Part shown: positions 1 to 18,305 of the stretch, in pieces | How the letters are laid out: every line of letters begins with the position of its first letter | Numbering within the stretch: the first letter of the stretch is position 1 | Virus record (IMG/VR): IMGVR_UViG_2529292906_000017 | Source: a virus | Lineage: Duplodnaviria > Heunggongvirae > Uroviricota > Caudoviricetes | Direction: 5' to 3' (one strand) | Length of the DNA: 18,305 nt | The notes under the pieces: generated by a model | What the model was told of the DNA's origin: nothing | What the model saw: the letters and a program-made list of their open reading frames with translations, nothing else | Database searches by the model: none | Translations under genes and position numbers: made by a program

Positions 1-1284
1 TTACAGACTTCTGGAAGGTTGCGCAGCTCTTACAACACGCGGTTGATCTTCCGCAGCGTCTTCCAGCGCACTTAAATCACGGTCTTTCACCTCTGGCATT
101 TTCAGCGCAGAGATTAAACCAATCACTGAATATGCCATGATCATAATGGCGATCGGATACCAGGATTCCGTCATGGTGCAGAAAATACCCGCCAGGATAG
201 GACCAAAACCGGAAGCGATAAGACCACCAATTTCTTTAGAAATAGCCATCCGGGTAAAGCGGTTTTTACAGCCGAACATTTCTGCCATGGTAATGTTTTC
301 CAGAGCAAATAATCCCAGCACCGCACAGTTATGAATCACAATCAGTGCAACCATAATGGTGCTCGGGGCATAGCTTTTATCTACAATGATAGAAAGCATT
401 GGCCATGCCAGCACAATCGCGGAGGTATTCATAATAATATACGGGATCCGGCGACCAATTTTATCGGATAACCAACCAAGGAACGGAATGGTCATAAAGC
501 CGAGAATCGAACTGATCATCAATGCATCTGTTGGAATTGCTTTGTTAAACAATAACGTCTGCACTAAATAGCCTGCAAGGAAAGTCTGAATTAACCCGGA
601 GTTACCCGCCTGACCAAAACGCAGCCCTGTTGCCAGCCAGAAGGATTTGCTCTGGAACATGCTACCAGCAGGTGCAGGTTTTGCTGTCGGTTGGTTACTG
701 TCGTTAACCTTCTCAAAGACCGGGCTTTCTTTCAGATTCATACGCAACCAGATAGCAAAGACCATCACGACAACACTCGCCAGGAACGGTATACGCCATC
801 CCCACGCCAGCAGTTCCTCTTTACTGAGAATGAAGAACATAAAGGCCCAGATTGCCGTTGCGCTCAAGGTTCCGCAGTTAGTTCCCATAGCCACAAATGA
901 GGAGATAATTCCGCGCTTACCTTTTGGCGCATATTCCGCCAGCATCGTACCGGCACCGGAAATTTCCGCACCTGCACCCAACCCCTGAATAATACGCAAC
1001 GTCACCAGCAAGATGGGTGCAAAAACACCAATCTGTGCATAGGTCGGTAACACACCAATTAAGGTGGTACAGATCCCCATCATGGTGATGGTAATAAAGA
1101 GCACTTTTTTACGCCCTATTCTGTCGCCCATTTTGCCGAAAATAAATGCTCCGACAATACGCGCCACATAACCTGCACCGTAGGTTCCCATTGCCAGAAT
1201 TAACGCCATTGCCGTTGATGATTCAGGAAAAAATATTTCATGAAACACTAACGCTGCGCCGAGCGAATATAACTGGAAATCCAT
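1..1284 (-). CDS. ydfJ: MFS transporter (metabolite:H+ symporter family), probably 5'-truncated at the prophage junction
   Basis: 427-aa ORF with MFS motif GDRIGRKKVLF and multiple hydrophobic helices. The first Met aligns with the internal (E-W)-x-D-F position of MHS transporters and an in-frame stop lies 2 codons upstream, so about 25 N-terminal residues are missing. Confidence 0.8.
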   Translation of the reverse strand: MDFQLYSLGAALVFHEIFFPESSTAMALILAMGTYGAGYVARIVGAFIFGKMGDRIGRKKVLFITITMMGICTTLIGVLPTYAQIGVFAPILLVTLRIIQGLGAGAEISGAGTMLAEYAPKGKRGIISSFVAMGTNCGTLSATAIWAFMFFILSKEELLAWGWRIPFLASVVVMVFAIWLRMNLKESPVFEKVNDSNQPTAKPAPAGSMFQSKSFWLATGLRFGQAGNSGLIQTFLAGYLVQTLLFNKAIPTDALMISSILGFMTIPFLGWLSDKIGRRIPYIIMNTSAIVLAWPMLSIIVDKSYAPSTIMVALIVIHNCAVLGLFALENITMAEMFGCKNRFTRMAISKEIGGLIASGFGPILAGIFCTMTESWYPIAIMIMAYSVIGLISALKMPEVKDRDLSALEDAAEDQPRVVRAAQPSRSL

Positions 1285-1887
1285 AATTCACAGGTGTTTT
1301 TTCCCATCCTGTGGTTTCCTTGGCGTTTTCTAGGTTTTTTCAGATAGTTGCATTTTTTAAAAAGCATCCTAAGTTCGATCTCAGTGTCTATCTGGGGCCC
1401 ATTTCTGTCCCATATATGCCCCAAAAAAACTCCTCAACAGATAAGTAGTTTTTTCATGGAGTTACGCGTAAAATCAATAACGGCTGGAAATCATTCAATA
1501 CTCGCACTATCGAAAAATTTACCAGCCAACCGCAGCACGTTCTTGCATAAGGCGTGTCTGCGGTTTTTCAACTATTCAGATACATCACTCCCATCACATT
1601 CATTCCTCCACATCAAAGGCATATAGGCTATATCACCTTGATATTTTTCTTCTTCAGATAAAAACTGTTATCTATGTATACTTTTAAACCCAATCCGTGT
1701 AGAGTCTCTGCATAAGATAGTTTGCAGTTGCCACTTCAGCTTGCGCCATAAACCGCCTGATTTTTGCCGCCATCTGTTAGCATTCCTGTATACCTGAAAC
1801 GACAATGTTTATCTACGAACTTTAAGAACACCCAGGATAAAAATTGTCAACTATATCATATATAACACATTATTAATTCGAGGCTAT

Positions 1888-2001
1888 ATGAACAGCATAC
1901 TGATAATCACTTCGCTCCTTATCATATTCAGCATTTTTAGTCATGCTCTAATAAAATTAGGGATTGGCATATCCAATAACCCAGACAAAACCGATGTATA
2001 A
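1888..2001 (+). CDS. Candidate small hydrophobic protein (37 aa), unassigned
   Basis: ATG at 1888 preceded by GAGG about 8 nt upstream; translation [37 protein letters not shown] has one predicted TM helix. Not in the ORF track (under 60 aa). Could be chance in AT-rich DNA. Confidence 0.2.
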
Positions 2002-2069
2002 GTCAACATATCCTGAATCAGACATACAATATCGCAATGAAAATCAATAATATTTTAAGGAATATATTC

Positions 2070-2302
2070 ATGAAATCAAAAGACACCCTAAAGTGGTTCC
2101 CTGCGCAGCTTCCTGAAGTCAGAATTATCCTAGGGGATGCTGTAGTGGAAGTAGCAAAACAGGGAAGACCTATCAATACCAGAACATTGCTTGATTACAT
2201 TGAAGGAAACATAAAGAAAAATCATGGCTGGATAACAAAGAATTATTACAAACAGCGATATCAGTTCTTAAAGACAACCAAAATTTAAATGGTAAAATGT
2301 AA
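2070..2302 (+). pseudogene. ydfK: YdfK/YnaE-family cold-shock-induced protein with an apparent 1-bp contraction in an A run
   Basis: N-terminal part MKSKDTLKWFPAQLPEVRIILGDAVVEVAKQGRPINTRTLLDYIEGNIKK is in the frame of track ORF 2037..2288. A second open frame (KSWLDNKELLQTAISVLKDNQNLNGKM, stop 2300..2302) joins it only if the A5 run 2217..2221 were A6, giving 77 aa. Confidence 0.55.
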
Positions 2303-2618
2303 TATAATAAACTTACTTCTTTATCATTTTTCCACTTTAACAACATTTTGCTCCACTTTTCCACGACCAAACAACTTGAAATCTGGTTAAAATAACACGC
2401 AACACTATTCTTCTTCCTTGAGTCCGCCCGGAACTCGAAAAACAAACCGAGTTAAAGCCATTTTTCACAAAATCGATTTTGGGTCTCACCAAAGTTACGG
2501 GGTTGCATACGCATTCGTTTATTTTCGAACGTGTACATACAAATATGCACAAAAATAATCAAAATTATTTTCTGAGATGCATTATGATATGAACACCAAT
2601 TTCGTATAGAGTCTCACT

Positions 2619-3209
2619 ATGTCTCGAATTTTTGCTTACTGTCGGATATCAACGCTGGATCAGACCACCGAAAATCAACGCCGGGAAATCGAAAGTGCAG
2701 GTTTTAAAATCAAACCTCAGCAAATAATCGAAGAACACATTAGCGGCTCAGCAGCAACCAGTGAGCGTCCTGGTTTTAACCGGTTGCTTGCTCGCCTGAA
2801 ATGTGGTGATCAATTGATTGTGACAAAACTGGATCGCCTTGGTTGTAATGCAATGGATATCAGGAAAACAGTGGAACAACTGACCGAAACAGGTATCAGA
2901 GTGCATTGCTTAGCATTGCGGGGCATTGACCTGACCAGTCCAACAGGAAAAATGATGATGCACGTAATTTCAGCAGTCGCTGAATTTGAACGAGACCTTT
3001 TACTTGAACGCACTCATTCCGGGATAGTAAGAGCCCGCGGCGCAGGGAAACGTTTTGGTCGACCACCTGTGTTAAATGAAGAACAGAAACAGGTGGTATT
3101 CGAACGAATTAAGTCAGGTGTAAGTATAAGTGCCATTGCCCGGGAATTCAAAACCTCGCGGCAAACCATTTTAAGAGCCAAAGCAAAACTTCAGACACCT
3201 GACATATAA
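2619..3209 (+). CDS. pinQ: Serine recombinase / DNA invertase (Hin/Gin/Pin family)
   Basis: 196-aa ORF; N-terminus [20 protein letters not shown] carries the resolvase/invertase catalytic Ser motif and there is a C-terminal HTH ([20 protein letters not shown]). Symbol inferred from Qin-like context. Confidence 0.88.
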
Positions 3210-3306
3210 AAAATAATCTCGGTGTGAGATGCTTTACGTCTTCCAAGCCCCCTTCCTTGCCGTAAATGGAGAGATACATCTAATTATAGAATTTATATGT
3301 TTTACC

Positions 3307-3882
3307 CTACGGCAGTGCTGGCCATTCAATATCCGGTGCAGTTGATGTATCAACACGGTTCAGCAACACCCGATACTTTTTCCAGGCTTCCAGCAACAAG
3401 GTTTCTTCCTCCGTTGCGATCTCCAGATCCACAGCATCCTGAAGCGGCGCTATATGCTCACTGGCTATCTGCATCAGGCTGTTTTTTGTTTCTTCCGCCT
3501 CCCGGATCCGGAACAGTTTTTCTGCTTCCGTATCCTTCACCCAGGCTGTGCCGTTCCACTTCTGATATTCCCCTCCCGGCGATAACCAGGTAACATTTTC
3601 CGGTAACGGACCGAGTTCAGAAATAAATAACGCGTCGCCGGAAGCCACGTCATAAACCGTTTTACCCCGATGATCTTCAACGAGATGCCACGATGCCTCA
3701 TCACTGTTGAAAACAGCCACGAAGCCTGCCGGAATATCTGGCGGTGCAATATCGGTACTGTTTGCTGGCAGACCTGTATGAGGCGGAATATATGCGTCAC
3801 CTTCACCAATAAATTCATTAGTTCCGGCCAGCAGATTATAAATTTTTATGGTCCGTGGTTGTTCACTCATTCTGAATGCCAT
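3307..3882 (-). CDS. tfaQ: Tail fiber assembly protein (lambda Tfa-like)
   Basis: 191-aa ORF, near-identical over its length to lambda Tfa as recalled ([24 protein letters not shown]...). Start overlaps the stop of the upstream stf fragment. Confidence 0.85.
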
Positions 3883-4190
3883 TACGCAAGCCTCACAATA
3901 TAGTTAAATGCGATGTTTTTGACGGTGTTTTCCGCGTTACCAGCAGCGTTAACGGTGATGGTATGTCCATGTGAACCAATCGCAACGGAGTGCGTATGAG
4001 CACCAATACCGACAGTATGTGCGTGTGCACCTGCGCTTGCAGCAGTACCCGATACAGAGTGCGTATGAGCGCCTGCAGAAGAAGTGTTAACACTGTATTT
4101 AGAATAATCAGGTGATCCACTTCCCGGAGCACCACTGGAACCACCTGAAACAAATGTCATCGAATGGGTATGTGCACCGGCTGTCCCCAT
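3882..4190 (-). pseudogene. stfQ: C-terminal remnant of side tail fiber protein (Stf) with GAHTHS repeats
   Basis: 102-aa ORF with repeated GAHTHS motifs, ending [11 protein letters not shown] as in lambda Stf C-terminus. Only about 100 codons remain; the upstream part is replaced by a J fragment in another frame. Confidence 0.75.
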
Positions 4191-5437
4191 GCATTTACCG
4201 CCCGGACTGTCAGCCTGTAATTTCCCAGCGCCAGCTGCGTGAAGCGATATGTGGTTTCCGTCGTCCGGGCCGTGCTGACCAACCGCTCACTGCCGTCGTC
4301 CGCTGCCACGGTCAGGCGAAGCATAAAGCTCACCCCCTTCACCACCTTCGGCGTGTCCCAGCGCGCCAGCACCTGGTATTCCCCGCTGTCTGCGGTGACT
4401 TCTGCGGTCAGGTGCTGAACTGCTGGCGGCGTGACACCATTCACCGTGCCGCTCTGGTCACCGTCAAAGTGCGCCCCGTTATCCACGATGGCTTCTTTCT
4501 CCGGTACATGCTGCACGGCAGTGATGGCATACGTACCGTCATCGTTCTCACGGATACTCACACAGCGGAACAGGCGCTGACGCAGCGTCGGCAGCTTCAG
4601 CCCCCACACGCTGTACTCGGCAACGCCGTCAGGAACCCGGCTCACTTTCACCTTCACGCCGTCGGTGACGGACTGGACCTCCACGCTCACCGGATTACCC
4701 TGCCCGTCAACCAGGCTTATCAGCGTGGTGCCGGAGGATGGCAGCGTGATTTCACGGTCGAGCGTCAGTGTCCGCGTCTGGCTGTTCACCGCCAGCACGC
4801 GCCCGCCGATGCTGATCCCCGCATAGTCATCATCACAGATTTCAATGACATCACCTGGTACATGGCGAAGCCCTTCGGCACCCACGCTGAAGTCCACGGT
4901 CTGCGTTTCCAGCAGTTCCGTTTTAATCAGCCACAGCCCGGCTCGGTGCGCCTGCCCCCGCCTGGTACAGCCAAAGGCATCCATCTTCGTGACGTTACGA
5001 CCGTAACGGGCAATGGCCTGCGTGTCCTCCACAAGCTCTGTCGCCGTCTCCCAGCCGTTATCCGGGTCAATCCAGTTCACCTCAACGGCATTATGGCGGT
5101 CCTTCAGGGCGCTGAAGCTGTAGCGGAACGGCGCGCCATCATCCGGCATCACCACATTACTGCGGTTATAGGTCCACACCTTATCTGATGGTCGGTCCTG
5201 CACGAACGTCAGCGTCTGCCCGTTCCATACCGGCATACAGCGCATCGCCGAGCAGAAATCACTGAGAACATCCCACGCCTTACGCTGTGTGGTCAGCCAG
5301 GCATTACAGGTGATGCGCGGCTCCGTGCCGCCAAAACCGTCCGGCACCGACTGGTCGCAACACTGGCCGATGACATACAGCGCCCATTTATCCACATCTG
5401 CCGCACCAAGACGTTTACCCATGCCGTAGCGCGGGTG
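4157..5437 (-). pseudogene. Internal fragment of tail tip / host specificity protein J (lambda gpJ-like)
   Basis: Translation from HPRYGMGKRLGAADVDKWALYVIGQ to [11 protein letters not shown] matches lambda J mid-region closely. The first 29 residues of the 455-aa track ORF are an out-of-frame read of Nu1 DNA, and the C-terminus diverges 7 codons before the stop. Confidence 0.8.
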
Positions 5438-5672
5438 GCTGGAGATCTGTCTCGCTGGCCTGCCGCAGTTCTTCAACTTCCCGGCGCAGCTTTTCGTTCT
5501 CAATTTCAGCATCCCTTTCGGCATACCATTTTATGACGGCGGCAGAATCATAAAGCACCTCATTACCCTTGCCACCGCCTCGCAGAACGGGCATTCCCTG
5601 TTCCTGCCAGTTCTGAATGGTACGGATACTCGCACCGAAAATGTCAGCCAGCTGCTTTTTGTTGACTTCCAT
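5415..5672 (-). pseudogene. nohQ: Terminase small subunit Nu1, N-terminal DNA-binding fragment fused into J-derived sequence
   Basis: Translation MEVNKKQLADIFGASIRTIQNWQEQGMPVLRGGGKGNEVLYDSAAVIKWYAERDAEIENEKLRREVEELRQASETDLQP matches lambda Nu1 residues 1-79; homology ends at about 5436 and the frame then reads into J DNA. Confidence 0.8.
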
Positions 5673-5679
5673 TGTTCAT

Positions 5680-5880
5680 TCCACGGACAAAAACAGAGAA
5701 AGGAAACGACAAAGGCCAAAAAGCCCGCTTTCAGCACCTGTCGTTTCCTTTCTTTTCAGGGGGTATTTTAAATAAAAACATTAAGTTACGACGAAGAAGA
5801 ACGGAAACACCTTAAACCGGAAAATTTTCATAAATAGCGAAAACCCGCGAGGTCGCCGCCCCGTAACCTGTCGGATCACC
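5680..5880 (-). other. Lambda-type cos site (cosB, cosN at 5850..5861, cosQ-side flank)
   Basis: Reverse complement of 5673..5861 is GGGCGGCGACCTCGCGGGTTTTCGCTATTTATGAAAATTTTCCGG...GTCCGTGGAATGAACA, i.e. the lambda left end with about 5 substitutions and no indels as I recall it, directly upstream of the Nu1 start. Confidence 0.75.
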
Positions 5881-6060
5881 GGAAAGGACCCGTAAAGTGA
5901 TAATGATTATCATCTACATATCACAACGTGCGTGGAGGCCATCAAACCACGTCAAATAATCAATTATGACGCAGGTATCGTATTAATTGATCTGCATCAA
6001 CTTAACGTAAAAACAACTTCAGACAATACAAATCAGCGACACTGAATACGGGGCAACCTC

Positions 6061-6294
6061 ATGTCAACGAAGAACAGAACCCGCAGAACAACAACCCGCA
6101 ACATCCGCTTTCCTAACCAAATGATTGAACAAATTAACATCGCTCTTGAGCAAAAAGGGTCCGGGAATTTCTCAGCCTGGGTCATTGAAGCCTGCCGCCG
6201 GAGACTGTGCTCAGAAAAAAGAGTTTCTTCTGAAGCAAACAAAGAAAAGAGTGACATTACTGAATTGCTCAGAAAACAGGTCAGACCTGATTGA
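6061..6294 (+). CDS. ynfO: Small ribbon-helix-helix-like prophage protein (77 aa)
   Basis: 77-aa ORF MSTKNRTRRTTTRNIRFPNQMIEQINIALEQKGSGNFSAWVIEACRRRL; basic N-terminus plus beta-strand/helix pattern typical of Arc/CopG-type folds. Symbol from Qin gene order; fold assignment is inference. Confidence 0.6.
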   Translation: MSTKNRTRRTTTRNIRFPNQMIEQINIALEQKGSGNFSAWVIEACRRRLCSEKRVSSEANKEKSDITELLRKQVRPD

Positions 6295-6351
6295 AGCAAT
6301 TTAGATAATCGTGCAGACTACGCCCCCTCATATCACATGGAAGGTTTATCT

Positions 6352-6762
6352 ATGGATCAGGTAGTCATTTTTAAACAAATATTTGATAAAGTTCGAAACG
6401 ATTTAAACTATCAATGGTTTTATTCTGAGCTAAAACGTCACAATGTCTCACATTACATTTACTATTTAGCCACAGAGAATGTTCATATTGTATTAAAAAA
6501 TGATAATACAGTGTTATTAAAGGGCCTAAAAAACATTGTGTCTGTCAAATTTTCAAAGGATAGGCATCTTATAGAAACGACCTCTAATAAGCTGAAATCC
6601 AGAGAGATCACATTTCAGGAATACAGAAGAAACCTTGCTAAAGCAGGAGTTTTTCGGTGGGTTACAAATATCCACGAACAAAAAAGATATTACTATACCT
6701 TTGATAATTCATTACTATTTACTGAAAGCATCCAGAAAACTACACAGATCTTACCACGCTAA
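6352..6762 (+). CDS. ydfO: DUF1398-family prophage protein
   Basis: 136-aa product from the second Met ([30 protein letters not shown]...); the track ORF 6337..6762 adds 5 codons. Placement after ynfO and before gnsB matches Qin order. Confidence 0.7.
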
Positions 6763-6913
6763 ACCATAACGTCCGGCTTCTCTCACTCCTGAGCCGGACT
6801 GCATTGGTTTAATAAAAACCATCAACAATTGTGATTTAGATATTCGGAACCATTCAAATATAACAAAACCCCGTAAAAACGAGGTTTATGGATAAATTTT
6901 ATTATTGAATACA

Positions 6914-7086
6914 TCAGATTAAATTAATCTTGACATCATAGCTTTCAAGACCCGTCATTTTTTCCCGTGCGGTAAACTGAATACTGGTAACTTCTTTCCC
7001 GGTCTTTTTCTTAAGTTCAATAATTTTTTTGTTATATATTCAGAAATATCTGCTTCTGCTTTTGTTTTTAAGTTTTCAATATTCAT
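6914..7086 (-). pseudogene. gnsB: GnsA/GnsB-family protein with an apparent 1-bp contraction in a homopolymer
   Basis: From ATG at 7084..7086 the frame gives MNIENLKTKAEADISEYITKK and stops at 38 aa. A second frame reads IIELKKKTGKEVTSIQFTAREKMTGLESYDVKINLI to stop 6914..6916. They join into a 57-aa GnsB only if the T7 run 7024..7030 were T8. Confidence 0.65.
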
Positions 7087-7257
7087 CATTTCCTCTTTTA
7101 GTCTGTTATGACTTTCCAGTTACACAGTAAGTCGATTATATGGTGCAAACGTGTAAAAGATAAGATGAAACATCGCAATAATCAACATACGATAGTCTAA
7201 ATTTTACACAAACAGACAAAGAGAATTTTCCTGAATTATCAATGCAATAGCATCAAA

Positions 7258-7412
7258 TCAACTCAAGAGCCTTATTGCTGCTTCCAGAATTTCTTCTGAA
7301 GTAACATGTCGATCCGCGGCTACATAAATGACTTTATGATCTCCGGTCAGAGATGGAAACCCTGCGGCCATTACAGTAAGGTGTGTTTTTCGCCATTTGG
7401 ATATTCACGCAT
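7258..7412 (-). pseudogene. ynfN: YnfN-like cold-shock-induced small protein with an apparent 1-bp contraction in a homopolymer
   Basis: ATG at 7410..7412 gives MREYPNGEKHTLL then stop. With one extra A in the run 7386..7390 the frame reads MREYPNGEKTHLTVMAAGFPSLTGDHKVIYVAADRHVTSEEILEAAIRLLS (51 aa), stop 7258..7260. Confidence 0.5.
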
Positions 7413-7529
7413 GATGGTGTTAACTCCAGTCATCGCTGGCACTACCACTGCTGGTTCAGAGTTAAAAAAACTATGATTTTTTCATGATGTTACCGTAGTA
7501 TGTGAGTATCCATCGAATAGACACCAAGC

Positions 7530-7560
7530 AAAAAAGCTCCCGAAGGAGCCTTCATTTTCA
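7530..7560. terminator. Hairpin with flanking A and T runs (possible bidirectional terminator downstream of cspI)
   Basis: AAAAAAGCTCC-CGAA-GGAGCC followed by TTCATTTTCACTTTTTT; on the minus strand the stem is followed by TTTTTTGC. Confidence 0.4.
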
Positions 7561-7756
7561 CTTTTTTAAATCCAACGACAGACGGCTGGCATTTAAGTAT
7601 TGTGAAATATTATCAAATGTAATCATCATTGATTTACAAAAGATACATTTTGCCCCGAAAGGATTCATGTCAGAAACATCAAAAGATGATGTTCTATACT
7701 GGGAACCATGACAACACGGGCATCTAAAGTGAATATGGTTTGTAATATTGTCTACC

Positions 7757-7969
7757 TCAAAGCGCCACTACATGAACAGCGGCAGGACCTTTAGGTCCGT
7801 TCTCAATACCAAATTCAACTTCCTGATTCTCAGTTAATGTTTTGAAATCGTTGCTCTGAATTGCTGAGAAATGGACAAACACATCTTTGCTGCCATCTTT
7901 CGGCGTGATGAAACCAAAACCTTTTTCAGGGTTAAACCATTTCACTAAACCAGTCATTTTGTTAGACAT
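7757..7969 (-). CDS. cspI: CspA-family cold shock protein
   Basis: 70-aa [41 protein letters not shown] with RNP1/RNP2-like motifs (KGFGFI, VFVHF). Confidence 0.9.
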
Positions 7970-8330
7970 AATTATTACCTTTTGAAGAAATTAGCCCTTG
8001 GGCAGAATGGTCCGAAAAAAATATCAGAGAGAAAAACCAACAAGGAAATCTCAAGAGGTACAAATAATAAAATTATAACAATGACTGCTTCAGATAAATT
8101 TGTAACAAACCAGAACACCATTAACGCATGATTAACCACCCATAGCAAGGATTACTTTTGTAAAGAAAAACACAGCAATGAAAGAATAGCTTTATTTATT
8201 AATAAAACGTGTCATTCTGATTAAGACCTTTTATCTTACCCTTAAGATTTCAGGAATTTTGGCTCATGGAAGAGTCCTTTTTATTTAAATTTTACATTCC
8301 GCGATGTAAATGTTCCGATTTAATATTACC

Positions 8331-9353
<1,023 letters not shown>

Positions 9354-9357
<4 letters not shown>

Positions 9358-9665
9358 AGATATTTATGATGAGGACGCTCGTGCTTATTGGCAGGATTTT
9401 CAATCTTAAAGGAGTACTGATGCTGCAGATAAGACTCAACTTTTTCTGACAATTTTTCTGCTACTTCCAGGAAGACTTGCCGGACGCTCCTTCTGGCTGC
9501 TGCCTCATAAAACTCCAGCGCAGCTCCTTCAACACGGTCCATGGCGACATCCAGGTCAAAAATTTCACCGTCAAAGCGTTCTTTGTCCTGTAAGGCTACA
9601 GTTACCGTAACTTTATTCTCAAAATTACGGACTCCTTTCACAACCAGTTCATAGTCTTGAGTCAT
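9354..9665 (-). CDS. ydfR: DUF1327-family prophage protein located between holin and endolysin
   Basis: 103-aa ORF MTQDYELVVKGVRNFENKVTVTVALQDKERFDGEIF...; 4-bp overlap with the endolysin start. Function unknown. Confidence 0.7.
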
Positions 9666-9669
9666 TGGA

Positions 9670-9885
9670 TTACTCTCCTCTCGCAGCCTTACGCCTGTCT
9701 TCTTTAATCTTGAAATAAAGATTTGTCAGATACGTCAGCAGGCCAAAAACCAGGCTACCCAGCACACCGATTGCAGCCCACTGTGACGGAGTTACTTTAT
9801 CGAGTAACTGCAATGCCCAGAAACCAGCATTACCCGCCGATGTGCCATAGGCAACACCTGTTGTTAACTTATCCATTGATTTCAT
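9670..9885 (-). CDS. essQ: Class II holin (phage 21 S-like pinholin) with dual-start motif
   Basis: 71-aa product [71 protein letters not shown]; two TM helices, Met1/Met4 dual start, charged C-terminus. The track ORF 9670..9960 extends upstream. Confidence 0.85.
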
Positions 9886-10104
9886 ATCCTCACCCCGATG
9901 TACACGGATGGTGCAATATGTTTGAAAAGATCGGAGTCTACGGGGTAGTTTTGACAGCACACGTTGTTCTCAACGGCGCTAAAAAAACATACACATTAAA
10001 AATGTGGGTAATTATTTTGAAAGAAAGTCATATATAAAATAATAATACGAGAAATGTTTTCATATTTAGTGTACTGTATACGGCCATTTATACAGGAAAA
10101 GCCT

Positions 10105-10275
10105 ATGTCAGAACGTAAAAACTCAAAATCACGCCGTAATTATCTCGTTAAATGTTCCTGCCCAAACTGCACCCAAGAGTCAGAACACAGTTTTTCAAGA
10201 GTACAAAAAGGTGCCCTTTTGATCTGCCCTCATTGCAACAAAGTATTCCAGACAAATCTTAAAGCTGTAGCCTGA
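10105..10275 (+). CDS. Small zinc-ribbon-like protein (56 aa), unassigned
   Basis: ATG at 10105 preceded by AGGAAAAG; MSERKNSKSRRNYLVKCSCPNCTQESEHSFSRVQKGALLICPHCNKVFQTNLKAVA has CxxC...CxxC spacing. The track ORF starts upstream at 10054. Confidence 0.45.
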   Translation: MSERKNSKSRRNYLVKCSCPNCTQESEHSFSRVQKGALLICPHCNKVFQTNLKAVA

Positions 10276-10333
10276 TTGATTTTATTAGTAACAAGTATTT
10301 TTTATATTTTAATAATATATTTAAAGCAGATAA

Positions 10334-10362
10334 TAAAAAACCCGCCTGAGCGGGTTTGAGAT
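10334..10362. terminator. Rho-independent terminator-like hairpin (stronger on the minus strand)
   Basis: AAAAAA-CCCGC-CTGA-GCGGG-TTT; reverse complement gives stem plus T6. Confidence 0.45.
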
Positions 10363-10517
10363 TGTGGTGCTTTTTGTGGGAGTCATCCACTTACGCACTT
10401 TGTTTTGCCATGCCAGCAGTTAGCTTCTGCTGTAAAACTATTCATGCAGCAAACCTGCACTTCACCACAATGGTTAGCATACTTTTCCTGATTAAGATTT
10501 TGGGTAATGACTCCAAC

Positions 10518-10895
10518 TTATTGATAGTGTTTTATGTTCAGATAATGCCCGATGACTTTGTCATGCAGCTCCACCGATTTTGAGAACGACAGCGACTTCC
10601 GTCCCAGCCGTGCCAGGTGCTGCCTCAGATTCAGGTTATGCCGCTCAATTCGCTGCGTATATCGCTTGCTGATTACGTGCAGCTTTCCCTTCAGGCGGGA
10701 TTCATACAGCGGCCAGCCATCCGTCATCCATATCACCACGTCAAAGGGTGACAGCAGGCTCATAAGACGCCCCAGCGTCGCCATAGTGCGTTCACCGAAT
10801 ACGTGCGCAACAACCGTCTTCCGGAGCCTGTCATACGCGTAAAACAGCCAGCGCTGGCGCGATTTAGCCCCGACGTATCCCCACTGTTCGTCCAT
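10518..10895 (-). CDS. insB: IS1 InsB transposase domain (InsAB' C-terminal part)
   Basis: [65 protein letters not shown]... matches IS1 InsB. Confidence 0.8.
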
Positions 10896-10914
10896 TTCCG
10901 CGCAGACGATGACG

Positions 10915-11214
10915 TCACTGCCCGGCTGTATGCGCGAGGTTACCGACTGCGGCCTGAGTTTTTAAATGGCGGAAAATCGTGTTGAGGCCAACGCCCATAA
11001 TGCGGGCAGTTGCCCGGCATCCAACGCCATTCATGGCCATATCAATGATTTTCTGGTGCGTACCGGGCTGAGAGGCGGTGTAAGTGAACTGTAGTTGCCA
11101 TGTTTTACGGCAGTGAGAGCAGAGATAGCGCTGATGTCCGGCAGTGCTTTTGCCGTTACGCACCACGCCTTCAGTAGCGGAGCAGGAAGGACATCTGATG
11201 GAAATGGAAGCCAC
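10915..11214 (-). CDS. insA: IS1 InsA with altered C-terminus from a shortened A-run at the frameshift site
   Basis: [43 protein letters not shown]... is InsA (zinc finger plus HTH), but the ORF ends ...[18 protein letters not shown] (99 aa) instead of ...RHLKNSGRSR (91 aa) because TTTAAAAACTC has A5 where IS1 has A6C. Confidence 0.8.
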
Positions 11215-11413
11215 GCAAGCACCTTAAAATCACCATCATACACTAAATCAGTAAGTTGGCAGCATTACCAGATTTTGCCAAATATGCTAGCCATTGTTTC
11301 ATGTATTGGACCTCCTTACTTTTTATTAAAGAGATCCAATATTCACTACTCTGTCCGTATCTCTACTCAGGCATCAGCCTTCTTCGTTATCGTATACAGA
11401 CGAGCGATGAATT

Positions 11414-11629
11414 TTAATCAGTAATGATGACATTTGCTGCTGCAGGACCTTTAGCACCACTCTCTATAGAGAAGGTAACCTTTTGACCTTCAAATAAGGT
11501 TCGATAATTATCATTCTGAATCGCAGAAAAATGCACAAACACATCTTTACTACCATCAACAGGAGAAATAAAGCCGAAACCTTTATCAGCGTTAAACCAT
11601 TTTACTAAACCAGTCATTTTATTTGACAT
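11414..11629 (-). CDS. cspB: CspA-family cold shock protein
   Basis: 71-aa [41 protein letters not shown]..., paralogous to the ORF at 7757..7969. Confidence 0.9.
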
Positions 11630-11929
11630 TCTACATTCCTTAACTTGAGCCTTTCGGCATAAATGGTTTGCATAACAGAAACGACTTCGTACTTAATTGG
11701 AGAGACTCAAAGAAGGAATAAGTGAATAACACCTGAAATGAGAACTGCTTTAGTAAACTACTTCGTATATCGTCTGTTCTTCAAACCGACGCAATCATTA
11801 ACGCATAGTTGAACATATGAAGCAATGTTTATTTTAGACATCCAGCCATCTTCAACCCCATCAAAAAACTATAGCTTTCTTCAGGAACGTGTGTATAGTG
11901 CGCCAAGTTATCAGTATTAAGGAATTTTT

Positions 11930-12142
11930 TTGTCCCGTAAAATGACAGGAATTATCAAAACCTTTGACGGCAAAAGCGGCAAGGGTCTTATCACCCCATC
12001 CGATGGTCGTATCGATGTCCAGCTTCATGTTTCAGCGCTCAATCTCCGCGATGCAGAAGAAATTACCACCGGATTACGCGTGGAATTTTGCCGGATAAAT
12101 GGTCTGCGTGGCCCTTCAGCTGCCAATGTTTACCTTTCATGA
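11930..12142 (+). CDS. cspF: CspA-family cold shock protein paralog, apparent TTG start
   Basis: 70-aa ORF (M)[43 protein letters not shown]...; first codon at 11930 is TTG, with AAGGA upstream. Confidence 0.8.
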
Positions 12143-12196
12143 GCTATATTAAAGCTTTAATTTCAGGCCCCATCGGATCACACATGGAGAGTTTTT

Positions 12197-12286
12197 ATGA
12201 ATAACCCCGTCTGTCTTGATGACTGGTTGATTGGCTTTAAAAGCTTATGCTGTACTTTGGCCGTAATAGCTCTGCTAATAATATAA
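12197..12286 (+). CDS. Candidate small membrane peptide (29 aa), unassigned
   Basis: ATG at 12197 preceded by GGAGAG; [29 protein letters not shown] has a hydrophobic C-terminus. Very short; could be chance. Confidence 0.2.
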
Positions 12287-12440
12287 TAAGCAGACTCATT
12301 GTGTTTAGGGACATTGTACTGGAAGAAAACATTTTAAACATCAGGCAAATAACCAAGTCACCAGCTAAATAATAAGTTAACAGACATGAGTCCCGGGATG
12401 AGATTCAACATTACCATTGCCCCATTTAAAGCACAAAACC

Positions 12441-12464
12441 CGCTCATCAGCGGGTTTTCTACTT
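12441..12464 (-). terminator. Terminator hairpin about 100 nt downstream of the Q gene (tR'-like)
   Basis: AAACCCGCT-CATC-AGCGGGTTTT with T-rich tails on both strands. Confidence 0.5.
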
Positions 12465-12502
12465 TTTCTTAACGTCGGGTATACAAAGCCCATCGTTGAA
12501 AA

Positions 12503-12531
12503 ATTTTATCCATATTTTTTGAAAAATGCAA
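12503..12531 (-). promoter_or_regulatory. Putative Q-dependent late promoter (pR'-like)
   Basis: On the minus strand TTGCAT (12526..12531), a 17-nt spacer, then TAAAAT (12503..12508), immediately downstream of the Q stop and upstream of the terminator hairpin. Arrangement resembles lambdoid pR'-tR'. Confidence 0.35.
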
Positions 12532-12562
12532 ACATCATGTCGCCATCTTCAGCAAAAATCAT

Positions 12563-13315
12563 TTATCTCGTCACCTTCCTCAATTGCGCTTCCGCGTATG
12601 CTTCTTCCTGCCAGCACTTTGTTACCAGTTTACCAATGACGTCCGCATACCCCTTATACCACTGATAATCGGTCAGGTCTGGTACCAGCTTCTGGACATG
12701 ACGTCGTGCCAGCGTGGTCGGTAAACGACTAAACCGGTTTCCATTACAACGCCCACAAATCTTATATACCGGTACGCCATGAAACCGGGTTCTTTTTTCA
12801 TCCAGAACAATCCCTTTACCCTTACACCCTCTGCACGCTGTGCTGGCTTCGCCCTTACCATGGCAATGCTGACATAGTTCCTTCACCCATTCTTCCTTGA
12901 TTACAGATTCCCCGCGTCTGTAGTGTTTCACCACTTCGCGCAATACATTATAAAATCCCGTACCTGAACAATGCTCACAGCGAGCCTTACTTGCCGCAGA
13001 CCTGGAGTAATCAGCAAAGGCAAAACTCACGAGGTAAGGAATAATCTGTAACCGGATTTCTTCACTCAATTTGTTCAATGTCGGGTTATCCAGTGCCATC
13101 GCGTAATTTAGCAGGCCTTCAATCGCAAACTGAGGGTCCTGAACACCAACTTTTGCCAGAAATAAGGCCAACCCAAGTGGTGCTTTCGACTGCACCATCC
13201 CCTGCGCTGCCATTACATCCGTAATTGTTAAACAACCGGTGCCTGTCGCTGGAGCGTCATCGCTCAATTTTGGAGATTTTGGGGAGTAATATTTTGGTAA
13301 GGCTTCAAGGTTCAT
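12563..13315 (-). CDS. quuQ: Late-gene antiterminator Q (phage 82-type)
   Basis: 250 aa from MNLEALPKYY...; Cys-rich zinc-binding region CEHCSGTGF...CQHCHGKGE...CRGCKGKG...CGRCNGN. The track ORF 12563..13345 adds 10 upstream codons. Confidence 0.85.
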   Translation of the reverse strand: MNLEALPKYYSPKSPKLSDDAPATGTGCLTITDVMAAQGMVQSKAPLGLALFLAKVGVQDPQFAIEGLLNYAMALDNPTLNKLSEEIRLQIIPYLVSFAFADYSRSAASKARCEHCSGTGFYNVLREVVKHYRRGESVIKEEWVKELCQHCHGKGEASTACRGCKGKGIVLDEKRTRFHGVPVYKICGRCNGNRFSRLPTTLARRHVQKLVPDLTDYQWYKGYADVIGKLVTKCWQEEAYAEAQLRKVTR

Positions 13316-13328
13316 GCTCGTTCTCCAC

Positions 13329-14417
13329 TTACGCCAGTACGCCAATTGCCAGCGCGCGATCGATAAAACGAAATATCAGCTCCAGTTGGGAGCCATACTT
13401 ATCTTCAAATGCCACTGTATCCGTATGCAGCTCGTTGTGATGCTTTCTGCACAAAGGCAACACAAAGAGATCATGTGCTTTTGTTCCCATTCCGCCCTGC
13501 CCGTGACCAATCAGATGATGCGGATCGTCGGCTGGCATACCGCAGCAAGCACACGGCTGTGTCTTAACCCAACGTGTGTATTTCTCCTTAACCCAGCGGC
13601 GACGTTTAGGCAGCTTCATGAAAGATTCCGGAGACTCTGGATCAACGGTGATGCTTACCACCGTCTTTTCCTGTGGTGATTTTTGTTGCTGGTGGGCGTA
13701 AGGCAACGGTGCAAGATTTTTTGTGCGTTGTTTCAATATGCTGGTGGCGGTCTGCTCTCCCGGTACGATGTCGCTTTCGCGGTACACCGAGCAGATTTTT
13801 TCCGCTGGTAATCCCAGCGAACGACGCGATACAGCCTCAGGTAGTGCATCCACCACCTGATTGCAGACCGCCCACCAGGATAATTCAGCCAAAGATAATT
13901 CCCGCTCCTGCGTACCGCTTATTGCGTGACGGATGACGTCAATCACCCATGCTGTCAGATTTTGTTGAGCAAGCAGCTCCAGTGATTCCGATGTCTGGTC
14001 ACGCAGTTGGTTGTCGCAGTGCCAGCACAACACCATTGCGCCGGTACCATAACGGTGAATGACTGTTTCAGTGTGATGGTAATCGCCATTAGGCCACTGG
14101 CAGGATGTAACATGACGTAATAGCCAGTCGGACAATGCGCCAACGCCGCCAGCAGCACGAATCACCCGTTCGTTACTAAAAAACGGCAGCAATGTTTTGT
14201 CTTCCGCCAGCGGCTGGCGAACGGCAGGAACGACTCCGGATGGCAGATTACGCATGCTTTTTGGTTCCGGTTCCACCAGCACTCGAGGATTATGAAATAT
14301 CTGTATGGATTCACGGCCCGGCTTAAGGACCACCAGCCCAAGCTCAGGCACCAGAACAGGTCTAAGTAATACCCGCACGTTACCTCCAGATCCGTTGCTG
14401 GAAAGTGCGGGACGCAC
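13329..14417 (-). CDS. ydfU: DUF968-family prophage protein with Cys/His cluster
   Basis: 362-aa track ORF; C-terminal region TQPCACCGMPADDPHHLIGHGQGGMGTKAHDLFVLPLCRKHHNELH suggests a metal-binding (HNH-like) motif. True start uncertain (Met1 or Met55). Confidence 0.7.
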   Translation of the reverse strand: MRPALSSNGSGGNVRVLLRPVLVPELGLVVLKPGRESIQIFHNPRVLVEPEPKSMRNLPSGVVPAVRQPLAEDKTLLPFFSNERVIRAAGGVGALSDWLLRHVTSCQWPNGDYHHTETVIHRYGTGAMVLCWHCDNQLRDQTSESLELLAQQNLTAWVIDVIRHAISGTQERELSLAELSWWAVCNQVVDALPEAVSRRSLGLPAEKICSVYRESDIVPGEQTATSILKQRTKNLAPLPYAHQQQKSPQEKTVVSITVDPESPESFMKLPKRRRWVKEKYTRWVKTQPCACCGMPADDPHHLIGHGQGGMGTKAHDLFVLPLCRKHHNELHTDTVAFEDKYGSQLELIFRFIDRALAIGVLA

Positions 14418-14658
14418 GTGGTGGGCGTTCGGAATAAGGCAGCCTGACAGAGATTATCCAGTGCCGATAGTCGAGACTGAGAGCTTTCTTAACCTCGAAC
14501 CCGCGCCTGCGGTAAGAATGAATCAGCCATTCGGCCTGTTCTGCAGTGCATGGAGGGTGCTGGAACCATTCAGACTTGAATGCGTGAGAATACCGCCCGT
14601 GCGTGCAGGCAAGAACGGGCGAATTATCAGAATTGTAATATTTTGCGTTGCGTGCCAT
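14380..14658 (-). CDS. Hypothetical 92-aa protein overlapping the ydfU start, unassigned
   Basis: ATG preceded by GGAGAAAAC; MARNAKYYNSDNSPVLACTHGRYSHAFKSEWFQHPPCTAEQAEW... contains a C-x-H...H...C arrangement. Overlaps ydfU by 38 nt in a different frame. Confidence 0.4.
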   Translation of the reverse strand: MARNAKYYNSDNSPVLACTHGRYSHAFKSEWFQHPPCTAEQAEWLIHSYRRRGFEVKKALSLDYRHWIISVRLPYSERPPRASRTFQQRIWR

Positions 14659-14724
14659 CGGTTTTCTCCGGTGGCACGGTGTTACTCAGCGGGAGTTCAG
14701 CCCCGCGCAAGATTGTAGATGAGT

Positions 14725-14976
14725 TTATTCTCCTGAAAAAGCAGAAAAGCCAGCTTTTATTCCGATCTCTTTCAATGCCTGTAATGAAGTGACAAACTCA
14801 CCTTCGCGCAAGATAAATCCGTCCGTGACCCGAGCATCCACAAAATTAATTAACGCAGCCCCATTCTTTCGCAAACACATAATGCGGTAATGACTAACAA
14901 GATTTCCATTTTCAACGCACACAGCATAGAGGCCATCTTCACAAAAAATTTTACGCAGTTCTTCGATGTTCATCAT
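14725..14976 (-). CDS. rem: Rem-like 83-aa prophage protein
   Basis: 83-aa ORF MMNIEELRKIFCEDGLYAVCVENGNLVSHYRIMCLRKNGAALINFVDAR... between ydfU and hokD; symbol assigned from position and length only. Confidence 0.45.
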   Translation of the reverse strand: MMNIEELRKIFCEDGLYAVCVENGNLVSHYRIMCLRKNGAALINFVDARVTDGFILREGEFVTSLQALKEIGIKAGFSAFSGE

Positions 14977-15087
14977 CAGAATCCTTCCGGATAATTAGCT
15001 CTCCCCTTTAAGGGACCATCCCTCTTATCCCTGCGCGCTACTTAAGTATTTTTGATTCTATTCCGGCACCGTCCAGAACTTCAAACG

Positions 15088-15121
15088 CGTTGAAAATAAA
15101 AACAAAAACCCGCCGAAGCGG
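15088..15121 (-). terminator. Rho-independent terminator downstream of hokD
   Basis: Minus strand reads AACCCGC-TTCG-GCGGG followed by TTTTTGTTTTTATTTT; lies 70 nt past the hokD stop. Confidence 0.55.
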
Positions 15122-15192
15122 GTTAAGTGCGGGTGCGTTGAGGATGCCTGCCACATCAGAGGTGGCGAGGGATTTCTCCCCCGCCGGGTCTC

Positions 15193-15348
15193 TTACTCCT
15201 CAGGTTCGTAAGCTGTGAAGACAGCGACCTCCGTCTGGCCGGTTCGGATTCGTACCTCGCAGAGGTCTTTCCTCGTTACCAGTGCCGTCACTATGACGGT
15301 TAAACAGATGACGATCAGGGCGATTAACATCGCCTTTTGCTGCTTCAT
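15193..15348 (-). CDS. hokD: Hok-family type I toxin
   Basis: Reverse-complement translation MKQQKAMLIALIVICLTVIVTALVTRKDLCEVRIRTGQTEVAVFTAYEPEE (51 aa), GGAG upstream; not in the ORF track (under 60 aa). Confidence 0.85.
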   Translation of the reverse strand: MKQQKAMLIALIVICLTVIVTALVTRKDLCEVRIRTGQTEVAVFTAYEPEE

Positions 15349-15419
15349 AGCCTGCTTCTCCTGTCAACGCAAAGCAGAAGTGTCACCTTCGGTGCGAAAC
15401 AGAGATGTCATGCTTTGGT

Positions 15420-15707
15420 TCAGAGAATGCGTTTGACCGCCTCGCTATATACTTCCGAGCGTTCTCTTTTCCCAACAGAAATCACGAAAACGACAACTTT
15501 CTCGTCTATAACCTGGTATACAAGGCGATAGCCTGAAGACCGGAGCTTAATCTTGTAACAATCAGGCATACCACGGAGCTTGTTTGCTTCAATCCGGGGT
15601 GACTCAAGTACTTCAACCAGCTTCTTTTTCAACTGTTCACGTACCGTCGAGCCCAGCTTTCGCCATTCCTTTAGTGCCCGCTCGTCAAAATCCAGAAAAT
15701 ACGCCAT
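15420..15707 (-). CDS. relE: RelE mRNA interferase toxin (type II TA)
   Basis: 95-aa ORF MAYFLDFDERALKEWRKLGSTVREQLKKKLVEVLESPRIEANKLRGMPDCYKIKLRSSGYRLVYQVIDEKVVVFVISVGKRE. Confidence 0.9.
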   Translation of the reverse strand: MAYFLDFDERALKEWRKLGSTVREQLKKKLVEVLESPRIEANKLRGMPDCYKIKLRSSGYRLVYQVIDEKVVVFVISVGKRERSEVYSEAVKRIL

Positions 15708-15946
15708 CAGAGTTCATCCAGCGTCACACGTACTGGCTTAGGATTACGAAGCCGTTCTTTCACTATCTCCACAAGTTCAGCATCTTCATCACTCAGGAGT
15801 GTCTGTTTGAACGGCAAGCGTTCATTGTCAGCGATATACTCGAGCATGAGACGAAGCGCTTCAGAAGGAGTTACACCCATTTTTTCAAGCGCGGCGTAAG
15901 AACGCGCTTTAAGTTCATCGTCAATACGCAGGTTAATGCTACCCAT
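15707..15946 (-). CDS. relB: RelB antitoxin (ribbon-helix-helix)
   Basis: 79-aa ORF MGSINLRIDDELKARSYAALEKMGVTPSEALRLMLEYIADNERLPF...; 1-bp overlap with the relE start. Confidence 0.9.
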   Translation of the reverse strand: MGSINLRIDDELKARSYAALEKMGVTPSEALRLMLEYIADNERLPFKQTLLSDEDAELVEIVKERLRNPKPVRVTLDEL

Positions 15947-15957
15947 GTCTTACACCT

Positions 15958-15983
15958 CTTGTAATTACAAATGTCATTACAAG
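15958..15983 (-). promoter_or_regulatory. relBE operator (relO-like inverted repeat) at the relB promoter
   Basis: CTTGTAATTACAAATGTCATTACAAG contains inverted TTGTAAT/ATTACAA repeats immediately upstream of the relB SD (AGAGGTG). Confidence 0.6.
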
Positions 15984-16149
15984 TATCGCACTACAACATG
16001 CTTAGGGCAAGTCACGAAGGAAGTCAGAAAGTAGTCGTAAGAACGGTGATCACTGTCCGCTTTGTGCCAGGAGCAGCCATTGCTAAGTCCATCCTGTATT
16101 GTGCAGGTCAGCTCGTTTTTAAAGAGTCCGGCCATCATCTTACTGGTAC

Positions 16150-17037
16150 AGACACCATATACTTTGTGACGGTCTGAATCGCCACGGATAATCTAGACAC
16201 TTCCGAGCCGTTGATAATACTGGTTTTCATATTCTGTCGGTGACATCTGATCGCTGGAACCATGCCGACGCTTACTGTTATAAAACATTTCGATGTAATC
16301 AAAAATATCGCTGCGGGCTTCTTCCCGCGTTCCGTAGATCTTTTTCTTTATCCGTTCACGTTTCAACAACTGGAAAAAACTTTCTGCAACCGCATTATCA
16401 TGGCAGTTACCGCGACGGCTCATGCTACCCTCCAGGCCGTGTGATTTCAGGAACGACTGCCACTCATGGCTTGTGTACTGACTGCCCTGATCCGAATGAA
16501 CCAGCACCTTTTTTTCGGGATTACGCCGCCATACAGCCATCAGCAGTGCGTTCAGGACAATGTCCTTTGTCATCCGGGATTGCATGGACCAGCCGATAAT
16601 TTTGCGTGAGAACAGATCAACAACAACGGCAAGATACAGCCAGCCTTCGTGGGTCCTGATGTAGGTTATGTCCGTTACCCAACGCTCATCAGGAGCATCC
16701 GGATTGAACTGTCGCTGGAGCCTGTTGGGTGACACGATACTGGCCTCGCCTTTACGTGCCCGCGGGCTTCGGTATCCGACCTGAGCCTTTATTCCGACAC
16801 GTTTCATCAGTCTCCAGACTCTGTTTACTCCGCACTGTTGCCCGCTGTCACGCAGATCCAGATGGATTTTGCGATAACCATAGACGCATCCCGATTCCAG
16901 CCAGAACTGTTTAATCTGTCCTGTCAGTCTCAGGTCTGCCTGATGGCGTTGTGAATGCGGCTGCTGAAGCCAGGCGTAAAAACCACTGGGATGAACATCC
17001 AGCACCCGACAGAGCAGGCGAACAGGCCAGCAACAGG
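16150..17037 (-). mobile_element. IS600-like IS3-family element, truncated where the next IS begins; outer boundary approximate
   Basis: Contains a complete orfB; its reading frame continues open upstream to 17037, where the TGAACCGCCCCGG terminus of the next IS begins, so orfA and the other end lie outside the window. Confidence 0.7.
16193..17005 (-). CDS. IS3-family transposase OrfB (IS600-like), DDE integrase domain
   Basis: 270-aa ORF (GTG start) with ...WVTDITYIRTHEGWLYLAVVVDLFSRKIIGW...HSDQGSQYTS...CHDNAVAESFF, the DDE motif region of IS3-family transposases. Confidence 0.85.
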   Translation of the reverse strand: MLDVHPSGFYAWLQQPHSQRHQADLRLTGQIKQFWLESGCVYGYRKIHLDLRDSGQQCGVNRVWRLMKRVGIKAQVGYRSPRARKGEASIVSPNRLQRQFNPDAPDERWVTDITYIRTHEGWLYLAVVVDLFSRKIIGWSMQSRMTKDIVLNALLMAVWRRNPEKKVLVHSDQGSQYTSHEWQSFLKSHGLEGSMSRRGNCHDNAVAESFFQLLKRERIKKKIYGTREEARSDIFDYIEMFYNSKRRHGSSDQMSPTEYENQYYQRLGSV

Positions 17038-17091
17038 TGAACCGCCCCGGAAATCCTGGAGACTAAACTCCCTGAGAAAGAGGTAAACAGG

Positions 17092-17418
17092 ATGACTAAA
17101 AATACTCGTTTTTCCCCCGAAGTCCGTCAGCGGGCGATTCGTATGGTTCTGGAAAGTCAGGATGAATATGACTCACAGTGGGCGGCAATTTGTTCCATTG
17201 CCCCAAAGATTGGCTGTACGCCGGAGACTCTGCGTGTCTGGGTTCGCCAGCATGAGCGGGATACCGGGGGCGGTGATGGTGGGCTCACCACCGCTGAACG
17301 TCAGCGTCTGAAAGAGCTGGAACGTGAAAATCGTGAACTGCGCCGCAGTAACGATATCCTTCGCCAGGCTTCCGCTTATTTTGCGAAGGCGGAGTTCGAC
17401 CGCCTCTGGAAAAAATGA
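17092..17418 (+). CDS. IS3-family transposase OrfA (HTH plus leucine zipper)
   Basis: 108-aa [60 protein letters not shown]...[27 protein letters not shown]. Confidence 0.85.
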
Positions 17419-18305
17419 TGCCACTGCTGGATAAGCTGCGTGAGCAGTACGGGGTCGGACCGGTATGCAGCGAACTGCATATTGCCCCGTCAACGTATTA
17501 CCATTGTCAGCAACAGCGACATCATCCGGATAAACGCAGTGCCCGTGCGCAGCACGACGACTGGCTGAAGAGAGAGATACAGCGCGTATACGATGAAAAT
17601 CATCAGGTGTACGGTGTGCGTAAAGTCTGGCGTCAGTTGTTACGGGAAGGAATCAGGGTGGCCAGATGTACAGTGGCGCGCCTCATGGCGGTTATGGGAC
17701 TTGCCGGTGTTCTCCGGGGTAAAAAGGTCCGCACTACCGTCAGCCGGAAAACCGTTGCCACAGGTGACCGCGTAAACCGTCAGTTCGTGGCAGAACGTCC
17801 TGACCAGCTGTGGGTGGCTGATTTTACTTACGTCAGCACATGGCAGGGCTTCGTCTATGTGGCGTTTATCATTGATGTGTTTGCCGGATACATCGTGGGG
17901 TGGCGGGTCTCATCGTCTATGGAAACGACATTCGTGCTGGATGCGCTGGAGCAGGCGTTGTGGGCCCGTCGTCCGTCTGGCACCATCCATCACAGCGATA
18001 AAGGCTCTCAGTATGTGTCACTGGCCTATACGGAGCGACTAAAAGAAGCCGGATTACTGGCATCAACAGGGAGTACAGGCGACTCGTATGACAACGCGAT
18101 GGCTGAGAGCATCAATGGTCTTTACAAAGCGGAGGTAATACACCGTAAGAGCTGGAAAAACCGTGCAGAAGTGGAACTGGCCACACTAACGTGGGTGGAC
18201 TGGTATAACAATCGACGATTGCTGGGAAGGCTGGGCCATACTCCTCCGGCAGAAGCAGAAAAAGCTTATTATGCTTCCATCGGAAACGATGATCTGGCAG
18301 CCTGA
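17415..18305 (+). CDS. IS3-family transposase OrfB (IS629-like), DDE integrase domain
   Basis: 296-aa ORF with ...[31 protein letters not shown]...[10 protein letters not shown]...[16 protein letters not shown]. Confidence 0.85.

Follow-up and report, generated by a model that had tools for sequence, protein, structure and literature searches.

The window analyzed here, the 18,305-nucleotide stretch of IMG/VR record IMGVR_UViG_2529292906_000017, begins inside a host gene, and its positions 1276–1286 are almost certainly the integrase-distal junction of a Qin-type prophage that integrated site-specifically in codons 28–31 of the transporter gene ydfJ, with the ORF next to it being a likely non-functional remnant. 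In lambda naming this junction is attR. It is a deterministic sequence feature and not a statistical one, and nothing that we found contradicts integration. A first-pass annotation of the window had placed a host–prophage junction at 1250–1320, within the 5' end of an MFS transporter gene, and the host/phage boundary does lie there, within the eleven positions given above. The splitting of ydfJ by Qin is real, ordinary, and already known and published. Integration of Qin at the ydfJ 5' end was described together with the loss of the promoter and of 28 N-terminal codons (PMC6379469), and ydfJ is listed as the Qin insertion site in genome papers (PMC3032704; PMC2608844). The attB, attP, attL and attR of ydfJ prophages were defined by Nakamura et al. 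(2021), and an attP-containing PCR amplicon was sequenced from the ydfJ prophage of strain 11368 (PMC8112680).

The Truncated ydfJ ORF

The remnant, ydfJ', is a 427-aa ORF on the minus strand at 1–1284 that reaches the window edge. By its reading frame and by its identity with K-12 and M217, it consists of codons 29–455 of intact ydfJ plus the stop codon at 1–3. Its N-terminus is MDFQLYSLGAALVF and its opening residues read MDFQLYSLGAALVFHEIFFPE. The ORF had been described as starting at an internal conserved motif with an in-frame stop two codons upstream, and both observations hold. The YdfJ motif is E-F-M-D-F and the ORF begins at its Met, the ATG at 1284–1282 being inside the conserved L-E-F-M-D-F. 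Upstream of it there is an Ile codon (1287–1285) and then a phage-supplied in-frame TGA (1290–1288, minus strand), two codons 5' of the ATG, that closes the frame on the phage side. At the position of this TGA attB reads CTT GAA TTT ATG (L-E-F-M). The upstream DNA is AT-rich, as had been noted: GC content in 200-nt windows is 0.29–0.40 over 1201–2700 compared with 0.43–0.52 over 1–1300.

ydfJ' has 0 differences in 1284 nt from the K-12 ydfJ ORF, and again 0 differences in 1284 nt from the matching part of the intact 455-codon ydfJ of M217, so the remnant shows no sign of decay. Gene callers take the internal Met29 as the start of the remnant. K-12 RefSeq still annotates ydfJ as a 427-aa CDS, and the ydfJ of AH21 is labelled by PGAP as "incomplete; missing N-terminus".

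The Attachment Core and the Phage Arm

Intact ydfJ alleles had been proposed as a means to define the attachment core. In a four-way comparison we set the window junction against the K-12/AH21 far junction, the unoccupied M217 site and the attP of the free phage HannyBb. The comparison gave an 11-bp common core, GAAATCCATAA (1276–1286), which in gene orientation is TTATGGATTTC (TT ATG GAT TTC) and covers the last two bases of codon 28 and codons 29–31. In the attB of M217 the core is flanked by ...aatataactg on the left and attcaagcgc... on the right, and in the attP of HannyBb by ...catgactctt and ttcacaggtg..., respectively. The window junction has the attB left flank, the core and the attP right flank; the far junction has the attP left flank, the core and the attB right flank. 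Over 30 nt, the left flank of the window agrees with attB at 30/30 positions and with attP at 7/30, the right flank agrees with attP at 30/30 and with attB at 7/30, and the far junction of K-12 and AH21 is 30/30 to attP on its left and 30/30 to attB on its right. Every junction flank matches one of its parent sites at 30/30 positions and the second at 7/30. As attB, attP and the junctions at the two prophage ends all contain the core, the crossover falls inside it, and the proposed integration of a prophage into the transporter gene is borne out by this attB and attP comparison. Beyond the core there is a 1-nt indel followed by four further agreeing bases (TTCA), which probably explains the published att of 18 or 19 bp (PMC8112680). 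An inverted repeat (CACAGG...CCTGTG) is found by the core, and RNA folding of 1270–1360 was used to test it as a possible sib/tI-type element such as lambda has behind int; the result was not significant (z −1.85, with 7/200 shuffles as good).

The phage arm at the int-distal end (1287–1684, plus strand) is contiguous with the integrase gene in free phages. An attP of 809 nt was reconstructed by placing the core between 400 nt from the int side and window 1285–1684; it is present in one piece (98.5–99.3%) in phages HannyBb, Tritos, PhiR42_1 and mEp460_ev081. The order in HannyBb is exonuclease–xis–int–attP–small ORFs–DNA invertase–tail fibre, which is a circular permutation of the arrangement in the window. 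The window stops in IS elements before the integrase end, which is known from the relatives AH21 and K-12. The far junction of AH21, beside rspB, has an excisionase and an integrase that is intact at 426 aa and contains the Arm-DNA-bind_2 and Phage_integrase domains; in K-12 intQ is a pseudogene and Qin is defective.

Empty and Occupied Sites in E. coli

The empty site was searched for with a 1200-nt query made of window 685–1284 and 600 nt past the K-12 far junction. Of 5426 complete E. coli genomes, 2007 gave a single match covering at least 80% of the query, and the single-piece matches listed are 100% identical over all 1200 nt. In the empty-site strain M217, ydfJ is 1368 nt long (455 aa), is separated by 57 nt from rspB upstream and by 88 nt from ydfI downstream, and shares one strand with rspA, rspB and ydfI. 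The 84 nt upstream of Met29 are open, in frame and directly after rspB in the empty-site genomes. The occupied junction was searched for with a 300-nt probe centred on the window junction, at least 80% of which was covered in 3169 of the 5426 genomes; empty-site genomes match this probe only to its position 156 (window 1290), as expected. A prophage with homologous arms therefore occupies the ydfJ site in ~58% of complete E. coli genomes, and the site is empty in ~37%. The first 2.7 kb of the window matches ~2000 complete E. coli genomes with up to 99.9%, with ydfJ, ynfT, ydfK and pinQ annotated. A 427-codon ydfJ that has the same upstream sequence and adjoins rspB without mobile DNA was found in none of the genomes tested.

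The Displaced 5' Piece

The first-pass annotation had suggested looking for the displaced N-terminal fragment at the far prophage end, and there it was seen, in K-12 and AH21, as ynfP. In K-12 this 36-aa gene adjoins rspB at the far Qin end and encodes MTIEKHERSTKDLVKAAVSGWLGTALEFMDFKSHAC; its 28 native ydfJ codons are followed, past the shared core, by 5 phage-encoded codons. The 84-nt ydfJ 5' piece is thus retained in the occupied genomes of K-12 and AH21, and the two pieces rejoin into the intact 455-codon ORF. The 28-codon piece is absent from the window, whose end consists of IS elements. YnfP was detected as a tagged small protein, i.e., the 5' piece is translated in K-12 (PMC6001520).

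Prophage Content

The window from 1287 to 18305 is Qin-type lambdoid prophage DNA, as judged by its collinearity with K-12 Qin and AH21 and by Pfam assignments. It contains ynfT (1888–2001, by K-12/AH21 annotation), ydfK (from 2070, frameshifted by a 1-nt deletion) and pinQ (2619–3209). These are followed on the minus strand by tfaQ (3307–3882) and a J-like tail tip fragment (4157–5524), and then by a region with ydfO, gnsB, cspI, lysis, cspB and cspF and by the Q antiterminator (12563–13345, minus strand); ydfU is at 13329–14417, also on the minus strand. An IS1 (10503–11269) interrupts the prophage, and two IS3-family elements (16193–18305) form the window end. Collinearity with K-12 Qin holds over 1–4070 (98.5%), 5436–10502 (99.7%) and 11270–16174 (99.9%), and ends at 16174, approximately at K-12 ydfV, where the IS3-family elements break in; AH21 is collinear with more of the window than K-12 Qin. 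Among complete E. coli genomes none covers over 95% of the window, and the unique joint between prophage and IS at 16174 had no exact counterpart in the species-representative genomes. In K-12 RefSeq the cryptic prophage Qin spans 1632277–1652745 and overlaps the ydfJ start by 9 nt. Qin is inserted in ydfJ between ydfI and rspB, and the window junction is identical to that of K-12.

What the Truncation Removes

The 427-aa ORF is an MHS-family MFS transporter without a complete N-terminus. It scores 453.5 bits on TIGR00883 (metabolite/H+ symporter; cut-off 443.45) and the 455-aa form scores 462.9 bits. The truncated form aligns to this profile from position 7, and the 455-aa form from position 1, which is its residue 23. 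With the ShiA and ProP models the truncated form aligns from profile positions 37 and 40 and the intact one from 12 and 22. Pfam MFS_1 picks up the intact protein from residue 21 and the truncated one from its residue 27, i.e., intact residue 55. Full-length orthologues of 455–458 aa are found in empty-site E. coli, Citrobacter, Enterobacter, Lelliottia and Pantoea. Those from other genera are ~83% identical overall, with residues 12–28 (DLVKAAVSGWLGTALEF) at least 90% conserved, and this nearly invariant segment precedes MDF in the full-length proteins. The N-terminal end of TM1 had been described as missing, and both the profiles and the full-length orthologues do extend upstream of Met29. 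From these alignments the remnant appears to have lost the cytoplasmic N-terminal residues and the beginning of the first membrane helix. It is also cut off from its native start, from its ribosome-binding site and from the transcription of rspAB upstream.

Structural and hydropathy approaches did not sharpen the limits of helix 1. An AlphaFold2 model of intact YdfJ (22-sequence alignment, 82–99% identity) had a mean pLDDT of 37.7 and a pTM of 0.27 and was unusable for this purpose, no PDB chain was hit by the sequence of intact YdfJ at E ≤ 1e-10, and a Kyte–Doolittle scan (19-residue window) shows a broad shallow plateau over residues 10–60 with no sharp helix boundary.

The Same Codon in Enterobacter

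Orthologues with the same N-terminus and no extra upstream coding sequence had been named as evidence against a truncation. 427-aa entries do exist in Enterobacter; these are themselves interrupted by a prophage and hence do not refute it. At all four Enterobacter loci examined, phage genes lie directly upstream of the 427-aa ydfJ: tail/tailspike genes, gtrA/gtrB-type and glucosyltransferase serotype-conversion genes, DinI and an S24 peptidase. The junction there is cacctttaaatc joined to ATGGATTTC, which resembles the E. coli arm, cacctgtgaatt joined to ATGGATTTC, and a stop is again found two codons before the Met. Enterobacter with an intact 455-aa gene keep the order rspA–rspB–ydfJ–ydfI. 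Since the interruption is at the same codon, this ydfJ codon is a prophage target in a second genus. We found no statement of this use of the codon in the literature cited here. The observation is a small extension, and all that it adds is a further host genus for an attachment site already known.

Mechanism and Alternative Explanations

The proposed explanation is that a lambda-type tyrosine integrase, coded at the far prophage end, would have recombined attP with the chromosomal attB through the 11-bp core that both contain. Integration split ydfJ such that the 5' piece stays behind rspAB at the far end (ynfP in K-12), while the 3' piece of 427 codons is severed from its start codon, ribosome-binding site and upstream rspAB transcription, and the phage-side TGA closes the frame two codons before Met29. 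Since residues 1–28, including DLVKAAVSGWLGTALEF and the start of the first membrane helix, are lost, the ORF is most likely a non-functional remnant: the 427-aa product would no longer work as a transporter, and ydfI, which lies downstream, would be expected to suffer a polar effect.

One question that can be asked is whether there is a truncation at all, or whether 427 aa is the natural full length and the 455-aa forms are start-site over-calls, as the K-12 RefSeq CDS and the presence of 427-aa entries in Enterobacter too could suggest. We give this reading practically no weight. The 84 upstream nucleotides are open, in frame and directly after rspB in empty-site genomes, the extra 28 residues are conserved across genera, MHS profiles extend upstream of Met29, and the 5' piece is translated in K-12; moreover, phage tail, gtr, DinI or S24 genes are immediately upstream of the Enterobacter 427-aa entries. 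The empty sites, the 455-aa ydfJ of M217, the Enterobacter phage genes and the residue conservation together refute it. It is just as hard to believe that another event, such as an IS-mediated deletion or a non-phage genomic island, truncated the gene. The window does have three IS elements, and K-12 Qin is defective with an intQ pseudogene. Yet nothing is deleted: 2007 genomes have the host flanks in exact continuity through a single copy of the core. The two hybrid junctions are reciprocal and no IS is found at the junction; and attP is contiguous in four free phages beside a tyrosine integrase and an excisionase. The contiguous attP and the four-way comparison refute this reading as well.

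A further option is that the truncated gene is still used, i.e., that ydfJ' (together with ydfI) is transcribed from the prophage, whether from a promoter nearby or because transcription of the Q-antiterminated late operon, which runs toward it, continues into the gene, and that initiation at Met29 gives a working or partly working transporter. The late genes, tail genes and ydfJ' share the minus strand, with the late and tail genes pointing toward ydfJ', and terminator scans gave no intrinsic-terminator-like site between tfaQ and ydfJ'. The remnant ORF is found uninterrupted in a 3723-member sequence cluster and is identical to the intact allele, and a preprint lists ydfJ among the genes differentially expressed after induction of the Qin regulator DicC (PMC11430063). 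However, the first-pass suggestion of expression from a prophage-derived promoter was left without sequence support. In the promoter scan there is no sigma-70-like site on the minus strand within ~770 nt upstream of ydfJ', the nearest promoter-like site on that strand being at about this distance, and the number of promoter-like sites is not above that in shuffles (8 vs 5.3 ± 2.4). The 13 nt before the ATG (ACACCTGTGAATT) have no Shine–Dalgarno-like purine run, and pinQ, ydfK and ynfT intervene on the strand opposite to ydfJ' and the late genes. As for the protein, the 28 missing residues take in the stretch whose conservation between genera is at least 90%, and MFS_1 picks up the truncated form only at its residue 27 (intact residue 55). 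The intactness of the ORF does not help to decide, since the comparison of synonymous and non-synonymous changes in ydfJ' between occupied and empty strains gave 0–1 differences, and a divergence this close to zero is uninformative on selection. Expression of the truncated product is therefore possible but unsupported, a functional product is unlikely, and continued use of the gene, taken as a whole, is an explanation that we doubt.

Discussion

In this work the ydfJ/Qin junction itself raises no new question, and its main consequence concerns how the genes are annotated. What K-12 and thousands of other genomes list as a 427-aa "YdfJ" is left over from a transporter of 455 aa, from which "YnfP" is the detached N-terminus, and neither should count as an independent full-length gene in functional or comparative work. 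With the site ~58% occupied and ~37% empty, strains may differ in the intactness of rspA–rspB–ydfJ–ydfI, a cluster that may have a role in the catabolism of L-gulonate or L-idonate. Searching the literature for what this cluster does (gulonate / mannonate) gave nothing usable.

Another idea, which we consider very improbable, is that the split is not a dead end. Fragments of split permeases can reassemble, and the 36-aa YnfP, which would carry the first half of helix 1, may combine with the 427-aa remnant into a working transporter. Alternatively, the prophage may be a reversible switch: in strains with intact int and xis, such as AH21, precise excision may restore ydfJ and reconnect rspA–rspB–ydfJ–ydfI, and the switch would act on sugar-acid catabolism. 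If the split were not a dead end, the use of the same codon by unrelated-looking Enterobacter prophages would reflect a conserved, exploitable target. Prophages that act as regulatory switches by active lysogeny are known, such as phi10403S in Listeria comK and skin in Bacillus sigK. As in these, the prophage here splits a gene that precise excision would restore. Unlike them, it gives no sign of regulated, reversible excision tied to host physiology, the K-12 integrase is a pseudogene and the window prophage is riddled with IS elements.

Of the known systems closest to the window, K-12 Qin has the same insertion point, core, phage arm and ydfJ' sequence as the window and shares the order ynfT, ydfK, pinQ, tfaQ ... 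cspI, lysis genes, cspB, cspF, ydfT, ydfU, rem, hokD and relBE. The two differ at window 4071–5435, where the J-like tail fragment takes the place of a 1057-nt nohA/stfQ stretch in K-12, and in the extra IS1 (10503–11269), the IS3-family elements from 16193 and the 1-nt deletion in ydfK, all of which are found in the window. The same ydfJ attachment site is used by the ydfJ-locus prophages of STEC/EPEC ("PPydfJ", PMC8112680) and by mEp460, HannyBb, Tritos and PhiR42_1, which have an attP with the same core and arms and a lambda-type integrase of the same family. Unlike the prophage in the window, these are complete or effector-carrying, and some are in tandem clusters. The att published for PPydfJ is 18 or 19 bp, a length that presumably includes imperfect matches; the block shared exactly by the sites compared here measures 11 bp.

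A lambda-type integrase site inside a protein-coding gene is also found for e14 and phage 21 in icd and for Rac in ttcA (PMC6379469). There the phage brings in a replacement for the lost end of the gene, and the ORF keeps its normal length. In ydfJ, by contrast, the phage arm supplies a stop and no substitute N-terminus, and therefore the gene is left 28 codons short and its upstream expression signals are lost.

Records sharing the Qin junction

The junction at which the ydfJ remnant (ydfJ'), the 11-bp attachment core and the phage arm of the Qin-type prophage meet is found in two further records. One of these, SMXE01000224.1, is labelled MAG: Caldithrix sp. and is a 31-kb contig that was binned as Caldithrix. 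It matches window 1-3487 with 98.8% identity, and the matching stretch takes in the Qin junction and a ydfJ' identical to that of the window; the contig almost certainly comes from E. coli and contaminates the Caldithrix metagenome-assembled genome. The other is Shigella flexneri SFBU0723, which has the same junction as the window and aligns with window 1-4034 at only 96.1% identity with 46 gap positions. No ungapped full-length copy of ydfJ' was found when it was looked for in this strain, and therefore decay of the remnant in Shigella is suggested.

Directly beside the core, the phage arm carries an inverted repeat, CACAGG-N11-CCTGTG (1290-1312), which in the free phage would fall just downstream of int. 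The region does not fold significantly better than its shuffles (z -1.85). The repeat could be a binding feature for the integrase or for an accessory protein.

Differences from K-12 Qin

Further into the prophage, the cold-shock gene ydfK (2070-2303) has a deletion of one A in an A-run at about 2216-2221, which reads AAGAAAAATC and is one A shorter than the AAGAAAAAATC of K-12, AH21 (an E. coli strain with a related prophage at ydfJ) and the free phage HannyBb. The missing A shifts the frame over the last third of the gene; it may reflect either a true mutation or an error in sequencing the homopolymer. The tail region (4071-5435) is unlike its K-12 counterpart, where a different 1057-nt stfQ/nohA stretch occupies the site, and the window's version is also present in AH21. 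This version holds a 455-aa ORF on the minus strand (4157-5524) with Phage-tail_3 and Ig_J domains, predicted to be part of a J-like tip attachment protein.

A 767-nt IS1 copy (10503-11269), which both K-12 and AH21 lack at the matching position, separates the cspB region from the lysis genes. Two IS3-family elements occupy 16175-18305: one has a minus-strand ORF for an rve transposase of 270 aa (16193-17005), and the other (17092-18305) is IS629/IS1203-like, with a plus-strand orfA (108 aa) and orfB (296 aa). Since collinearity with Qin ends at the K-12 ydfV position, the prophage of this strain may be rearranged or truncated.

Enterobacter prophages in ydfJ

In Enterobacter, at least three prophages that look different from one another break ydfJ at precisely the codon used by the Qin prophage (loci L004-L007, at about 5400-6010 on Enterobacter contigs). 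The cargo upstream of ydfJ varies with the prophage, being an acyltransferase gene, serotype-conversion glycosyltransferase genes (gtrA/gtrB-type genes together with a glucosyltransferase), or genes for DinI and a J-like tail tip protein. The phage arm of these prophages is related to that of Qin, and in both arms the second codon upstream of the ydfJ remnant's Met is a stop.

Follow-up and report, generated by a model that had tools for sequence, protein, structure and literature searches.

The closest described counterparts of the locus considered here fall into two groups of small serine recombinases. The first comprises the Din invertases, i.e., Hin, Gin of phage Mu, Cin of P1 and PinE of the e14 element, which are accompanied by 26-bp crossover sites and by a duplicated, inverted tail-fibre cassette. 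The second is made up of the TnpR resolvases of Tn3-family transposons, for which gamma-delta (Tn1000) and Tn3 serve as models. In this family the recombination site, res, is a three-subsite array of TGTCCGAAA-type half-sites lying directly before the gene. Recombinases of the Din type can also act at a distance, and Fin of the Fels-2 prophage is a true member of that family with sites of the cognate type. Trans-action among Din systems is established, the cases cited in the discussion of PMC12529663 being Fin on the Salmonella H segment and PinE on both the G and the H segment. In the same paper, Kirigo et al. (Nucleic Acids Res 2025) reported that overproduction of PinQ, the product of a gene of the Escherichia coli K-12 prophage Qin, inverts the 1797-bp P segment of e14, raising the inverted fraction from 30% to 88% (PMC12529663). 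Both the gene pinQ and the idea of an orphan invertase working in trans are thus already in the literature, and no functional claim has been published for PinQ other than this effect of its overproduction on the e14 P segment.

The window analysed here is a stretch of 18,305 nucleotides which, from its sequence, is identified as a Qin-type cryptic lambdoid prophage at ydfJ. The open reading frame at 2619–3209 on the forward strand is pinQ, the annotation given in matching E. coli genomes, and encodes a 196-aa small serine recombinase. K-12 Qin is collinear with window positions 1–4070 at 98.5% identity, with the gene order ydfJ, ydfK, pinQ, tfaQ; after 4070 the window departs from it. Across 2,022 E. 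coli genomes, the interval 1800–4400 is held as a single collinear place. K-12 has two copies of the same gene in its chromosome, pinQ (b1545) in Qin and pinR (b1374) in Rac. Upstream of pinQ lies ydfK, a paralogue of ynaE, as an open reading frame at 2037–2288 on the forward strand, frameshifted here near its 3' end. Downstream, pinQ converges with tfaQ (3307–3882, reverse strand), a tail fibre assembly gene recognised by its reading frame, its Caudo_TAP domain and genome annotation. It is followed, again on the reverse strand, by a 102-aa remnant of the stf 3' end with Phage_fiber repeats (3882–4190), fused to a remnant of the tail tip protein J with Phage-tail_3 and Ig_J domains (4157–5524). 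This fusion, the IS1 and IS3-family insertions and the frameshifted ydfK set the Qin of the window apart from that of K-12. An earlier, sequence-only reading of this DNA had described a single tfa and stf 3' set, co-oriented with the tail remnants, and a 97-bp interval between pin and tfa. The reading frames and Pfam domains bear out the former, and the latter is the spacer at 3210–3306 between the two stop codons, in which neither a crossover-like site nor a terminator-like hairpin was found. A promoter and terminator scan of 2250–3400 gave nothing decisive.

We consider it probable, though well short of certain, that PinQ and PinR derive from a decayed Tn3-type tnpR-res module maintained in a lambdoid phage lineage, and not from a Din invertase that has lost its invertible segment. 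PinQ is a small serine recombinase by its two Pfam domains (Resolvase N-terminal domain, PF00239, E 4e-36; HTH_7, PF02796, E 4e-11), a pair it has in common with Tn3-family TnpR, by the presence of Ser11 and by a size within the usual range of about 180–200 aa. Among solved structures it matches Gin (E 2.5e-30) and gamma-delta resolvase (E 4e-22) best. It resembles the Din proteins in size and in being encoded beside phage tail-fibre genes. However, its identity to PinE, Gin and Cin is only 39%, 36% and 36%, respectively, compared with 75–82% among these three proteins. The nearest relatives are instead transposon resolvases. PinQ is 83% identical (2H10 PinR 84%) to WP_000086536, a TnpR from E. 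coli plasmids, whose gene diverges, on pMOO-32, from that of a 994-aa Tn3-family transposase and, on pRM10386-2, from that of a truncated one; the neighbouring plasmid transposases carry DDE_Tnp_Tn3/DUF4158 domains. A Shewanella TnpR placed in the same way by a transposase is 76% identical to PinQ, whereas gamma-delta TnpR itself reaches only 32%. The difference is sharpest in the DNA-binding domain: over the helix-turn-helix region, PinQ is 72–78% identical to its TnpR relatives but only 16–21% to Din proteins. Similarity to the plasmid element runs from about position 2500 to about 40 bp past the stop codon of pinQ, and the DNA upstream of about 2500 is phage DNA (ydfK), common to phage 2H10. 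No Tn3-type transposase was found among the open reading frames of window positions 1–8000, and the window has neither a tnpA next to the gene nor transposon ends.

The active site departs from both families at one position. Of the catalytic set Y6, R8, S10, D36, R68 and R71 (Tn3 numbering), the nucleophile is present as Ser11 (codon TCA, 2649–2651, forward strand), which structure alignments with Gin and gamma-delta match to S10 and whose column is invariant in a multi-family alignment. The equivalent of D36 is Glu, as it is in the Arg76 members of the PinQ family. The position of the catalytic Arg (R71 of gamma-delta and Tn3, R69 of Gin) is occupied by Cys76, so that PinQ KLDRLGC aligns with KLDRLGR of Gin and gamma-delta. 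Its codon, TGT (2844–2846, forward strand), is a single transition away from CGT. Arg is found at this position in 115 of the 121 aligned sequences, as well as in gamma-delta, Tn3, Gin, Cin and PinE; the six aligned sequences with Cys are all of the PinQ/PinR type. Among the residues compared, R71 is the only one changed, the equivalents of gamma-delta Y6, R8, S10, Q14, Q19, S39, R45, D59, D67, R68, E118, R119, E124 and R125 all being kept. A second, lineage-specific change, G101R (codon CGG, 2919–2921, forward strand), falls at a site where 120 of the 121 sequences have Gly. G101R and Q115H are the only differences between the PinQ of the window and either K-12 PinR or the Pin protein of phage 2H10, and four residues separate it from K-12 PinQ. 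In Tn3 resolvase, the mutations R71A and R71K leave recombination undetectable and slow cleavage about 1000-fold or more, although the mutants are described as “not inert” (PMC2794168). The sequence-only reading had taken the invertase to be intact. This is right for the reading frame, which is uninterrupted over 196 aa, but not for the catalytic residues: besides G101R, Cys76 is a substitution of the very kind which that reading had named as counting against its proposal. By analogy with the Tn3 mutants, PinQ would be at best a very slow recombinase.

Nevertheless, an unbroken frame is preserved in viable phages and in thousands of genomes. Between two Cys76 alleles dN/dS is 0.40, and 0.16–0.20 to plasmid TnpR, an estimate that is weak because pinQ-type genes are mosaics which exchange patches with plasmid tnpR genes; a value below 1 was for this reason not taken as proof of function. 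Between the two Cys76 alleles, synonymous changes are in excess (P = 0.0014). So widespread an intact frame, together with a dN/dS below 1, argues for some retained function, and the constraint that keeps the pinQ frame open appears relaxed but still detectable. In the Cys76 allele of strain 64A:C, 22 replacements are specific to the lineage, and at 16 of these sites PinR has kept the residue of the Tn3-type relatives.

Sites of the Din type were sought with a matrix of half-sites from gix, cix and pix, taken from the Mu, P1 and e14 sequences. The true sites, each left out of the matrix in turn, score 20.8–28.8 bits, whereas the best full Din site in the 18.3-kb window reaches 6.1 bits, which is within the range of the shuffle maximum (8.1 ± 2.8). 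Locally, the highest values are −6.6 bits for the spacer together with the pin 3' end, −2.3 bits for the stretch upstream of pin and −5.1 bits for tfa, stf and J. Scanned with this matrix, the window, the 12.6-kb region of 2H10 and Rac are all free of Din-type sites, and an inverted-repeat search of 1600–4400 returned no long inverted repeat flanking tfa/stf. The claim that pin has neither an adjacent invertible segment nor a convincing crossover site close by thus stands on both the repeat search and the matrix scan. Short inverted pairs in 1600–4400, 70–80% complementary, were judged to be chance, none being placed around tfa/stf. The half-site-like AAACCGAG noted previously upstream of pin at 2443–2450 actually lies at 2444–2451 (forward strand), outside the recombinase/res module, and counts, alignment and matrix score alike mark it as a chance match: it occurs once against 0.56 expected, at least once in 88 of 200 shuffles, and scores −16.7 bits when read as a 26-bp Din site. 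Its combination with the palindrome AACTCG-N10-CGAGTT (2432–2453) was rejected as a binding site, being broken in 2H10, outside the module shared with TnpR and of chance frequency. The region of the recombinational enhancer does not appear to be conserved either. In P1 the enhancer is annotated at nt 19–90 of cin, and the homologous stretch is 76–79% identical among cin, gin and pinE; pinQ is only 49–51% identical to the Din genes over this stretch and has a 12-nt insertion. A simple Fis consensus scan of pinQ is uninformative, since the pattern also missed the annotated P1 enhancer.

The main challenge to a decayed tnpR-res module is that PinQ might be an active orphan invertase which itself acts in trans, recombining pix of e14 and perhaps further sites of the Din type. 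Such is the explanation of the sequence-only reading and of Kirigo et al., for whom stfE/stfP chimeras are switched on as a phage defence; we regard it as a serious possibility, but a doubtful one. PinQ overproduced from pCA24N gives 88% inverted P segment, compared with 26–30% in controls, and blocks T2 adsorption. The protection requires stfP, stfE and e14, and pinQ/pinR transcripts rise 14-fold upon T2 infection (PMC12529663). The precedent of trans-action among Din systems and the retention of Ser11 and all other conserved catalytic residues but one fit with such an activity. PinQ shares with Fin of Fels-2 the idea of a prophage recombinase acting elsewhere in the chromosome (cited in PMC12529663) but, unlike Fin, it is not a true Din-family member. 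It is a TnpR-type protein with Cys in place of the catalytic Arg and a DNA-binding domain far from that of the invertases; moreover, the pix sites do not resemble the half-sites of its family, scoring at most 3.3 bits with the family half-site matrix. For PinQ to be the catalyst of P inversion, Cys76 would have to be tolerated and pix recognised despite a DNA-binding domain of the resolvase type.

The published experiments themselves leave room for another interpretation. At the native level, deletion of pinQ only lowers inversion from 30% in the wild type to 22%, whereas in a pinE deletion, which retains both pinQ and pinR, it falls to 1.5% (Table S4, PMC12529663). The latter result is ambiguous, as the enhancer of a Din system is contained in the 5' part of its own invertase gene, so that deleting pinE probably takes the enhancer away in cis as well. 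All overproduction was carried out in pinE+ cells, and neither a catalytic mutant nor an in vitro assay was included (PMC12529663). Furthermore, the 88% obtained with PinQ exceeds the 49% obtained by overproducing PinE (PMC12529663), which is not simple equilibration and would suggest a bias or selection. An indirect effect via PinE or selection is at least as likely as PinQ cutting and rejoining pix. Some product could still form during hours of strong overproduction, given that Tn3 resolvase mutated at R71 is not inert. The proposal of an action in trans agrees with what Kirigo et al. report for e14, but PinQ as the direct catalyst looks doubtful as a mechanism. Two observations of that study count against the decayed module that we favour, namely the 88% inversion on PinQ overproduction and the T2 sensitivity reported to rise in a pinQ deletion (PMC12529663).

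A further reading, which we hold to be rather unlikely, would make PinQ/PinR a domesticated transposon resolvase that is now a non-catalytic or barely catalytic modulator biasing the orientation of the e14 P segment. The replacement of Arg76 by Cys and the loss of res would have come first, followed by domestication by lambdoid phages, and PinQ might bind DNA or form a partnership with the true invertase, PinE. This would account both for inversion going past what PinE reaches at equilibrium and for the continued need for PinE (or its enhancer). PinQ would then be a serine recombinase converted into a regulator of the switch that another recombinase operates.

The recombination site of the PinQ family can be traced directly upstream of the gene. 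A reference set of seven Arg76 relatives (from Escherichia, Shewanella, Photorhabdus, Erwinia, Mycoavidus, an Oxalobacteraceae MAG and Parasedimentitalea) has, within the 115 bp that precede the ATG, half-sites TGTMCGAAA/TTTCGKACA whose positions are fixed. An inverted 9+8+9 pair forms site I, an inverted 9+14+9 pair forms site II and a pair in direct orientation forms site III, the array stopping about 12 bp before the ATG. In this set, 31 of the 42 half-sites have 0–1 mismatches, while about 2% of background positions have two or fewer. The res of gamma-delta, taken from plasmid F, follows the same logic, with the subsites in corresponding places and near-identical half-sites (CGTCCGAAA, TGTCCGATA), except that subsite III is a direct pair in the PinQ family and an inverted one in the Tn3-type models. 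In the window, alignment to these relatives reveals a relic at 2506–2608 (forward strand) in place of an intact res with three dimer-binding subsites. Counted against TTTCGKACA, the left and right half-sites have 4 and 2 mismatches in site I (2506–2514 and 2523–2531), 2 and 2 in site II (2546–2554 and 2569–2577) and 4 and 1 in site III (2587–2595 and 2600–2608). Site I, where exchange takes place, scores 28–29 bits in the transposon copies, 15.0 bits in phage 2H10 and only 7.5 bits in the window, and its left half-site, with 4 of 9 positions mismatched, is at background level. The earlier statement that the enzyme has no local substrate is thus correct as to Din sites but overlooked this eroded relic of the family's own res, which falls within the 2441–3306 interval of that reading; in its present state the relic would still leave PinQ with no local substrate.

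That PinQ is a working resolvase acting on its own upstream res, either on phage genome dimers or between the Rac and Qin copies, seems to us quite improbable. The architecture is that of the family, res being recognisable directly before the gene, the last half-site before the ATG is close to perfect (TTTCGTATA, 13 bits) and K-12 provides two copies in one chromosome. However, the exchange subsite is nearly gone, subsites II and III are likewise degraded, Cys76 is present, and site I is eroded even in a mosaic allele in which Arg76 has been restored. Moreover, lambdoid phages, which package by the rolling-circle route, are not known to depend on a resolvase of dimers for it. A second cognate site was sought in the window with the family half-site matrix and the maximum was 7.9 bits; TTTCGKACA is not enriched in the window (6 matches against 8.7 expected). 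An 18-bit match in int of 2H10 was dismissed as about what chance would give for the number of positions and spacers, by a rough estimate. A phage/transposon junction lying exactly at the crossover of res site I, such as resolvase-mediated capture would leave, was also rejected, 2H10 retaining part of the left half-site (CATCCGAAT). Similarity seems to stop just left of site I, the data being too short to place the junction.

The same gene arrangement is found in intact phages. Proteins 98–99% identical to PinQ occur in eleven phage records, among them 2H10, mEp460, Tritos, Turner and Kati. Phage 2H10 has the order J, lom, stf (3.35 kb) and tfa, then the convergent pin, a ynaE-like gene, dinI and int, with one stf-tfa set and no duplicated inverted copy; Rac likewise has a single stf-tfa set with a full-length stfR and a spacer of 97 bp. 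Because viable phages (2H10, mEp460 and others) share the layout pin-> <-tfa <-stf, the locus is not a decayed invertible switch, and the picture of a Din-family “Pin” invertase stranded by prophage decay is not supported, the closest kin of PinQ being TnpR. It is very improbable that PinQ survives from a once-invertible switch (stf-tfa / tfa'-stf', as in Mu, P1 and e14) whose second half was deleted: Qin is heavily deleted, with its J remnant fused to the stf 3' end, and the geometry would not be foreign to P1, where the 3' end of cin abuts the invertible segment and cixL overlaps the end of cin, but 2H10, ten other viable phages and Rac all have the single set and the 97-bp spacer, Din-type sites are absent from all three regions scanned, transposon resolvases are the closest relatives, the region is collinear in one place in all 2,022 genomes, and Kirigo et al., searching with the whole Qin and Rac sequences, saw inversions only in e14 (PMC12529663).

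Returning to the decayed tnpR-res module, its probable history is as follows. The module of a Tn3-family transposon, minus the transposase, entered the late/b-region of one lambdoid phage lineage, where its native place is between ydfK/ynaE and a single, non-invertible stf-tfa pair. Within this lineage the three-subsite res before the gene has eroded, with little left of the crossover subsite I in Qin, and Cys has taken the place of the catalytic Arg equivalent to R71 of gamma-delta. The identity, setting and ancestry of pinQ, the erosion of its site and the change from Arg to Cys are shown by the sequences, while the loss of activity and any residual role are inferred from them. Any role that remains to PinQ would most likely lie in DNA binding, through autoregulation at the relic res or interference elsewhere, rather than in efficient strand exchange.

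What is added here to the published account is the ancestry of PinQ and a caution about mechanism. Calling the protein “Pin”, and regarding PinQ as the dominant invertase of the e14 P segment, as was claimed in 2025, both presuppose an active, Din-like invertase. The sequence evidence points the other way, to a Tn3-type TnpR homologue in which the catalytic Arg has become Cys, the DNA-binding domain is of the resolvase type and the cognate site has decayed. If this is true, “recombinase-activated phage defence” would need a different mechanism, or at least catalytic-mutant controls, and it would be misleading to label PinQ and PinR as “DNA invertase” in the genomes of phages and of E. coli.

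The window is a Qin-type cryptic lambdoid prophage of E. coli lying beside ydfJ. Over positions 1–4070 it is collinear with K-12 MG1655 Qin (98.5 % identity, 2 nt shorter), with the order ydfJ, ynfT, ydfK, pinQ, tfaQ, and the gene in question is the already known pinQ. Its 196-aa ORF (2619–3209, + strand) has Resolvase and HTH_7 domains, and the product differs from K-12 PinR and from Pin of phage 2H10 solely by G101R and Q115H. Convergent with it on the minus strand, beyond a 97-bp spacer, lie tfaQ (3307–3882) and a 102-aa stf remnant (3882–4190). The gene layout described by the sequence-only reading, with a single stf-3'/tfa set, is thus real. From 4071 to 5435 the window is unlike K-12 Qin: a 455-aa remnant of the tail tip protein J (Phage-tail_3 and Ig_J domains) runs straight into the last 102 stf codons, and therefore a deletion fused J to the stf 3' end, where K-12 Qin has stfQ and nohA instead. 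Relative to K-12 Qin, the region is also interrupted by IS1 (InsA and IS1 transposase domains, about 10503–11269), and K-12 similarity stops at 16174, before two IS3-family transposase genes at the right end (16193–18305). An apparent frameshift is seen near the 3' end of ydfK (2037–2288), whose window ORF ends in ...EGNIKKNHGWITKNYYKQRYQFLKTTKI versus ...EGNIKKKSWLDNKELLQTAISVLKDNKNLNGKM in another Qin (L035). In K-12, the modules ydfK-pinQ-tfaQ-stfQ of Qin (L004 5073–7848) and ynaE-pinR-tfaR-stfR of Rac (L005 3050–8225) are near-identical, in opposite orientation and some 200 kb apart (1.634 and 1.433 Mb); such long inverted repeats could permit homologous inversion of the DNA between them.

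PinQ is 39 % identical to PinE and 36 % to both Gin and Cin, which together with PinE share 75–82 % mutual identity, and its identity to gamma-delta TnpR is 32 %. Outside the PinQ/PinR cluster, the closest relatives (76–84 % identity) occur widely on plasmids and chromosomes, in Enterobacterales and beyond. One of them, WP_000086536 of E. coli plasmids, shows 83 % identity to the window PinQ and 84 % to the 2H10 PinR. On pMOO-32 its gene is divergent from that of an intact 994-aa Tn3-family transposase, and on pRM10386-2 it adjoins a truncated transposase gene with DDE_Tnp_Tn3 and DUF4158 domains; a Shewanella homologue (76 %) has the same placement beside a transposase. The higher identity to these transposase-linked proteins than to the Din invertases places PinQ, as judged from sequence, in the TnpR clade of Tn3-family transposons and not among the Din invertases. 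The DNA-binding domain repeats the contrast, with 72–78 % identity to the TnpR relatives and only 16–21 % to the Din invertases.

In seven relatives from seven genera that keep the catalytic Arg76, half-sites TGTMCGAAA/TTTCGKACA occupy fixed positions within the 115 bp upstream of the ATG. In subsites I (26 bp) and II (32 bp) the two half-sites are inverted around spacers of 8 and 14 bp, respectively, and subsite III is a direct pair beside the start codon. The positions of this res-like array are conserved across the loci (L002, L017–L021 and L023), from Escherichia to an alphaproteobacterium. The gamma-delta res, read from plasmid F, follows the same plan, with three subsites (28, 34 and 25 bp) located between tnpA and tnpR, and its half-sites CGTCCGAAA, TGTCTATTA and TGTCCGATA are very like TGTMCGAAA.

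In the active site, the PinQ motif KLDRLGC aligns on KLDRLGR (HMMER, Gin and gamma-delta structures). Among the gamma-delta active-site positions in a ten-protein alignment, Y6, R8, S10, Q14, Q19, S39, R45, D59, D67, R68, E118, R119, E124 and R125 are invariant and only R71 differs, in the PinQ/PinR type alone. Residue 76 of PinQ, its equivalent, is Arg in 115 and Cys in 6 sequences when PinQ is taken with 120 cluster representatives; all six Cys alleles come from prophages or phages, one of them divergent at 84 % identity, and the Cys codon TGT is a single transition from CGT. R71 is one of six residues judged crucial in Tn3 resolvase, where R71A and R71K make recombination undetectable and slow cleavage about 1000-fold or more (PMC2794168). 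At residue 101, where 120 of the 121 aligned sequences have Gly, the window allele also has a change, to Arg (G101R). The description of the invertase as intact therefore holds for the reading frame but not for the catalytic Arg: a substitution of the kind that the sequence-only reading had named as a sign of a dead enzyme was looked for and is present.

That reading also proposed that Pin could act in trans on Din-family sites elsewhere, an idea already published and tested for e14. PinQ overproduction protects against T2, survivors have the 1797-bp e14 P segment inverted, and the chimeric StfE2 blocks adsorption (Kirigo et al., Nucleic Acids Res 2025, PMC12529663). Inversion rose from 26–30 % to 88 % with pCA24N-pinQ and reached 49 % with pCA24N-pinE (PMC12529663). 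These data speak for direct catalysis by PinQ at pix, which we nonetheless consider rather unlikely. The pix sites score at most 3.3 bits with the TnpR-family half-site matrix and the enhancer-homologous stretch of Din genes is not conserved in pinQ; together with the Din-unlike DNA-binding domain, this makes PinQ a poor candidate for a pix recombinase on sequence grounds. Since 88 % exceeds the level that PinE itself reaches, bias or selection is suggested rather than simple catalysis. The overproduction experiments were all performed in pinE+ cells and the paper describes no catalytic mutant (PMC12529663). Inversion was 22 % in a pinQ deletion and 1.5 % in a pinE deletion still carrying pinQ and pinR (Table S4, PMC12529663). 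However, the Din enhancer lies inside the 5' part of the invertase gene (P1 annotation), so the enhancer was probably lost as well in the Keio pinE deletion, which would then also block an enhancer-dependent PinQ; this "locked" P-segment control thus does not distinguish a missing PinE from a missing enhancer.

The window keeps a relic of the family's res: the homologous half-site positions 2506, 2523, 2546, 2569, 2587 and 2600 have 4, 2, 2, 2, 4 and 1 mismatches, respectively, and since only about 2 % of background positions match as well as 2 mismatches, the array can be recognised by descent, though it is degraded. By the relatives' matrix, subsite I falls from 28–29 bits in transposon copies to 15.0 in phage 2H10 and 7.5 in the window, and no further cognate-type sites occur elsewhere in the window. 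The stretch similar to the transposon runs from immediately left of subsite I to about 40 bp past the pinQ stop codon, which indicates that the captured module was res plus tnpR without tnpA. Constraint on pinQ appears relaxed, yet not absent, although the evidence is weak. Comparing the window allele with the divergent Cys76 allele from strain 64A:C gives a dN/dS of 0.40 (synonymous excess, P = 0.0014), and the value is 0.16–0.20 against plasmid tnpR. Of 22 replacements specific to the 64A:C lineage, 16 lie where PinR still matches transposon proteins, including R163Q, R175Q (both Arg-to-Gln) and A172D in the DNA-binding domain. Moreover, E. coli GCA_910593615.1 has a mosaic pin (L036 5920–6591) in a dinI-ynaE-pin-tfa prophage context. 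Starting about 80 bp before the ATG and continuing almost to the 3' end, it shows 93 % identity to plasmid Tn3-family tnpR; it has regained Arg76 and subsites II-R and III but retains the eroded subsite I. The mosaic shows that prophage pin and plasmid tnpR exchange patches by gene conversion.

Din crossover sites were sought with a half-site matrix built from Mu (gix), P1 (annotated cixL and cixR) and e14 (pixL and pixR), by which true sites score 27.5–31 bits, or 20.8–28.8 bits when withheld from it. No 26-mer anywhere in the window exceeds 6.1 bits, which is under the mean maximum of shuffled sequences (8.1 ± 2.8), and paired sites were not found. Top scores are negative upstream of pin, in tfa/stf/J and in the pin-tfa spacer, where the sequence-only reading had likewise seen no convincing site; an inverted-repeat search found nothing notable flanking tfa/stf. 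Neither the 12.6-kb tail-fibre-to-int region of 2H10 nor the K-12 Rac region contains a Din site. The word AAACCGAG, earlier taken as half-site-like, is present upstream of pin, but one base off (2444–2451), with 0.56 chance occurrences expected and a score of −16.7 bits as a Din site. In P1, cixL overlaps the cin 3' end (L007 7212–7242), so that the invertible segment abuts the 3' end of the invertase gene, whereas in Mu and e14 it abuts the 5' end; a Din-type arrangement therefore cannot be dismissed on gene orientation alone.

A 98–99 % identical protein is encoded in eleven deposited phage genomes, including 2H10, mEp460, Tritos, Turner, HannyBb and Kati. The order in 2H10 is J, lom, full-length stf (3354 bp), tfa, then convergent pin, a ynaE-like gene, dinI and int, and K-12 Rac has the same order with full-length stfR. 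Window positions 1800–4400 occupy one collinear place in 2,022 E. coli genomes, and BLAST with whole Qin and Rac found inversions in e14 only (Kirigo et al., PMC12529663). The layout of pin with a single stf-tfa set is native and not a decay product, and a second, inverted stf/tfa cassette was never present in the PinQ/PinR phage group. Only small weight goes to a remnant of a decayed invertible switch, and likewise to PinQ as a working resolvase.

The label "orphan Pin invertase" is hence misleading: the sequences identify PinQ as part of a tnpR-res module that came from the Tn3 family and now resides in a lambdoid phage lineage; its res is eroded and Cys replaces the catalytic Arg. On balance we favour a PinQ that is at best a very weak recombinase without a local substrate, any effect on e14 being indirect. 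The idea of action in trans has already been published; the useful outcome is a specific, testable doubt about a recently published mechanism.

Follow-up and report, generated by a model that had tools for sequence, protein, structure and literature searches.

Locus and Genomic Setting

The stretch of DNA analyzed here (18,305 nt, hereafter the window) is the Qin cryptic prophage of E. coli, beside ydfJ. The hallmarks of Qin were all found: a truncated ydfJ, the series ynfT-ydfK-pinQ-tfaQ and, further on, ynfO-ydfO-gnsB-cspI-rzpQ-rrrQ-essQ-cspB-relBE-hokD. The genes from ydfJ to rrrQ in this order are those annotated as neighbors of the locus. Positions 3200-6400 gave 100% matches among complete E. 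coli genomes in megablast. The window was collinear with the Qin prophage of K-12 MG1655 at 98.5-99.9% nucleotide identity (BLAST) on both sides of a variable segment, and the collinearity was broken at 4074-5435, at an IS1 element (~10503-11270) and by IS3-family sequence from 16175 to the end. In a set of 189 strains, the size of Qin ranged from ~11 to 97 kb, and the prophage is known as a hotspot of deletion and insertion (PMC6379469); a deletion scar of this type is to be expected here.

The genes at the junction locus are on the minus strand. In reading order, these are the first ~79 codons of the small terminase subunit gene Nu1 (nohA; 5436..5672), an internal fragment of the tail-tip gene J (4180..5438), a C-terminal remnant of stf (3882..4183) and the intact tail fiber assembly gene tfaQ (3307..3882). 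TfaQ has 191 aa, is encoded directly after stf, covers positions 1-130 of 131 of Caudo_TAP (PF02413, E = 2e-43) and is 96% identical to lambda Tfa over 191 aa. A match to the Rfam model IS009 (221 bits, 3341-3539, minus strand) was located wholly within the tfaQ CDS. The serine invertase gene pinQ (2619..3209, plus strand; annotated, with the Pfam domains Resolvase and HTH_7) adjoins tfaQ and has no part in the junction.

Other insertions and elements were observed elsewhere in the window. Relative to K-12 Qin, an insertion of ~770 bp (~10503-11270) between ynfU and cspB was 97% identical to the IS1 copy of strain BUCT2930. The homology to K-12 Qin stopped inside ydfV, and the following IS3-family sequence (16175-18305) contained a 270-aa transposase ORF on the minus strand and then ORFs of 108 and 296 aa; an ALIL frameshift pseudoknot was matched at 17373-17489, together with the latter two IS3-family ORFs. 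The exact IS arrangement of 16175-18305 was found in no complete E. coli genome of the collection, which suggests that the source of the window was an IS-rich strain. In addition, Rfam matches to the cspA thermoregulator were obtained at 7730-8114 and 11398-11790, on the leaders of cspI and cspB.

Remnants of J and stf

The J fragment represents codons 281-700/701 of about 1132-1137, in frame and free of internal stops, and lacks the N-terminal 280 and the C-terminal ~435 codons. In BLASTN, window 5438-4177 aligned with J of phage mEp460 at 98.3% nucleotide identity, and the identity to J of a prophage in strain 2018-06-4CC was 94.6%. In tblastn, residues 281-700 of mEp460 J matched with 99.3% amino acid identity over 420 aa; the match of lambda J also started at residue 281, and AVNAWGQ corresponds to lambda J residues 694-700. 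Compared with intact J, there were 17 synonymous versus 3 non-synonymous codon differences. Of the features of lambda gpJ, the central Phage-tail_3 domain (PF13550, E = 1e-42) and the Ig-like domain (PF24421 Ig_J, E = 5e-35, cut at profile position 90 of 104) were present, and the full length of ~1130 aa, with the N-terminal ~280 residues and the receptor-binding C-terminus, was not found by tblastn. The J piece is a fragment and is predicted not to be a functional member of the gpJ family.

The original prediction that J homology stops after AVNAWGQ and that the frame ends seven codons later agreed with both the sequence and the translation. The codons after Q read PVHIPIR and are followed by a TGA stop at 4159-4157; this out-of-frame tail (4157..4179, minus strand) is stf-derived DNA. 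The J frame as a whole is contained in the ORF list as a 455-aa ORF (4157-5524, minus strand). A 358-aa ORF antisense to the J fragment (4112-5188, plus strand) was not backed by any independent evidence; the most likely reading is an open frame that arose by chance on the strand facing a GC-rich gene.

The Stf remnant comprises codons 977-1075 and the stop codon of a 1075-aa Stf. BLASTN of window 4183-3301 recovered Stf plus Tfa at 95.8-96.7% identity to the intact pairs of two E. coli prophages (L004 and L005), and tblastn gave 99% amino acid identity to residues 976-1075 of the L005 Stf. There were 5-7 synonymous and no non-synonymous differences from intact Stf. The remnant matched PF03335, contained five HxH motifs together with the conserved C-terminal end, and aligned with residues 166-242 of 242 of the T4 gp37 tip chain (2XGF, E = 4e-25), while the N-terminal tail-attachment domain and the shaft were not found by tblastn. 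The native TAATG overlap between the stf stop and the tfaQ start was retained. Since the E-values of the J and Stf homologies were ~0, these homologies are not chance patterns. As predicted, the Stf remnant begins at once and in another frame, which was confirmed by the ORFs and the base alignment. It had been described as the last 100 codons of Stf; the remnant itself was recovered, and the exact count is 99 complete codons and 2 nt.

The homology of the remnant to K-12 stfQ ended at 4073/4074, exactly at the end of the GAHTHS-coding repeat unit 4054-4073, and upstream of this point K-12 has another number and arrangement of HxH repeats. The HxH repeats of stf look like recombination or mosaic joints.

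The missing genes were searched for by tblastn with J, Lom, and Stf from lambda, mEp460, and an E. coli prophage, and no match to J 1-280, J 701-end, Lom, or the Stf N-terminus and shaft was obtained in the 18.3-kb window. Lambda Lom and two other Lom proteins gave zero matches in the window, as did Stf residues 1-975 and lambda orf-401. These searches bore out the predicted content of the locus: the receptor-binding C-terminus of J is gone (cut after 700/701 with both lambda and mEp460 J as queries), lom is missing, stf has lost codons 1-975 and keeps the last 99, and only tfa is intact, with a near-full Caudo_TAP domain and an intact annotation by PGAP.

In an identical genome, PGAP marked the Stf remnant as the pseudogene “tail fiber protein, missing N-terminus”, J as a pseudogene missing the N- and C-termini, and the terminase small subunit as a pseudogene “missing C-terminus”. 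A 102-aa gene was not called, and the pseudogene limits differed by at most 2 bp from those mapped here. The J and Stf remnants are thus already annotated as pseudogenes, and the junction is an ordinary scar of prophage decay.

Mapping of the J/stf Breakpoint

The breakpoint was placed by a base-level three-way alignment of the window with intact J (mEp460 and L005) and intact Stf (L004 and L005). J reads ...AATGCATGGGGACAGC/AGGGCGATCC, Stf reads ...GGCTGCTTCAGC/CGGTGCACATACC, and the window reads ...AATGCATGGGGACAGCCGGTGCACATACC. The only bases common to J and Stf at the join were CAGC (gene strand, 4180..4183), and there was no filler DNA. As CAGC is present in both parental sequences, the crossover occurred somewhere within 4180-4183, an interval bracketed by the region 4157-4200 that had been proposed from inspection. 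Alignment to J, lom, stf, and tfa with mapping of the breakpoint therefore put the join at this 4-bp microhomology; the BLASTN limits were 4177 for J and 4183 for Stf. In random blunt joins, a microhomology of at least 4 bp would arise by chance in ~1.6% of cases.

The distribution of the junction was examined with a 90-nt query in 5426 complete E. coli genomes. It was fully matched in 91, and ~3000 other genomes matched the J half or the Stf half only, with the half-matches ending at query positions 47/50 or starting at 44, and meeting at the same four bases. The recurrence in 91 genomes, together with the ~3000 that have one half, means that the junction is not an assembly artefact. An exact scan of one-genome-per-species contigs with a 39-nt junction sequence gave no match, and therefore the junction was not seen outside the set of complete E. 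coli genomes.

The proximity of pinQ, ~1 kb from the junction, and the presence of IS1 and IS3-family elements within the window raise the idea that the junction was made by PinQ site-specific recombination or by an IS-adjacent deletion. Pin-family invertases act inside tail-fiber genes in Mu, P1, and e14. However, gix/hix-like cores were not above chance in the window, there was no IS end at 4180-4183, and both sides consisted of phage coding DNA to the base, which leaves this origin a negligible probability. The pattern AAACCNNGGTTT, tried as a candidate Pin site, gave a single 1-mismatch match, at 6876, which is no more than chance. No inverted repeats flanking the junction were detected, and the repeat search found only the GAHTHS-coding repeats and chance pairs.

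The First Junction and the Sister Variants

The junction had been called the second at this locus, and the first one was found at 5436..5438 (minus strand), where Nu1/nohA codon ~79 is joined out of frame to J codon 281 at a 3-bp microhomology, CCA. Homology to K-12 nohA resumed at 5436 and J homology ended at 5438, and the join was checked base by base against two longer variants (L008 and L010). The Nu1 fragment covers positions 1-81 of 164 of Pfam Phage_Nu1 and is 98.5% identical to K-12 nohA; the annotated Nu1 ORF (5415-5672) continues out of frame into J DNA. At most 26 of the 5426 genomes have this junction; compared with the form of strain FDAARGOS_1337, it takes away 477 bp.

The sister Qin variants of strains 300709, NCTC9040, FDAARGOS_1337, RM10410, and BUCT2930 have the same CAGC junction, Stf', tfaQ, and pinQ as the window. 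BUCT2930 is identical to the window in the junction region, while the left sides of the others differ: 300709 has Nu1-A'-W-B'-C'-G'-T-H' followed by a longer J' than the window, NCTC9040 has Nu1-A'-W-B'-J'(211-701), FDAARGOS_1337 has Nu1-J'(211-701), and RM10410 has Nu1 and only ~100 J codons. By BLAST, the other sister forms are nested deletions of the 300709 form. Since the scar is common to these nested left-side variants, the J'/Stf' scar is older and the Nu1'/J' junction of the window is a later loss. The nested left-side deletions by which L007-L010 differ are what would be expected of stepwise decay. The FDAARGOS_1337 form could have arisen by way of an NCTC9040-like stage or straight from a variant whose Nu1 3' end was intact; both routes are possible. 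Across the locus, the carriers were ~99.7-100% identical (five of them, L001 and L007-L010, compared at base level).

The endpoints of these deletions were also compared. In the sister variants L007-L010, three junctions begin at one Nu1 position, ...GATGAACTGATA (equivalent to lambda ~697), and lead into A' (AAGGGGCATCC), J codon ~211 (CCCGAACACGG), or J codon ~600 (ACGGGGCGCAC). The B'-to-J deletion of NCTC9040 and the Nu1-to-J deletion of FDAARGOS_1337 have the same J end base (TGCTA/CCCGAAC). The Nu1 and J endpoint sites are alike, G[A/C]TA..GGGG, as in a hotspot or in reuse of microhomology. It is a doubtful proposal that the G[A/C]TA(N2)GGGG-like motif at the 3' end of lambda Nu1 may be a true hotspot of illegitimate recombination, as opposed to a site where microhomology was reused by chance, and, as a separate matter, that the 102-aa ORF at the stf junction may be expressed with TfaQ.

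Parental Arrangement and Proposed Origin of the Scar

A structural model of the parent was found in strain 2018-06-4CC, which has a nearly complete lambdoid prophage of ~44 kb, likewise integrated next to ydfJ, with the order ...J-lom-stf(1075 aa)-tfaQ-ydfJ'. The order and orientation of J-lom-stf-tfaQ are those of the remnants in the window. This prophage has CAGC at J position 2042-2045 and CAGC at stf position 7000-7003, and fusing both copies recreates the junction of the window with a loss of 4958 bp. The small terminase of this prophage belongs to another type, and its J and Stf are 94.6 and 95.8% identical to the window; on account of its terminase and its J, the prophage serves as a model of the structure and is not the ancestor itself. 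An exact parent was not found: J was matched best by mEp460 (98.3%), a different element from the best syntenic prophage, and therefore the contiguity of J and stf in one ancestor rests on the conserved lambdoid gene order.

Could the two halves have come from two genomes? J' and Stf' might have been joined by illegitimate recombination between two elements, e.g. Qin and a superinfecting or second lambdoid prophage, and never have belonged to one genome. The closest intact J (mEp460) and Stf (L004 and L005) do sit in different elements, lambdoid tail-fiber regions are mosaic, and between K-12 and the window the homology of stf changes over at 4073/4074, where an HxH repeat unit ends. Yet J' and Stf' lie in precisely the order and orientation of a single J-lom-stf-tfa block of the kind extant at this chromosomal site; moreover, both flanks are Qin DNA, and a one-step deletion is more parsimonious. 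A two-element origin is thus very unlikely.

The structural features of an illegitimate deletion were observed: the flanks are collinear with one contiguous parent, a short sequence is shared, and filler, an IS end, and a recombinase site are absent. We therefore favor, with a probability of roughly 0.93, the interpretation that the junction is a non-functional scar from one RecA-independent, microhomology-mediated deletion within a lambda-like prophage at the Qin site. The deletion would have removed ~5 kb, from the CAGC that follows codon 700/701 of J to the CAGC at codons 976/977 of stf, and with it the receptor-binding C-terminal part of J, lom, and ~975 stf codons. J and stf would thereby have been joined out of frame, so that the J frame ends after seven foreign codons, and a chance ATG in the J sequence would open the stf frame and give the 102-aa ORF. 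Downstream, tfaQ would have survived intact with its TAATG coupling to the stf stop.

Because there is a 4-bp microhomology without filler, IS end, or recombinase core, we infer that the mechanism was probably replication slippage or microhomology end-joining, independent of RecA. The scar itself probably lacks function. The remnants have no frameshifts and no stops, and their differences from the intact genes are mostly synonymous, which means that sequence decay does not reveal the loss of function; the mostly synonymous differences would fit a fairly recent loss with little later decay.

The 102-aa Open Reading Frame

The chimeric 102-aa ORF (3882..4190, minus strand) consists of ATG GGG ACA from J DNA in a shifted frame and then 99 Stf codons. 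Its start codon (4190-4188) is the ATG within GC-ATG-G of the J codons Ala-Trp, 34 nt upstream of the stop of the J frame and in a different frame. Since the ATG lies in J DNA, the first three codons are J and only 99 are Stf. Exact GAHTHS occurs three times (residues 5-10, 40-45, and 63-68), with the further motifs GAHAHT (residues 54-59) and GSHGHT (residues 72-77). Protein searches with the ORF returned no full-length parent, the short or partial fragments recovered being no longer than 178 aa, and the intact Stf parent was located through a DNA search instead.

We considered whether the ORF might be a functional small gene, encoding a fiber-tip protein that forms a trimeric HxH needle folded by TfaQ and that is under selection together with tfaQ. 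It has an ATG and no disabling mutation, its differences from intact Stf are all synonymous, it is coupled by TAATG to an intact tfaQ, and a 102-aa “phage tail protein” (P0001) appears in the annotations of some submitters. On the other hand, the ORF begins, start codon included, with three codons of J DNA read in a shifted frame, a good Shine-Dalgarno sequence is missing (the nearest purine-rich run upstream, GGGCGG, is at best a weak one), and the promoter/terminator scan found no promoter-like site upstream, the sites being no more than in shuffles. The match of the ORF to the gp37 tip is confined to the last 77 residues; the first needle strand, the head, and any attachment domain are missing, and PGAP calls a pseudogene. 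As the carriers are ~99.7-100% identical across the locus, conservation of the ORF is uninformative on selection. Taken together, a functional gene is extremely improbable. The original prediction had named a complete stand-alone fiber-tip gene with its own start and ribosome-binding site as the finding that would overturn the deletion, and the J-derived ATG and first three codons speak against such a gene; so do the halves, which are separate in ~3000 genomes and joined in 91, and the lack of a promoter-like site upstream. On this evidence the 102-aa ORF appears to be a by-product of the deletion junction, not a stand-alone gene. Since the Stf remnant is only the last strand of a gp37-type HxH needle, it cannot build a fiber.

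Comparison With Known Systems and Implications

The Qin prophage of K-12 MG1655 (nohA-stfQ-tfaQ-pinQ) resembles the window in its ydfJ site, in its flanks, and in a late region collapsed by deletion with tfaQ and pinQ kept. In K-12, a 189-aa nohA is joined directly to the last 320 stf codons and J DNA is absent, whereas the window leads from Nu1 codon ~79 through J 281-701 to the last 99 stf codons. As K-12 keeps stf DNA upstream of the stf breakpoint of the window and has no J, neither form derives from the other, and these are independent paths of decay.

A similar outcome is known from lambda PaPa, in which, as Hendrix and Duda reportedly described in 1992, the side tail fiber gene is inactivated (orf-401/orf-314) and tfa is intact. 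Like the window, lambda PaPa combines an inactivated stf with an intact tfa, and residues 235-314 of orf-314 match the remnant at 74%. The routes differ, since in lambda PaPa Stf was lost by a 1-bp frameshift with J, lom, and stf DNA all kept, while in the window ~5 kb was deleted. The remnant aligns with the last 77 residues of the T4 gp37 tip (2XGF), HxH motifs and conserved end included, but it represents the returning C-terminal strand only, and the N-terminal needle strand and the receptor-binding head are missing.

Outside annotation, the scar is of little importance. Its ORFs of 102 and 455 aa are best regarded as pseudogene fragments and not as genes, and the CAGC breakpoint at 4180-4183 is a clean derived marker for one Qin sub-lineage (91 of 5426 complete genomes). 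The scar and its nested sister variants make a small worked example of stepwise prophage decay, and the comparison with K-12 shows that K-12 Qin and the Qin of the window lost their morphogenesis genes independently.

Follow-up and report, generated by a model that had tools for sequence, protein, structure and literature searches.

How the beginning of a terminase gene came to lie directly against the middle of a tail gene is the question raised by the locus described here. The window, that is, the whole stretch of DNA analyzed, comprises 18,305 nucleotides and is filed as IMG/VR virus record IMGVR_UViG_2529292906_000017. On its minus strand, the reading ...GATCTCCAGCCA is followed immediately by CCCGCGCTACGGCATGGG... 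(in longer form, ...GAACTGCGGCAGGCCAGCGAGACAGATCTCCAGCCA followed by CCCGCGCTACGGCATGGGTAAACG...), and sequence related to Nu1 of phage lambda gives way at that point to sequence related to J. The first-pass annotation had described a deletion junction at 5430-5445 fusing Nu1 codon 79, out of frame, to the middle of J. BLASTN and protein matches proved this description correct to the base. Lambda 1..427 corresponds to window 5861..5436 (minus strand, 98.1% identity), a match that takes in the left cohesive end, cosB and Nu1 codons 1-79. Lambda 16347..17608 corresponds to window 5438..4177 (minus strand, 92.6%) and represents J codons 282-700; the same segment, 5438..4177, is 98.3% identical to phage mEp460. 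Alignment to lambda Nu1 and J, the check proposed along with the annotation, thus gives breakpoints at lambda 427 and 16347. The J breakpoint had been set at about one-third into the gene; codon 282 of 1132 lies, however, at 24.8%, a quarter of the way.

The Nu1 and J matches overlap only by the triplet CCA (window 5438-5436). Junction 1 is therefore assigned to 5436..5438 on the minus strand, with CCA common to both parents and the crossover within these three bases. The parental Nu1 of the Qin lineage reads ...CTCCAGCCA followed by GGGACT, and the parental J reads ...CTGACCCA followed by CCCGCG. In Nu1, the CCA triplet is codon 79; in J, it is made of the last base of codon 281 and the first two bases of codon 282. 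The microhomology had been proposed as CCA/CAC, of which CCA is indeed shared by both parents while CAC is simply the first J codon. Pro79 of Nu1 is encoded by CCA at 5438-5436 and His282 of J by CAC at 5437-5435, with the two frames one base apart. The Nu1 frame ends at a stop codon (5417-5415) six codons past the join, and a continuous reading frame that would make an in-frame fusion gene is absent. No Nu1 or J variant continuing in frame across 5430..5445 is known, and sister loci hold both parental sequences separate and colinear. No phage record spans the join.

The pieces on either side of junction 1 are remnants of larger genes. Upstream, a lambda-type cos region (cosQ/cosN/cosB; 5663..6114, minus strand) is intact: 448 of 453 positions (99%) are identical to circularized lambda 48250-48502 plus 1-200, and the 12-nt cohesive-end sequence GGGCGGCGACCT is found at approximately 5861-5850. 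Just downstream of cos lies the truncated nohA (Nu1) open reading frame (5415..5672, minus strand), whose 85 amino acids are Nu1 residues 1-79 plus six out-of-frame residues, PALRHG, before the stop. The match to residues 1-79 of lambda gpNu1 is 78/79 identical (E = 2e-57), and profile positions 1-81 of the 164 in Pfam Phage_Nu1 (PF07471) are present. The remnant covers the whole solved DNA-binding domain of gpNu1 (PDB 1j9i residues 1-68; 6hn7_B). It falls short of a full-length small terminase subunit, which would add to the N-terminal wHTH a C-terminal half for oligomerization and gpA binding, and is a fragment of the Phage_Nu1 family rather than a functional member. RefSeq labels its counterpart in strain BUCT2930 'terminase small subunit, incomplete, missing C-terminus'.

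Lambda and Pfam matches delimit, at 4181..5438 of the minus strand, an internal fragment of the tail-tip gene J (codons 282-700 of 1132). Its translation is 95% identical to lambda gpJ 281-700 and matches Pfam Phage-tail_3 and Ig_J. The fragment has no start codon of its own and ends at a stop seven codons past residue 700; both the N-terminal tip-assembly region and the C-terminal receptor-binding domain of a complete gpJ/TipJ are missing from it, in agreement with the RefSeq label 'host specificity protein J, incomplete, missing N- and C-terminus'. A second join, junction 2 (4177..4181, minus strand), is found at the other end of the fragment: J homology ends at 4180/4177, tail-fiber homology begins at 4180, and J codon 700 runs, out of frame, into the last ~100 codons of the side tail fiber gene stf. 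This stf remnant (3882..4180, minus strand; GxHxH repeats, Pfam Phage_fiber; 'tail fiber protein, missing N-terminus' in RefSeq) is followed by an intact tail fiber assembly gene, tfaQ (3307..3882, minus strand; Pfam Caudo_TAP), and by the serine invertase gene pinQ (2619..3209, plus strand), a marker of Qin context. A 455-aa open reading frame (4157-5524, minus strand) starts within Nu1, at an ATG that lies 28 codons ahead of the join and shares the frame of J, and runs through the entire J fragment. RefSeq handles this remnant as a pseudogene, while analogous remnants in strain F829 are treated as real coding sequences (WP_317730679.1 and WP_317730681.1).

Judged by its sequence, the window is the Escherichia coli cryptic lambdoid prophage Qin, integrated in ydfJ. 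Positions 1..1284 are a ydfJ remnant (a 427-aa open reading frame, like K-12 b1543), and the window is colinear with annotated Qin loci and with K-12 MG1655 from 1631002 on. Qin sits between ydfI/ydfJ and rspB, and the rspB boundary falls outside the window. The Qin gene set is found in Qin order: ydfK, pinQ, tfaQ, stf', nohA, ynfO, ydfO, gnsB, cspI and rzpQ/rrrQ/essQ, continuing with cspB, cspF, ydfT, ydfU, rem, hokD and relBE. The parts common to the window and the annotated Qin loci of BUCT2930 and K-12 are 99.7-100% identical, and the BUCT2930 Qin is 99.9% identical to window 294..16174 apart from an IS1 insertion.

Two features elsewhere in the window involve insertion sequences. An IS1 copy at 10503-11270, in the cspB-ynfU intergenic region, carries insA and insB open reading frames (10915-11214 and 10518-10895, minus strand) and is flanked by a duplicated target of ~8-9 bp; it is absent from K-12 and from the remaining Qin loci in the comparison. 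No other Qin locus matches the window past 16174, inside ydfV, and 16175-18305 is IS3-family sequence made of an IS1203-like element and a second IS3 element, with rve/HTH_21 open reading frames. The junction between ydfV and the IS sequence at 16174 was found in no genome of the collection searched.

The same 1,801-bp structure was detected in 25 of 5,426 complete E. coli genomes, a count based on single-piece matches to a 1,801-nt query. The carriers are of varied origin (humans, pigs, birds, a donkey, water and food). A shorter query of 301 nt across the junction returned 58 genomes, a figure that is inflated: separate Nu1 and J pieces up to ~650 bp apart get joined, and FDAARGOS_1337, which carries a different allele, was taken in. 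For the same reason, the numbers of genomes with the FORC 064-type join (89) and with the K-12 join (375) are upper bounds. A survey of 189 strains gives sizes for Qin that range from 11 to 97 kb (PMC6379469); the words 'terminase' and 'tail fiber' do not occur in its text, and the junctions described here are thus not treated in it. The join between Nu1 and J is an undescribed allele of a known element, produced by a known process, and its two halves had already been flagged as pseudogenes by automatic annotation.

The nature of the join is revealed by sister copies of Qin. Strain 1332KP (locus L009) carries a full nohA, the first 246 nt of A, and then L, K, I and J codons 1-700. Strain TB06053 (L010) carries Nu1, pieces of A, W, B, C, G, T and H, and then J codons 55-700. 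Hence, both strains possess at the same locus Nu1 beyond codon 79 and J before codon 282, with the intervening genes in lambda order. Their flanks are 99.9-100% identical to those of the window, and the junction flanks are 100% identical. Removal of 3,416 bp from 1332KP, or of 3,507 bp from TB06053, between the two CCA triplets of each reproduces the window exactly. Sisters at the same locus retain, in lambda order, what the window has lost; a deletion, rather than the fusion of unrelated elements, therefore produced the join. We thus consider it very probable that the join is a scar of prophage decay, left by an internal deletion in Qin.

The size of that deletion, and the number of steps involved, are less straightforward. 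The annotation had proposed one deletion of 15-18 kb. On the lambda map the gap between Nu1 and J is indeed 15,922 bp; a single event of that size is another matter, as the sister structures need only 3.4-3.5 kb removed. The last deletion may therefore have eliminated anything between ~3.4 kb, if the parent was already eroded, and 15.9 kb, if the left arm was intact. Loss of the whole interval from Nu1 codon 80 to J codon 281 by a single ~15.9-kb deletion, from an ancestor with a complete left arm, is a possibility to which we give less than even weight. Besides the 15,922-bp gap, it would account for the clean 3-nt overlap and for the lack of internal remnants; moreover, the pieces kept across sisters jointly span Nu1, A, W, B, C, G, T, H, L, K, I and J, thereby implying that an ancestor with a complete arm and junction 2 existed. 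However, 1332KP and TB06053 are already without most of the left arm, and such eroded sisters, with identical flanks, give the same join by a deletion of 3.4-3.5 kb. Stepwise erosion is also documented in this clade, because P13-6 carries the Qin of 1332KP shortened by 2,935 bp, its flanks 100% identical and the join between the remnant of A and L unchanged. Furthermore, none of the 5,426 genomes contained a complete-arm Qin with junction 2. The query for this search was chimeric (the mEp460 I/J 5' part plus the J-stf-tfaQ portion of the window) and returned partly eroded sisters, the best match being 1332KP, which is without most of A through M. SNPs in the shared flanks did not identify the immediate parent of the window allele: variable sites were too few, and none was informative.

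Recombination among lambdoid prophages is frequent, and one may thus ask whether the join arose by illegitimate recombination between two different prophages or between a prophage and a newly arriving phage, or whether horizontal transfer brought it in already formed. The raw material is at hand: a median of 3-4 places per E. coli genome match these Nu1 and J segments, and Nu1-plus-J remnants with about 95% identity, some of them annotated nohD, are found elsewhere. Against such an origin, the Nu1 and J sequences on either side of the join match those of Qin sisters at the same locus at 100%, while lambda and mEp460 sequences, when directly compared, are only 92.6-98.3% identical; in addition, the flanking genes on either side are Qin genes in Qin order. 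We consider exchange or import highly improbable, and internal deletion in Qin is retained as the origin of the join. As a separate observation, E. coli B, C and others carry Nu1 and J fragments ~95% identical to those of the window and 480 bp further apart than here. Similar remnants with Nu1 next to J therefore occur in other lineages, and nohD is the name given to some such places. An assembly or sequencing artefact, of practically nil probability, is refuted by the presence of the identical 1,801-bp structure, as a single aligned piece, in 25 independent complete genomes.

Junction 2 helps to order the events. It was present in all six other sister loci in which a 301-nt segment was checked, identical in five (L004, L008, L009, L010 and L011) and with one mismatch in the sixth (L007). 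It was also detected in 92 genomes, compared with 25 for the full window structure, and in more variants. This wider sharing suggests that junction 2 may be older than junction 1.

On these grounds, the following scenario may be proposed. The left arm of a Qin-lineage ancestor would have resembled that of lambda (cos, Nu1, A ... J, stf) but would already have lost the DNA running from the latter half of J almost to the 3' end of stf, yielding junction 2. Later, illegitimate recombination of the RecA-independent, short-homology type, either by replication slippage or by microhomology-mediated end joining, would have paired the CCA of Nu1 codon 79 with the CCA at J codons 281/282, and everything between them would have been removed. 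We infer both this molecular mechanism and a single event that was subsequently inherited, in either case from sequence comparison. The annotation had held that microhomology at the join suggests illegitimate recombination. For this junction taken alone the argument is weak, as a 3-nt overlap has a chance probability of about 0.05. Pooling the perfect overlaps of eight Qin junctions (3, 4, 4, 3, 2, 1, 3 and 5 nt) supports it: they sum to 25 against 5.3 expected (P = 5.9e-7), with a mean of ~3 nt against 0.67 expected per junction. Overlaps were measured in part against lambda instead of the true parents, which may shift any of them by a base or two. The pooled values fit short-homology illegitimate recombination.

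Base-by-base alignment revealed no filler bases, IS ends, target duplication or recombinase core site at the join. The hairpin potential of the Nu1 codon-79 breakpoint was ordinary when compared with shuffled sequences (z = 0.15). Spontaneous lacI deletions in E. coli and the formation of lambda bio and gal transducing phages are RecA-independent events that involve short homologies. The join described here resembles short-homology deletions of E. coli in being clean, with few bases common to the parents and neither added bases nor mobile-element ends; unlike in those systems, the event has to be reconstructed from its product alone.

Additional alleles of the same interval are found in the sister strains 1332KP, TB06053, P13-6, FORC 064, F829 and FDAARGOS_1337, which have in common the locus, junction 2 and flanks that are nearly identical. 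In each of the six, the joins are short-overlap deletions within the Nu1...J interval. In lambda coordinates, 956 is joined to 13434 in 1332KP; 703 to 2177 in TB06053, which has three further joins; 703 to 17302 in FORC 064; 701 to 16726 in F829; and 699 to 16135 in FDAARGOS_1337. At least eight deletion architectures of the Nu1...stf interval coexist (loci L003, L004, L008, L009, L010, L011 and L013, compared with window 3300-6600). Alleles with junction 2 show only about 5 variable sites over 2.3 kb of shared flank, and deletions appear to be at least as numerous as point substitutions over the flanks compared.

The K-12 MG1655 allele (nohA b1548 / stfQ b1547) offers a further comparison. 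It occupies the same ydfJ locus, has the same cos and Nu1 N-terminus, and is flanked as in the window, by pinQ and tfaQ at one end and by ynfO, ydfO, cspI, the lysis genes and relBE at the other. A deletion has truncated its Nu1 as well, but only after about codon 177 (lambda nt 719), and the 320-aa stfQ follows at once, with no J between; in the window, in contrast, the break is at codon 79 and is followed by J codons 282-700 and junction 2. In the 1.1 kb upstream, K-12 shows 10 differences, while hardly any separate the junction-2 variants from one another. The K-12 and window alleles are independent outcomes, and neither can be derived from the other.

A recurrent breakpoint was observed among the sisters. 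Four other Qin alleles have left breakpoints within 3 nt of one Nu1 site (lambda 698-700, GAACTGATA followed by CC, nohA codons ~169-170), found at 5848-5857 in L004, ~3129-3136 in L008, ~1443-1450 in L010 and 1931-1937 in L011. Each allele has a right partner of its own: A 2177, J 16135, J 16726 and J 17302. The hairpin potential of the codon-169/170 site was no better than that of shuffled sequences (z = 0.13). Recurrence could reflect a hot spot, selection, serial derivation, or re-use of a GATAA repeat from an earlier join. A pseudo-site for an invertase of the Pin/Hin type was also considered for the joins at GATA(A). The half-sites of hix end in TGATAA, and enzymes of this type exchange strands at the two central base pairs of a 26-bp site. 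The geometry of such a crossover does not fit the joins, and the candidate was rejected.

As regards function, the deletion has cut nohA to 79 codons plus six junk codons and has left J as an internal fragment without promoter or start codon. Both remnants are pseudogenes, and RefSeq flags both as partial pseudogenes. Because the large terminase subunit (gpA) and all head and tail genes have been lost, the Qin element found here is not packageable. When compared with lambda gpNu1, whose N-terminal domain is solved (PDB 1J9I residues 1-68; 6HN7), the 85-aa remnant contains the whole domain (78/79 residues) but is, by position, without residues 80-181, and gpA is absent from the locus. Residues 80-181 of gpNu1 include the region of interaction with gpA. 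The intact cos and the NohA DNA-binding domain make up a putative cos-binding module without a nuclease partner.

All variants seen retain an intact cos and no less than the NohA DNA-binding domain, all have lost an intact large terminase subunit, and four independent joins begin within 3 nt of one Nu1 site. On this basis, erosion of the left arm might be viewed as non-random, either by selection against cutting of the chromosome at cos, by a role of the NohA fragment as a cos-binding factor that interferes with the packaging of incoming lambdoid phages, or by a sequence-specific break hot spot; we regard this view as very unlikely. Very unlikely, too, is a present function of the products, be it an 85-aa NohA fragment kept by selection beside the intact cos, perhaps interfering with lambdoid packaging, or a frameshifted Nu1-J fusion. 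The fragment does span the entire solved DNA-binding domain (a winged-helix, cosB-binding domain), the adjacent cos is 99% identical to that of lambda, and 8 of 8 variants keep cos and at least Nu1 residues 1-79, all without an intact gpA. However, RefSeq calls both pieces pseudogenes, and survival of the 5' end would be just as likely if deletions simply ended short of the neighboring moron genes. The coding sequence shows only 3 nucleotide differences from lambda in 237 bases, which leaves a selection test without power. Programmed frameshifting across the join was discarded: the J frame is offset by one base, and no slippery heptamer was seen by eye.

Erosion of prophages by deletion is textbook knowledge, and the join between Nu1 and J, considered alone, is of small importance. 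Its value, a modest one, is that of a data point on the speed at which prophages erode. The allelic series to which it belongs could serve for ordering the steps of Qin decay and for studying how breakpoints are chosen.

Follow-up and report, generated by a model that had tools for sequence, protein, structure and literature searches.

The DNA analysed here is a stretch of 18,305 nucleotides, referred to below as the window. The feature of interest in it is, judged by sequence, the cos site of a cryptic lambdoid E. coli prophage of Qin type that is inserted beside ydfJ. The element is placed in the Qin prophage by its ydfJ-adjacent insertion, its Qin gene order and its near-identity to the K-12 element. 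BLAST matches it to the Qin prophage of K-12 MG1655 in three blocks of 98.5-99.9% identity, and the ydfJ part of the window (1..1352) is identical to K-12. The gene order is Qin-like throughout, running ydfJ, ydfK, pinQ, tfaQ, (cos), ynfO, ydfO, gnsB, cspI, rzpQ, rrrQ, essQ, cspB, cspF, ydfT, ydfU, rem, hokD and relBE. Unlike K-12 Qin, the window has an IS1 insertion (about 10503..11269) and, starting near 16175, IS3-family elements that cut the far prophage end. The features around cos are as follows:

3317..4031, minus strand: C-terminal end of stf and tfaQ, corresponding to lambda 21824-22538 (Pfam Phage_fiber, Caudo_TAP)
4177..5438, minus strand: internal fragment of J (tail tip), lambda 16347-17608, 92.6% identity (Pfam Phage-tail_3, Ig_J)
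5436..5438, minus strand: deletion junction between lambda bp 427 (Nu1) and bp 16347 (J), with a 3-bp BLAST overlap (BLAST ends, junction sequence)
5415..5672, minus strand: remnant open reading frame of Nu1 (TerS), 85 aa, comprising gpNu1 residues 1-79 and 6 foreign residues (translation comparison)
5697..5712, minus strand: R1 (lambda bp 151-166), TTGTCGTTTCCTTTCT against lambda CTGTCGTTTCCTTTCT, differing only at the edge base, bp 151 C>T
5738..5753, plus strand: R2 (lambda bp 109-124, inverted relative to R3 and R1), CTGTCGTTTCCTTTCT, identical to lambda
5754..5796, minus strand: R3-R2 interval (lambda bp 66-108), which contains the IHF site I1 and differs from lambda at bp 73 (A>G) and bp 102 (T>C)
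5797..5812, minus strand: R3 (lambda bp 50-65), AGGTGTTTCCGTTCTT against lambda AGGCGTTTCCGTTCTT, changed only at bp 53 C>T
5812..5844, minus strand: I2 (lambda bp 18-50, including the critical bp 30-35), 100% identical to lambda
5848..5863, minus strand: cosN, the 12-nt cohesive end (5850..5861) with 2 bp flanking each nick, identical to lambda
5885..5891, minus strand: cosQ (GGGTCCT), the packaging-termination subsite, identical to lambda and at lambda spacing from cosN
6061..6762, plus strand: ynfO (DUF3950) and ydfO (DUF1398), Qin cargo directly on the cosQ side (Pfam, K-12 annotation)

The initial annotation had described the morphogenesis region next to cos as gutted, and this is borne out by BLAST end points and Pfam searches. 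The TerL gene, the head genes and most tail genes are absent, and on the Nu1 side Pfam recovers only the N-terminal half of Nu1, the J fragment, a fibre repeat, tfa and pin. It should be added to the earlier description that Nu1 is truncated too, that cos lies on the minus strand, and that cosQ falls just outside the segment originally singled out (5680..5880). Homology to Nu1 ends at lambda bp 427, in codon 79 of 181. Up to that point only A75T separates the remnant from gpNu1, and Pfam aligns it to positions 1-81 of 164 of Phage_Nu1 (E = 1.4e-48). The winged-HTH DNA-binding domain is complete in the remnant; the central oligomerisation and C-terminal TerL-binding domains are missing.

Anatomy of the cos site

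The lambda cohesive-end 12-mer, GGGCGGCGACCT, has one exact occurrence in the window, at 5850..5861 on the minus strand. Chance alone would give about one match to a 12-mer if up to two mismatches are allowed, so the 12-mer alone is not significant, and its significance comes from the collinear match to lambda in which it is embedded. In BLAST comparisons with NC_001416, window 5862..6223 matches lambda 48502..48141 (98.3% identity, E = 0) and window 5861..5436 matches lambda 1..427 (98.1%, E = 0). The total collinear match is 788 bp, about 98% identical, in which lambda 48141-48502 is joined to 1-427; on the minus strand it reads as the joined ends of circular lambda DNA, continuing into gene Nu1. 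Base-by-base alignment finds lambda 48167-48502 and 1-52 to be 100% identical in the window. In the window, the stretch from lambda bp 1 to the Nu1 ATG (bp 191, window 5672) departs from lambda by four substitutions and a 1-bp deletion, five differences in all:

lambda bp 53: C>T, window 5809
lambda bp 73: A>G, window 5789
lambda bp 102: T>C, window 5760
lambda bp 137/138: one base lost, after window 5726
lambda bp 151: C>T, window 5712

With an exact 12-mer and five differences up to the ATG, the near-perfect lambda-type cos proposed by the initial annotation (cosN at 5850..5861 and the cosB side through the Nu1 start) is confirmed. The alignment with lambda that had been suggested there finds the cosN nick region unmutated, R2 identical, R3 altered only at bp 53 and intact over bp 55-63, and R1 altered only at its edge.

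At the level of the individual subsites, cosQ, which we take to lie at lambda 48473-48479 from reading the lambda end sequence and from the definition used by the Feiss laboratory, is 7 bp long, highly conserved and required for termination. The cosN site is defined as 16 bp, made up of the 12 bp of the cohesive end and two flanking bp on each side (PMC9026076), and I2 has been assigned to bp 18-50, with bp 30-35 critical (PMC4856287). R3 is regarded as the most critical R site, and its distance from cosN is also critical (PMC9026076). There are no indels from cosN to R2 in the window and the cosN-to-R3 spacing is as in lambda; the 1-bp loss falls in the R2-R1 spacer. NMR contacts of R3 with TerS have been located at bp 55-63, and packaging is affected by changes introduced at bp 56, 58 and 59 (PMC9026076). 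In the window the contacted bp 55-63 are identical to lambda, and bp 53 lies outside that segment and outside bp 56, 58 and 59. It is, however, the first base (C) of the CGTTTCC core common to R3, R2 and R1, and the only variant inside the conserved R core, and the change may cause a quantitative defect in R3 function. R2 and R1 have a 16-bp sequence in common (PMC9026076), and R1 plays an accessory, non-essential role. Overall, the R3-I1-R2-R1 order is kept, R2 is inverted and the R sequences are of lambda type.

Variation at cos in phages and Qin prophages

An alignment was made of the cos regions of lambda, K-12 Qin, the window and twelve lambda-like phages with deposited genomes. The R3 variant 53T is also found in 2H10, phiSTEC1575-Stx2k and Stx1_112808; 2H10 is an ICTV exemplar, and the phage status of the other two carriers rests on their record titles. 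Most of the panel has 73G and 102C, and the 1-bp loss at 137/138 is present in all twelve phages, leaving lambda as the odd one out. Similarly, 151T occurs in 2H10 and phiSTEC1575-Stx2k. Over lambda bp 1-200 the window differs from 2H10 at a single position, bp 134, where the window has the lambda base. Residues 75 and 132 are the only ones at which the TerS of 2H10 departs from gpNu1, and the 2H10 DNA-binding domain is therefore identical to that of lambda. In both lambda and 2H10 (Glaedevirus), the cosQ-cosN-I2-R3-I1-R2-R1 order and orientation are as in the window. These phages have complete TerS and TerL and a cos repeated along concatemers, whereas in the window TerS is truncated, TerL is absent and a single cos lies in the chromosome. 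No phage record is identical to the window cos, the best matches being 98.2-98.7% identical. Since every variant of the window cos occurs in deposited lambda-like phages, the site appears to lie within the natural range of working cos sites of lambda specificity. To the extent that sequence is a guide, the cos would be competent for a lambda-specificity terminase, and initiation there is plausible.

The closest relative of the locus is the cos/nohA module of K-12 Qin (nohA, b1548), which occupies the same ydfJ site with the same gene order and the same lambda-identical cosQ, cosN and I2. The arm running from Q through the lysis and cold-shock genes and ynfO/ydfO to cosQ is about 99.97% identical to the window over about 10 kb. 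The left arms differ: in K-12, Nu1 extends to lambda bp 719 (the 189-aa NohA) and is fused to stfQ, whereas in the window bp 1-427 are fused to the J fragment. The cosB/Nu1 haplotypes also differ, with 54A, 134A, 145G and 176G in K-12 Qin against 53T, 137G and 151T in the window. The K-12 change in R3, bp 54 G>A, is common to phage PhiR42_1 and occurs in Qin alleles with nohA and an annotated full-length TerL gene (IAI1). Alleles of this kind in IAI1 and strain 103 carry similar cosB variants.

Thirteen substitutions separate the window allele from K-12 over the roughly 10 kb of shared right-hand sequence, and 10 of the 13 fall in 280 bp of cosB and 5' Nu1, starting 52 bp from the nick (binomial P ~8e-14). 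Divergence between the window and K-12 is distributed as follows:

cosB and 5' Nu1 (280 bp): ~3.6%
remainder of the left arm, up to the end of the prophage: ~2.2%
Q-lysis-cosQ arm: ~0.03%
ydfJ (host gene): 0

Two haplotypes can be told apart on the cosQ side and two on the cosB side. All four pairings of them are represented among seven Qin alleles and the phage panel, which implies recombination within a segment of at most 69 bp that holds cosN. A breakpoint at cosN agrees with experiments on the K-12 prophage DLP12, where recombination with lambda is about 100-fold more frequent in the cos region than in other prophage regions and the junctions cluster at cos. The exchanges may have taken place in free phages before the element became defective, and for this reason they are no proof of present-day activity. 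Lambda qin phages (e.g. lambda qin111) and lambda qsr' are recombinants that acquired late-region sequences from these prophages. Fisher and Feiss are also said to have obtained, in 1980, cos+ revertants of a cos deletion via recombination with a K-12 defective prophage.

DLP12 carries a counterpart of the present locus, cos/nohD, which is likewise a lambda-type cos in a defective prophage with a Nu1 homologue beside it, and its flanking ybcV/ybcW are paralogues of ydfO/ynfO. DLP12 lies at another chromosomal site, however, and is only about 91% identical over the ydfO-ynfO-cos-Nu1 segment. It has 3.35 kb in common with lambda, including part of A, whereas the window has only 788 bp around cos. 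In experiments, DLP12 recombines with lambda at or around cos, and its nu1, R and Rz can replace those of lambda.

The window allele, defined by its cos and Nu1/J junction, was found in 63 of 5426 complete E. coli genomes. Over the 701-bp query, the 25 copies listed show no differences (100% identity); they were found in human, livestock and environmental isolates. The broader ydfO-ynfO-cos-Nu1 arrangement, covered to at least 80%, is present in 2,445 genomes, a number that includes the paralogous DLP12 copy; the Nu1 homologue in these genomes is labelled nohA or nohD, 'DNA-packaging protein'. With a query anchored in the Qin cargo, about 1,050 genomes were found to combine this cargo with a lambda-type cos. 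In many other genomes, the same query showed the Qin right arm continuing into another packaging module, with a DUF1441 protein, a 700-aa TerL, DUF6148 and portal, that is without a lambda-type cos. Complete E. coli genomes in which the cos/nohA module is annotated number about a thousand or more. The novelty implied by the initial annotation does not hold, as the locus is the annotated Qin cos/nohA, an already known and ordinary relic whose DLP12 counterpart has been studied experimentally. A literature search found no direct reports on the Qin cos, and the Qin cos region is absent from the lists in the supplements of De Paepe 2014.

Several strains have the same right arm and cos, followed by varying lengths of the left arm:

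IAI1 and strain 103: lambda 1 to at least 3927 (end of the examined stretch), with nohA, TerL, W and the start of portal
W5-6: left arm ends at lambda 1760
K-12: left arm ends at lambda 719
FORC 064: left arm ends at lambda 703
Window: left arm ends at lambda 427

None of the deleted alleles is derivable from another, which requires at least four independent, nested deletions. Their left end points all lie within 1.8 kb of cos. Protection of cos does not follow from this, as the queries that led to these alleles themselves contained cos. The idea that selection keeps cos in all Qin alleles was rejected on the result of the cargo-anchored query, given the many right arms without a lambda-type cos.

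Helper packaging and the role of the site

The initial annotation had proposed that the element could be packaged in trans by a helper terminase of lambda type. Initiation requires cosN and cosB, and termination requires cosQ and cosN at the downstream end. A terminase of lambda specificity could be supplied to a Qin carrier by an infecting phage or an induced co-resident prophage. Dimers of TerS would bind R3-I1-R2 together with IHF, and TerL would nick cosN at 5850..5861. Terminase would then stay on the cosB end and translocate DNA toward decreasing window coordinates, along a path expected to run through the Nu1 remnant, the J fragment, tfaQ, pinQ and ydfJ and then into host genes. In strain AH21, which carries the window allele, the 50 kb downstream of cos are host DNA with ydfJ, ydfI, dcp, marRAB, the lsr operon and hipBA. 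No second cosQ-cosN was found in these 50 kb of this one carrier genome. A scan of the same 50 kb for cosN with up to two mismatches gave 4 extra matches against 3.3 expected, none with an adjoining cosQ. No second cos occurs elsewhere in the window, and in several carrier genomes the cos/Nu1 query has no other match anywhere.

Because no second cosQ-cosN follows within the 50 kb in AH21, the packaging run could not terminate there. Terminases of cos type need a second cos, and without the second cut the protruding DNA blocks tail attachment. The predicted outcome would be a filled, tailless and non-infectious head. Feiss et al. (2015) described how a prophage cos that matches the specificity of an infecting phage is used for initiation, so that the prophage is packaged together with adjacent bacterial DNA. 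In their account, a motor that has started at a lone prophage cos later stalls and yields a tailless, non-infectious particle, and an intervening crossover gives a recombinant phage. Of the packaging proposal, initiation by a lambda-specificity terminase can therefore be retained as plausible; a transmissible particle cannot, given that no second cosQ-cosN lies in the 50 kb downstream in AH21. The explanation that best fits the whole, and which we consider quite probable, is that the cos is a remnant of the packaging module of the ancestral phage, without an adaptive role, at which packaging would still be initiated, abortively.

Other readings of the site were considered. In one, the element behaves as a satellite or cosmid, and a helper acting in trans packages it into infectious transducing particles. 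The cos looks complete (cosQ, cosN and cosB), and there are precedents for such packaging. Passive (tandem) prophages and cosmids resemble the present case in having a resident cos on which the terminase of a helper could act in trans to start packaging, and helpers package passive prophages lying between two cos sites. Those systems, however, have a second cosQ-cosN in the same orientation at a packageable distance, about 37-51 kb downstream, which is absent from the window and from the 50 kb in AH21. Cos-type phage-inducible chromosomal islands (PICIs), such as that of E. coli CFT073, are packaged by lambda and phi80 helpers and are likewise capsid-less chromosomal elements with a lambda-like cosQ/cosN beside a winged-HTH gene. 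They have no lambda R sequences, and their own Rpp redirects TerS; they excise, replicate and get packaged. The window instead has authentic lambda R3, R2 and R1 and a truncated Nu1 in place of rpp, and its resemblance to a PICI is superficial. The 18.3-kb window, which stops at the IS3-family elements before the far prophage end, showed no genes for an integrase, an excisionase, replication or an Rpp-type protein. K-12 Qin does not excise during lambda infection, and its integrase is annotated as a pseudogene. An element of about 20 kb is also well below the packageable minimum of lambda. Together with the single cos and the tailless particles predicted by Feiss et al. for a lone prophage cos, these points make infectious transducing particles extremely improbable. 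In another reading, the site could be a dead relic at which the change at R3 bp 53, other changes in cosB or the chromosomal context blocks productive terminase binding. The position of bp 53 in the CGTTTCC core of the three R sites, within the most critical of them, favours this, and the transition at the adjacent bp 54 in K-12 Qin could be read as decay of R3. Both variants are present in deposited phage genomes, however (53T in 2H10, phiSTEC1575-Stx2k and Stx1_112808, 54A in PhiR42_1), and 54A accompanies an annotated full-length TerL gene in IAI1. Neither base belongs to the contacted bp 55-63 or the critical bp 56, 58 and 59. Furthermore, far larger cosB differences are tolerated by lambda-specificity terminases, as N15 terminase packages lambda DNA, and 434 and phi80 have lambda specificity. 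Complete loss of function thus appears unlikely.

It has also to be asked whether the module has been selected for interference with phages, with cos serving as a decoy for terminase and proheads and the 85-aa Nu1 remnant poisoning TerS. The truncated TerS could heterodimerise with or compete against the incoming TerS, or occupy cosB, in the manner of Rpp. Besides a complete winged-HTH domain, the remnant has the dimer-interface residues 11-13, 43, 47 and 51, and Rpp heterodimerises with TerS through a mimic of this very domain. Feiss et al. note a lower yield of viable phage from initiation at a prophage cos, and neither cos nor the 5' end of Nu1 is removed by any of the four independent deletions. 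If interference did operate, the burst of lambda-specificity phages would be lower. Against it, a promoter scan near the remnant was at chance level (1 site versus 1.1 expected), and retention of 5' Nu1 is trivial at 25 bp from R1. The alleles were found with cos-requiring queries, and the unbiased query returned many Qin right arms with the other packaging module and no lambda-type cos. The 25 listed copies of the allele, being 100% identical over 701 bp, carry no information on selection. A selected interference function is accordingly judged very unlikely. A related idea is that toxicity of terminase at a chromosomal cos drives repeated deletions starting inside Nu1 or A. Terminase lethality in rec- cells was reportedly ascribed to chromosomal cos sites by Murialdo in 1988.

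Consequences for lambdoid phages and their hosts

In itself the finding matters little, as it re-identifies the Qin cos/nohA module. Taking the site as a non-adaptive remnant of the ancestral packaging module, a lambda-specificity terminase probably breaks the chromosome here, and futile packaging would proceed toward ydfJ, marRAB, lsr and hipBA. Realistic consequences would be a double-strand break, a small drain on helper packaging and, above all, a hot spot of lambdoid recombination through marker rescue and arm exchange. Phages of lambda type grown on such strains can rescue or exchange cos and Nu1 sequences by recombination with the cos region. Such recombination is the reason given by the Feiss laboratory for plating on E. 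coli C, a host that lacks a lambda-type cosN. The series of Qin alleles, from those that keep nohA, TerL, W and portal to the heavily deleted ones, could also serve as a natural series for prophage decay and for arm exchange at cos.

Haplotype structure and natural variation at cos

Comparison of the window with the K-12 Qin locus places a haplotype break at cosN (5530..5861 set against the rest of 1..16174), the two alleles being near-identical in other respects. Across about 10 kb, 10 of the 13 substitutions that separate them fall in cosB and the 5' part of Nu1 (P ~8e-14). Divergence from K-12 is ~2% over the whole arm from cosN to the prophage end, compared with ~0.03% in the Q-lysis-cosQ arm and 0% in ydfJ. 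Furthermore, all four combinations of cosQ-side and cosB-side haplotypes are found among the window, K-12, five further Qin alleles and the panel of twelve lambda-like phages.

Within cosB, the CpG that starts the core of R3 (lambda bp 53/54, window 5809/5808) is naturally polymorphic. Lambda and strain 103 have CG at this position. TG is found in the window, FORC 064, strain 204446, phage 2H10 and two Stx phages, and CA in K-12, W5-6, IAI1 and PhiR42_1. The most critical TerS-binding site thus varies at one dinucleotide by two different transitions. The spacer between R2 and R1 is one base shorter than in the lambda reference in every panel phage (12/12) and every Qin allele examined (7/7); the outlier at bp 137/138 is lambda itself.

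Features of the cos-proximal region
5726 (after): base lost from the R2-R1 spacer, corresponding to lambda bp 137/138
5415..5672, minus strand: Nu1 remnant, 85 aa
5436: deletion junction of the window
4157..5524, minus strand: J-fragment ORF, 455 aa, with Phage-tail_3 and Ig_J domains

Decay of the morphogenesis arm

The Nu1 remnant retains a complete winged-HTH DNA-binding domain together with the dimer-interface residues 11-13, 43, 47 and 51, and carries no part of the region required for TerL binding. As a predicted ORF, it would in formal terms be built like a dominant-negative TerS fragment of the Rpp type. In its upstream part the J-fragment ORF reads through the deletion junction and shares sequence with the Nu1 remnant, in a different frame; its counterpart in RefSeq is annotated as an incomplete pseudogene.

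Taken with the Qin alleles of K-12, IAI1, strain 103, W5-6 and FORC 064, the window belongs to a decay series that comprises at least four independent deletions. The left end points (lambda bp 427, 703, 719 and 1760) all lie immediately downstream of cos; on the right, the deletions end within J or stf. In IAI1 and strain 103, nohA, TerL and W persist, as does the beginning of the portal gene. The window and FORC 064 have a J-17608/stf-21824 junction in common and differ in their first deletion. The clustering of left end points could reflect selection to kill the terminase in cells with a chromosomal cos, or it could be a product of ascertainment. In strain AH21, which carries the window's allele, the 50 kb downstream that would enter a head if packaging began here contain marRAB, eamA, the lsr quorum-sensing operon and hipBA, and finish close to a pair of site-specific integrase genes.

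Alternative arms, insertions and small deletions

Many genomes carry the right arm of Qin (ydfT to cspI, gnsB) next to another set of packaging and head genes, which encodes a DUF1441 protein, a TerL of ~700 aa, a DUF6148 protein and a portal, as exemplified by strains CNREC_004-43 and KE58. Both ynfO and the lambda-type cos are missing from this arrangement. The right arm can therefore be joined to at least two different left arms, of which the lambda-type cos/Nu1 arm is one.

Insertion elements in the window
~10503..11269: IS1 insertion, with InsA and IS1 transposase ORFs
16193..17005, minus strand: single transposase ORF of an IS3-family element
17092..18305, plus strand: orfA/orfB of a second IS3-family element

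The IS1 copy is intergenic, between the ynfU and cspB homologues, and is not present in K-12 Qin. The match to K-12 Qin ends at 16174, within the ydfV region, and the two IS3-family elements come after it (16175..18305); the window does not include the prophage's early/immunity half, with dicA, dicB and dicF.

Six single-base A/T deletions also distinguish the window from K-12 Qin, located after 7023, 7385, 7476, 8014 and 8741 and at 12499. They may have arisen as genuine pseudogenising mutations or as homopolymer errors of a long-read assembly. The rzpQ ORF encodes 140 aa in the window and 165 aa in K-12, a shortening that may result from the deletion after 8741.

Follow-up and report, generated by a model that had tools for sequence, protein, structure and literature searches.

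The window, by which we mean the whole 18,305-nucleotide stretch of DNA analyzed here, carries two cold-shock genes on its minus strand, cspI (7757..7969, 70 aa plus stop) and cspB (11414..11629, 71 aa plus stop). Both were recognized because the window is nearly identical to Qin, a cryptic prophage of E. coli K-12. Each gene is preceded by a long leader that matches the cspA-type thermoregulator of Rfam, with the 5'UTR spanning 7970..8114 (-) at cspI and 11630..11790 (-) at cspB. The two cassettes have different neighbours: cspF is divergent at cspB, and rzpQ lies upstream at cspI.

An element of identical sequence, CATTAACGCAT, lies upstream of both genes. It has two exact matches in the 18.3-kb window, both on the plus strand (8119-8129 and 11796-11806), and on the strand of the genes it reads ATGCGTTAATG. 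The original prediction, of an 11-12 nt element shared upstream of cspI and cspB, was borne out as to recurrence. The ranges that it assigned (8119-8130 and 11796-11808), however, overshoot by one and two bases; the 12th base is G at one site and A at the other, hence 11 nt are held in common. The predicted distance of 150-167 nt is correct when measured to the start codons, since from the gene-proximal base of the motif it is 150 nt downstream to the ATG of cspI (7969) and 167 nt to that of cspB (11629). A further, imperfect site (14882-14892, minus strand, a single mismatch) was rejected as a chance occurrence, 0.39 sites being expected in the window at no more than one mismatch.

Next, we compared the 300-nt regions upstream of cspB and cspI, and found that their longest common substring is the motif itself. 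In shuffles that preserve dinucleotides, a common run of at least 11 nt anywhere in these regions came up 93 times in 2000 (p~0.05), a marginal value for an unregistered 11-mer because the DNA is AT-rich. An 11-nt run in the register of the GGTTTG cold-box anchor (within 3 nt on either side) was far rarer, at 23 of 20000 shuffles (p~0.001). Given that the neighbouring genes differ between the two loci, the motif travels with the csp gene. Reading the motif on the opposite strand was considered and dropped, as the neighbours are unlike at the two loci.

Transcript 5' ends and promoter anatomy

Three independent lines of evidence (Rfam boundaries, UTR lengths and a cspB cloning primer) placed the mRNA 5' ends 5-7 nt downstream of the motif. 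First, Rfam RF01766 (cspA thermoregulator) matched the minus strand at full length at 11790-11398 (158.8 bits) and at 8114-7730 (114.2 bits). In K-12 cspA the same family starts 160 nt before the ATG, which indicates that RF01766 begins at the 5' end of the cspA mRNA. At both loci the motif lies outside the RF01766 match, 5-6 nt beyond its 5' boundary, and it forms no part of the first RF01766 hairpin (the GGUUUGA..ACAGAC stem-loop), that is, of the cold box. Second, the published 5'UTR lengths, taken in the order cspA, cspB, cspG, cspI, amount to 159, 160, 155, and 145 nt in one report (PMC6719143) and 159, 161, 156, and 145 nt in another (bioRxiv 10.1101/2021.03.08.434349), and therefore put +1 at 11789 or 11790 for cspB and at 8114 for cspI. 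Third, Adams et al. 2021 give 5'UTR primers for cspB and cspG in their supplements; the cspB primer for the 'entire 5'UTR' starts GTCGGTTTGAAGAACAGAC, and the resulting construct begins GTCGGTTTGAAG, which corresponds to window position 11790.

On the basis of UTR length, Rfam start and cloning primer, we assigned the cspB transcription start to the G of GTCGGTTTG at 11790 (-). The cspI start was inferred at 8114 (±2 nt, minus strand) from the published 145-nt 5'UTR and the start of the RF01766 match. The true cspI start may lie 1-2 nt from 8114, because this position is a T and would leave the -10 hexamer at -11..-6. With these starts, the motif occupies -16..-6 at cspB (11796..11806, minus strand) and about -15..-5 at cspI (8119..8129, minus strand), and is hence untranscribed. 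The cold box lies downstream of the motif and begins 3-4 nt into the transcript. At both genes it is the hairpin that comes first in the Rfam alignment: at cspB the stem-loop GGUUUG-AAGAA-CAGACG (11771..11787, minus strand), and at cspI an equivalent, GGUUUG-UUA-CAAAUU (8097..8111, minus strand), which is degenerate in comparison with that of cspB. The leaders of cspB, cspG and cspI have been treated as RNA thermometers (PMC13271884), and they too are transcript downstream of the motif. We also noted that Adams et al. 2021 record, in their supplements, abundant RNA 3' ends in the cspB and cspI leaders (NC_000913.3 positions 1641634 and 1638774, respectively 80 nt and 107 nt upstream of the ORFs), as well as Rho-dependent effects for cspB and cspG fusions; taken together, these entries suggest premature termination within csp leaders.

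Upon inspection of the sequence around the motif, we could assign the elements of a promoter on the minus strand at both loci. At cspB, the TG of an extended -10 is at 11804..11805 (-15/-14), the -10 hexamer GTTAAT at 11797..11802 (-12..-7, 6 nt before the G at +1), and the -35 hexamer TTGCTT at 11820..11825, separated by a 17-bp spacer; an A-rich, UP-element-like tract, TAAAATAAACA, lies upstream at 11826..11836. At cspI, the corresponding TG (TGn) was read directly at 8127..8128, GTTAAT at 8120..8125 (-11..-6, 5 nt before +1), TTGCTA at 8143..8148, again with a 17-bp spacer to the -10, and the A-rich tract ACAAAAGTAAT at 8151..8161, upstream of the -35. Both promoters thus read TG-C-GTTAAT, with the TG one base before the hexamer as in a sigma-70 extended -10 promoter. 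Relative to the inferred +1, the hexamer ends with its last T at -7 in cspB and at -6 in cspI, in agreement with the sigma-70 spacing of about 6-8 nt to the start, and although a -35 at 17 ± 1 bp is optional for this promoter class, TTGCTT and TTGCTA are found at exactly 17 bp. The A-rich tract at cspI may function in the manner of the AT-rich UP element described for cspA (Mitta et al. 1997).

The promoter parts adjoining the motif are not conserved between the two genes: the spacers (CATATGTTCAACT in cspB versus ATGGGTGGTTAATC in cspI) and the discriminators (ATTGCGTC versus GTGTTCT) have diverged, hence the motif stands out as an island of identity. A generic promoter scan of positions 7700-12200 listed neither csp promoter (7 sites versus 9.0 expected). 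The scan missed both because it demands an A at hexamer position 2, which is absent from GTTAAT; its silence on cspB and cspI is therefore uninformative. As a separate observation, the cspI spacer contains another copy of GTTAAT, located 11 nt upstream of the -10 hexamer (GTTAATCATGCGTTAAT, window 8120-8136, minus strand), and this second copy is retained in cspI-type orthologues.

Conservation among paralogues and orthologues

Alignment with K-12 cspA and cspG showed that the core TG[GC][CG]TTAAT is common to all four cold-inducible genes. All four also have a TTGC -35 element 17 bp upstream of the -10 and an AAAATAA tract before the -35, and the GGTTTG cold box starts 8-10 nt after the hexamer in cspA and cspG as well as in cspB and cspI. 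The cspA promoter, TTGCAT-17-CTTAAT with TGG before the hexamer, shares with those of cspB and cspI an A-rich tract, TTGCnn, the 17-bp spacer, TG-n-NTTAAT and a leader of ~160 nt starting with the cold box. It differs in having TGGCTTAAT where cspB, cspI and cspG have TGCGTTAAT, and in a discriminator that is 1-2 nt longer than those of cspB and cspI. CTTAAT is reportedly named as the cspA -10 in the primary papers on this promoter, and the architecture of the cspA promoter is attributed to Tanabe 1992, Mitta et al. 1997 and Phadtare & Severinov 2005. The cspG promoter, TTGCTT-17-GTTAAT within ATGCGTTAATA, is identical to those of cspB and cspI in ATGCGTTAAT and lies at an equal distance from GTCGGTTTGAA, but the base after its hexamer is A instead of G. 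In addition, cspG is chromosomal and sits beside cspH, whereas cspB and cspI belong to the Qin prophage. A TGn motif accompanying the -35 and -10 elements has been noted before for these same four genes (bioRxiv 10.1101/2021.03.08.434349, citing Phadtare & Severinov 2005). Compared with a generic extended -10 promoter (TGnTATAAT), cspB and cspI likewise have the TG one base before the hexamer and -10 and -35 elements that are partly consensus; by contrast, the consensus A is missing from position 2 of their GTTAAT, and they have in addition a recognizable -35 and a UP-like tract.

Searches with the CspI protein against IMG/VR and metagenome contigs yielded 160 loci at 79-100% protein identity, 158 of which had sufficient upstream sequence, giving 60 distinct 230-nt upstream regions. 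TGCGTTAAT was found at -157 to -190 from the ATG in 38 of these 60 regions, and a one-base variant of it (TGAGTTAAT or TGCCTTAAT) in 4 further regions. We then aligned 47 distinct segments anchored on the cold box, including K-12 cspA and cspG and the cspB and cspI of the window. These segments were retrieved via the CspI protein and not via the motif, and they are phylogenetically non-independent. Conservation across the 47 segments was 91-96% in the columns of the A-tract, 81-100% in cTTGC, 96% at the G of TG and 96-98% at the final AT of the hexamer. Most spacer columns were at 34-55%, rising to 70-91% next to the TG, and the bases just before it (AAnCA) were conserved at 77-91% family-wide; the discriminator columns were at 38-70%. 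From the alignment, this column profile reads as that of a promoter.

The hexamer and the TG vary together in these segments. TG is present one base upstream in 29 of the 29 segments with an NTTAAT hexamer, and 15 segments have a TACTAT, TATTAT, or CACTAT-type hexamer at the same position without a canonical TGn. Such a pattern would be the expected trade-off between a weak hexamer with TG and a near-consensus hexamer, as read from phylogenetically non-independent segments. We noted, as part of the same survey, a subclass of close CspI relatives from metagenomes (L238-L272, 79-90% identity) that carries GTCTACTAT, GTCTATTAT, or GTCCACTAT in place of TGCGTTAAT, with a stronger hexamer and no canonical TGn; -35, UP-like tract and cold box are all retained in it. 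At another locus (metagenome contig OGCU01003552.1, L212), a natural deletion has taken out the cspI promoter in full, from the UP-like tract through the -35 to the -10, and joins the equivalent of window position ~8255 directly to the leader CTGGTTTG.

Lastly, species-representative genomes (596 Gb) were scanned with the pattern TGCGTTAAT-N8-9-GGTTTG, which has 15 specified bases. At least 120 stretches matched. About 100 of them were discarded as chance matches in unrelated taxa, a number to be expected for 15 bases in 596 Gb, and use was made of the matches with a csp gene downstream, these loci being biased for the motif by their selection. In at least 20 non-K-12 matches a csp gene lay 150-196 nt downstream; those listed are all Enterobacterales, from 14 genera: Escherichia, Enterobacter, Citrobacter, Kluyvera, Pseudescherichia, Scandinavium, Pluralibacter, Buttiauxella, Edwardsiella, Yersinia, Serratia, Rouxiella, Pectobacterium, and Xenorhabdus among the matches listed. 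TTGC, which the pattern does not demand, was present at the same 17-bp spacing in each of the 20 csp matches listed.

Function of the motif

We are confident that the motif is the sigma-70 extended -10 core of the cspB and cspI promoters, and that it sets the transcription start 5-7 nt downstream. The positions, the spacings and the conservation across paralogues and orthologues were computed here; the UTR lengths and the TGn assignment were taken from published work. This element has been described before, as the -10/TGn region of cold-shock csp promoters, and is not the cold box. In mechanistic terms, ATGCGTTAATG can be parsed as TG-C-GTTAAT with a single additional base at either end. Together with the -35 hexamer 17 bp upstream and the A-rich UP-like tract it would position RNA polymerase, with region 2 of sigma-70 reading GTTAAT, region 3.0 reading TG, and the -35 and A-rich tract supplying further contacts. 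Transcription would then start at 11790 (cspB) and at about 8114 (cspI), and produce 161- and 145-nt leaders that open with the cold-box stem-loop. GTTAAT is a weak -10 hexamer because the consensus A is missing at its second position (-11), and by analogy with cspA the TG before it, which sigma region 3.0 contacts, would compensate for this weakness. Dependence of transcription on the TG and the hexamer is reported for cspA only (Phadtare & Severinov 2005); by analogy, TG and GTTAAT would each be required for transcription of cspB and cspI.

The original prediction had tied the motif to the long 5'UTR of cspA-type genes, and had proposed that it is either a transcript 5' end or a cold-box-like element. 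The first of these ideas holds; +1 is just downstream of the motif, and the leaders are 145 nt (cspI) and 160-161 nt (cspB) long. The second needs adjusting: the motif positions the 5' end, but the end itself lies 5-7 nt further downstream. The third is contradicted by the location of the motif upstream of +1 at both loci and of the true cold boxes at 8111-8097 and 11787-11771.

We considered whether the motif has a role beyond that of a -10 element. The (C)ATGCGTTAATG block is near-invariant across the cold-inducible csp paralogues of Enterobacterales, and the hexamer never has the consensus A at -11. This near-invariance goes beyond the needs of sigma-70 and might reflect a second function, either -10 melting and open-complex kinetics tuned to low temperature or a putative factor site overlapping the -10; we regard this as a long shot. 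Much the same doubt, if slightly greater, attaches to the proposal that the invariant 11-12 nt (C)ATGCGTTAATG doubles as the operator of a dedicated regulator, or is a specialized cold-adapted -10 variant, which would account for bases conserved beyond TGn...T. C-13, G-12 and the CA before the TG, which sigma-70 does not strictly need, are conserved in many Enterobacterales, and the hexamer has remained non-consensus without drifting towards TATAAT. However, these two positions are G and C in cspA (TGGCTTAAT), other members have A or C there (TGAGTTAAT, TGCCTTAAT), and a whole subclass has TACTAT in place of the motif with the remaining architecture intact. Moreover, the conservation derives partly from shared ancestry. 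We know of no regulator for an operator at the csp -10 motif.

More improbable still is a role for the motif in the RNA, whether as a cold-box-like element or as another part of the csp mRNA leader. Its conservation in two cold-inducible paralogues and its location near the 5' end of the leader would suit such a role, and the cold box is indeed conserved among the same four csp genes and adjoins the motif. Nevertheless, every available measure puts the motif upstream of +1. The cold box is a transcribed mRNA 5' stem-loop, whereas the motif is untranscribed promoter DNA; the true cold-box hairpin (GGTTTG...CAGAC) lies 9-10 nt downstream of it and is unlike the motif in sequence, and the orthologues with a TACTAT -10 keep the cold box while the motif is absent. 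Least credible of all is a chance match, or a functionless neutral remnant of a cspB/cspI duplication, for while two AT-rich 300-nt regions share an 11-mer in about 5% of shuffles, the in-register probability is about 0.001 and the element is also found, in the same place and with flanks that vary, in cspG, in 14 genera and in orthologues whose protein identity goes down to 79-84%.

The value of identifying the motif as an extended -10 core is mainly one of correct annotation: the motif marks where the promoter core of two cold-shock genes on a prophage lies, and hence exactly where their 5' ends fall, and it is cleanly set apart from the cold box and the thermosensor RNA downstream. A modest addition is the conservation of the TGCGTTAAT form of the -10 across many Enterobacterales, and its alternation with a TG-less, near-consensus TACTAT or TATTAT, a natural example of promoter-element compensation.

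Prophage setting

Both cassettes are also found in sequenced E. coli phages with upstream regions that are 96-100% identical (PV340562.1, OV696610.1, PP925841.1, which is our locus L284, NC_049950.1, LR597641.1, and PV340573.1). The gene order in the phages is that of the window: the Q antiterminator, the cspB cassette, holin and lysis genes, and the cspI cassette. Since both cassettes occur in sequenced phages in a conserved order, cspB and cspI, with their own promoters, behave as morons of lambdoid late regions.

Elsewhere, the window departs from the Qin prophage of K-12 MG1655 in several places. A 767-bp segment at 10503-11269, about 145 bp past the 3' end of cspB, is absent from MG1655 at this position and is probably an IS1 insertion, because matching genomes annotate an IS1-family transposase in the stretch. 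Positions 4071-5435 gave no alignment to MG1655 Qin, where the stfQ/nohA region lies, and appear to be a variant side-tail-fibre region. Nearby, a full-length Rfam match to IS009 (221.5 bits; 3341-3539, minus strand) falls inside a tfaQ-like tail-fibre-assembly ORF (3307-3882). From 16175 onward the window has no match to MG1655 Qin. An Rfam ALIL pseudoknot (121.5 bits; 17373-17489, plus strand), the frameshift signal of an IS3-family transposase, lies at the junction of two overlapping plus-strand ORFs (17092-17418 and 17415-18305).

Follow-up and report, generated by a model that had tools for sequence, protein, structure and literature searches.

What is the small cysteine-rich gene that lies between the holin gene and an IS1 copy in this stretch of tailed-phage DNA, and whom does it serve? 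The original prediction described an unassigned 56-residue CxxC...CxxC protein with a good ribosome-binding site and a downstream hairpin, encoded between holin and IS1 and opposite to the lysis genes, and guessed from a moron-like position that the protein might be a regulator or an anti-defence factor. It named an HMM or structure search, conservation of the ORF and its cysteines, and a translation signal as the checks to make, and each of these speaks for the gene. In what follows, "the window" is the whole stretch of DNA that was analyzed, 18,305 nt in length (IMG/VR record IMGVR_UViG_2529292906_000017). The ORF, its Shine-Dalgarno sequence and its placement and orientation relative to the holin gene and IS1 are as described (Table 1). 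The word "unassigned" does not hold, since the ORF is already annotated as ynfU. A 331-nt query around the ORF is identical at 331/331 positions to Escherichia coli K-12 MG1655, where the RefSeq feature reads "ynfU: putative zinc-binding protein YnfU", and many other strains also match at 100% identity. The product scores 107.3 bits against Pfam PF23499 (YnfU; cut-off 27, E = 3.5e-31, profile positions 1-49 of 49) and 79.4 bits against NCBIfam NF038384 (cut-off 36). The locus, essD/essQ - ynfU - cspB, is that of the type gene in the K-12 Qin prophage, and ynfU is present in 1650 of 5426 complete E. coli genomes. The flagged ORF is thus a known, named gene and family, and one that is real, translated and under purifying selection; genome annotation had missed it until ribosome profiling in 2019, and here it was found again from raw sequence. 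What is new comes from comparison across genomes, namely that the family extends beyond phages, that it is linked to cold-shock (csp) genes, that its basic charge is conserved, and that three tempting homologies can be excluded.

Table 1. Features of the window around ynfU.
Feature	Positions	Strand	Basis or remark
cspI mRNA with cspA thermoregulator	7730-8114	-	Rfam RF01766, 114.2 bits; cspI CDS 7757-7969
holin essD/essQ	9670-9885	-	left of ynfU, transcribed oppositely
putative -35-like block GAGAAA (family consensus nAGC[T/A]A)	10049-10054	+	conserved; 17-nt spacing to the -10-like block
putative -10 hexamer TACTGT (family consensus TAtgGT; T1, A2 and T6 invariant)	10072-10077	+	cross-genus conservation
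Shine-Dalgarno AGGA	10094-10097	+	7 nt before ATG; read from sequence
ynfU CDS	10105-10275	+	56 codons plus stop; ATG 10105, TGA 10273-10275
GC-rich hairpin AAACCCGC-CTGA-GCGGGTTT with A-tract/T-tract flanks	10338-10357	.	scan scores a minus-strand terminator
IS1 (insA/insB ORFs on minus strand)	10503-11269	-	right of ynfU; absent from MG1655
cspB mRNA with cspA-type thermoregulator (CDS 11414-11629)	11398-11790	-	Rfam RF01766, 158.8 bits
cspF	11930-12142	+	ORF plus MG1655 annotation; third member of [ynfU>][<cspB][cspF>]

By sequence comparison the window is a K-12-type Qin prophage. Over positions 5436-10502 and 11270-16174 it aligns collinearly with MG1655 (99.6-99.9% identity); positions 1-5435 and those past 16174 show no collinearity with the MG1655 stretch compared, which extends 6 kb on either side of ynfU. 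Both cspB and cspI, each with a thermoregulator mRNA, flank ynfU on either side; cspB is convergent with ynfU, and in MG1655 its end lies 364 bp from the ynfU stop codon. Just downstream of cspI, at about 7560-7750 on the minus strand, is ynfQ (YmcF-like, PF23641; ...HIHFRCPCCHGSQYRTS...CIFCK...). The ORF list of the window holds no canonical in-frame start for ynfQ that gives at least 40 residues, so that either its start codon is unusual or its coordinates are shifted. Small CxxC proteins beside csp paralogs look like a recurring theme. Toward the ends of the window we also observed a match to Rfam IS009 at 3341-3539 on the minus strand (221 bits) and, at 17373-17489 on the plus strand, an ALIL pseudoknot (121 bits), an IS3-family frameshift element, which may mark another insertion sequence close to the right end.

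Direct evidence for translation comes from earlier work. Weaver et al. (2019) discovered ynfU by Ribo-RET, which captures stalled initiation complexes, and confirmed it by immunoblot of a chromosomal SPA tag; none of the other newly found small proteins reached the level of YnfU, which lay between those of AcrZ and YoaK, and YnfU was readily detected at 37 C in both exponential and stationary phase (bioRxiv 10.1101/511675). The gene was later detected again by PIRT-seq (PMC12350097). Among 18 papers in which the name ynfU occurs, none assigns the protein a function. In the window the translated product has 56 residues, MSERKNSKSRRNYLVKCSCPNCTQESEHSFSRVQKGALLICPHCNKVFQTNLKAVA, with two CPxC knuckles (C19/C22 and C41/C44), a predicted mass of 6.4 kDa, a net charge of +7 and a pI of 9.6.

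Comparison across species agrees with this start and this reading frame. We compared 80 loci that represent different species and come almost entirely from Enterobacteriaceae. At the position of ATG 10105, 78 of them have ATG and the other 2 have GTG, a CAGGA[A/G] Shine-Dalgarno motif stands at -16 to -5 in all 80, and the four knuckle cysteines are kept in every one. A 73-codon ORF that starts at ATG 10054 and encloses ynfU is used in some phage annotations; we rejected this longer form. The N-terminal extensions that arise from upstream starts are unconserved, in contrast to ATG 10105 and its Shine-Dalgarno motif, which supports the 56-residue form. The ratio pN/pS over the 80 loci is 0.22, at a near-saturated pS of 0.78, and the conservation of ynfU is far beyond chance. 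Charge is conserved as well: in 80/80 loci the product has a net charge of +6 to +8 and a pI of 9.4-10, and most of the distant members are similar. The family is narrow, with only 35 clusters at 50% identity recovered by a profile search of 1.84 billion representatives. Four enterobacterial ynfU loci come from assemblies that bear the names Veillonella parvula MAG, Vagococcus sp., Kocuria sabuli and Bacillota MAG; contamination or mis-binning of contigs is the most likely cause, and not a true occurrence outside Enterobacteriaceae.

How is the gene expressed? An alignment of 34-79 diverse upstream regions contains two conserved blocks (Table 1). No non-coding block upstream of ynfU is better conserved across genera than the -10-like one, in which GTG precedes TAnnGT. 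Sequence further upstream than these two blocks is unconserved. RNAalifold found no conserved RNA structure upstream of ynfU (0 pairs over 34 diverse sequences), a result that favors a promoter reading of the blocks; on the same result we rejected a 5'-UTR RNA element or thermometer. We infer that the blocks at 10049-10054 and 10072-10077 may form a sigma-70-type promoter. The leader would then measure about 21 nt, which is short beside the long, thermosensing leaders that cspA-type genes have. Although conserved, the -35-like block matches sigma-70 poorly, which could reflect an activator or an alternative sigma factor. An alternative is a consensus match found in E. coli only, TTGAAA-18-AATAAT at 10017-10046. 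Genomic SELEX peaks for the holoenzymes of sigma-H and sigma-E have been reported between essQ and cspB, at a resolution too coarse to tie them to ynfU.

The hairpin noticed downstream of ynfU is present, but it is poorly suited to ending the ynfU transcript. Its fold energy is -12.8 kcal/mol on the minus strand and -15.3 kcal/mol on the plus strand; the U-tract lies on the minus strand, and on the plus (ynfU) strand the stem is followed by UUU only, so that for ynfU it is at best a weak or bidirectional terminator. Judged by this layout, the hairpin appears to be mainly a terminator for minus-strand transcription, that of cspB or in the late direction. A matching A-tract/hairpin/T-tract arrangement is found in Citrobacter and Raoultella loci. 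The IS1 copy starts 228 bp past the ynfU stop codon, is flanked by an 8-bp direct repeat (AGATTTTG, at 10495-10502 and 11270-11277), and leaves both ynfU and the hairpin intact. It cuts cspB off from the hairpin at 10338-10357, a strong terminator on the minus strand, so that cspB and late-direction transcripts would now enter IS1. An IS1 in the interval downstream of ynfU was seen in 2 of 80 sampled IMG/VR Qin-like contigs.

The protein itself is best described as one predicted Cys4 zinc ribbon preceded by a lysine/arginine-rich tail. An AlphaFold2 model of YnfU has a four-strand ribbon (strands 13-16, 27-34, 38-40 and 47-49) at a pLDDT of 64, which is only moderate confidence. Two CxxC knuckles fall at beta-hairpin turns and four cysteines are conserved, as in other Cys4 ribbons, and enzymatic or membrane features are absent. 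The family motif is CPxC-x3-SEHSF-x-R-V-Q-K-G-x2-L-x-CPxC-x2-[LV]F. A further cysteine, Cys17, is near-invariant in the core family; the most divergent members keep CPxC-x3-S-[EMD]-H-S...[RK]-[VI]-x-[KR]...L-x-CPxC-x2-[LIF]-[FY] and lack Cys17, which makes C19, C22, C41 and C44 the predicted zinc ligands. The two CPXC zinc knuckles, along with a moderate threading match to the PA0128 zinc domain, had been noted when the gene was discovered (bioRxiv 10.1101/511675).

To place YnfU among known zinc-ribbon families we scanned 25 members of the family against Pfam. All 25 match PF23499, and their sub-threshold matches are spread over generic zinc ribbons, most often PhnA/YjdM. YnfU is its own small family inside the zinc-ribbon fold, and its similarity to other families is generic only. 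The best single PDB sequence match to the YnfU profile is the DNL finger 2e2z (E = 0.038; Smith-Waterman z of 6.1 with cysteines held fixed). DNL fingers (Tim15/Zim17/Hep1, the Hsp70 escort proteins, PF05180) form a mitochondrial and plastid family and share with YnfU the pattern C-x2-C-x3-S-x-H-x2-S...KG-x-L-x-CPxC, but the YnfU alignments lack the D(N/H)L motif which, following the second knuckle, defines DNL fingers. We rejected membership in this family: PF05180 gives YnfU 13.5 bits against a cut-off of 27, only 5 of the 25 members match it, the DNL motif is absent, and the fragment used for the z-test had been picked after the search. In a second example, the C-terminal zinc domain of PyrI, the aspartate transcarbamoylase regulatory chain, was rejected, with a Foldseek E of 0.5, a Smith-Waterman z of 2.6 under fixed cysteines and no BLASTP alignment; PyrI_C is also absent among the 25 Pfam families listed in the family-wide scan, and the C-x4-C register of PyrI would need Cys17, which distant YnfU members lack. 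In a final example, the YmcF/YnfQ-like small CxxC proteins (PF23641) are unrelated to YnfU, with an hhalign probability of 1.6%.

We next ask where the gene is found. E. coli-type phages and prophages have the gene order Q ... cspF> <cspB <ynfU-antisense ... holin. In 79 of 80 IMG/VR contigs, and in phages HannyBb, PhiR42_1, 2H10 and Tritos, ynfU is immediately upstream of the holin gene and divergent from it. In a Klebsiella phage ynfU adjoins an unrelated holin, and in phage PHB10 it lies with two csp genes near integrase and umuDC, away from the lysis genes. The annotation of HannyBb carries about twenty "hypothetical protein" CDS of 90-170 nt between Q and ynfU (4585-7346); these resemble an array of tRNAs or non-coding elements of the moron region that has been mis-annotated. 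The moron-type position suggested for the gene is seen in E. coli lambdoid phages and prophages, where ynfU lies between Q and holin on the opposite strand. Outside Escherichia and Citrobacter, ynfU is usually found at non-prophage chromosomal sites, and among the 78 usable species loci of a cross-species neighbor survey lysozyme is a neighbor in 10 and holin in 7.

The neighbor that recurs is a cold-shock-domain gene. A gene matching PF00313 lies within 1.2 kb of ynfU in 55 of the 78 loci, convergent downstream in 37 (median gap 228 nt), co-oriented downstream in 8 and upstream in 13. Grouping the loci by the large flanking genes that they share gives 14 distinct contexts, and the adjacency holds in 11 of them. 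With nine csp genes in the 4.6 Mb of E. coli, the chance expectation for csp adjacency is about 0.5%. The order [ynfU>][<cspB-like][cspF-like>] recurs in Escherichia, Citrobacter, Raoultella, Klebsiella, Enterobacter, Kluyvera and Kosakonia, and in Klebsiella and Raoultella the cassette occupies a non-prophage site between an SDR gene and budR/budA. Other recurrent neighbors are small genes of the YnfN-like (26 loci, phrog_3425) and YmcF/YnfQ-like (10 loci, PF23641) types. Of the small genes of this kind in Qin, YnfR has been reported as cold-induced (PMC6001520) and ynfQ has been labelled "cold shock induced" (PMC11228462). We recognized no defence or anti-defence gene among the recurrent neighbor clusters, most of which are unannotated. 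The comparison shows ynfU to be a self-contained accessory gene that travels mainly as a cassette with CspA-family genes. In E. coli and Citrobacter the cassette occupies the moron slot between Q and holin of Qin-like lambdoid prophages, and in other Enterobacteriaceae it occupies ordinary chromosomal sites.

The remaining 23 of the 78 loci have no csp gene within 1.2 kb. These are ordinary chromosomal sites, e.g., beside an IbpA/B-like small heat-shock protein (sHSP) gene or between fnr and uspE. In csp-less Kosakonia loci a 155-aa IbpA/B-like gene, identified by eye, lies beside ynfU (L031, 4261-4728 on the minus strand; L036, 3278-3745 on the plus strand). At one locus (L060) ynfU lies between fnr and a uspE-like gene, also read by eye, and here the neighbors are again stress genes.

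What, then, might YnfU do? Our proposal is a tentative one, which we regard as possible rather than probable: YnfU may bind RNA or the ribosome and act as an accessory factor of the mobile csp cassette in cold or stress adaptation, serving the host or lysogen and not lysis or defence. The zinc ribbon and basic tail would contact RNA or the ribosome, and the protein would thereby aid translation and RNA folding under cold or stress, to the benefit of host and lysogen. We are led to this proposal by three properties of the family, namely its uniformly very basic character, the absence of enzymatic or membrane features, and its linkage to RNA-chaperone and other cold-induced small genes. YnfU is readily detected at 37 C and so is not strictly cold-specific. 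Further points against the proposal are the short putative leader, the 23 of 78 loci that lack a csp gene nearby, and the moderate confidence of the structure model. The ynfU-csp linkage could also reflect co-mobilization of small AT-rich accessory genes and not a shared function, and a basic charge fits binding to any acidic partner. Still, csp linkage and basic charge together give a concrete and cheap hypothesis, namely that YnfU binds RNA or the ribosome and has a phenotype under cold or stress, and a family that is not phage-specific argues against making an anti-defence screen the first experiment.

The main rival to an RNA- or ribosome-binding role is that YnfU modulates one larger host protein through its invariant SEHSF/RVQKG face, with the csp linkage incidental. 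Many bacterial small proteins bind and regulate a single larger protein in this way. We consider the modulator reading somewhat doubtful, because no partner is indicated, the PyrI and DNL similarities having failed the family-wide tests, and because a net charge conserved at +6 to +8 is met more typically in proteins that bind nucleic acids. The functional guess of the original prediction is of a different kind, a prophage moron that serves the phage in anti-defence, superinfection exclusion, or regulation of lysis or late transcription. The divergent slot between Q and holin, occupied in 79/80 IMG/VR contigs and in isolated phages, is what one would expect of such a gene, as are the unrelated holin beside ynfU in the Klebsiella phage and the moron-like expression from an uninduced K-12 lysogen (bioRxiv 10.1101/511675). 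Against this, holin or lysozyme is a neighbor in no more than 7-10 of the 78 species loci, many loci are ordinary chromosomal ones (budR/budA, fnr-uspE, the ibp-like sHSP gene), and in PHB10 the gene keeps company with csp genes near integrase and not with lysis genes. Further, YnfU has no match in PADLOC at E up to 1 and no family in PHROGs, and ynfU is under purifying selection across genera even though Qin is defective. A phage-serving function is on these grounds unlikely. The original prediction is thus partly supported: its observation is confirmed and the gene does have a moron-type position in E. coli, but the regulator or anti-defence role drawn from that position is unsupported, the consistent neighbor being a cold-shock-domain gene, and it is not the best-supported reading.

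Two further explanations look to the metal site and to the transcript. YnfU might buffer or deliver zinc, carry out rubredoxin-like iron redox chemistry, or sense thiol state as a switch. The Cys4 site is the sole recognizable feature of the protein, the core family adds the near-invariant Cys17, and one preprint groups ynfU with co-upregulated iron and Fe-S genes. That grouping is an aside, made with no mechanism, Cys17 is missing in distant members, and one site per 56 residues makes a poor buffer. CPxC knuckles on a beta-ribbon are moreover typical of structural zinc sites, and a visual reading of the promoter region, as distinct from a formal scan, found no convincing Zur or Fur box; we regard a metal-site role as very unlikely. 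The other explanation places the function at the RNA level, with ynfU transcription converging on cspB and opposing Q-dependent late transcription into holin, so that read-through beyond the weak plus-strand terminator would modulate cspB or the late genes by antisense or collision. Such an effect could arise from convergence with csp in 37 of 78 loci, at a median gap of only 228 nt, and from a shared hairpin whose U-tract is on the csp strand, with only UUU on the ynfU strand. However, protein-level purifying selection and the conserved Shine-Dalgarno motif and ATG show the protein to be the selected product, the csp gene varies in orientation (8 co-oriented downstream and 13 upstream), and here IS1 parts ynfU from cspB by more than 1.1 kb with no loss of ynfU. 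An RNA-level role is in our view barely plausible.

Comparison with known systems places these readings in context. The closest is the type member of the family, the YnfU of K-12 Qin, to which sequence and locus are identical; the IS1 228 bp downstream is the only difference from MG1655. Among characterized zinc ribbons, the N-terminal ribbon of PhnA/YjdM (PA0128, PDB 2akl) is likewise a two-knuckle Cys4 ribbon and about as large. No other Pfam family is matched below threshold so consistently: PF08274 gives YnfU 22.4 bits, under the gathering cut-off of 30.8, and it is sub-threshold in 15 of the 25 members scanned (best E = 1.3e-4). The structure 2akl is also among the Foldseek and PDB-sequence matches to YnfU. 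In contrast to PhnA/YjdM, YnfU stands alone without the PhnA C-terminal domain, and the SEHSF motif and basic tail are YnfU-specific.

In its E. coli setting ynfU resembles the morons of lambdoid phages, accessory genes with transcription of their own that are inserted into late operons, for example between Q and S. It does so in being placed between Q and holin on the opposite strand with a promoter-like element and a flanking terminator, and being expressed in the lysogen. Of these features, the position is seen in E. coli phages, the promoter is deduced from conservation, the hairpin is weak on the ynfU strand, and expression in the lysogen comes from the literature; most species loci lie outside prophage lysis regions. 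Unlike morons, ynfU is also found, usually with csp genes, at non-prophage sites in many genera, and "moron" is therefore a description of its E. coli location and not of the family.

A final comparison, by analogy only, is with Lin28 and the plant CSPs, RNA-binding proteins in which a cold-shock domain is joined to zinc knuckles. By this analogy YnfU might supply the zinc knuckle, and the adjacent prophage-borne CspB/CspF-type proteins the cold-shock domain, of an RNA-binding system divided between genes, the two parts cooperating in trans, physically or functionally, and remodelling specific RNAs or ribosomes in the cold; this more specific idea is speculative and we think it unlikely. If it were true, the ynfU-csp cassette would be a mobile cold-adaptation module spread by lambdoid phages. 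The likeness is that a cold-shock-domain module and a small cysteine-rich zinc module are coupled, the coupling in ynfU-csp being genetic. The differences are that ynfU and csp are separate genes, usually convergent, and that YnfU carries a CPxC ribbon, whereas Lin28 and the plant CSPs carry CCHC retroviral-type knuckles.

Follow-up and report, generated by a model that had tools for sequence, protein, structure and literature searches.

The stretch of DNA analysed here (the window, 18,305 nt in full) is the cryptic prophage Qin, and an ordinary, strain-specific IS1 has inserted by simple transposition in one of its intergenic spacers; we consider it likely that read-through by Q-modified polymerase is kept and that the effect is near to neutral. 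Elements of this kind are well known and the finding is ordinary: E. coli and Shigella genomes routinely carry IS1 in prophage spacers, and the insertion matters little, since it lies in a defective prophage at a site that tolerates engineered insertions. Where an insertion sequence lies between a Q gene and the lysis genes, a block of Q-modified transcription should not be assumed. The element, its ends and its genes are positioned in the window as follows.

10495-10502: left copy of the 8-bp target-site duplication AGATTTTG, which is a single copy in K-12
10503-11269, minus strand: IS1, 767 bp as recorded (canonical length 768), with IRR at the lower coordinates and IRL at the higher
10503-10525: IRR, the right terminal inverted repeat of IS1
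10518-10895, minus strand: ATG-delimited part of the insB' frame, DDE catalytic domain (PF03400, 248 bits)
10915-11214, minus strand: insA as recorded, 99 codons, GTG start
10959-10963, minus strand: A-run of the A6C frameshift motif, recorded as A5 (TTTAAAAACTC), from alignment to IS1 copies
11262-11235: promoter-like site CTGCCA-16-TATGAT
11247-11269: IRL, the left terminal inverted repeat of IS1
11270-11277: right copy of the target-site duplication AGATTTTG

The identification of the element as IS1, already made in the earlier note, is supported by its identity to annotated copies, its inverted repeats and its protein-family matches. Annotated E. coli IS1 copies align to it over the full length with 99.7% identity, and K-12 IS1A is ~96% identical (709/735 aligned bases), with the differences falling mostly within the first 300 bp. 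The terminal inverted repeats have 23-nt arms that are imperfect (83% complementary), the minus-strand frames carry the InsA domains PF03811 and PF12759 together with the IS1 DDE domain PF03400, and the NCBIfam model NF033558 (“IS1 family transposase”) matches the reconstructed InsAB' fusion with 243.8 bits against a cut-off of 100 bits. The open frame of insB' continues upstream of its ATG-delimited part as far as the A-run. The promoter-like site partly overlaps IRL, the place expected for the IS1 promoter, which is reported to overlap IRL partially (PMC12428005). In size, inverted repeats, insA/insB' layout and 8-bp target duplication the element thus has the traits of the IS1 family, and it resembles the IS1A/IS1B-type elements of E. 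coli and Shigella (~768 bp, 23-bp repeats beginning GGTAATG, an insA zinc-ribbon/HTH and an insB' DDE domain); the window copy differs in the A5 recorded in place of A6 (probably an artefact) and in occupying a site seen only in its source assembly.

The octamer AGATTTTG is exact on both sides and directly abuts the two ends of IS1, a match that two specified adjacent octamers would show by chance with a probability of ~1.5e-5. Taking out IS1 and one octamer leaves an empty site of 626 bp that matches K-12 MG1655 and all the other genomes among the matches listed with 100% identity, and 1503 records with at least 99% identity. When the window is aligned to K-12, the overlap between the two flanks is precisely this 8-bp octamer. 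IS1 target duplications are reported as 8 or 9 bp (PMC12428005). The exact duplication and the 100% identical empty site point to simple transposition without rearrangement, which is what the earlier note had read from the 8-bp repeat at the same coordinates; the comparison with IS1-free Qin-like prophages that it had proposed as a check agrees, the K-12 site having a single octamer and being otherwise identical. A past transposition event is all that the intact duplication shows. Apart from the source assembly GCA_000249595.2 (contig AIFV01000014.1), the insertion junction turned up nowhere, with no exact match among 5,426 complete E. coli genomes and none in the GTDB species representatives, so that the insertion is strain-specific and probably recent; a literature search for the accession GCA_000249595.2 returned no paper.

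On either side of IS1 the window follows K-12 Qin collinearly, with 99.6-99.9% identity; at the ydfJ-proximal end of the window the figure is 98.5%. According to the K-12 annotation, the insertion falls within the spacer of the convergent genes cspB and ynfU and breaks no annotated gene; cspB, ynfU, quuQ and the lysis genes (including essQ) are intact. The earlier note was silent on this location in the 3' flank of cspB, on Qin being already defective and on the frameshift motif being recorded as damaged. The features that frame the insertion are listed below.

8331-8753, minus strand: rzpQ, Rz-like, DUF2514, its recorded start cut short, probably by a homopolymer undercall at 8748
8824-9357, minus strand: rrrQ, endolysin (lysozyme), PF00959
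9354-9665, minus strand: ydfR (DUF1327), in the lysis cassette
9670-9885, minus strand: essQ, class II holin (PF04971, 116.7 bits)
10105-10275, plus strand: ynfU, small zinc-binding protein (K-12 annotation; PF23499, 107 bits), intact
10338-10357, called by the scan on the minus strand only: strong intrinsic terminator-like hairpin between cspB and ynfU
11398-11790, minus strand: Rfam cspA thermoregulator (cspB leader)
11414-11629, minus strand: cspB, cold-shock protein (K-12 annotation; PF00313), intact
12435-12458, minus strand: tR'-like intrinsic terminator, a hairpin and T-run directly downstream of pR'
12492-12497, minus strand: AACGAT, a -10-like sigma-dependent pause element within CAACGATGGG, invariant with lambda
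12503-12531, minus strand: candidate late promoter pR' (-35 TTGCAT, 17-nt spacer, -10 TAAAAT), from the scan and lambda alignment
12563-13315, minus strand: quuQ/ydfT, Q-lambda-family late antiterminator, 250 aa (PF03589, 181.3 bits; cut-off 26.7 bits)

The stop codon of cspB lies 136 nt upstream of IS1 in the direction of transcription. Two candidate disruptions were rejected: ynfU is not split by IS1 (it is intact on the plus strand at 10105-10275), and neither is a small minus-strand gene, the site being crossed only by an 11-codon mini-ORF and a startless ORF fragment. K-12 Qin shares the gene order quuQ-cspF-cspB-ynfU-essQ-ydfR-rrrQ-rzpQ, but it has no IS1 at this site, a different tail-gene segment at the position of 4074-5435 and no IS3-family break from 16175.

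The late regulatory module was aligned with that of lambda. The pR' candidate is followed by AACGATGGG, and its -10 region and CAACGATGGG align with lambda pR' and the pause-inducing element of that promoter. This alignment gives a precise position for the late promoter module of Qin, with the putative pR'/tR' pair at ~12531-12435, adjoining quuQ, and a hairpin homologous to tR' is annotated as a terminator in phage SfV. On sequence, then, the traits of a Q-lambda cassette are present (a Q protein, pR' with a pause element, and two terminators before the late genes), and PF03589 itself is assigned to the Q-lambda family (PMC9388147). The late path predicted on the minus strand runs through cspF (antisense), cspB (sense), the insertion site, the terminator at 10357-10338 and ynfU (antisense), and then through essQ, ydfR, rrrQ and rzpQ. 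IS1 lies on this path ~1.2 kb downstream of pR', the pause element and tR' and 0.6 kb upstream of essQ, with insA/insB oriented in the direction of late transcription. Two further statements of the earlier note are borne out by this layout: that IS1 sits between the Q/pR' region (quuQ 12563-13315, tR' 12458-12435) and the holin-endolysin genes (lysis genes 9885-8331), and that it points in the direction of transcription, insA/insB being on the minus strand like the late genes.

The lambda late cassette resembles that of Qin in having a Q-family protein, the pR' -10 region with CAACGATGGG, a terminator and then holin, endolysin and Rz on the same strand; in Qin, unlike lambda, tR' and the holin gene are separated by ~1.8 kb of “moron” DNA, which holds cspF and ynfU in antisense, cspB in sense and a second terminator, with IS1 added here, and Q dependence of the Qin cassette is predicted. 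The second terminator lies 145 nt past IS1 in the minus-strand direction, on the path of late transcription. Read on the minus strand, its hairpin is AAACCCGCTCAGGCGGGTTT followed by a T-run; on the plus strand, AAAAAACCCGCCTGAGCGGGTTT leads into GAGATTGTGG, and the stem has no T-run behind it. The phages 2H10 and PhiR42_1 (complete genomes) have the same Q-cspF-cspB-terminator-holin order without IS1. In IS1-free Qin, 2H10 and PhiR42_1, the route to the holin gene therefore already crosses tR' and this strong terminator (described as bidirectional), and the terminator-holin order shared by the two phages indicates that crossing a terminator is normal here.

This arrangement bears directly on the claim that IS1 probably uncouples the lysis cassette from Q, which the earlier note had advanced and which we do not uphold, given the Q-lambda family assignment, the pre-existing terminators and the lack of any found within IS1. 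What is said here of lysis control in Qin we infer from family membership. If QuuQ is made and loaded at pR', a terminator-resistant polymerase would cross the extra 775 bp, and the lysis genes would remain under Q, possibly at a reduced yield. A QuuQ-modified polymerase is expected to proceed through IS1 because it must already pass tR' and the cspB/ynfU terminator to reach essQ. As the resistance of a Q-loaded polymerase is high but not absolute, a partial loss of late transcription is possible. With the prophage already defective, the overall effect of the insertion would probably be close to neutral.

The alternative is that IS1 acts as a polar block, QuuQ-modified transcription from pR' ending within the element and the holin-endolysin genes losing their response to Q. 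IS1 is strongly polar in both orientations, acting through Rho, in the classical gal and lac literature, and here it lies between pR' and essQ and adds 775 bp that are mostly poorly translated. Our literature search on the Rho dependence of IS1 polarity found no relevant paper. Against a block, however, Rho-dependent polarity is the kind of termination that Q suppresses. Q-loaded polymerase has been described as deficient in both pausing and termination (PMC9388147), and Q-lambda has been called “a proven polarity suppressor” (PMC12360218). Furthermore, two intrinsic terminators already stand on the IS1-free route, including that of 2H10 and PhiR42_1, and on the minus strand of IS1 itself the terminator scan called no site of this type. 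A scan for new outward promoter-like sites at the IS1/flank junctions was likewise empty. The evidence leans against uncoupling, which we judge less likely than read-through, and a polar block at this locus appears unlikely, if deserving of consideration.

A partial parallel is offered by the defective lambdoid prophage DLP12 of K-12 (NC_000913 574591-575785), in which IS5B lies between quuD and essD-rrrD-rzpD. Its lysis cassette is still reported to be under the control of a Q-type antiterminator (PMC7918800). DLP12 differs in the IS family, in the insertion having occurred within a gene (nmpC) and in its Q gene. As the promoter region that the literature uses for this cassette falls between IS5 and essD, just ahead of essD, we set DLP12 aside as a natural test of read-through, the comparison not being a clean one.

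The likelier and more direct effect would be a local one, on ordinary transcription of cspB, whose 3' flank is the sequence that IS1 interrupts. The IS1-free flank, from stop codon to terminator (10330-10502 joined to 11278-11413, minus strand; 311 nt), is predicted to fold into three long hairpins plus the terminator at -105.2 kcal/mol, compared with -71.4 ± 3.8 kcal/mol for shuffled sequences (z = -9.0). The insertion point falls within the loop of the third hairpin, in an AT-rich target stretch. The 18-bp arms of this hairpin, obtained from an inverted-repeat finding and the fold of the IS1-free sequence, now lie on opposite sides of the element.

10467-10484, minus strand: 3' arm of the 18-bp hairpin
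11280-11297, minus strand: 5' arm of the 18-bp hairpin, now ~795 nt from its partner arm

Across the complete phage genomes found (2H10, Tritos, HannyBb, PhiR42_1 and PhiR63_1), conservation of the flank is 95-100%, and all 311 nt are uninterrupted in Tritos, HannyBb and PhiR63_1. Covariation in the hairpins could be assessed over four slightly different sequences only, which have zero two-sided changes and too little variation to be informative, and an Rfam search of the IS1-free spacer gave nothing near any gathering score. An antisense ORF annotated on this flank in some phage records is probably no gene, most substitutions among relatives altering the encoded amino acid.

The scan returned no terminator-like site in the 136 nt between the cspB stop codon and IS1, so cspB transcripts probably enter the element in the sense direction. 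Ordinary, non-antiterminated cspB transcripts would thus probably run into IS1 before reaching their normal structured 3' end and terminator; the 3' ends or the stability of cspB mRNA may change, and outside transcription may feed insA. Should cspB mRNA already end before it reaches 11277, no such effect on cspB would arise. Upstream read-through transcription is reported to raise IS1 transposition (PMC12428005). It is conceivable, and in our estimate quite improbable, that the strongly cold-induced cspB promoter transcribes insA/insB' and so makes the transposase and the transposition of this particular copy inducible by cold shock. The idea draws on IS1 lying parallel to cspB with no terminator-like site in the intervening 136 nt, and it requires both that the frameshift motif is truly A6 and that cspB transcripts are neither stopped nor processed at the two long hairpins upstream.

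The mini-ORF that crosses the insertion site (MKQWLAYLAKS, 11 codons, 11270-11302, minus strand) has a near-perfect Shine-Dalgarno sequence, AAGGAGGT, at 11310-11317, hidden within the second hairpin of the cspB 3' flank. The insertion point of IS1 coincides with the stop codon of the mini-ORF, which is thereby extended to 19 codons that end inside IRL, and this may be chance. A second Rfam cspA-thermoregulator match falls on the cspI leader (7730-8114, minus strand), and the late region of Qin thus holds several cold-shock “moron” genes.

Another reading is that the insertion was selected, through an advantage gained either from a disturbed cspB 3' region or from damping of leaky lysis expression. 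Independent IS insertions in the quuQ-essQ interval occur in E. coli EH01-18-04-A, EC06 and PT62, and the insertions seen in this interval outside the source strain include an IS200C immediately beside the cspB/ynfU terminator (~window position 10335), an IS1A inside cspB and an IS1B accompanied by deletion of cspB and upstream genes. Both this recurrence across several strains (IS200C, IS1A, IS1B) and the unusual structure of the interrupted region (the z of -9.0 given above) could be taken to favour selection. The exact insertion, however, is present in one assembly only among thousands, the prophage was already defective, and AT-rich DNA is the usual target of IS1, with 32% GC within 25 bp of the insertion site. 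Two further IS elements in the window, moreover, are consistent with a general IS expansion. These are IS3-family elements that, from 16175 onwards (16175-18305), replace the K-12 Qin sequence from inside ydfV, and they point to such an expansion in the source strain.

16193-17005, minus strand: IS3-family partial orfB
from ~17092, plus strand: second IS3-family copy, with an ALIL frameshift pseudoknot at 17373-17489

In K-12, the spacer between essQ and cspB also serves routinely as an integration site for engineered cassettes (PMC2847246); these cassettes and the IS elements of other strains are consistent with insertions here being tolerated. We regard selection for this insertion as very improbable, and a tolerated, near-neutral insertion as the preferred reading.

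That the IS1 is itself an assembly artefact, a repeat misplaced when the draft genome was closed, is scarcely credible: the assembly does have systematic homopolymer errors, and multicopy IS1 is hard for assemblers, so that several copies may have been merged into one consensus inside the element, but a misplaced repeat would not give an exact 8-bp duplication with perfectly collinear flanks, and both junctions lie inside a 700-kb contig.

The homopolymer errors do bear on the recorded state of the element. One A of the A6C motif is missing, which accounts for a recorded length of 767 bp in place of 768. In the recorded insA the last 13 codons are out of frame for want of this A, and restoring it gives the canonical 91 codons; the recorded A5C places insB' in the +1 frame, and -1 frameshifting to the transposase is prevented as recorded. 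All of the other indels relative to K-12 (8/8) are single-base losses in the window within A/T runs of at least 6, at positions 1358, 2221, 7030, 7390, 7482, 8021, 8748 and 12503. The loss at 12503 falls in the pR' discriminator (5 nt compared with 6), and that at 8748 falls just before the start of rzpQ. In other assemblies, A5 is seen on several different IS1 backbones, some of them with further indels. Given the eight homopolymer losses and the occurrence of A5 on unrelated IS1 backbones, the missing A is most likely an assembly artefact, a homopolymer undercall, and the element is probably a normal, transposition-competent IS1 of 768 bp, as judged from these sequence patterns. We had entertained A6 to A5 as a genuine inactivating mutation and downgraded it on the same two grounds. 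Were the losses real, IS1 would be unable to make transposase by -1 frameshifting, and the 5-nt pR' discriminator could impair Q loading. The assembly drops one base in long A/T runs, and it would be wrong to give the apparent frameshifts and shortenings that result (A6C, the rzpQ start, the pR' discriminator) a biological meaning.

Elsewhere in the window, an Rfam match named “IS009” at 3341-3539 was rejected as an insertion sequence, the name being that of a small RNA, and the ORF at 4157-5524 was rejected as a transposase. The segment at 4074-5435 is not collinear with K-12 Qin, where it replaces ~1 kb of K-12 sequence, and it encodes a tail-tip J-like fragment (ORF 4157-5524, minus strand; PF13550 and PF24421).

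Follow-up and report, generated by a model that had tools for sequence, protein, structure and literature searches.

An IS1 copy with a shortened slippery tract in the Qin prophage of an Escherichia coli draft genome: most probably a base-calling or assembly error

Insertion sequences of the IS1 family are about 768 bp long and end in imperfect inverted repeats of about 23 bp (GGTRATG...). On insertion, IS1 makes target duplications of 8 or 9 bp, and its transposase InsAB' requires a -1 ribosomal shift at the motif AAAAAAC (PMC12428005). When this A6C motif is engineered to GA2GA3C, insA and insB become fused (PMC12428005). The original prediction for the locus described here relied on this dependence of InsAB' on A6C and a -1 shift, and agrees with the literature (PMC12428005).

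We analysed a stretch of 18,305 nucleotides, called the window below, which is the Qin cryptic prophage of E. coli. It is identical to contig AIFV01000014.1 of the GenBank draft GCA_000249595.2 over an overlap of 17,391 nt. In its left part the gene order is ydfJ, ydfK, pinQ, tfaQ ... gnsB, ynfN, cspI, rzpQ, rrrQ, ydfR, essD, ynfU, and it resumes past the IS1 with cspB, cspF, ydfT, ydfU, rem, hokD, relE, relB; ynfU and cspB converge, and the element lies between their 3' ends.

Elsewhere the window departs from K-12. Positions 4071-5435 are unlike the K-12 segment (stfQ/nohA); like PEC1009 and many other strains, the window has fragments there whose annotations are host specificity protein J and terminase small subunit. 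Homology to the Qin of K-12 stops inside ydfV (window 16175-18305), and the flxA-dicB-ydfE part of the prophage is missing from the window. Instead, ydfV is followed by the remnant of an IS3-family orfB (16193-17005, minus strand, 270 aa) and by an IS3-family element with orfA at 17092-17418 and orfB at 17415-18305, annotated as IS1203-like in related genomes.

The IS1 itself has the anatomy of its family. Its two ends, GGTAATGACTCC... on the plus strand and GGTAATGCTGCC... on the minus strand, agree with the IS1 end consensus at every position, where the chance expectation is 0.00, and they are identical to each other at 18 of 23 positions. With 767 bp and two perfect ends, the element has the size and termini of an IS1. 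An insA frame (zinc ribbon and HTH) is followed by an insB frame (DDE); their Pfam matches are PF03811 and PF12759 for insA, along with PF03400, and positions 1-80 and 100-199 of NF033558 match the 99-aa and the 125-aa open reading frame, respectively. The octamer AGATTTTG stands on both flanks, in keeping with the 8- or 9-bp duplications of the family. It is present as a single copy at the empty site in K-12 MG1655 (L002 13196-13203) and in PEC1009 (L001 19002-19009), from which it follows that the insertion and its duplication are genuine. The length, the clean ends, the 8-bp duplication and the 99-aa read-through product listed in the original prediction were all recovered by measurement, as was the A5C found in place of A6C (Table 1). 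One family trait differs: the A6C motif with insB in the -1 frame is absent from the element as deposited and present in its 768-bp relatives.

Table 1 Features of the IS1 element and shortened A/T runs in the window.
Feature	Coordinates	Strand	Remarks
IS1	10503-11269	minus	767 bp deposited, 768 bp expected
IRL (insA-proximal inverted repeat)	11247-11269	-	0 mismatches to the IS1 end consensus
IRR (right inverted repeat)	10503-10525	+	0 mismatches to the IS1 end consensus
Target-site duplication, left copy	10495-10502		octamer AGATTTTG
Target-site duplication, right copy	11270-11277		octamer AGATTTTG
A5 run in TTTAAAAAC	10959-10963	- (T5 on + strand)	A6C expected
insA frame as deposited	10915-11214	-	GTG start at 11214, 99 aa
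insB (DDE) frame	10518-10958	-	open, intact; +1 relative to insA, not -1
ATG-started insB piece	10518-10895	-	125 aa
A5 run	2217-2221		A6 in 4/4 other genomes; inside ydfK
T5 run	7386-7390		T6 in 15/15 other assemblies; inside ynfN
A5 run	12499-12503		A6 in 12/12 other assemblies; intergenic, upstream of ydfT
T7 run	7024-7030		T8 in most genomes; inside gnsB (called 43 aa, not 57)
A7 run	7464-7470		A8 in 4/5 references
T6 run	7477-7482		T7 in 5/5 references
A7 run	8015-8021		A8 in references; intergenic, cspI-rzpQ
T7 run	8742-8748		T8 in 5/5 references; inside rzpQ (140 aa, not 165)

Read along the element strand, the slippery region is CCATTTAAAAACTCAGG. Because A5 replaces A6, InsA reads through to 99 aa and insB falls into the +1 frame. 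The zinc ribbon and HTH of the 99-aa product are intact and its last 15 residues are out of frame; the true insA product is expected to have 91 aa. In the deposited sequence, slipping by -1 yields nothing but the 91-aa InsA again, and it would take a +1 shift to make InsAB' (231 aa). The original prediction that such a copy, if real, makes no transposase of its own is therefore sound as far as the mechanism goes. Its premise most likely fails: the A5 is present in the sequence as deposited, but eight to nine similar losses lie nearby, and the shortened run would be one more product of a systematic undercall, the kind of artefact that the original prediction had itself given as a possible refutation.

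The loss of one A has a further effect on the local sequence. In CAT TTA AAA ACT (window 10952-10966, element strand), the insA frame now contains the classical slippery heptamer U_UUA_AAA. Slipping there by -1 would restore exactly the 91-aa wild-type InsA, so that a genuine A5C copy could still make some normal repressor.

As a rule, slippage during transcription becomes appreciable only when a run is clearly longer than five. It is extremely improbable that the A5C is real and the copy still autonomous, whether ribosomes enter insB by shifting +1 or -2 or RNA polymerase slips and adds A residues to the transcript. insB does have a fully open frame, and shifting by +1 would yield a 231-aa InsAB'; however, no +1 shift signal is evident in the A5C region, the heptamer U_UUA_AAA favours slipping by -1, to the stop of InsA, and all that speaks for an artefact counts against autonomy too. 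Both +1 recoding and transcriptional slippage were rejected, the only good slippery heptamer leading by -1 to the stop of InsA. The 'programmed frameshift' CDS that PGAP assigns to one A5C copy is an automatic label and not evidence for autonomy.

To place the A5 run among its surroundings, we aligned the unique DNA of the window, about 14 kb, with K-12 MG1655. The two differ by eight indels; all are one-base deletions in the window and all fall within A/T runs. They shorten 3 of the 27 runs of length six, 2 of the 7 of length seven and all 3 of length eight, and they alter none of the 208 A/T runs of four or five bases. The loss rate rises accordingly with run length, from 0% (4-5 bases) through 11% (6) and 29% (7) to 100% (8). 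No insertion and no change in a G/C run was seen in the unique DNA aligned to MG1655.

Four further complete genomes from different laboratories (PEC1009, EC416, MDK6L1 and NCTC9038) give the same picture. Over 9-15 kb, no more than 6-11 substitutions separate each of them from the window, yet the same deletions appear; against PEC1009, eight of eight indels are again one-base losses in A/T runs. Taking the five independent E. coli genomes together, every indel in the window's unique DNA is a one-base deletion in the window within an A/T run of 6-8 bases, and 8-9 such losses, besides that of the IS1 run, are spread over the 18-kb window. Four of them break the frames of conserved Qin genes, namely ydfK, gnsB, ynfN and rzpQ. 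The three six-base runs at 2217, 7386 and 12499 are short in the window only, the short form being found in 0 of 4-15 other assemblies.

The eight-base runs behave differently. Those at 7024, 8015 and 8742 have seven or eight bases across many public assemblies; the cause may be a sequencing error that recurs widely or, the prophage being in decay, tracts that are truly hypermutable. The truncated 140-aa rzpQ, considered as a marker private to the source assembly, had to be dropped, as it is indexed in 919 blocks of a public collection. The argument therefore rests on the six-base runs, the class to which the A6 of IS1 belongs, the length of the eight-base ones being polymorphic, or else unreliable, in many assemblies. 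Undercalling of six-base runs is private to the source assembly and strikes about 11% of them.

Immediately past the window end, the contig holds the chromosomal gene rspB, which lies outside the prophage. Compared with MG1655, it has one T too many in a T3 run (L011, reverse-complement position 19150), which splits it into pieces of 207 and 144 aa. This is a further discrepancy in homopolymer length, in this case an insertion.

These losses bear the marks of undercalling: they are single-base, go in one direction, touch homopolymers only and become more frequent with run length. They also produce private short alleles and break conserved genes, with the caveat that the eight-base runs are short elsewhere too. 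A mismatch-repair-deficient mutator lineage was rejected, given eight one-directional indels against six substitutions in 15.4 kb. Eight losses per 15 kb would in addition amount to ~2,000 frameshifts per genome, which is not biologically credible.

The source assembly was presumably produced by 454 sequencing. Its accession prefix AIFV belongs to the same series as the drafts of the DEC collection (DEC9A is AIGK and DEC10D is AIGS), in which its place would make the strain DEC6A. A study that used DEC drafts cautioned that frameshifts in them might stem from errors of sequencing or assembly (PMC5592225).

We infer that the IS1 run is probably one more instance of this systematic undercall, seeing that so many other long A/T runs nearby are short by one base. 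It is very probable, judging from the sequence comparisons above, that a mistake in consensus base calling or in assembly has turned A6 into A5 and that the element is an ordinary IS1. The source assembly systematically loses a base from A/T homopolymers with at least six bases. IS1 has just one homopolymer of five or more bases, the A6 tract, and this is the only place in the element open to undercalling. In the cell, the element would then be a normal IS1 of 768 bp that makes the 91-aa InsA by default and InsAB' through a rare -1 ribosomal slip on A_AAA_AAC. The locus itself is a true IS1 insertion into the Qin prophage, of recent date and without other damage, in a draft genome of E. coli.

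This explanation can be weighed in numbers. An undercall rate of 11% per six-base run, set against a prior of ~0.1% for a real A5, gives odds of ~100:1 for the artefact, within a range of roughly 25:1 to 300:1 that reflects the wide interval on 3/27. Most A6 runs in the source assembly are correct, with 3 of 27 affected, and the conclusion is probabilistic. In addition, mutations do arise preferentially in homopolymers, and some of the eight-base differences could be genuine polymorphisms.

A true one-base deletion in the A6 tract has to be considered, arising by replication slippage and leaving a non-autonomous copy that lacks InsAB'. We regard it as quite unlikely. The deposited sequence does read A5, and slippage in homopolymers is a real class of mutation. 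A copy of this kind could also still be mobilised, as immobile IS1 copies have been moved in trans by InsAB' in experiments (PMC12903888). However, the change is indistinguishable from the 8-9 neighbouring losses, which are not plausibly all real, and the window IS1 is otherwise without defect: compared with the nearest 768-bp IS1, it shows no other sign of decay.

How often the A5C form occurs elsewhere bears on both readings. The exact 71-mer spanning A5C was found in 70 of 9,111 IS1-bearing records of complete E. coli genomes, to be compared with 69,182 IS1 places; the form thus accounts for at most ~0.1% of IS1 copies, a rarity that argues against a real deletion. On the other side, A5C is present in as many as 70 records, and the copies examined represent no fewer than four different IS1 backbones. 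An exact look-up of the 99-aa InsA variant found it on 12 contigs, with four loci in one assembly and two in another; in GCA_000249595.2, this look-up returned the window locus only. We also searched for an IS1 at the exact window position, where the run could be read in a sibling strain: it is present in 0 of 5,426 complete E. coli genomes, and the 22 records with full coverage are three-piece matches whose IS1 lies elsewhere.

Several chromosome-scale assemblies hold multiple A5C copies at different loci (L012-L015 in GCA_045581715.1, L006-L007 in GCA_045609385.1, L008 and L010). Small additional indels mark these copies; one is a 2-bp deletion at element positions 486-487, and further indels confined to IS1 in those assemblies include a 1-bp deletion and a 2-bp insertion near 498-535.

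One of these assemblies lends some weight to a real deletion. At locus L013 (GCA_045581715.1), the one such locus compared with K-12, an A5C copy lies between unique flanks that are clean, with 0 of 25 runs of six or more bases changed relative to K-12. Errors in the flanks were considered as a companion of A5C in other assemblies and do not hold for L013, where the odd indels are confined to the IS1 repeat. That confinement speaks against biology nonetheless, as it points to poorly polished repeats. The A5C copies elsewhere are independent events and are best explained as errors in poorly polished repeats, and a few of them may be real deletions.

Copies such as these would also be accounted for if the A5 were genuine and the loss or gain of one A were a recurrent, reversible on/off switch that makes repressor-only IS1 copies. 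We consider this very unlikely. Were it true, intact-ended repressor-only copies would persist and spread by mobilisation in trans, which would fit the scatter of A5C copies over several IS1 backbones in E. coli genomes.

A 767-bp A5C IS1 also lies on a plasmid of E. coli ET450 (NZ_CP100959.1, L004, 219842-220608). PGAP labels it as an intact CDS with a 'programmed frameshift' and a WP_ accession, and this annotation hides that the shift needed is +1 and not -1.

If the A5 were real after all, the window copy would encode a 99-aa InsA variant that keeps its DNA-binding domains and probably its function as a repressor. As an IS1 it would be non-autonomous and repressor-only, with intact ends that still allow mobilisation in trans by the transposase of other copies. 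Even so, a defective copy of so well known an element would be of modest significance. Under the favoured explanation, a base-calling or assembly error, there is no new biology at the locus: it is a standard IS1 at a neutral intergenic site of a cryptic prophage.

The case has a practical side. The sole homopolymer of IS1 is also its functional switch, and homopolymer errors in draft or poorly polished sequences create IS1 copies that are apparently transposase-dead. Annotation pipelines may hide such A5C copies behind a 'programmed frameshift' label or call them pseudogenes. In any census of active versus defective insertion sequences, run lengths should be checked against the reads.

Compared with known systems, the window IS1 is 99.7% identical to 768-bp IS1 copies. 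Its nearest sequenced relative is the 768-bp IS1 of E. coli 2018-02-2CC (NZ_AP021896.1 658535-659302), identical at 766 of 768 positions: the window copy differs by the missing A in A6C and by a synonymous C>T at element position 262. The K-12 isoform IS1A is more distant from it. The missing A is very probably owed to the assembly and not a property of the element, to judge by the error pattern around it. In this respect the window resembles the known homopolymer errors of flow-based or single-molecule sequencing and of poorly polished repeats, which are likewise single-base changes restricted to homopolymers; both share one-way changes, a rate that rises with length and broken conserved genes, a likeness at the level of the assembled sequence. 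With the IS1 family, the element has in common the inverted repeats, the zinc-ribbon/HTH frame of insA and the DDE frame of insB, and its slippery-site context and 8-bp target duplication are as in known IS1. Finally, engineered IS1 mutants establish that the choice between InsA and InsAB' depends on the A run, on its length as well as its identity (PMC12428005). Those mutants gain a base and make transposase constitutively, whereas the change in the window loses a base and would abolish it.

Follow-up and report, generated by a model that had tools for sequence, protein, structure and literature searches.

What follows the Q gene of the Qin prophage, and to which of the known Q systems does the arrangement belong? 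The window, that is, the whole stretch of DNA that we analyzed (18,305 nt, record IMGVR_UViG_2529292906_000017 of IMG/VR, Caudoviricetes), carries a Q gene followed by a promoter and a terminator. The first-pass annotation had read the latter two as the classic pR'-tR' layout and had proposed phage 82 for comparison. A literature search on quuQ/ydfT or the Qin late promoter found nothing specific: Qin is named only for DicF in PMC7547250, the subject of PMC6266700 is Q933 and Q21, and that of PMC9119081 is DLP12. Our analysis makes it very likely that the stretch after Q is the late-gene control cassette of a Qin-type lambdoid cryptic prophage, homologous to lambda pR'-tR'. It adds an ordinary example to a class known from textbooks and leaves the textbook picture unchanged. 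The elements, in the direction of transcription, are these.

12563..13315, minus strand: Q antiterminator gene ydfT/quuQ (250 aa, Q-lambda family; RefSeq annotation)
12565..12563, minus strand: Q stop codon, TAA
12526..12531, minus strand: pR' -35 element TTGCAT, 31 nt past the Q stop codon, homologous to lambda TTGACT
12509..12525, minus strand: 17-nt spacer TTTTCAAAAAATATGGA, candidate Q-binding element (QBE) by position and conservation
12503..12508, minus strand: pR' -10 element TAAAAT
12498..12502, minus strand: discriminator TTTTC, 5 nt, with a one-T deletion
12489..12497, minus strand: sigma70-dependent pause element AACGAT plus the discriminator-like triplet GGG, identical to lambda pR' +1..+9
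12497, minus strand: predicted +1, the first A of AACGAT
12481..12488, minus strand: +10..+17, CTTTGTAT, with the predicted pause at about +16/+17 (12482/12481)
12435..12458, minus strand: tR' hairpin with a 10-bp stem and a GAUG loop, AAAACCCGCU-GAUG-AGCGGGUUUU, then GUGCUUU
12431..12434, minus strand: end of the U-rich tail UUUUGUGC, with an RNA 3' end mapped to 12431

The gene immediately upstream of the promoter codes for a Q of the lambda family. QuuQ matches Pfam PF03589 (E=4e-54), the Q-lambda family; its only other Pfam match is a DnaJ-type Zn-finger, and PF06323, the family of Q82, is absent (both families as defined in PMC9388147). With lambda Q (7UBM_Q), phmmer gives E=4e-36 and covers both protein ends. 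QuuQ shares 41% identity with lambda Q and 93-94% with the Q proteins of SfV and a Salmonella phage. Unlike lambda Q, it has an extra 47-aa insert with a second CxxC...CxxC pair (Zn-ribbon-like).

That the locus is a phage-82-type pR'/qut has next to no probability. [quoted passage not shown] The Q families are unrelated, however, QuuQ aligning end to end with lambda Q, and the pause elements are not homologous. The window has the lambda pause sequence at +1..+6; phage 82 has its element, which is nearer the -10 consensus, and its pause (+25/+26) 9 bp further downstream (PMC5001585). The Q protein family and the position of the pause element, neither of them that of phage 82, refute this reading. 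The earlier reference was thus of the wrong family, and the correct reference system is lambda.

A sigma70 promoter, with a -35 element, a 17-nt spacer and a -10 element, is present by sequence directly after Q, on the minus strand from 12531 to 12503, where the first-pass annotation had placed it. The -35 element is weak (3/6 consensus positions), and the top register of the promoter scan was TTTGCA with an 18-nt spacer (9/12 overall). We take the TTGCAT-17 register to be the correct one because of its homology with lambda TTGACT-17-TAAATT. In full, lambda reads TTGACT-17-TAAATT-TGACTC-AACGATGGG and Qin TTGCAT-17-TAAAAT-TTTTC-AACGATGGG. The spacer matches that of lambda at 11 of 17 positions, the six differences including a core of TTCAAA vs lambda TTGAAT. 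As the lambda QBE sits between the -35 and -10 elements (PMC4914094), the Qin spacer is, from its position and conservation, a candidate QBE. Qin lacks the TTGACT-like -35 repeat that lambda has immediately before its pause element.

The bases after the -10 spacing segment, AACGATGGG, are those of lambda pR' +1..+9; they occur once in the window, exactly at the lambda position. In lambda, the pause element is AACGAT (+1..+6), followed by a discriminator-like GGG (PMC4005639), and the polymerase pauses at +16/+17 (PMC5001585). In the window, G at +8 and T at +17 match the G(-10)/Y(-1) of the elemental pause sequence (PMC5001585), and both are conserved. Position +18 is A vs the preferred G, which most relatives have. 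The window therefore has the sequence of the pause element, with its spacing from the -10 element off by one (5 nt vs 6 nt). Like lambda, Qin combines a PF03589 Q with a promoter directly 3' of Q, a 17-nt spacer, an identical +1..+9, 6 nt from the -10 to the pause element in all normal copies, an intrinsic terminator ahead of the late genes, and lysis genes downstream on the same strand.

To what extent is this arrangement tied to Q? We scanned viral contigs for the bare architecture motif and, as a control, for the same motif with the spacing shortened by 1 nt (5-nt). A Q-lambda-family gene ends 24-42 nt upstream in all of the inspected matches (80/80), compared with none of the 39 control matches following such a gene. 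Four Q subtypes are represented in the viral hits, each with its own spacer type. Conservation was measured at fixed offsets in Q-anchored loci (30 distinct relatives), where variation is far lower in the promoter hexamers, the spacer and +1..+9 than in the flanks. Five of the six -35 positions are invariant. The -10 element is TAAAAT, TAAGAT or TAGGAT, with positions 1, 2, 5 and 6 invariant. In the spacer 11/17 positions, including CAA and TGG, are invariant, above the expectation for an ordinary spacer, and in the pause element 7/9, with AATGAT and GACGAT as the sole variants; T17 is also invariant. SfV, Ayreon, mEp460, PhiR42_1 and the Stx2c-converting phages encode a Qin-type Q (250 aa, 92-100% identical) and have the same -35, spacer, pause element and terminator position as Qin. 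These phage copies differ in their 6-nt spacing, and many have a TAAGAT or TAGGAT -10 and G at +18.

Promoter and late genes are separated by an intrinsic terminator, a strong hairpin plus U-tract at 12458..12431 on the minus strand. The elements annotated earlier stand, as does their order, but not the end coordinate of 12441, the terminator extending 10 nt further to 12431. For the RNA 12497..12425 the folding energy is -30.4 kcal/mol (z = -6.1). A hairpin is found at +38..+64 in nearly all Qin-type variants, formed from several different stem sequences; of the 8 pairs in the consensus stem, 4 show compensatory changes, and a terminator is annotated at the same position in SfV and Ayreon. 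The Qin terminator is much closer to the start (+40..+67) than that of lambda (about +162..+194), so that the expected RNA has about 67 nt, compared with 194 nt for the lambda 6S RNA. At gathering thresholds, Rfam assigned the pR'-tR' RNA to no family, the sole hits being IS009, two cspA thermoregulators and ALIL. Taken alone, neither the promoter-like sites (13 found vs 7.9 +/- 2.4 expected) nor the terminator-like sites (7 found vs 5.9 +/- 2.1 expected) are above chance. The finding exceeds chance because of the z-score of the terminator RNA fold, the single AACGATGGG at the lambda position and the conservation of the module in relatives.

Similarity to the phage relatives stops right after the terminator, beyond which are at least 8 unrelated cargo regions, including the Shiga toxin 2c genes. 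In PhiR42_1 a 51-aa ORF is annotated over pR'-tR' (CDS at L006 4170..4325); it has no internal stop and would mean that the stretch encodes a small protein. We see hardly any likelihood of that. The ORF starts with TTG and spans the promoter, the hairpin and the point of complete divergence among relatives; the one-base deletion in the window and the 1-nt length differences in relatives shift its frame; and conservation tracks the regulatory blocks rather than codons. We rejected the small-ORF reading on these grounds, as the ORF crosses promoter, hairpin and divergence point and its frame is not kept.

An RNA 3' end is mapped to the terminator in E. coli MG1655. Term-seq reports an end at 1,642,356 (-), which is window position 12431, exactly the predicted tR' (PMC7815308 supplementary file 1), with 103,591 reads in LB at OD 0.4 and 55,368 in a second sheet. 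Classed as 'orphan', the end has three entries in the three-sheet file, and the flanking sequence printed there is that of the window; the strain, MG1655, has the normal 6-nt spacing, not the 5-nt allele of the window. The end points to a stable short RNA terminating at tR' in uninduced cells, with a predicted 5' end and an implied size of about 66-67 nt, unannotated. The Cappable-seq supplements have no 5'-end entry at the coordinate, and in principle the abundant 3' end could belong to a transcript starting further upstream.

One such transcript would be that of Q itself, from the early-right operon, with the hairpin terminating the Q operon. Term-seq reports 3' ends only, and this one is 132 nt past the Q stop codon. 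We nevertheless consider a Q-operon terminator quite unlikely. It does not account for the conservation of a promoter and a sigma-dependent pause element in the interval from Q to the hairpin, and a repressed prophage operon would be expected to give fewer reads. Moreover, a constitutive pR' produces a short terminated RNA in lysogens of lambda and of Stx phages (PMC7547250).

Beyond the terminator the window contains the following features.

12197..12286, plus strand: 29-aa ORF, convergent cargo
11930..12142, plus strand: cspF, convergent cargo (annotation; cold-shock (CSD) domain)
11414..11629, minus strand: cspB, co-oriented with late transcription, with its own cspA-type 5' UTR
10503..11269, minus strand: IS1 between cspB and ynfU, with InsA and IS1-transposase domains
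10105..10275, plus strand: ynfU
9670..9885, minus strand: holin gene essQ
9354..9665, minus strand: ydfR (DUF1327)
8824..9357, minus strand: lysozyme gene rrrQ
from 8331, minus strand: Rz-like gene
8331..9885, minus strand: lysis cassette, the presumed target of Q-modified transcription

The 5' UTR region of cspB matches Rfam RF01766 (11398..11790). With cspF and the 29-aa ORF convergent on tR', the hairpin might mainly terminate this plus-strand unit, the promoter hexamers being due to chance. Read on the plus strand, the hairpin precedes TTTTCTACTTTTTC and is called as a terminator. Runs of A4 and T4 flank it symmetrically in Qin-type copies, so that it looks bidirectional, and promoter-like matches in the region are no commoner than chance. 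We regard a chance promoter next to a cspF terminator as very unlikely, more so than a terminator of the Q operon. The position of the hairpin is kept in phages lacking cspF (SfV, Ayreon, Stx2c and Salmonella phages), and the promoter and pause element are conserved and Q-specific. Term-seq maps the 3' end to the minus strand, and its file has no plus-strand 3' end at 164237x-164239x. Conservation in cspF-less phages and the strand of the mapped end led us to reject this explanation, though the hairpin may still have a secondary, bidirectional role.

The pR'-tR' reading, then, is supported by the homology to lambda, including the pause element, by an architecture strictly tied to Q-lambda-family genes, by the conservation of promoter, pause element and covarying terminator as one module, and by the RNA 3' end mapped to the terminator in MG1655. 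The layout reading of the first-pass annotation is borne out by the same evidence, with the start site, the pause, Q binding and Q-dependent readthrough as the parts that we infer.

The same strand carries the lysis genes 2.6 kb further on, past cspF, cspB, IS1 and a small ORF (ynfU), as had been noted; the exact distance from the -10 element to the start of the holin gene is 2,618 nt. A gap of this size is normal for lambdoid phages. Minus the IS1, which is absent from MG1655 and ER1709, the gap would be about 1.8 kb, as in PhiR42_1, which shares the cspF/cspB cargo with Qin. Elsewhere the gap is 1.6-2.3 kb (SfV, Ayreon) or more than 3.8 kb (a Stx2c phage with the same module). The cargo between terminator and holin gene amounts to 1.8-2.6 kb in Qin vs 0.4 kb in lambda. 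In the other Qin-type phage copies it consists of a methylase, tRNAs or stx2c, among others, and the IS1 is in none of these phages, PhiR42_1 included. Late transcription in the window would cross cspF and the 29-aa ORF antisense. The prophage is cryptic and its late operon contains an IS1, so the cassette may have lost its role in driving the lysis genes.

The feature that sets the window apart from its relatives is the spacing between the -10 and the pause element. It is 5 nt in the window, compared with 6 nt in MG1655, lambda and all relatives examined. Only one of 1,411 matching E. coli records, ER1709, has the 5-nt allele, and none of 84 related loci does. Among the complete E. coli genomes of the collection, none contains the full window as a single piece. 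The scan of the viral collection with the spacing shortened by 1 nt found no Q cassette. In relatives the length of the 6-nt segment is constant while its sequence varies freely, indicating a constraint on spacing. With one T missing from this segment in the window, Q may load less well or not at all.

Could the cassette in the window be a fossil, a lambda-type pR'-tR' homologue no longer responsive to Q? We give this somewhat less than an even chance. The one-T deletion would have altered the spacing of the QBE and -10 element from the pause element, IS1 would have broken the late operon, and at most the constitutive synthesis of a short terminated RNA would be left. The rarity of the 5-nt spacing in E. 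coli records and its absence from the related loci and viral Q cassettes, the segment length fixed at 6 nt despite free sequence, and the IS1 inside the late operon all favor such decay, and decayed copies exist elsewhere (L082, L062, L063). However, a single-base difference in a T run could be a sequencing or assembly error, and promoters tolerate 5-nt discriminators. Nor need IS1 block Q-modified polymerase, which reads through intrinsic and Rho-dependent terminators (PMC4914094).

If the lambda-type cassette does operate, host RNA polymerase with sigma70 would start from TTGCAT-17-TAAAAT, at a predicted +1 of 12497 or, given the shorter spacing, at the next A. Retained sigma70 would then re-bind the -10-like AACGAT and the adjacent GGG, and the polymerase would pause at about +16/+17. 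Without Q it would end at the hairpin and U-tract (12458..12431), releasing the RNA of about 66-67 nt. QuuQ, once made, would bind the spacer as the candidate QBE and load onto the paused complex, making the polymerase terminator-resistant. Readthrough of tR' would then proceed antisense over the 29-aa ORF and cspF, through cspB, IS1 and ynfU, to the holin, lysozyme and Rz genes.

The orphan end, found in uninduced MG1655, is similar to the ends of StxS and lambda 6S, short RNAs that are made from a constitutive pR' and end at tR' in lysogens. StxS comes from a phage with a different Q type; its 258-nt primary transcript is processed by RNase E to 74 nt, is Hfq-bound and has known targets (PMC7547250). 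The U-tail of the Qin RNA is short (UUUUGUGC), and the likeness to StxS is that of a short RNA ending at tR'. Conceivably, the Qin pR'-tR' RNA of about 67 nt is an abundant, constitutive and unannotated sRNA of E. coli K-12 that acts in trans like StxS, with a conserved 5' AACG/CGUU stem stabilizing it and tR' also serving as a bidirectional terminator for the convergent cspF unit. We think it unlikely that all of this holds.

With these results the late switch of Qin, carried by K-12 and among the best-known cryptic prophages, is assigned to the lambda Q family. An abundant 'orphan' Term-seq end of MG1655 finds an explanation: it would be where a short transcript from the late promoter stops at tR'. 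Studies of Qin lysis-gene or cspB/cspF expression can use the precise map given here, on which the promoter, the candidate Q-binding site, the pause element and the terminator are placed. Together, the strict 6-nt spacing and the rare 5-nt allele of this strain are a natural experiment on how tightly Q loading is tied to the geometry of binding site and pause. In some Shiga-toxin phages, the Stx2c phages, the same module lies upstream of the stx2c genes, and its properties therefore bear on toxin expression.

Over 2.1 kb around the cassette, the sequence matches the Qin cryptic prophage of E. coli K-12 strains at 99.9-100% identity. Read along the minus strand, the RefSeq annotation of the matching stretch has ydfU and ydfT (antitermination protein Q, also quuQ), next the plus-strand cspF and a plus-strand 29-aa ORF, then cspB, ynfU and, last, the lysis genes essD/ydfR/rrrQ/rzpQ. 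The sigma70-like promoter that the first-pass annotation had put directly after Q, with its 17-nt spacer, was found as described on the minus strand. A terminator is also present behind it but reaches about 10 nt further than first drawn.

Elements of the cassette
12565..12563, minus strand: Q stop codon TAA
12531..12526, minus strand: -35 element TTGCAT
between TTGCAT and TAAAAT, minus strand: 17-nt spacer TTTTCAAAAAATATGGA
12508..12503, minus strand: -10 element TAAAAT
directly 3' of TAAAAT, minus strand: TTTTC, then AACGATGGGCTTTGTATACCCGACGTTAAGAAAAAGTAG
12458..12435, minus strand: hairpin AAAACCCGCU-GAUG-AGCGGGUUUU, then GUGCUUU

Neither promoter-like sites (13 vs 7.9 +/- 2.4 expected) nor terminator-like sites (7 vs 5.9 +/- 2.1 expected) exceed chance alone in the region. 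The predicted fold of the transcript (-30.4 kcal/mol, z = -6.1) is far better than that of shuffled controls.

Phage lambda pR' (NC_001416) reads TTGACT-TATTGAATAAAATTGGG-TAAATT-TGACTC-AACGATGGGTTAATTCG, and its alignment with Qin is gapless but for one base. The -35 elements have TTG..T in common, 11 of 17 spacer positions and five of six -10 positions are the same, and the lambda AACGATGGG is identical in Qin. This last sequence occurs once in the 18.3-kb window, exactly at the pause-element site. In lambda, +1..+6 of pR' is in the wild type AACGAT, a -10-like element that is re-bound by sigma70 and strengthened by a GGG 'discriminator-like' element (PMC4005639). Sigma engages once the RNA is 13 nt long, and the complex scrunches to the +16/+17 pause; an elemental pause sequence (G at -10, a pyrimidine as the last RNA base and a G after it) sets this pause (PMC5001585). 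With the predicted transcription start at AACGAT, G8 and T17 of Qin fit the elemental pause sequence; +18 is an A in the window and a G in most relatives. All four Q-lambda subtypes have a CGTT at about +20..+27 of the first transcribed stretch, with differing intervening bases (near +24 in Qin, 12471..12474, minus strand; 806..810 in the lambda locus L004). It could pair with the 5' AACG (12494..12497, minus strand) in a 5'-terminal RNA stem, and no description of the recurrent CGTT or of this pairing was found in the literature searched.

The Q protein of Qin, QuuQ, matches Pfam PF03589 (E=4e-54) and lambda Q (7UBM chain Q, E=4e-36), the latter aligned from first to last residue with 41% identity. 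PF03589 is the Q-lambda family, PF06530 is Q21, and PF06323 is Q82 (PMC9388147). Phage 82, proposed earlier for comparison, is therefore the wrong reference, and a cassette of the phage 82 type is ruled out by the Q protein family and the pause-element position. Unlike lambda Q, QuuQ carries a 47-aa insert (residues ~117-163) just before the zinc-ribbon 'arm' that contacts DNA in lambda Q. The insert is general to Qin-type Q proteins. Because it holds a second CxxC...CxxC pair, QuuQ has an additional DnaJ-type zinc-finger match, and the insert may change the route of the Q protein to its binding site.

We scanned viral contigs for TTGNNT-17-TANNNT-6-AACGATGGG without using protein information. 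Among the matches listed, a Q-lambda-family ORF ends 24-42 nt upstream in 80 of 80 loci. A complete control scan with 5 nt in place of 6 gave 39 matches, and in none of them do the 1.2 kb upstream hold a relative of Q. This makes the composite motif a specific signature of lambda-type Q cassettes. Four Q subtypes are found among the scan loci, each with its own spacer type.

Spacer types of the four Q subtypes
lambda-type Q (207 aa): T[AT]TTGAATAAA[AG]TTGGG
Qin-type Q (250 aa): TTTTCAAAAAATATGGA
280-aa Q type: TATTGAATGGAATGGAC
Q type with 65% identity to lambda Q over the ~35 C-terminal residues available: AATTGAATAAAATGGAC

The lambda Q-binding element lies between the -35 and -10 (PMC4914094). 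Subtype-specific spacers would be expected if the spacer holds this element, and the Qin spacer is a candidate Q-binding element.

Within the Qin type, 79 loci were found by Q protein alone and read at fixed offsets from the Q stop codon. We compared 30 distinct sequences, with one decayed copy (L082, an IMG/VR relative) set aside.

Invariant positions in the Qin-type cassette
-35: 5/6
spacer: 11/17, with variation at spacer positions 12, 13 and 17
-10: 4/6 (positions 1, 2, 5 and 6)
discriminator: 2/6, length always 6
+1..+9: 7/9
+10..+17: 4/8
+18..+30: 3/13
31 nt from Q stop to -35: 14/31

Pause-element variants are few, AATGAT (nearer the -10 consensus) and GACGAT, and both retain the critical A2 and T6. 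The module has decayed in some relatives. In L082 the -10 is degenerate (AAAGAG) and the pause element altered (AATGATGAG), the terminator of L062 is broken by a recombination junction, and the U-tract of L063 is interrupted.

A hairpin and U-tract are found at +38..+64 in nearly every Qin-type variant. The stems differ (CCCGC/GCGGG, CCUCGC/GCGGGG, CCUCGC/GCGAGG, ACCGC/GCGGU and ACUCGC/GCGAGU), with compensatory double changes in four of the eight consensus pairs (RNAalifold), and a terminator is annotated at the same position in the SfV and Ayreon records. The lambda tR' lies at about +162..+193, whereas a short leader and a terminator at +29..+66 are typical of all other subtypes. In Qin-type copies with a convergent cspF, the tR' stem (12435..12458) has symmetrical A4/T4 flanks, the plus strand continuing with TTTTCTACTTTTTC, and from its sequence the hairpin looks like a bidirectional terminator.

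[quoted passage not shown] 2021, supplementary file 1, PMC7815308) includes a minus-strand end of class 'orphan' at 1,642,356. One sheet gives it 103,591 reads (LB, OD 0.4) and another 55,368, and the three-sheet file contains the coordinate three times (PMC7815308). The flank printed for this end is AAAACCCGCTGATGAGCGGGTTTTGTGC followed by TTTAAATGGG. In the table, as checked on SgrS, each 61-nt string has the 3'-end nucleotide at position 51. This puts the end at window position 12431, 8 nt past the stem, a distance that fits intrinsic termination. The count of 103,591 is high: the same sheet gives 6,222 for SgrS and 66,698 for SokC. At the hairpin, the Term-seq data for LB and M63 list no 3' end on the plus strand (PMC7815308), and the hairpin therefore serves a minus-strand RNA under those conditions. 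From the first A of AACGAT to this end, the MG1655 RNA would be 67 nt long. That the site is a chance promoter beside the cspF terminator is contradicted by the mapped end on the minus strand and by conservation of the cassette in phages without cspF. The end at 12431 could instead be that of the Q mRNA; we consider this very improbable, as it would not account for the conservation of the promoter and the pause element. The first-pass reading as pR'-tR' is essentially correct, given the homology with lambda pR', the Q-linked architecture, the conserved module and the mapped tR' 3' end. The cassette is a lambda-family late control region with a promoter, a probable Q-binding spacer, a sigma70-dependent pause element and an intrinsic terminator. 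It is ordinary in kind. No earlier description of the Qin late promoter was found in the literature searched.

A second 'orphan' minus-strand end (87,904 reads, one sheet only) maps to 12263, MG1655 1,642,188. It lies 168 nt downstream of tR', 9 nt past an AT-rich hairpin (CTGCTTATTATATTATTAGCAG) and antisense to the 29-aa ORF, and could reflect tR' readthrough, a processing product or a separate transcript.

In most phage relatives similarity to Qin ends at 12435, the end of the hairpin, behind which at least eight unrelated sequences follow in different relatives. Q, pR' and tR' thus travel as a unit, and cargo inserts directly behind it. In the phage PhiR42_1 (L006) a 51-aa 'hypothetical protein' ORF with a TTG start (4170..4325) spans pR', the pause element, tR' and the module boundary; its reading frame is not conserved and it is most likely over-called. 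The lysis genes lie 2.6 kb further on, as first noted, with the holin start at 9885, 2,618 nt from the -10. This gap is normal for the class. From tR' to the holin there are 1.6 kb in SfV, 2.3 kb in Ayreon (with a methylase and further terminators), 1.8 kb in PhiR42_1 (with cspF/cspB cargo as in Qin, without IS1) and 0.4 kb in lambda and a Salmonella phage; an Stx2c phage has two ORFs, a methylase, tRNA-Met, tRNA-Arg, StxA and StxB in between. The IS1 reported in the Qin gap is real, since the 767 bp extra at 10503..11269 relative to strain ER1709 (junctions overlapping by 8 bp) carry ORFs with InsA and IS1-transposase domains. The insertion (11270) is only ~30 nt past a very strong Term-seq 3' end downstream of cspB (~11299..11301, minus strand; MG1655 1,641,224/1,641,226; 0.6-1.2 million reads). 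The window is IS-rich, with an ALIL pseudoknot (IS3-family frameshift signal) at 17373..17489 (plus strand) inside an orfA/orfB pair and an Rfam IS009 match at 3341..3539 (minus strand). ER1709 is collinear with it over 5436..16174 only. Among the complete E. coli genomes of the collection, none carries the entire window unbroken, and its source is therefore an IS-rich strain of E. coli or one resembling Shigella.

The window itself reads TAAAAT-TTTTC-AACGAT: one T is deleted, and 5 nt (12498..12502, minus strand) separate the -10 from the pause element. The spacing is 6 nt in MG1655, 84 other loci and lambda. Of the 1,411 E. coli records that matched a 68-nt query around it, ER1709 alone was identical to the window and 1,385 were longer by one base. 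The viral collection yielded no Q cassette spaced by 5 nt. The only further difference from MG1655 within 11300..13400 is at 11954 in cspF (plus strand; A in the window and ER1709, G in MG1655), where a codon near the gene start is ATT vs GTT (Ile/Val). The sequence of the segment varies freely at constant length, so the spacing appears to be under constraint. With the T missing, either initiation would shift or the nascent RNA would be one base shorter, and the Q-binding site would lie 1 bp nearer the paused complex. The deletion may be genuine decay that weakens Q loading, or an error in sequencing the homopolymer. The contrast between the strict 6-nt spacing and the rare 5-nt allele is a modest step past the textbook picture, as are the abundant unannotated ~67-nt RNA implied by Term-seq and the possible 5' AACG/CGTT pairing.

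Follow-up and report, generated by a model that had tools for sequence, protein, structure and literature searches.

A 92-codon open reading frame between rem and ydfU of the Qin prophage belongs to a conserved family of small basic proteins from phage nin regions

Gene order at the ydfU locus

The window, which is the whole stretch of 18,305 nucleotides of viral DNA that was analyzed (IMG/VR record IMGVR_UViG_2529292906_000017), matches the Qin prophage of Escherichia coli K-12. The part of its minus strand considered here carries hokD, an intrinsic terminator, rem, a 92-codon open reading frame (ORF), and ydfU (Table 1). YdfU belongs to the DUF968 family of His-Me/HNH nucleases (Pfam DUF968, E = 1.5e-76). 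The 461 nucleotides around the 92-codon ORF are 100% identical to those of E. coli K-12 and many other strains, and of 5426 complete E. coli genomes, 4314 (~80%) contain matching DNA, in up to seven copies each. Between the stop codon of hokD and the hokD terminator there is a weak match to isrK, an Hfq-binding sRNA from Rfam (15103..15184, minus strand; 25.1 bits, E = 0.005, under the gathering score).

An earlier note on this DNA drew attention to the ORF as a possible extra gene, since the K-12 gene order given there has only rem between ydfU and hokD. This order agrees with the K-12 reference annotation NC_000913.3, and the ATG-initiated frame of 92 codons is indeed present on the minus strand. 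The ORF is not rem itself. The gene rem is the neighboring 83-residue frame, as the note proposed, and PGAP gives that frame the corresponding name. The ribosome-binding site of the ORF, described as strong, has the canonical sequence GGAG; however, its strength is moderate and not exceptional.

Table 1. Features of the locus from hokD to ydfU and segments of the protein encoded by the 92-codon ORF.
Feature	Position	Strand	Remarks
hokD	15348..15193	-	
Intrinsic terminator between hokD and rem	15124..15107	-	
rem, 83 aa	14976..14725	-	PGAP "protein Rem"; upstream neighbor of the 92-codon ORF in K-12
Spacer between rem and the 92-codon ORF			66 nt
TACAAT, possible -10 element	14712..14717	-	Promoter-like scan
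Hairpin 1, predicted, GCGGGG-CUGAAC-UCCCGC	14689..14706	-	Leader fold
Hairpin 2, predicted, CGUGCCA (14678..14672) with UGGCACG (14657..14651)	14651..14678	-	Leader fold
Shine-Dalgarno GGAG of the 92-codon ORF	14666..14669	-	7 nt before ATG (14658..14656), read from the sequence
92-codon ORF, ATG to TAA	14658..14380	-	92 codons; TAA at 14382..14380
GGAGG Shine-Dalgarno of ydfU	14383..14387	-	Within the last two sense codons (TGG AGG) of the 92-codon ORF
Single-base spacer (c) between the 92-codon ORF and ydfU	14379		
ydfU, 349 aa, GTG start	13329..14378	-	Curated and PGAP annotation
Variable N-terminal extension of the 92-residue protein	Residues 1-27		Predicted disordered (AlphaFold2)
Beta-alpha-beta-beta core of the 92-residue protein	Residues 28-75		
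Basic tail of the 92-residue protein	Residues 76-92		Ends QQRIWR

In NC_000913.3, ydfU (1643255..1644304) and rem (1644651..1644902) are separated by a gap of 346 bp without a gene. The ORF occupies complement(1644306..1644584) of this gap, and its translation is identical to that from the window. By contrast, PGAP annotates the identical product in another assembly of K-12 MG1655 as "hypothetical protein" WP_012304870.1, and a PGAP coding sequence for the ORF is present in all the best-matching genomes listed. The exact 92-residue protein occurs in public collections as "hypothetical protein" or "Prophage protein" (UniRef), on at least 1000 contigs. The description of the ORF as unaccounted for is thus accurate for the curated reference, but PGAP, UniRef, and PHROGs include it as an uncharacterized protein. 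It is a real but ordinary gene that is already in databases and is omitted from the curated K-12 reference. A literature search on the 92-residue protein and on PHROG 1212, the family to which it belongs, retrieved no relevant paper or experiment. Evidence for translation of the ORF in K-12 was absent from the searchable texts and supplements on ribosome profiling, and the ribosome-profiling and gene-finding supplements searchable as text had no entry for its start coordinate or for ydfU.

Purifying selection on the encoded protein

None of the 166 related loci sampled from IMG/VR and GenBank phages has a disrupted ORF. The 55 distinct nucleotide sequences of this long type encode proteins of 92 or 90 residues that differ by a two-codon indel, and all the length changes are in whole codons. 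The dN/dS ratio (pooled Nei-Gojobori) is 0.22 for the entire ORF, 0.55 for codons 1-27, and 0.11 for codons 28-92. In the latter 65 codons, which form the core, 20, 24, and 52 sites are variable in the first, second, and third codon positions, respectively. These substitution patterns show that the amino acid sequence encoded by the ORF is under purifying selection. Four of the other five reading frames have dN/dS of 2-3. The fifth has a dN/dS of 0.18; however, it contains about five stop codons per sequence, and it is an antisense frame that has its third codon positions in common with those of the ORF. The earlier note had recommended a conservation analysis of this kind, and the substitutions fit the frame of the ORF itself and not the ydfU frame alone.

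A second long ORF of 137 codons, on the plus strand (14305..14718), is antisense to the 92-codon ORF and spans all of it. This antisense ORF is open in K-12; however, it is broken by one to three stop codons in 39 of the 55 distinct sequences and has a dN/dS of about 2. Therefore, it is not a gene.

Taken on its sequence conservation, the 92-codon ORF is almost certainly a genuine conserved protein-coding gene. NC_000913.3, the best-curated bacterial annotation, lacks this gene despite its clear purifying selection, and gene-by-gene resources built on that annotation presumably omit it as well. The "intergenic" stretch between ydfU and rem should not be handled as non-coding. There is no sign at this locus of a new kind of system.

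Junction of the ORF with ydfU

The GTG start codon of ydfU sits one nucleotide past the TAA of the ORF, and the Shine-Dalgarno sequence of ydfU is four nucleotides from that start. The GGAGG, the TAA, the one-nucleotide spacing, and the GTG are kept in all 164 long-type loci in which the junction was compared. The entire GGAGGTAAcGTG junction is unchanged in 163 of them, and the remaining locus has t as the spacer base. The short-type relatives end likewise, in TGG followed by GGG, AGG, or GAG and a stop codon, and the downstream Shine-Dalgarno sequence is supplied in this manner in most lineages. Throughout the family, the stop codon of the ORF either lies 1-3 nucleotides before the start of the next gene or overlaps it by a few nucleotides.

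The 38-nucleotide overlap with the 5′ end of ydfU that had been reported for the ORF does not hold. It needs a start of ydfU at the GTG at 14417, whereas the curated and PGAP annotations place the start at 14378. The 362-residue ydfU is only the longest-ORF version of the gene, counted from the first in-frame GTG. This upstream GTG is present in 55 of the 164 long-type loci and is replaced by GTC in 106, and in 99 loci ydfU lacks any other in-frame start. The GTG at 14415..14417 (minus strand) is specific to a K-12-like clade and derives from the codon for Ala86 of the ORF (cgt GCG). Relatives mostly have proline at codon 86 (cgt CCG), and therefore have no start codon there in the ydfU frame. 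A dual-coding overlapping pair of the ORF with ydfU was considered and rejected, because ydfU starts one nucleotide after the ORF stops and the start of the extended frame is limited to 55 of the 164 loci.

A stop and a start codon placed this close, together with a Shine-Dalgarno sequence inside the upstream ORF, have the geometry of a translationally coupled gene pair. Ribosomes that end translation of the 92-codon ORF would reinitiate on ydfU. Such reinitiation, and hence the joint production of the 92-residue protein and YdfU, is likely in view of the conserved arrangement of the junction.

Leader of the ORF

Alignment of contexts that contain rem with those that lack it shows that their homology starts at TACAAT, about 55 nucleotides before the ATG of the ORF. 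The promoter-like scan assigned this hexamer to the arrangement TTTTCA-16-TACAAT with 9 of 12 matches, which is not above the expectation from shuffled sequences. The minimum-free-energy fold of the K-12 leader has a z-score of -3.2 relative to shuffled versions and contains two predicted hairpins, for which an Rfam search gave no match.

The loop CUGAAC of hairpin 1 is kept in related loci on at least five different stems (GCGGGG/UCCCGC, GCAGGG/CCCUGC, GCCAG/CUGGC, GUCAG/CUGAC, and AAAAUGG/CCAUUUU). Hairpin 1 is the sole such hairpin on the minus strand of the window that has CUGAAC as its entire loop. The constant loop on changing stems suggests that it may be a recognized RNA or DNA element. 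The hairpin lies about 30-50 nucleotides 5′ of the ORF, with equivalents in loci L025, L143, L145, L153, L160, L161, and others, and in locus L150 it occurs twice in tandem.

Hairpin 2, with seven base pairs, encloses the Shine-Dalgarno sequence and pairs the U and G of the start codon as well as codons 2-3. In such a fold of the K-12 leader, the ribosome-binding site and the AUG would both be paired. Among 22 distinct leaders, pairing holds in 99.4% of the cells, and two of the seven pairs have changed on both sides; for one of them this includes a synonymous GCA/GCG substitution in codon 2. Either GGAG or AGAG is kept at the position of the Shine-Dalgarno sequence in the related leaders. The commoner type of leader has an alternative hairpin, CUGCUG-CGC-CAGCAG, which shares the left arm of hairpin 2; therefore, two mutually exclusive folds are possible. 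The predicted folds, with their few independent changes, support the view that translation of the ORF truly begins at the ATG and suggest that it may be regulated. In K-12, where the prophage is cryptic, the ORF is probably poorly expressed.

Protein family and predicted structure

Residues 27-92 of the protein match the profile phrog_1212 over its full length (positions 1-66 of 66, E = 1.7e-35), and like the other members of PHROG 1212 the protein is encoded in temperate phages and prophages. Members of the family are encoded in 57 phage records and in hundreds of contigs from IMG/VR. When 1.84 billion cluster representatives were searched exhaustively with HMMER, only 60 proteins were retrieved, most of which are 66 residues long and align to residues 28-92, with the consensus MKxxWFxHxxCTxEQAxxLxxxYRxRGxxxxKxLSxDxxxWxVSVxLPxSxxPPRxSRxxQQRxW. 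Homologs are encoded by Gifsy-2 (STM1021.1n), mEp237 (mEp237_051), PY54 (ORF47), phiES15 (phiES15_017), and GF-2 (gp72), all of them members of PHROG 1212, and by phages of Klebsiella, Hafnia, Erwinia, and Citrobacter. The N-terminal extension of about 26 residues is limited to the E. coli type and corresponds to the fast-evolving codons 1-27.

The AlphaFold2 model has pLDDT above 90 for approximately residues 31-70. Its core consists of strands formed by residues 28-33, 56-60, and 67-75, and a helix of residues 39-52. The median pI of the family is 9.7, the median charge of the tail is +3.5, and the tail carries the motif PxR...QQ(R/K)xW. According to the model, the family core would be a compact 66-residue beta-alpha-beta-beta domain with a positively charged tail.

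A Pfam scan of the ORF gave no family at E-values up to 1, and hence none of the named lambda/P22 Nin proteins (NinB, NinE, NinF, NinG, and NinH); a scan of NCBIfam gave no family match. There was no match to a PADLOC defense model at E-values up to 0.1, in a library that excludes anti-defense proteins. A profile search against PDB sequences returned only noise (E of 0.5 or higher), and structure searches with the predicted fold gave nothing informative. In six database proteins (P0096, P0097, P0112, P0115, P0117, and P0152), part of the ORF is joined to Q-antiterminator, DUF968, YbcO-like, or lysis sequence. All six are apparently chimeras that arose by frameshift or assembly and not natural fusions; for P0096, P0097, P0152, and also P0168, true domain fusion was considered and rejected in favor of such chimeras or of a repeat artifact.

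Genomic neighborhood of the family

The neighborhoods were analyzed in IMG/VR and GenBank phage records, among which E. coli and Salmonella prophages dominate. The carriers are temperate phages and prophages of Enterobacterales, and every family member is located in a nin region, with the replication genes on one side and Q on the other. The 92-codon ORF belongs to the lambdoid nin region, which is the part of the early-right operon from the replication genes to the Q antiterminator.

Of 166 distinct long-type contexts, 160 have a DUF968/YdfU gene next, and the spacer is one nucleotide in every case. Upstream of the long type is rem in 83 of the 166 contexts, and otherwise hok, a gene for a 164-residue protein, or others. 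In loci without rem (L145, L140, L161, L114, and others), the module of the ORF and ydfU comes after hok and a terminator, after the gene for the 164-residue protein, or after unrelated sequence. The 99 contexts of the short type are followed by NinG (70), RusA and then DUF968 (15), YbcO/DUF1364 (3), DUF968 (1), or another gene (7), and are preceded by DUF1367 in 73 cases and by rem in none. In some phages the nuclease gene is separated from the family member by another gene: Erwinia phage 59 has a Dcm methylase in between, PY54 an ORF, and PhiR46_1 an exonuclease.

YdfU homologs are present in 173 phage records, as opposed to 57 for the ORF family. In front of YdfU of the SfV/mEp460 type there are a KilA-N-type regulator and RusA in place of the 92-codon ORF. 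This type (L353 and L354, from mEp460 and SfV) is the commonest YdfU clade in phages and is 58% identical to K-12 YdfU; the SfV gene is annotated 24 codons shorter than its mEp460 equivalent. Since most YdfU-type nucleases do not have such a neighbor, the 92-residue protein is optional, and the nuclease does not require it. This protein is neither an obligatory subunit nor an immunity protein or an antitoxin.

Possible role of the protein

The best overall explanation, with a probability of about 55%, is that the ORF is a nin-region gene for an optional small basic accessory protein that is co-translated with a junction nuclease. The next gene nearly always encodes a nuclease that processes DNA junctions, which is YdfU/DUF968 here and NinG/Rap, YbcO/DUF1364, or RusA elsewhere. 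YdfU, YbcO, and NinG belong to the His-Me finger nucleases and have been proposed to act on intermediates of recombination (PMC5714182). Because the family stands so steadily ahead of four families of junction nucleases, its protein is a candidate for an accessory factor in phage recombination. A tentative reading, held with well under even confidence, is that the protein is an optional accessory of the recombination or junction-processing module of the phage; it would then bind nucleic acid or the recombination machinery and not act as an enzyme. The adjacency to junction nucleases speaks less clearly for this role in that it may merely mirror the conserved gene order of the nin region. The partner nucleases have two or more unrelated folds, including His-Me finger and RusA, and this diversity speaks against a specific partnership between proteins.

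The main alternative is a phage protein with a function unrelated to recombination, for example in host takeover, anti-defense, or regulation. The nuclease would then be adjacent through the conserved nin order, in which modules are swapped at fixed boundaries. The unrelated folds of the partner nucleases, the genes that intervene in Erwinia phage 59, PY54, and PhiR46_1, the numerous YdfU-type nucleases without a member of the family, and a predicted fold that gives no functional clue are all consistent with such a function. However, the coupling of stop and start codons and the embedded Shine-Dalgarno sequence have been kept across distant lineages with differing partner families, and DUF1367/NinB-like recombination genes are often upstream (73 of the 99 short-type contexts). 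The absence of a PADLOC defense match also counts against it, although the library excludes anti-defense proteins. On balance, an unrelated function is possible but doubtful.

Two narrower roles can be considered together as a minor possibility. The Qin-type protein may be a small RNA-binding autoregulator, or the family may be a junction- or nuclease-binding cofactor common to the four resolvase families. As an autoregulator, the protein would recognize the CUGAAC-loop hairpin, or open and close the helix that contains the Shine-Dalgarno sequence and AUG. It would thereby set the amount of coupled YdfU, and possibly of RusA and Q further downstream.

It is quite improbable that the ORF is a leader whose translation serves only to bring ribosomes to the GTG of ydfU, a weak initiation site, while the peptide itself has no function. 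The ydfU start is a GTG with its Shine-Dalgarno sequence four nucleotides away and inside the ORF, and the junction is kept in all 164 long-type loci apart from one spacer base in one of them, as such a leader would have it. However, a leader peptide without a function fits neither the purifying selection on its amino acids (core dN/dS of 0.11), nor the confidently predicted fold, nor the 35-50% identity retained across genera ahead of different downstream genes.

A cluster of cysteine and histidine residues had been noticed in the ORF, and the K-12 protein does contain two cysteines and five histidines (C18, H20, H25, H34, C37, H47, and H66). It could be compared with YnfU, another small protein of the Qin prophage, which was found by ribosome profiling and carries CPxC zinc knuckles (bioRxiv 10.1101/511675). 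Nevertheless, most of the residues are replaced in relatives and they form no conserved metal-binding motif. Three of the seven sit in the N-terminal extension that most family members lack: C18 is serine or missing in most relatives, and H20 and H25 belong to the part absent from 22-27 of the 36 aligned proteins. H34 is present in 26 of the 36 and C37 in 18, with methionine, leucine, valine, or isoleucine in the others, and H47 and H66 are not conserved, so that the 36 proteins do not share a set of three to four or more cysteine and histidine ligands. With the five positions other than H34 and C37 variable or in a lineage-specific extension, neither CxxC nor CPxC in the protein, and no zinc-finger match in Pfam, a small zinc-binding protein like YnfU is highly improbable.

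Records ON470583.1 and ON470619.1 name the product "toxin to Rem", and the K-12 ORF is 66 nucleotides downstream of rem. A toxin paired with Rem is extremely improbable, however: rem is upstream in only 83 of the 166 long-type and in none of the 99 short-type contexts and is thus not a constant neighbor, the record bearing the label has no rem annotated beside the ORF, the term was not found in the literature search, and there is no PADLOC or NCBIfam toxin match. It is hardly credible that the ORF is open merely by chance, in non-coding DNA or across an extended 5′ end of ydfU, with only the ydfU frame coding, because the omission from the curated K-12 annotation and the antisense ORF that is also open in K-12 are outweighed by every conservation test, by the presence of the extended ydfU frame in just 55 of 164 loci, and by the interruption of the antisense ORF in 39 of 55 distinct sequences.

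Comparison with known systems

The arrangement GGAGG-TAA-c-GTG, kept in 164 of 164 loci with t for c in one of them, and with analogous junctions in distant relatives, has the geometry of translationally coupled gene pairs; the ORF and ydfU differ from such pairs in that their coupling is a prediction from the sequence.

NinE and NinF of phage lambda are proteins of about 57-60 residues encoded directly before ninG in the same operon, and they have no known function. The family shares with them the small size and the position in the nin region directly before ninG; however, the 92-codon ORF is unrelated to them in sequence, with no match in Pfam. Erwinia phage 59 has both NinF and a member of PHROG 1212; therefore, the two are not equivalents.

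Like YnfU and the other small proteins recently added to Qin, the 92-residue protein is the product of a Qin gene missing from the earlier K-12 annotation. It differs from YnfU in the lack of conserved metal ligands, and its length places it outside screens limited to 50 codons.

The closest known relatives are the other members of PHROG 1212. The Gifsy-2 protein is 37% identical to the 92-residue protein over 65 residues, and the two have in common the position in the nin region and the tight junction with the next gene. Most members of PHROG 1212 are 66 residues long and are encoded directly after a DUF1367/NinB-like gene. By contrast, the Qin or E. coli type adds the N-terminal extension of about 26 residues and is preceded by a 5′ leader of its own, in which two hairpins are predicted.

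Follow-up and report, generated by a model that had tools for sequence, protein, structure and literature searches.

Among the closest described systems to the locus reported here are the hok/sok (parB) locus of plasmid R1 and the relBEF operon of E. coli K-12. The R1 locus is a type I system which has its own promoter, the mok frame, the Sok RNA and the tac-fbi closure, and which gives rise to post-segregational killing; translation of hok in R1 requires the overlapping mok frame. For the K-12 proteins of the second system, which are identical to those found here, passages of PMC2812701 describe the ribosome-dependent cleavage of mRNA by the toxin RelE, the Lon-labile antitoxin RelB, repression at relO by RelB2-RelE and derepression by excess RelE or by RelB degradation (conditional cooperativity), and call the relBE promoter strong. 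The relO hexads, [A/T]TGT[A/C]A, and their half-site layout have been defined by mutagenesis and hydroxyl-radical footprinting (PMC2812701). In the K-12 Northern blots of Kasari et al. the probes for relB, relE and relF (hokD) all detect one full-length transcript, and deletion of PrelBEF abolishes both its induction and the 3' fragments that accumulate; primer extension was also carried out in that work. Induction of the relBEF transcript was seen on starvation for amino acids and with several toxins, and after mRNA-interferase cleavage its relF portion is the most abundant mRNA fragment (Kasari et al.). A published table gives relE and hokD as 71 nt apart and cotranscribed, relBE has been stated to be integrated into the hokD locus, and hokD is classed in the literature as inactivated by rearrangement. 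Toxin-antitoxin cassettes have been described to move as a promoter/operator plus open reading frames, without a terminator. Since the Northern blots, the promoter deletion and the statement on relBE in hokD are published, the locus, its co-transcription, the missing mok and sok and the integration of relBE into a hok locus are already in the literature. What may be new is the sharp end of the relBE cassette and its repeated pairing with hok genes that have no leader.

The window, by which we mean the whole stretch of 18,305 nucleotides analysed, carries the three genes between positions 15000 and 16100. This region has 100% DNA identity to E. coli K-12 MG1655, and out of 5426 complete E. coli genomes 1162 contain at least 80% of it, with relB, relE, hokD and ydfV as the annotated genes. 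From the K-12 identity and this annotation the locus is therefore identified, on sequence grounds, as the relB-relE-hokD (relBEF) operon of the E. coli Qin cryptic prophage. Nucleotide identity to the K-12 Qin operon extends from 11270 to 16174 and takes in the promoter, relO, relB, relE, the spacer, hokD, the terminator and rem, so that the surroundings alone differ: in the window an IS1 is present at 10503-11269, and nested IS3-family elements cut ydfV at 16174, where the similarity to K-12 ends and is followed by an IS3-family transposase fragment and an IS1203/IS629-like element. A preliminary description had put the module at the prophage edge, for which no confirmation was found. The true left junction of Qin, with the truncated ydfJ, lies at the start of the window. 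In each of three genomes compared (K-12, NCTC9038 and AH21) the prophage runs on past relB, with ydfV, flxA and additional genes, and in AH21 it reaches an integrase about 10 kb away; in the window, ydfV is interrupted by IS elements. The gene identities and the shared orientation given in that description are right, with the correction that all three genes lie on the minus strand. Coordinates of all features are listed in Table 1.

Table 1. Features of the relB-relE-hokD locus, in window coordinates.
Feature	Position	Strand	Remarks
Possible hok promoter -10/+1 remnant TAGCAATGGCTGC	16085..16073	-	Weak; just left of the cassette
Mobile relBE cassette	~16069..15362	-	708 nt: upstream hairpin region, promoter/operator, relB, relE, 58-nt 3' flank
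relBE promoter -35 TTGCCC	16010..16005	-	Read from the sequence
relBE promoter -10 GATACT	15987..15982	-	Overlaps the first operator hexad
relO operator palindrome CTTGTAATGACATTTGTAATTACAAG	15983..15958	.	12-nt arms, 92% complementary; overlaps the -10
relB	15946..15707	-	79 aa; ribbon-helix-helix antitoxin, autorepressor; DNA 100% identical to K-12 relB
relE	15707..15420	-	95 aa; ribosome-dependent mRNA interferase toxin
relE-hokD spacer	15419..15349	-	71 nt, from relE stop to hokD ATG
mok frame remnant overlapping hokD	15200..15382	-	Open only downstream of the in-frame TGA at 15385..15383
hokD Shine-Dalgarno (SD) sequence AGGAG	15361..15357	-	hok-derived; strong; 8 nt from the ATG
hokD (relF)	15348..15193	-	Intact 51-aa Hok-family membrane toxin ORF
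TAC codon of Tyr47, context UUACGAA	15210..15208	-	Published site of A-to-I editing by TadA; changes Tyr to Cys
Orphan fbi-like element GCATCCTCAACGCACCC	15153..15137	-	In hokD 3' UTR; conserved in alignment with intact relatives
Intrinsic terminator AACCCGCTTCGGCGGGTT plus T run	hairpin 15124..15107, with T run to 15098	-	Terminator scan

The type II part of the locus is composed of RelB (PF04221, E=1e-32; NCBIfam equivalog NF008412, 133 bits against a cutoff of 96) and RelE (PF05016, ParE_toxin/RelE, E=2e-13; TIGR02385, 54.7 bits), the start of relE overlapping the stop of relB as ATGA at 15707. The promoter has a 17-nt spacer between -35 and -10 and matches the consensus at 8 of 12 positions, which is slightly below the threshold of the promoter scan. 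The operator palindrome that had been described at the relB promoter is present and corresponds to the published relO: it is detected as an inverted repeat plus a direct repeat and consists of two abutting 12-bp half-sites, TTGTAATGACAT and TTGTAATTACAA, in which the four published hexads are found as TTGTAA/TGACAT/TTGTAA/TTACAA at 15982..15959. With RelB, RelE, the stop/start overlap and the relO features all in place, RelBE is recognised as a type II system.

HokD matches the HOK_GEF profile (PF01848, E=1e-23) over positions 1-42 of 42 and is annotated as hokD in RefSeq; its match to the NCBIfam Hok subfamily model is below the cutoff of that model. The protein is identical to K-12 HokD, which is reported in passages of the literature to be toxic on overexpression and whose mRNA is subject to A-to-I editing by TadA, about 6% of it being edited in K-12. 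A terminator after hokD had been proposed and is indeed there, as a hairpin with a 7-bp stem (five GC pairs) and a TTCG loop, which also forms in the predicted mRNA folds. This minus-strand hairpin is the sole terminator-like site within 14950-16150. The 3' UTR and terminator of hokD also gave sub-threshold Rfam matches, to isrK (25 bits against a cutoff of 50) and to rsmX, P9 and others (E<=10, within 15000-16100), all of which we judged to be chance or generic hairpin-plus-terminator similarities.

The spacer between relE and hokD, previously given as 72 bp, is one nucleotide shorter and has two components: 15419..15362 is the 3' flank of the relBE cassette and 15361..15349 is derived from hok. 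To look for a hok leader we used Rfam model RF01794, which covers the leader with the Sok target and gene, with four intact hok loci as controls. These scored 122 bits for the hokC locus, 115 for the hokD-like locus of plasmid pSCEC128, 87 for R1-type hok/sok and 115 for phage mEp460, with a hok that shares about 98% identity with hokD; in 15000-16100 there was no match at E<=10 with permissive filters. The promoter scan found no sigma-70-like site inside the operon or the spacer on either strand, 15150-15450 included, and no terminator-like site was found on either strand of the 71-nt spacer. Alignments of intact hok loci place the Sok promoter on the other strand, with its hexamers immediately preceding the hok SD, and here the positions of the Psok -35 and -10 are occupied by relBE-cassette sequence. 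Similarity to intact phage and plasmid hok loci begins only at 15362, 14 nt before the hokD ATG, both in BLAST and in alignments. The mok ATG of the intact relative sits inside the leader that is deleted here; in the remnant of the frame the original ATG and its SD are lost, and the first possible start is a TTG at 15367 without SD. The fbi-like element is likewise left without its partner: in intact relatives this is the 5' tac element GGGTGCTTGAGG, and in the MFE fold of the intact locus L002 the 5' GGGUGCUUGAGG closes on the 3' CCUCAAUGCACCC, while a tac-like sequence, sought throughout the operon, was not found.

The view that no mok or sok lies between relE and hokD is thus upheld by the blank RF01794 search and by a mok frame that has no start and is closed by a TGA. 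The search for a sok antisense promoter in 15349..15419 and in the hokD 5' region returned no promoter-like element and no Rfam sok; there is no intact mok or sok promoter, and HokD has the K-12 sequence. The description of the locus as a tandem of type II and type I modules holds for relBE and fails for hokD, as three defining features of a type I hok/sok system, the Sok leader, a mok frame with a start and the tac-fbi pair, are absent; the toxin ORF is present. As far as the sequence goes, hokD is an orphan toxin ORF with its 3' UTR and no antitoxin, and not a type I module.

The opposite reading would be that hokD is still an autonomous type I system, served by an unrecognised promoter, by a divergent antisense antitoxin RNA or by both. 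In its favour, the promoter-deletion strain of Kasari et al. kept a transcript hybridising to relE and relF, which the authors put down to a promoter created by the deletion itself, and a possible remnant of the hok -10 is present upstream of the cassette. Against it stand the lack of sigma-70-like sites on both strands of 15150-15450, the cassette sequence that fills the Psok positions, the absence of an Rfam sok at E<=10 where the four controls reach 87-122 bits, the deletion of the Sok target region from the mRNA, and the dependence of the induction of the relF signal on PrelBEF. We regard an autonomous hokD as extremely improbable.

The orphan state of hokD can be followed back by comparison with phages. 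Lambdoid phages mEp460_ev081 and HannyBb carry hok/sok (of the hokW/mokW type), rem and Q in the same order and position (hok-rem-ydfU/Q) as here. Phage mEp460 aligns to 15362..13329 of the window with 94.7% identity over 2,034 nt, the alignment starting at the junction, and across hokD, its 3' UTR and rem the intact lambdoid-phage loci are 98% identical, with the same SD, ORF and fbi. The phages keep a leader of about 155 nt with tac, the mok start and Sok (sok match of 115 bits), in place of which the 708-nt relBE cassette is found here. From the gene order shared with these phages, and from the identity and complete leader of mEp460, it follows that hok/sok was still intact in the ancestor of this Qin region. 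The cassette now occupies the site of that leader, whose components (the 5' tac, the start of mok, the region targeted by Sok, and both the Sok gene and its promoter) are all lost, and hok is reduced to the SD, the 51-codon ORF, the orphan 3' fbi and the terminator.

The right end of the cassette, ...GCGTTGACA (also ...CTTCTGCTTTGCGTTGACA), is sharp at 15362, and its left end can be placed to within about 9 nt. In a survey of 80 RelE-homologue loci, with one genome per species, the relE 3' flank ...CACTTCTGCTTTGCGTTGACA was conserved to the final base and then followed by at least 12 unrelated right-flank sequences, the break falling exactly after TTGACA; on the left, the flanks begin to differ immediately before TGGCACAAAGCGGAC, some 125 nt upstream of relB. 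These breaks mark relBE out as a discrete mobile unit. Bordering the cassette on its left, TAGCAATGGCTGC gives a local alignment to TAGAATGGCTGC, which lies immediately 5' of the mEp460 hok mRNA start, with a score of 19 that is reached by 3 of 1000 shuffles; the match may partly belong to the variable left end of the cassette itself. A similarity between the sequences that precede the relBE -35 and the phage hok promoter was not significant, its score of 21 being reached by 33 of 1000 shuffles. Terminal inverted repeats, as in a MITE-like cassette, scored 29 in the window against a shuffle maximum of 24; in other contexts they were marginal (21-22 against shuffle maxima of 20-24), and in diverged cassettes they were absent, so that a mechanism based on such repeats is not supported. 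Target-site duplications are not visible at the cassette flanks.

The 71-nt spacer contains neither a promoter nor a terminator, and hokD is therefore the third cistron of the mRNA made from the relBE promoter. The earlier proposal that hokD depends on read-through from this promoter agrees with the empty spacer and with the published Northern blots and PrelBEF deletion. A single mRNA runs from the relBE promoter through relB, relE and hokD to the terminator at 15107-15124. Lacking an antitoxin, hokD would depend for its output on relBE autorepression and on the efficiency of its translation; it would be limited in the first place by RelB autorepression and in the second by poor translation. 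Taken together, we consider it highly likely that this is the Qin relBEF operon in which the cassette replaced the hok leader, and that hokD is a co-transcribed, antitoxin-less and probably poorly translated passenger, which may be largely silent.

The same cassette end is found next to hok genes in other genomes. Where RelE is at least 90% identical, a hok ORF directly follows the cassette end in 14 of 35 loci, and no hok leader was found in the hok-linked loci checked, which were 8 of the 14 (among 20 loci scanned) and a Klebsiella plasmid locus. The linked Hok lineages are HokD itself, R1-like proteins of 69-85% identity, a HokD-like protein of 70% and a relative of 40%. Junctions vary (GGAGAAGAAGGCCATG, GGAGAAGAAGCCATG, GGGAGCATGAACATG, GATGTTAGCCATG, GATATG and GAGAAGTAAGCTATG), with a spacing of 3 to 13 nt, and the pairs occur on plasmids and in genomes of Klebsiella, Enterobacter, Kluyvera, Pseudocitrobacter, Huaxiibacter and other Enterobacterales. 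Insertion sequences part relE from hok in some plasmids. Citrobacter portucalensis has an intact hok leader (94.7 bits) that directly adjoins this cassette end, is inverted and ends at the hok ATG; no hok ORF was found. Over 697 nt, from the promoter to the hok SD and ATG (ATGAA), Klebsiella pneumoniae MS6671 plasmid A (IncHI1B/IncFIB) matches the window at 98.9% identity, and it shares the 71-nt spacing and the lack of a sok leader. After ATGAA the DNA similarity is lost: the hok of this plasmid belongs to another lineage, R1-like, with 76% DNA identity to R1 hok from 14 nt before the ATG, and its 3' UTR and terminator differ from those of hokD.

Two origins could account for these pairs, either a single fusion followed by exchange of hok paralogues, or repeated joining at the hok start region. 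With at least four Hok lineages involved, the cassette may have displaced leaders repeatedly or been re-paired, so that a Hok governed by RelB would be a recurrent and selected arrangement with the hok start as a preferred target; we find this unlikely on balance. If true, a type I toxin would have exchanged its RNA antitoxin for the transcriptional autorepression exerted by a protein antitoxin. The passages of a recent survey of Hok diversity available to us make no mention of relBE-linked forms of hok.

The least certain step of our explanation is that hokD is probably poorly translated, which draws on the absence of mok, on the published view of hokD as inactivated and, with mixed results, on predicted folds. 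A consensus fold of ten hok loci pairs the SD/AUG region with the 3' end of the ORF, with a few compensatory pairs; this helix is seen in the fold of the 326-nt fragment and is absent from that of the 878-nt full-length mRNA. In the latter the hokD SD has a predicted unpaired probability of 0.06-0.4, its predicted partner not being the same in the fragment and in the full transcript, and the local SD hairpin is unexceptional (z=-0.23; 74 of 200 shuffles fold equally well). Two more specific pairings gained no firm support. An anti-SD in the last relE codons (AUUCUCU-AGGAGAA, P ~0.7 in the full-length fold), which would suggest translational coupling of hokD to relE, forms the local hairpin just mentioned, and no covariation of this pairing was found in diverged cassettes. 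Pairing of fbi with UGCGUUGA(C)AGG at the cassette end and SD, seen in the 326-nt 3' fragment, is lost in the full-length fold and is missing also in the Klebsiella variant with the same spacer, and is thus not robust. The predicted alternative partners of fbi are likewise inconsistent between folds.

It is at this step that a different explanation has to be weighed, namely a functional three-gene module with two toxins, in which translation of the relBEF mRNA, or of its stable 3' cleavage fragment, would yield HokD as a second, membrane-targeting toxin, RelB repression of transcription would be the sole control and the linkage would be selected. The strong SD and the intact ORF, identical in many genomes, are what would be expected of it, and they count at the same time against a largely silent hokD, as do the abundance of the relF fragment and the lack of robustness of the structure predictions. 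The accumulation of that fragment after cleavage is also in line with a functional module since Kasari et al. show that toxin-encoding fragments can be translated, and so is the editing of the hokD mRNA at the Tyr-to-Cys site. Intact leaderless hok ORFs of several other lineages, 40-85% identical to R1 Hok or HokD, adjoin the same relBE end elsewhere, which speaks both for the module and against silence; the linked hok genes may, however, have evolved under selection ahead of the fusion, and their intact ORFs are therefore no proof of a functional module. The absence of mok, which R1 hok needs for its translation, argues in the other direction. Cells probably survive strong relBEF induction, which is not known to lyse them; this would also count against a functional module. 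Further points against it are that the field classes hokD as inactive, that the literature searched reports no HokD-dependent effects, and that an IS separates relE from hok in some plasmids. We hold the functional module to be rather unlikely, and retain as the preferred reading that hokD is a passenger of the relBE transcript.

The locus may serve as a textbook case of gene capture by a mobile, terminator-less type II cassette lying upstream, and it shows that a relBE deletion has polar effects on a toxin gene. The pairing of the cassette end with varied leaderless hok genes on the clinically common IncHI1B/IncFIB plasmids bears on how toxin genes outlive their antitoxin, and on the question of selection for hybrid type II/type I modules. 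With the R1 hok/sok (parB) locus the present one has in common a Hok-family ORF, the SD region and the 3' fold-back element, together with a helix between SD/AUG and the ORF 3' end that is predicted in part of the folds, while hokD is without any of the 5' elements of R1. The identity between HokD and R1 Hok is only moderate at the protein level; for comparison, HokW, another Hok of 51 aa from a lambdoid phage, is 44% identical to R1 Hok. In mazEFG and other type II operons with a downstream gene a mobile, terminator-less toxin-antitoxin cassette likewise drives transcription of the gene behind it; unlike in mazEFG-type operons, the downstream gene is here a toxin gene that has lost its former RNA antitoxin.

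Judged from sequence comparison, relBE (promoter, relO operator, relB, relE and a short 3' flank) forms a discrete cassette that behaves as a mobile unit. The two ends were compared over loci L011-L045, taken from other genomes and plasmids, and the window. At least twelve unrelated contexts were found immediately past the invariant right end in L011-L045, and the sequence near the left end forms an 8-bp hairpin in many copies. No target-site duplication was visible at the copies in these loci, and inverted-repeat ends are not conserved in the diverged copies.

The left boundary is crossed by the annotated ORF ydfV, possibly chimeric or spurious, which lies on the strand opposite to the cassette and starts inside relO. 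In the window it is additionally truncated by IS insertion; similarity to E. coli K-12 stops at 16174, within ydfV, and positions 16175-18305 are occupied by IS elements of the IS3 family and of the IS1203/IS629-like type, which appear nested or adjacent.

Features located in the window
Feature	Position	Strand	Remarks
relBE right end	15362		...CACTTCTGCTTTGCGTTGACA; invariant across compared loci
relBE left end	about 16069		near (GTCCGCTTC)TGGCACAAAGCGGAC
ydfV ORF as annotated	15971-16177	plus	
IS3-family transposase ORF	16193..17005	minus	rve domains
IS1203/IS629-like element	17038 to window end	plus	after the IS3-family ORF
orfA of this element	17092..17418	plus	
ALIL frameshift pseudoknot of this element	17373..17489	plus	
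hokD Tyr47 codon TAC	15208-15210	minus	context UUACGAA
Rfam IS009	3341-3539	minus	221 bits, above gathering threshold
cspA-type thermoregulator leader (Rfam), cspI locus by position	7730-8114	minus	114 bits, above gathering threshold
cspA-type thermoregulator leader (Rfam), cspB locus by position	11398-11790	minus	159 bits, above gathering threshold

Elsewhere, compared with K-12 and NCTC9038, the window has 767 nt inserted at 10503-11269, within the Qin region of essD/ynfU-cspB. This stretch encodes InsA- and InsB-like ORFs and, from recognition of these protein sequences, appears to be IS1. The segment 4484-5435 (about 950 nt) has no counterpart in the one locus compared by BLAST, and around it related genomes carry the annotation of a host-specificity protein J fragment.

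The hokD Tyr47 codon in its UUACGAA context is the published TadA A-to-I editing site, at which Tyr is recoded to the conserved Cys. Past the relBE end, just after the relE spacer, at least four divergent hok lineages, all leaderless ORFs, directly abut the cassette (L003, L012-L014, L017, L018, L020, L023-L026, L035 and L039), and the junction has several different sequences among these loci. In Citrobacter portucalensis A60 (L021:1846-2011) the right end is abutted by a hok leader that is intact (94.7 bits with Rfam sok) and inverted, with TTGACA joined to ATGGCCTTCTTCTCC; the hok ATG marks the end of this leader, and neither of its flanks yielded a hok ORF. The Klebsiella plasmid pLH99-d-A (L008:1284-2394) carries an insertion of about 1.1 kb between relE and hok, right after the GGAGA of the hok Shine-Dalgarno sequence, so that hok is disconnected from the relBE operon. 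The IncHI1B/IncFIB plasmids of Klebsiella and Enterobacter carry a relBE part that matches the E. coli one at about 99% identity, yet their hok gene resembles that of plasmid R1.
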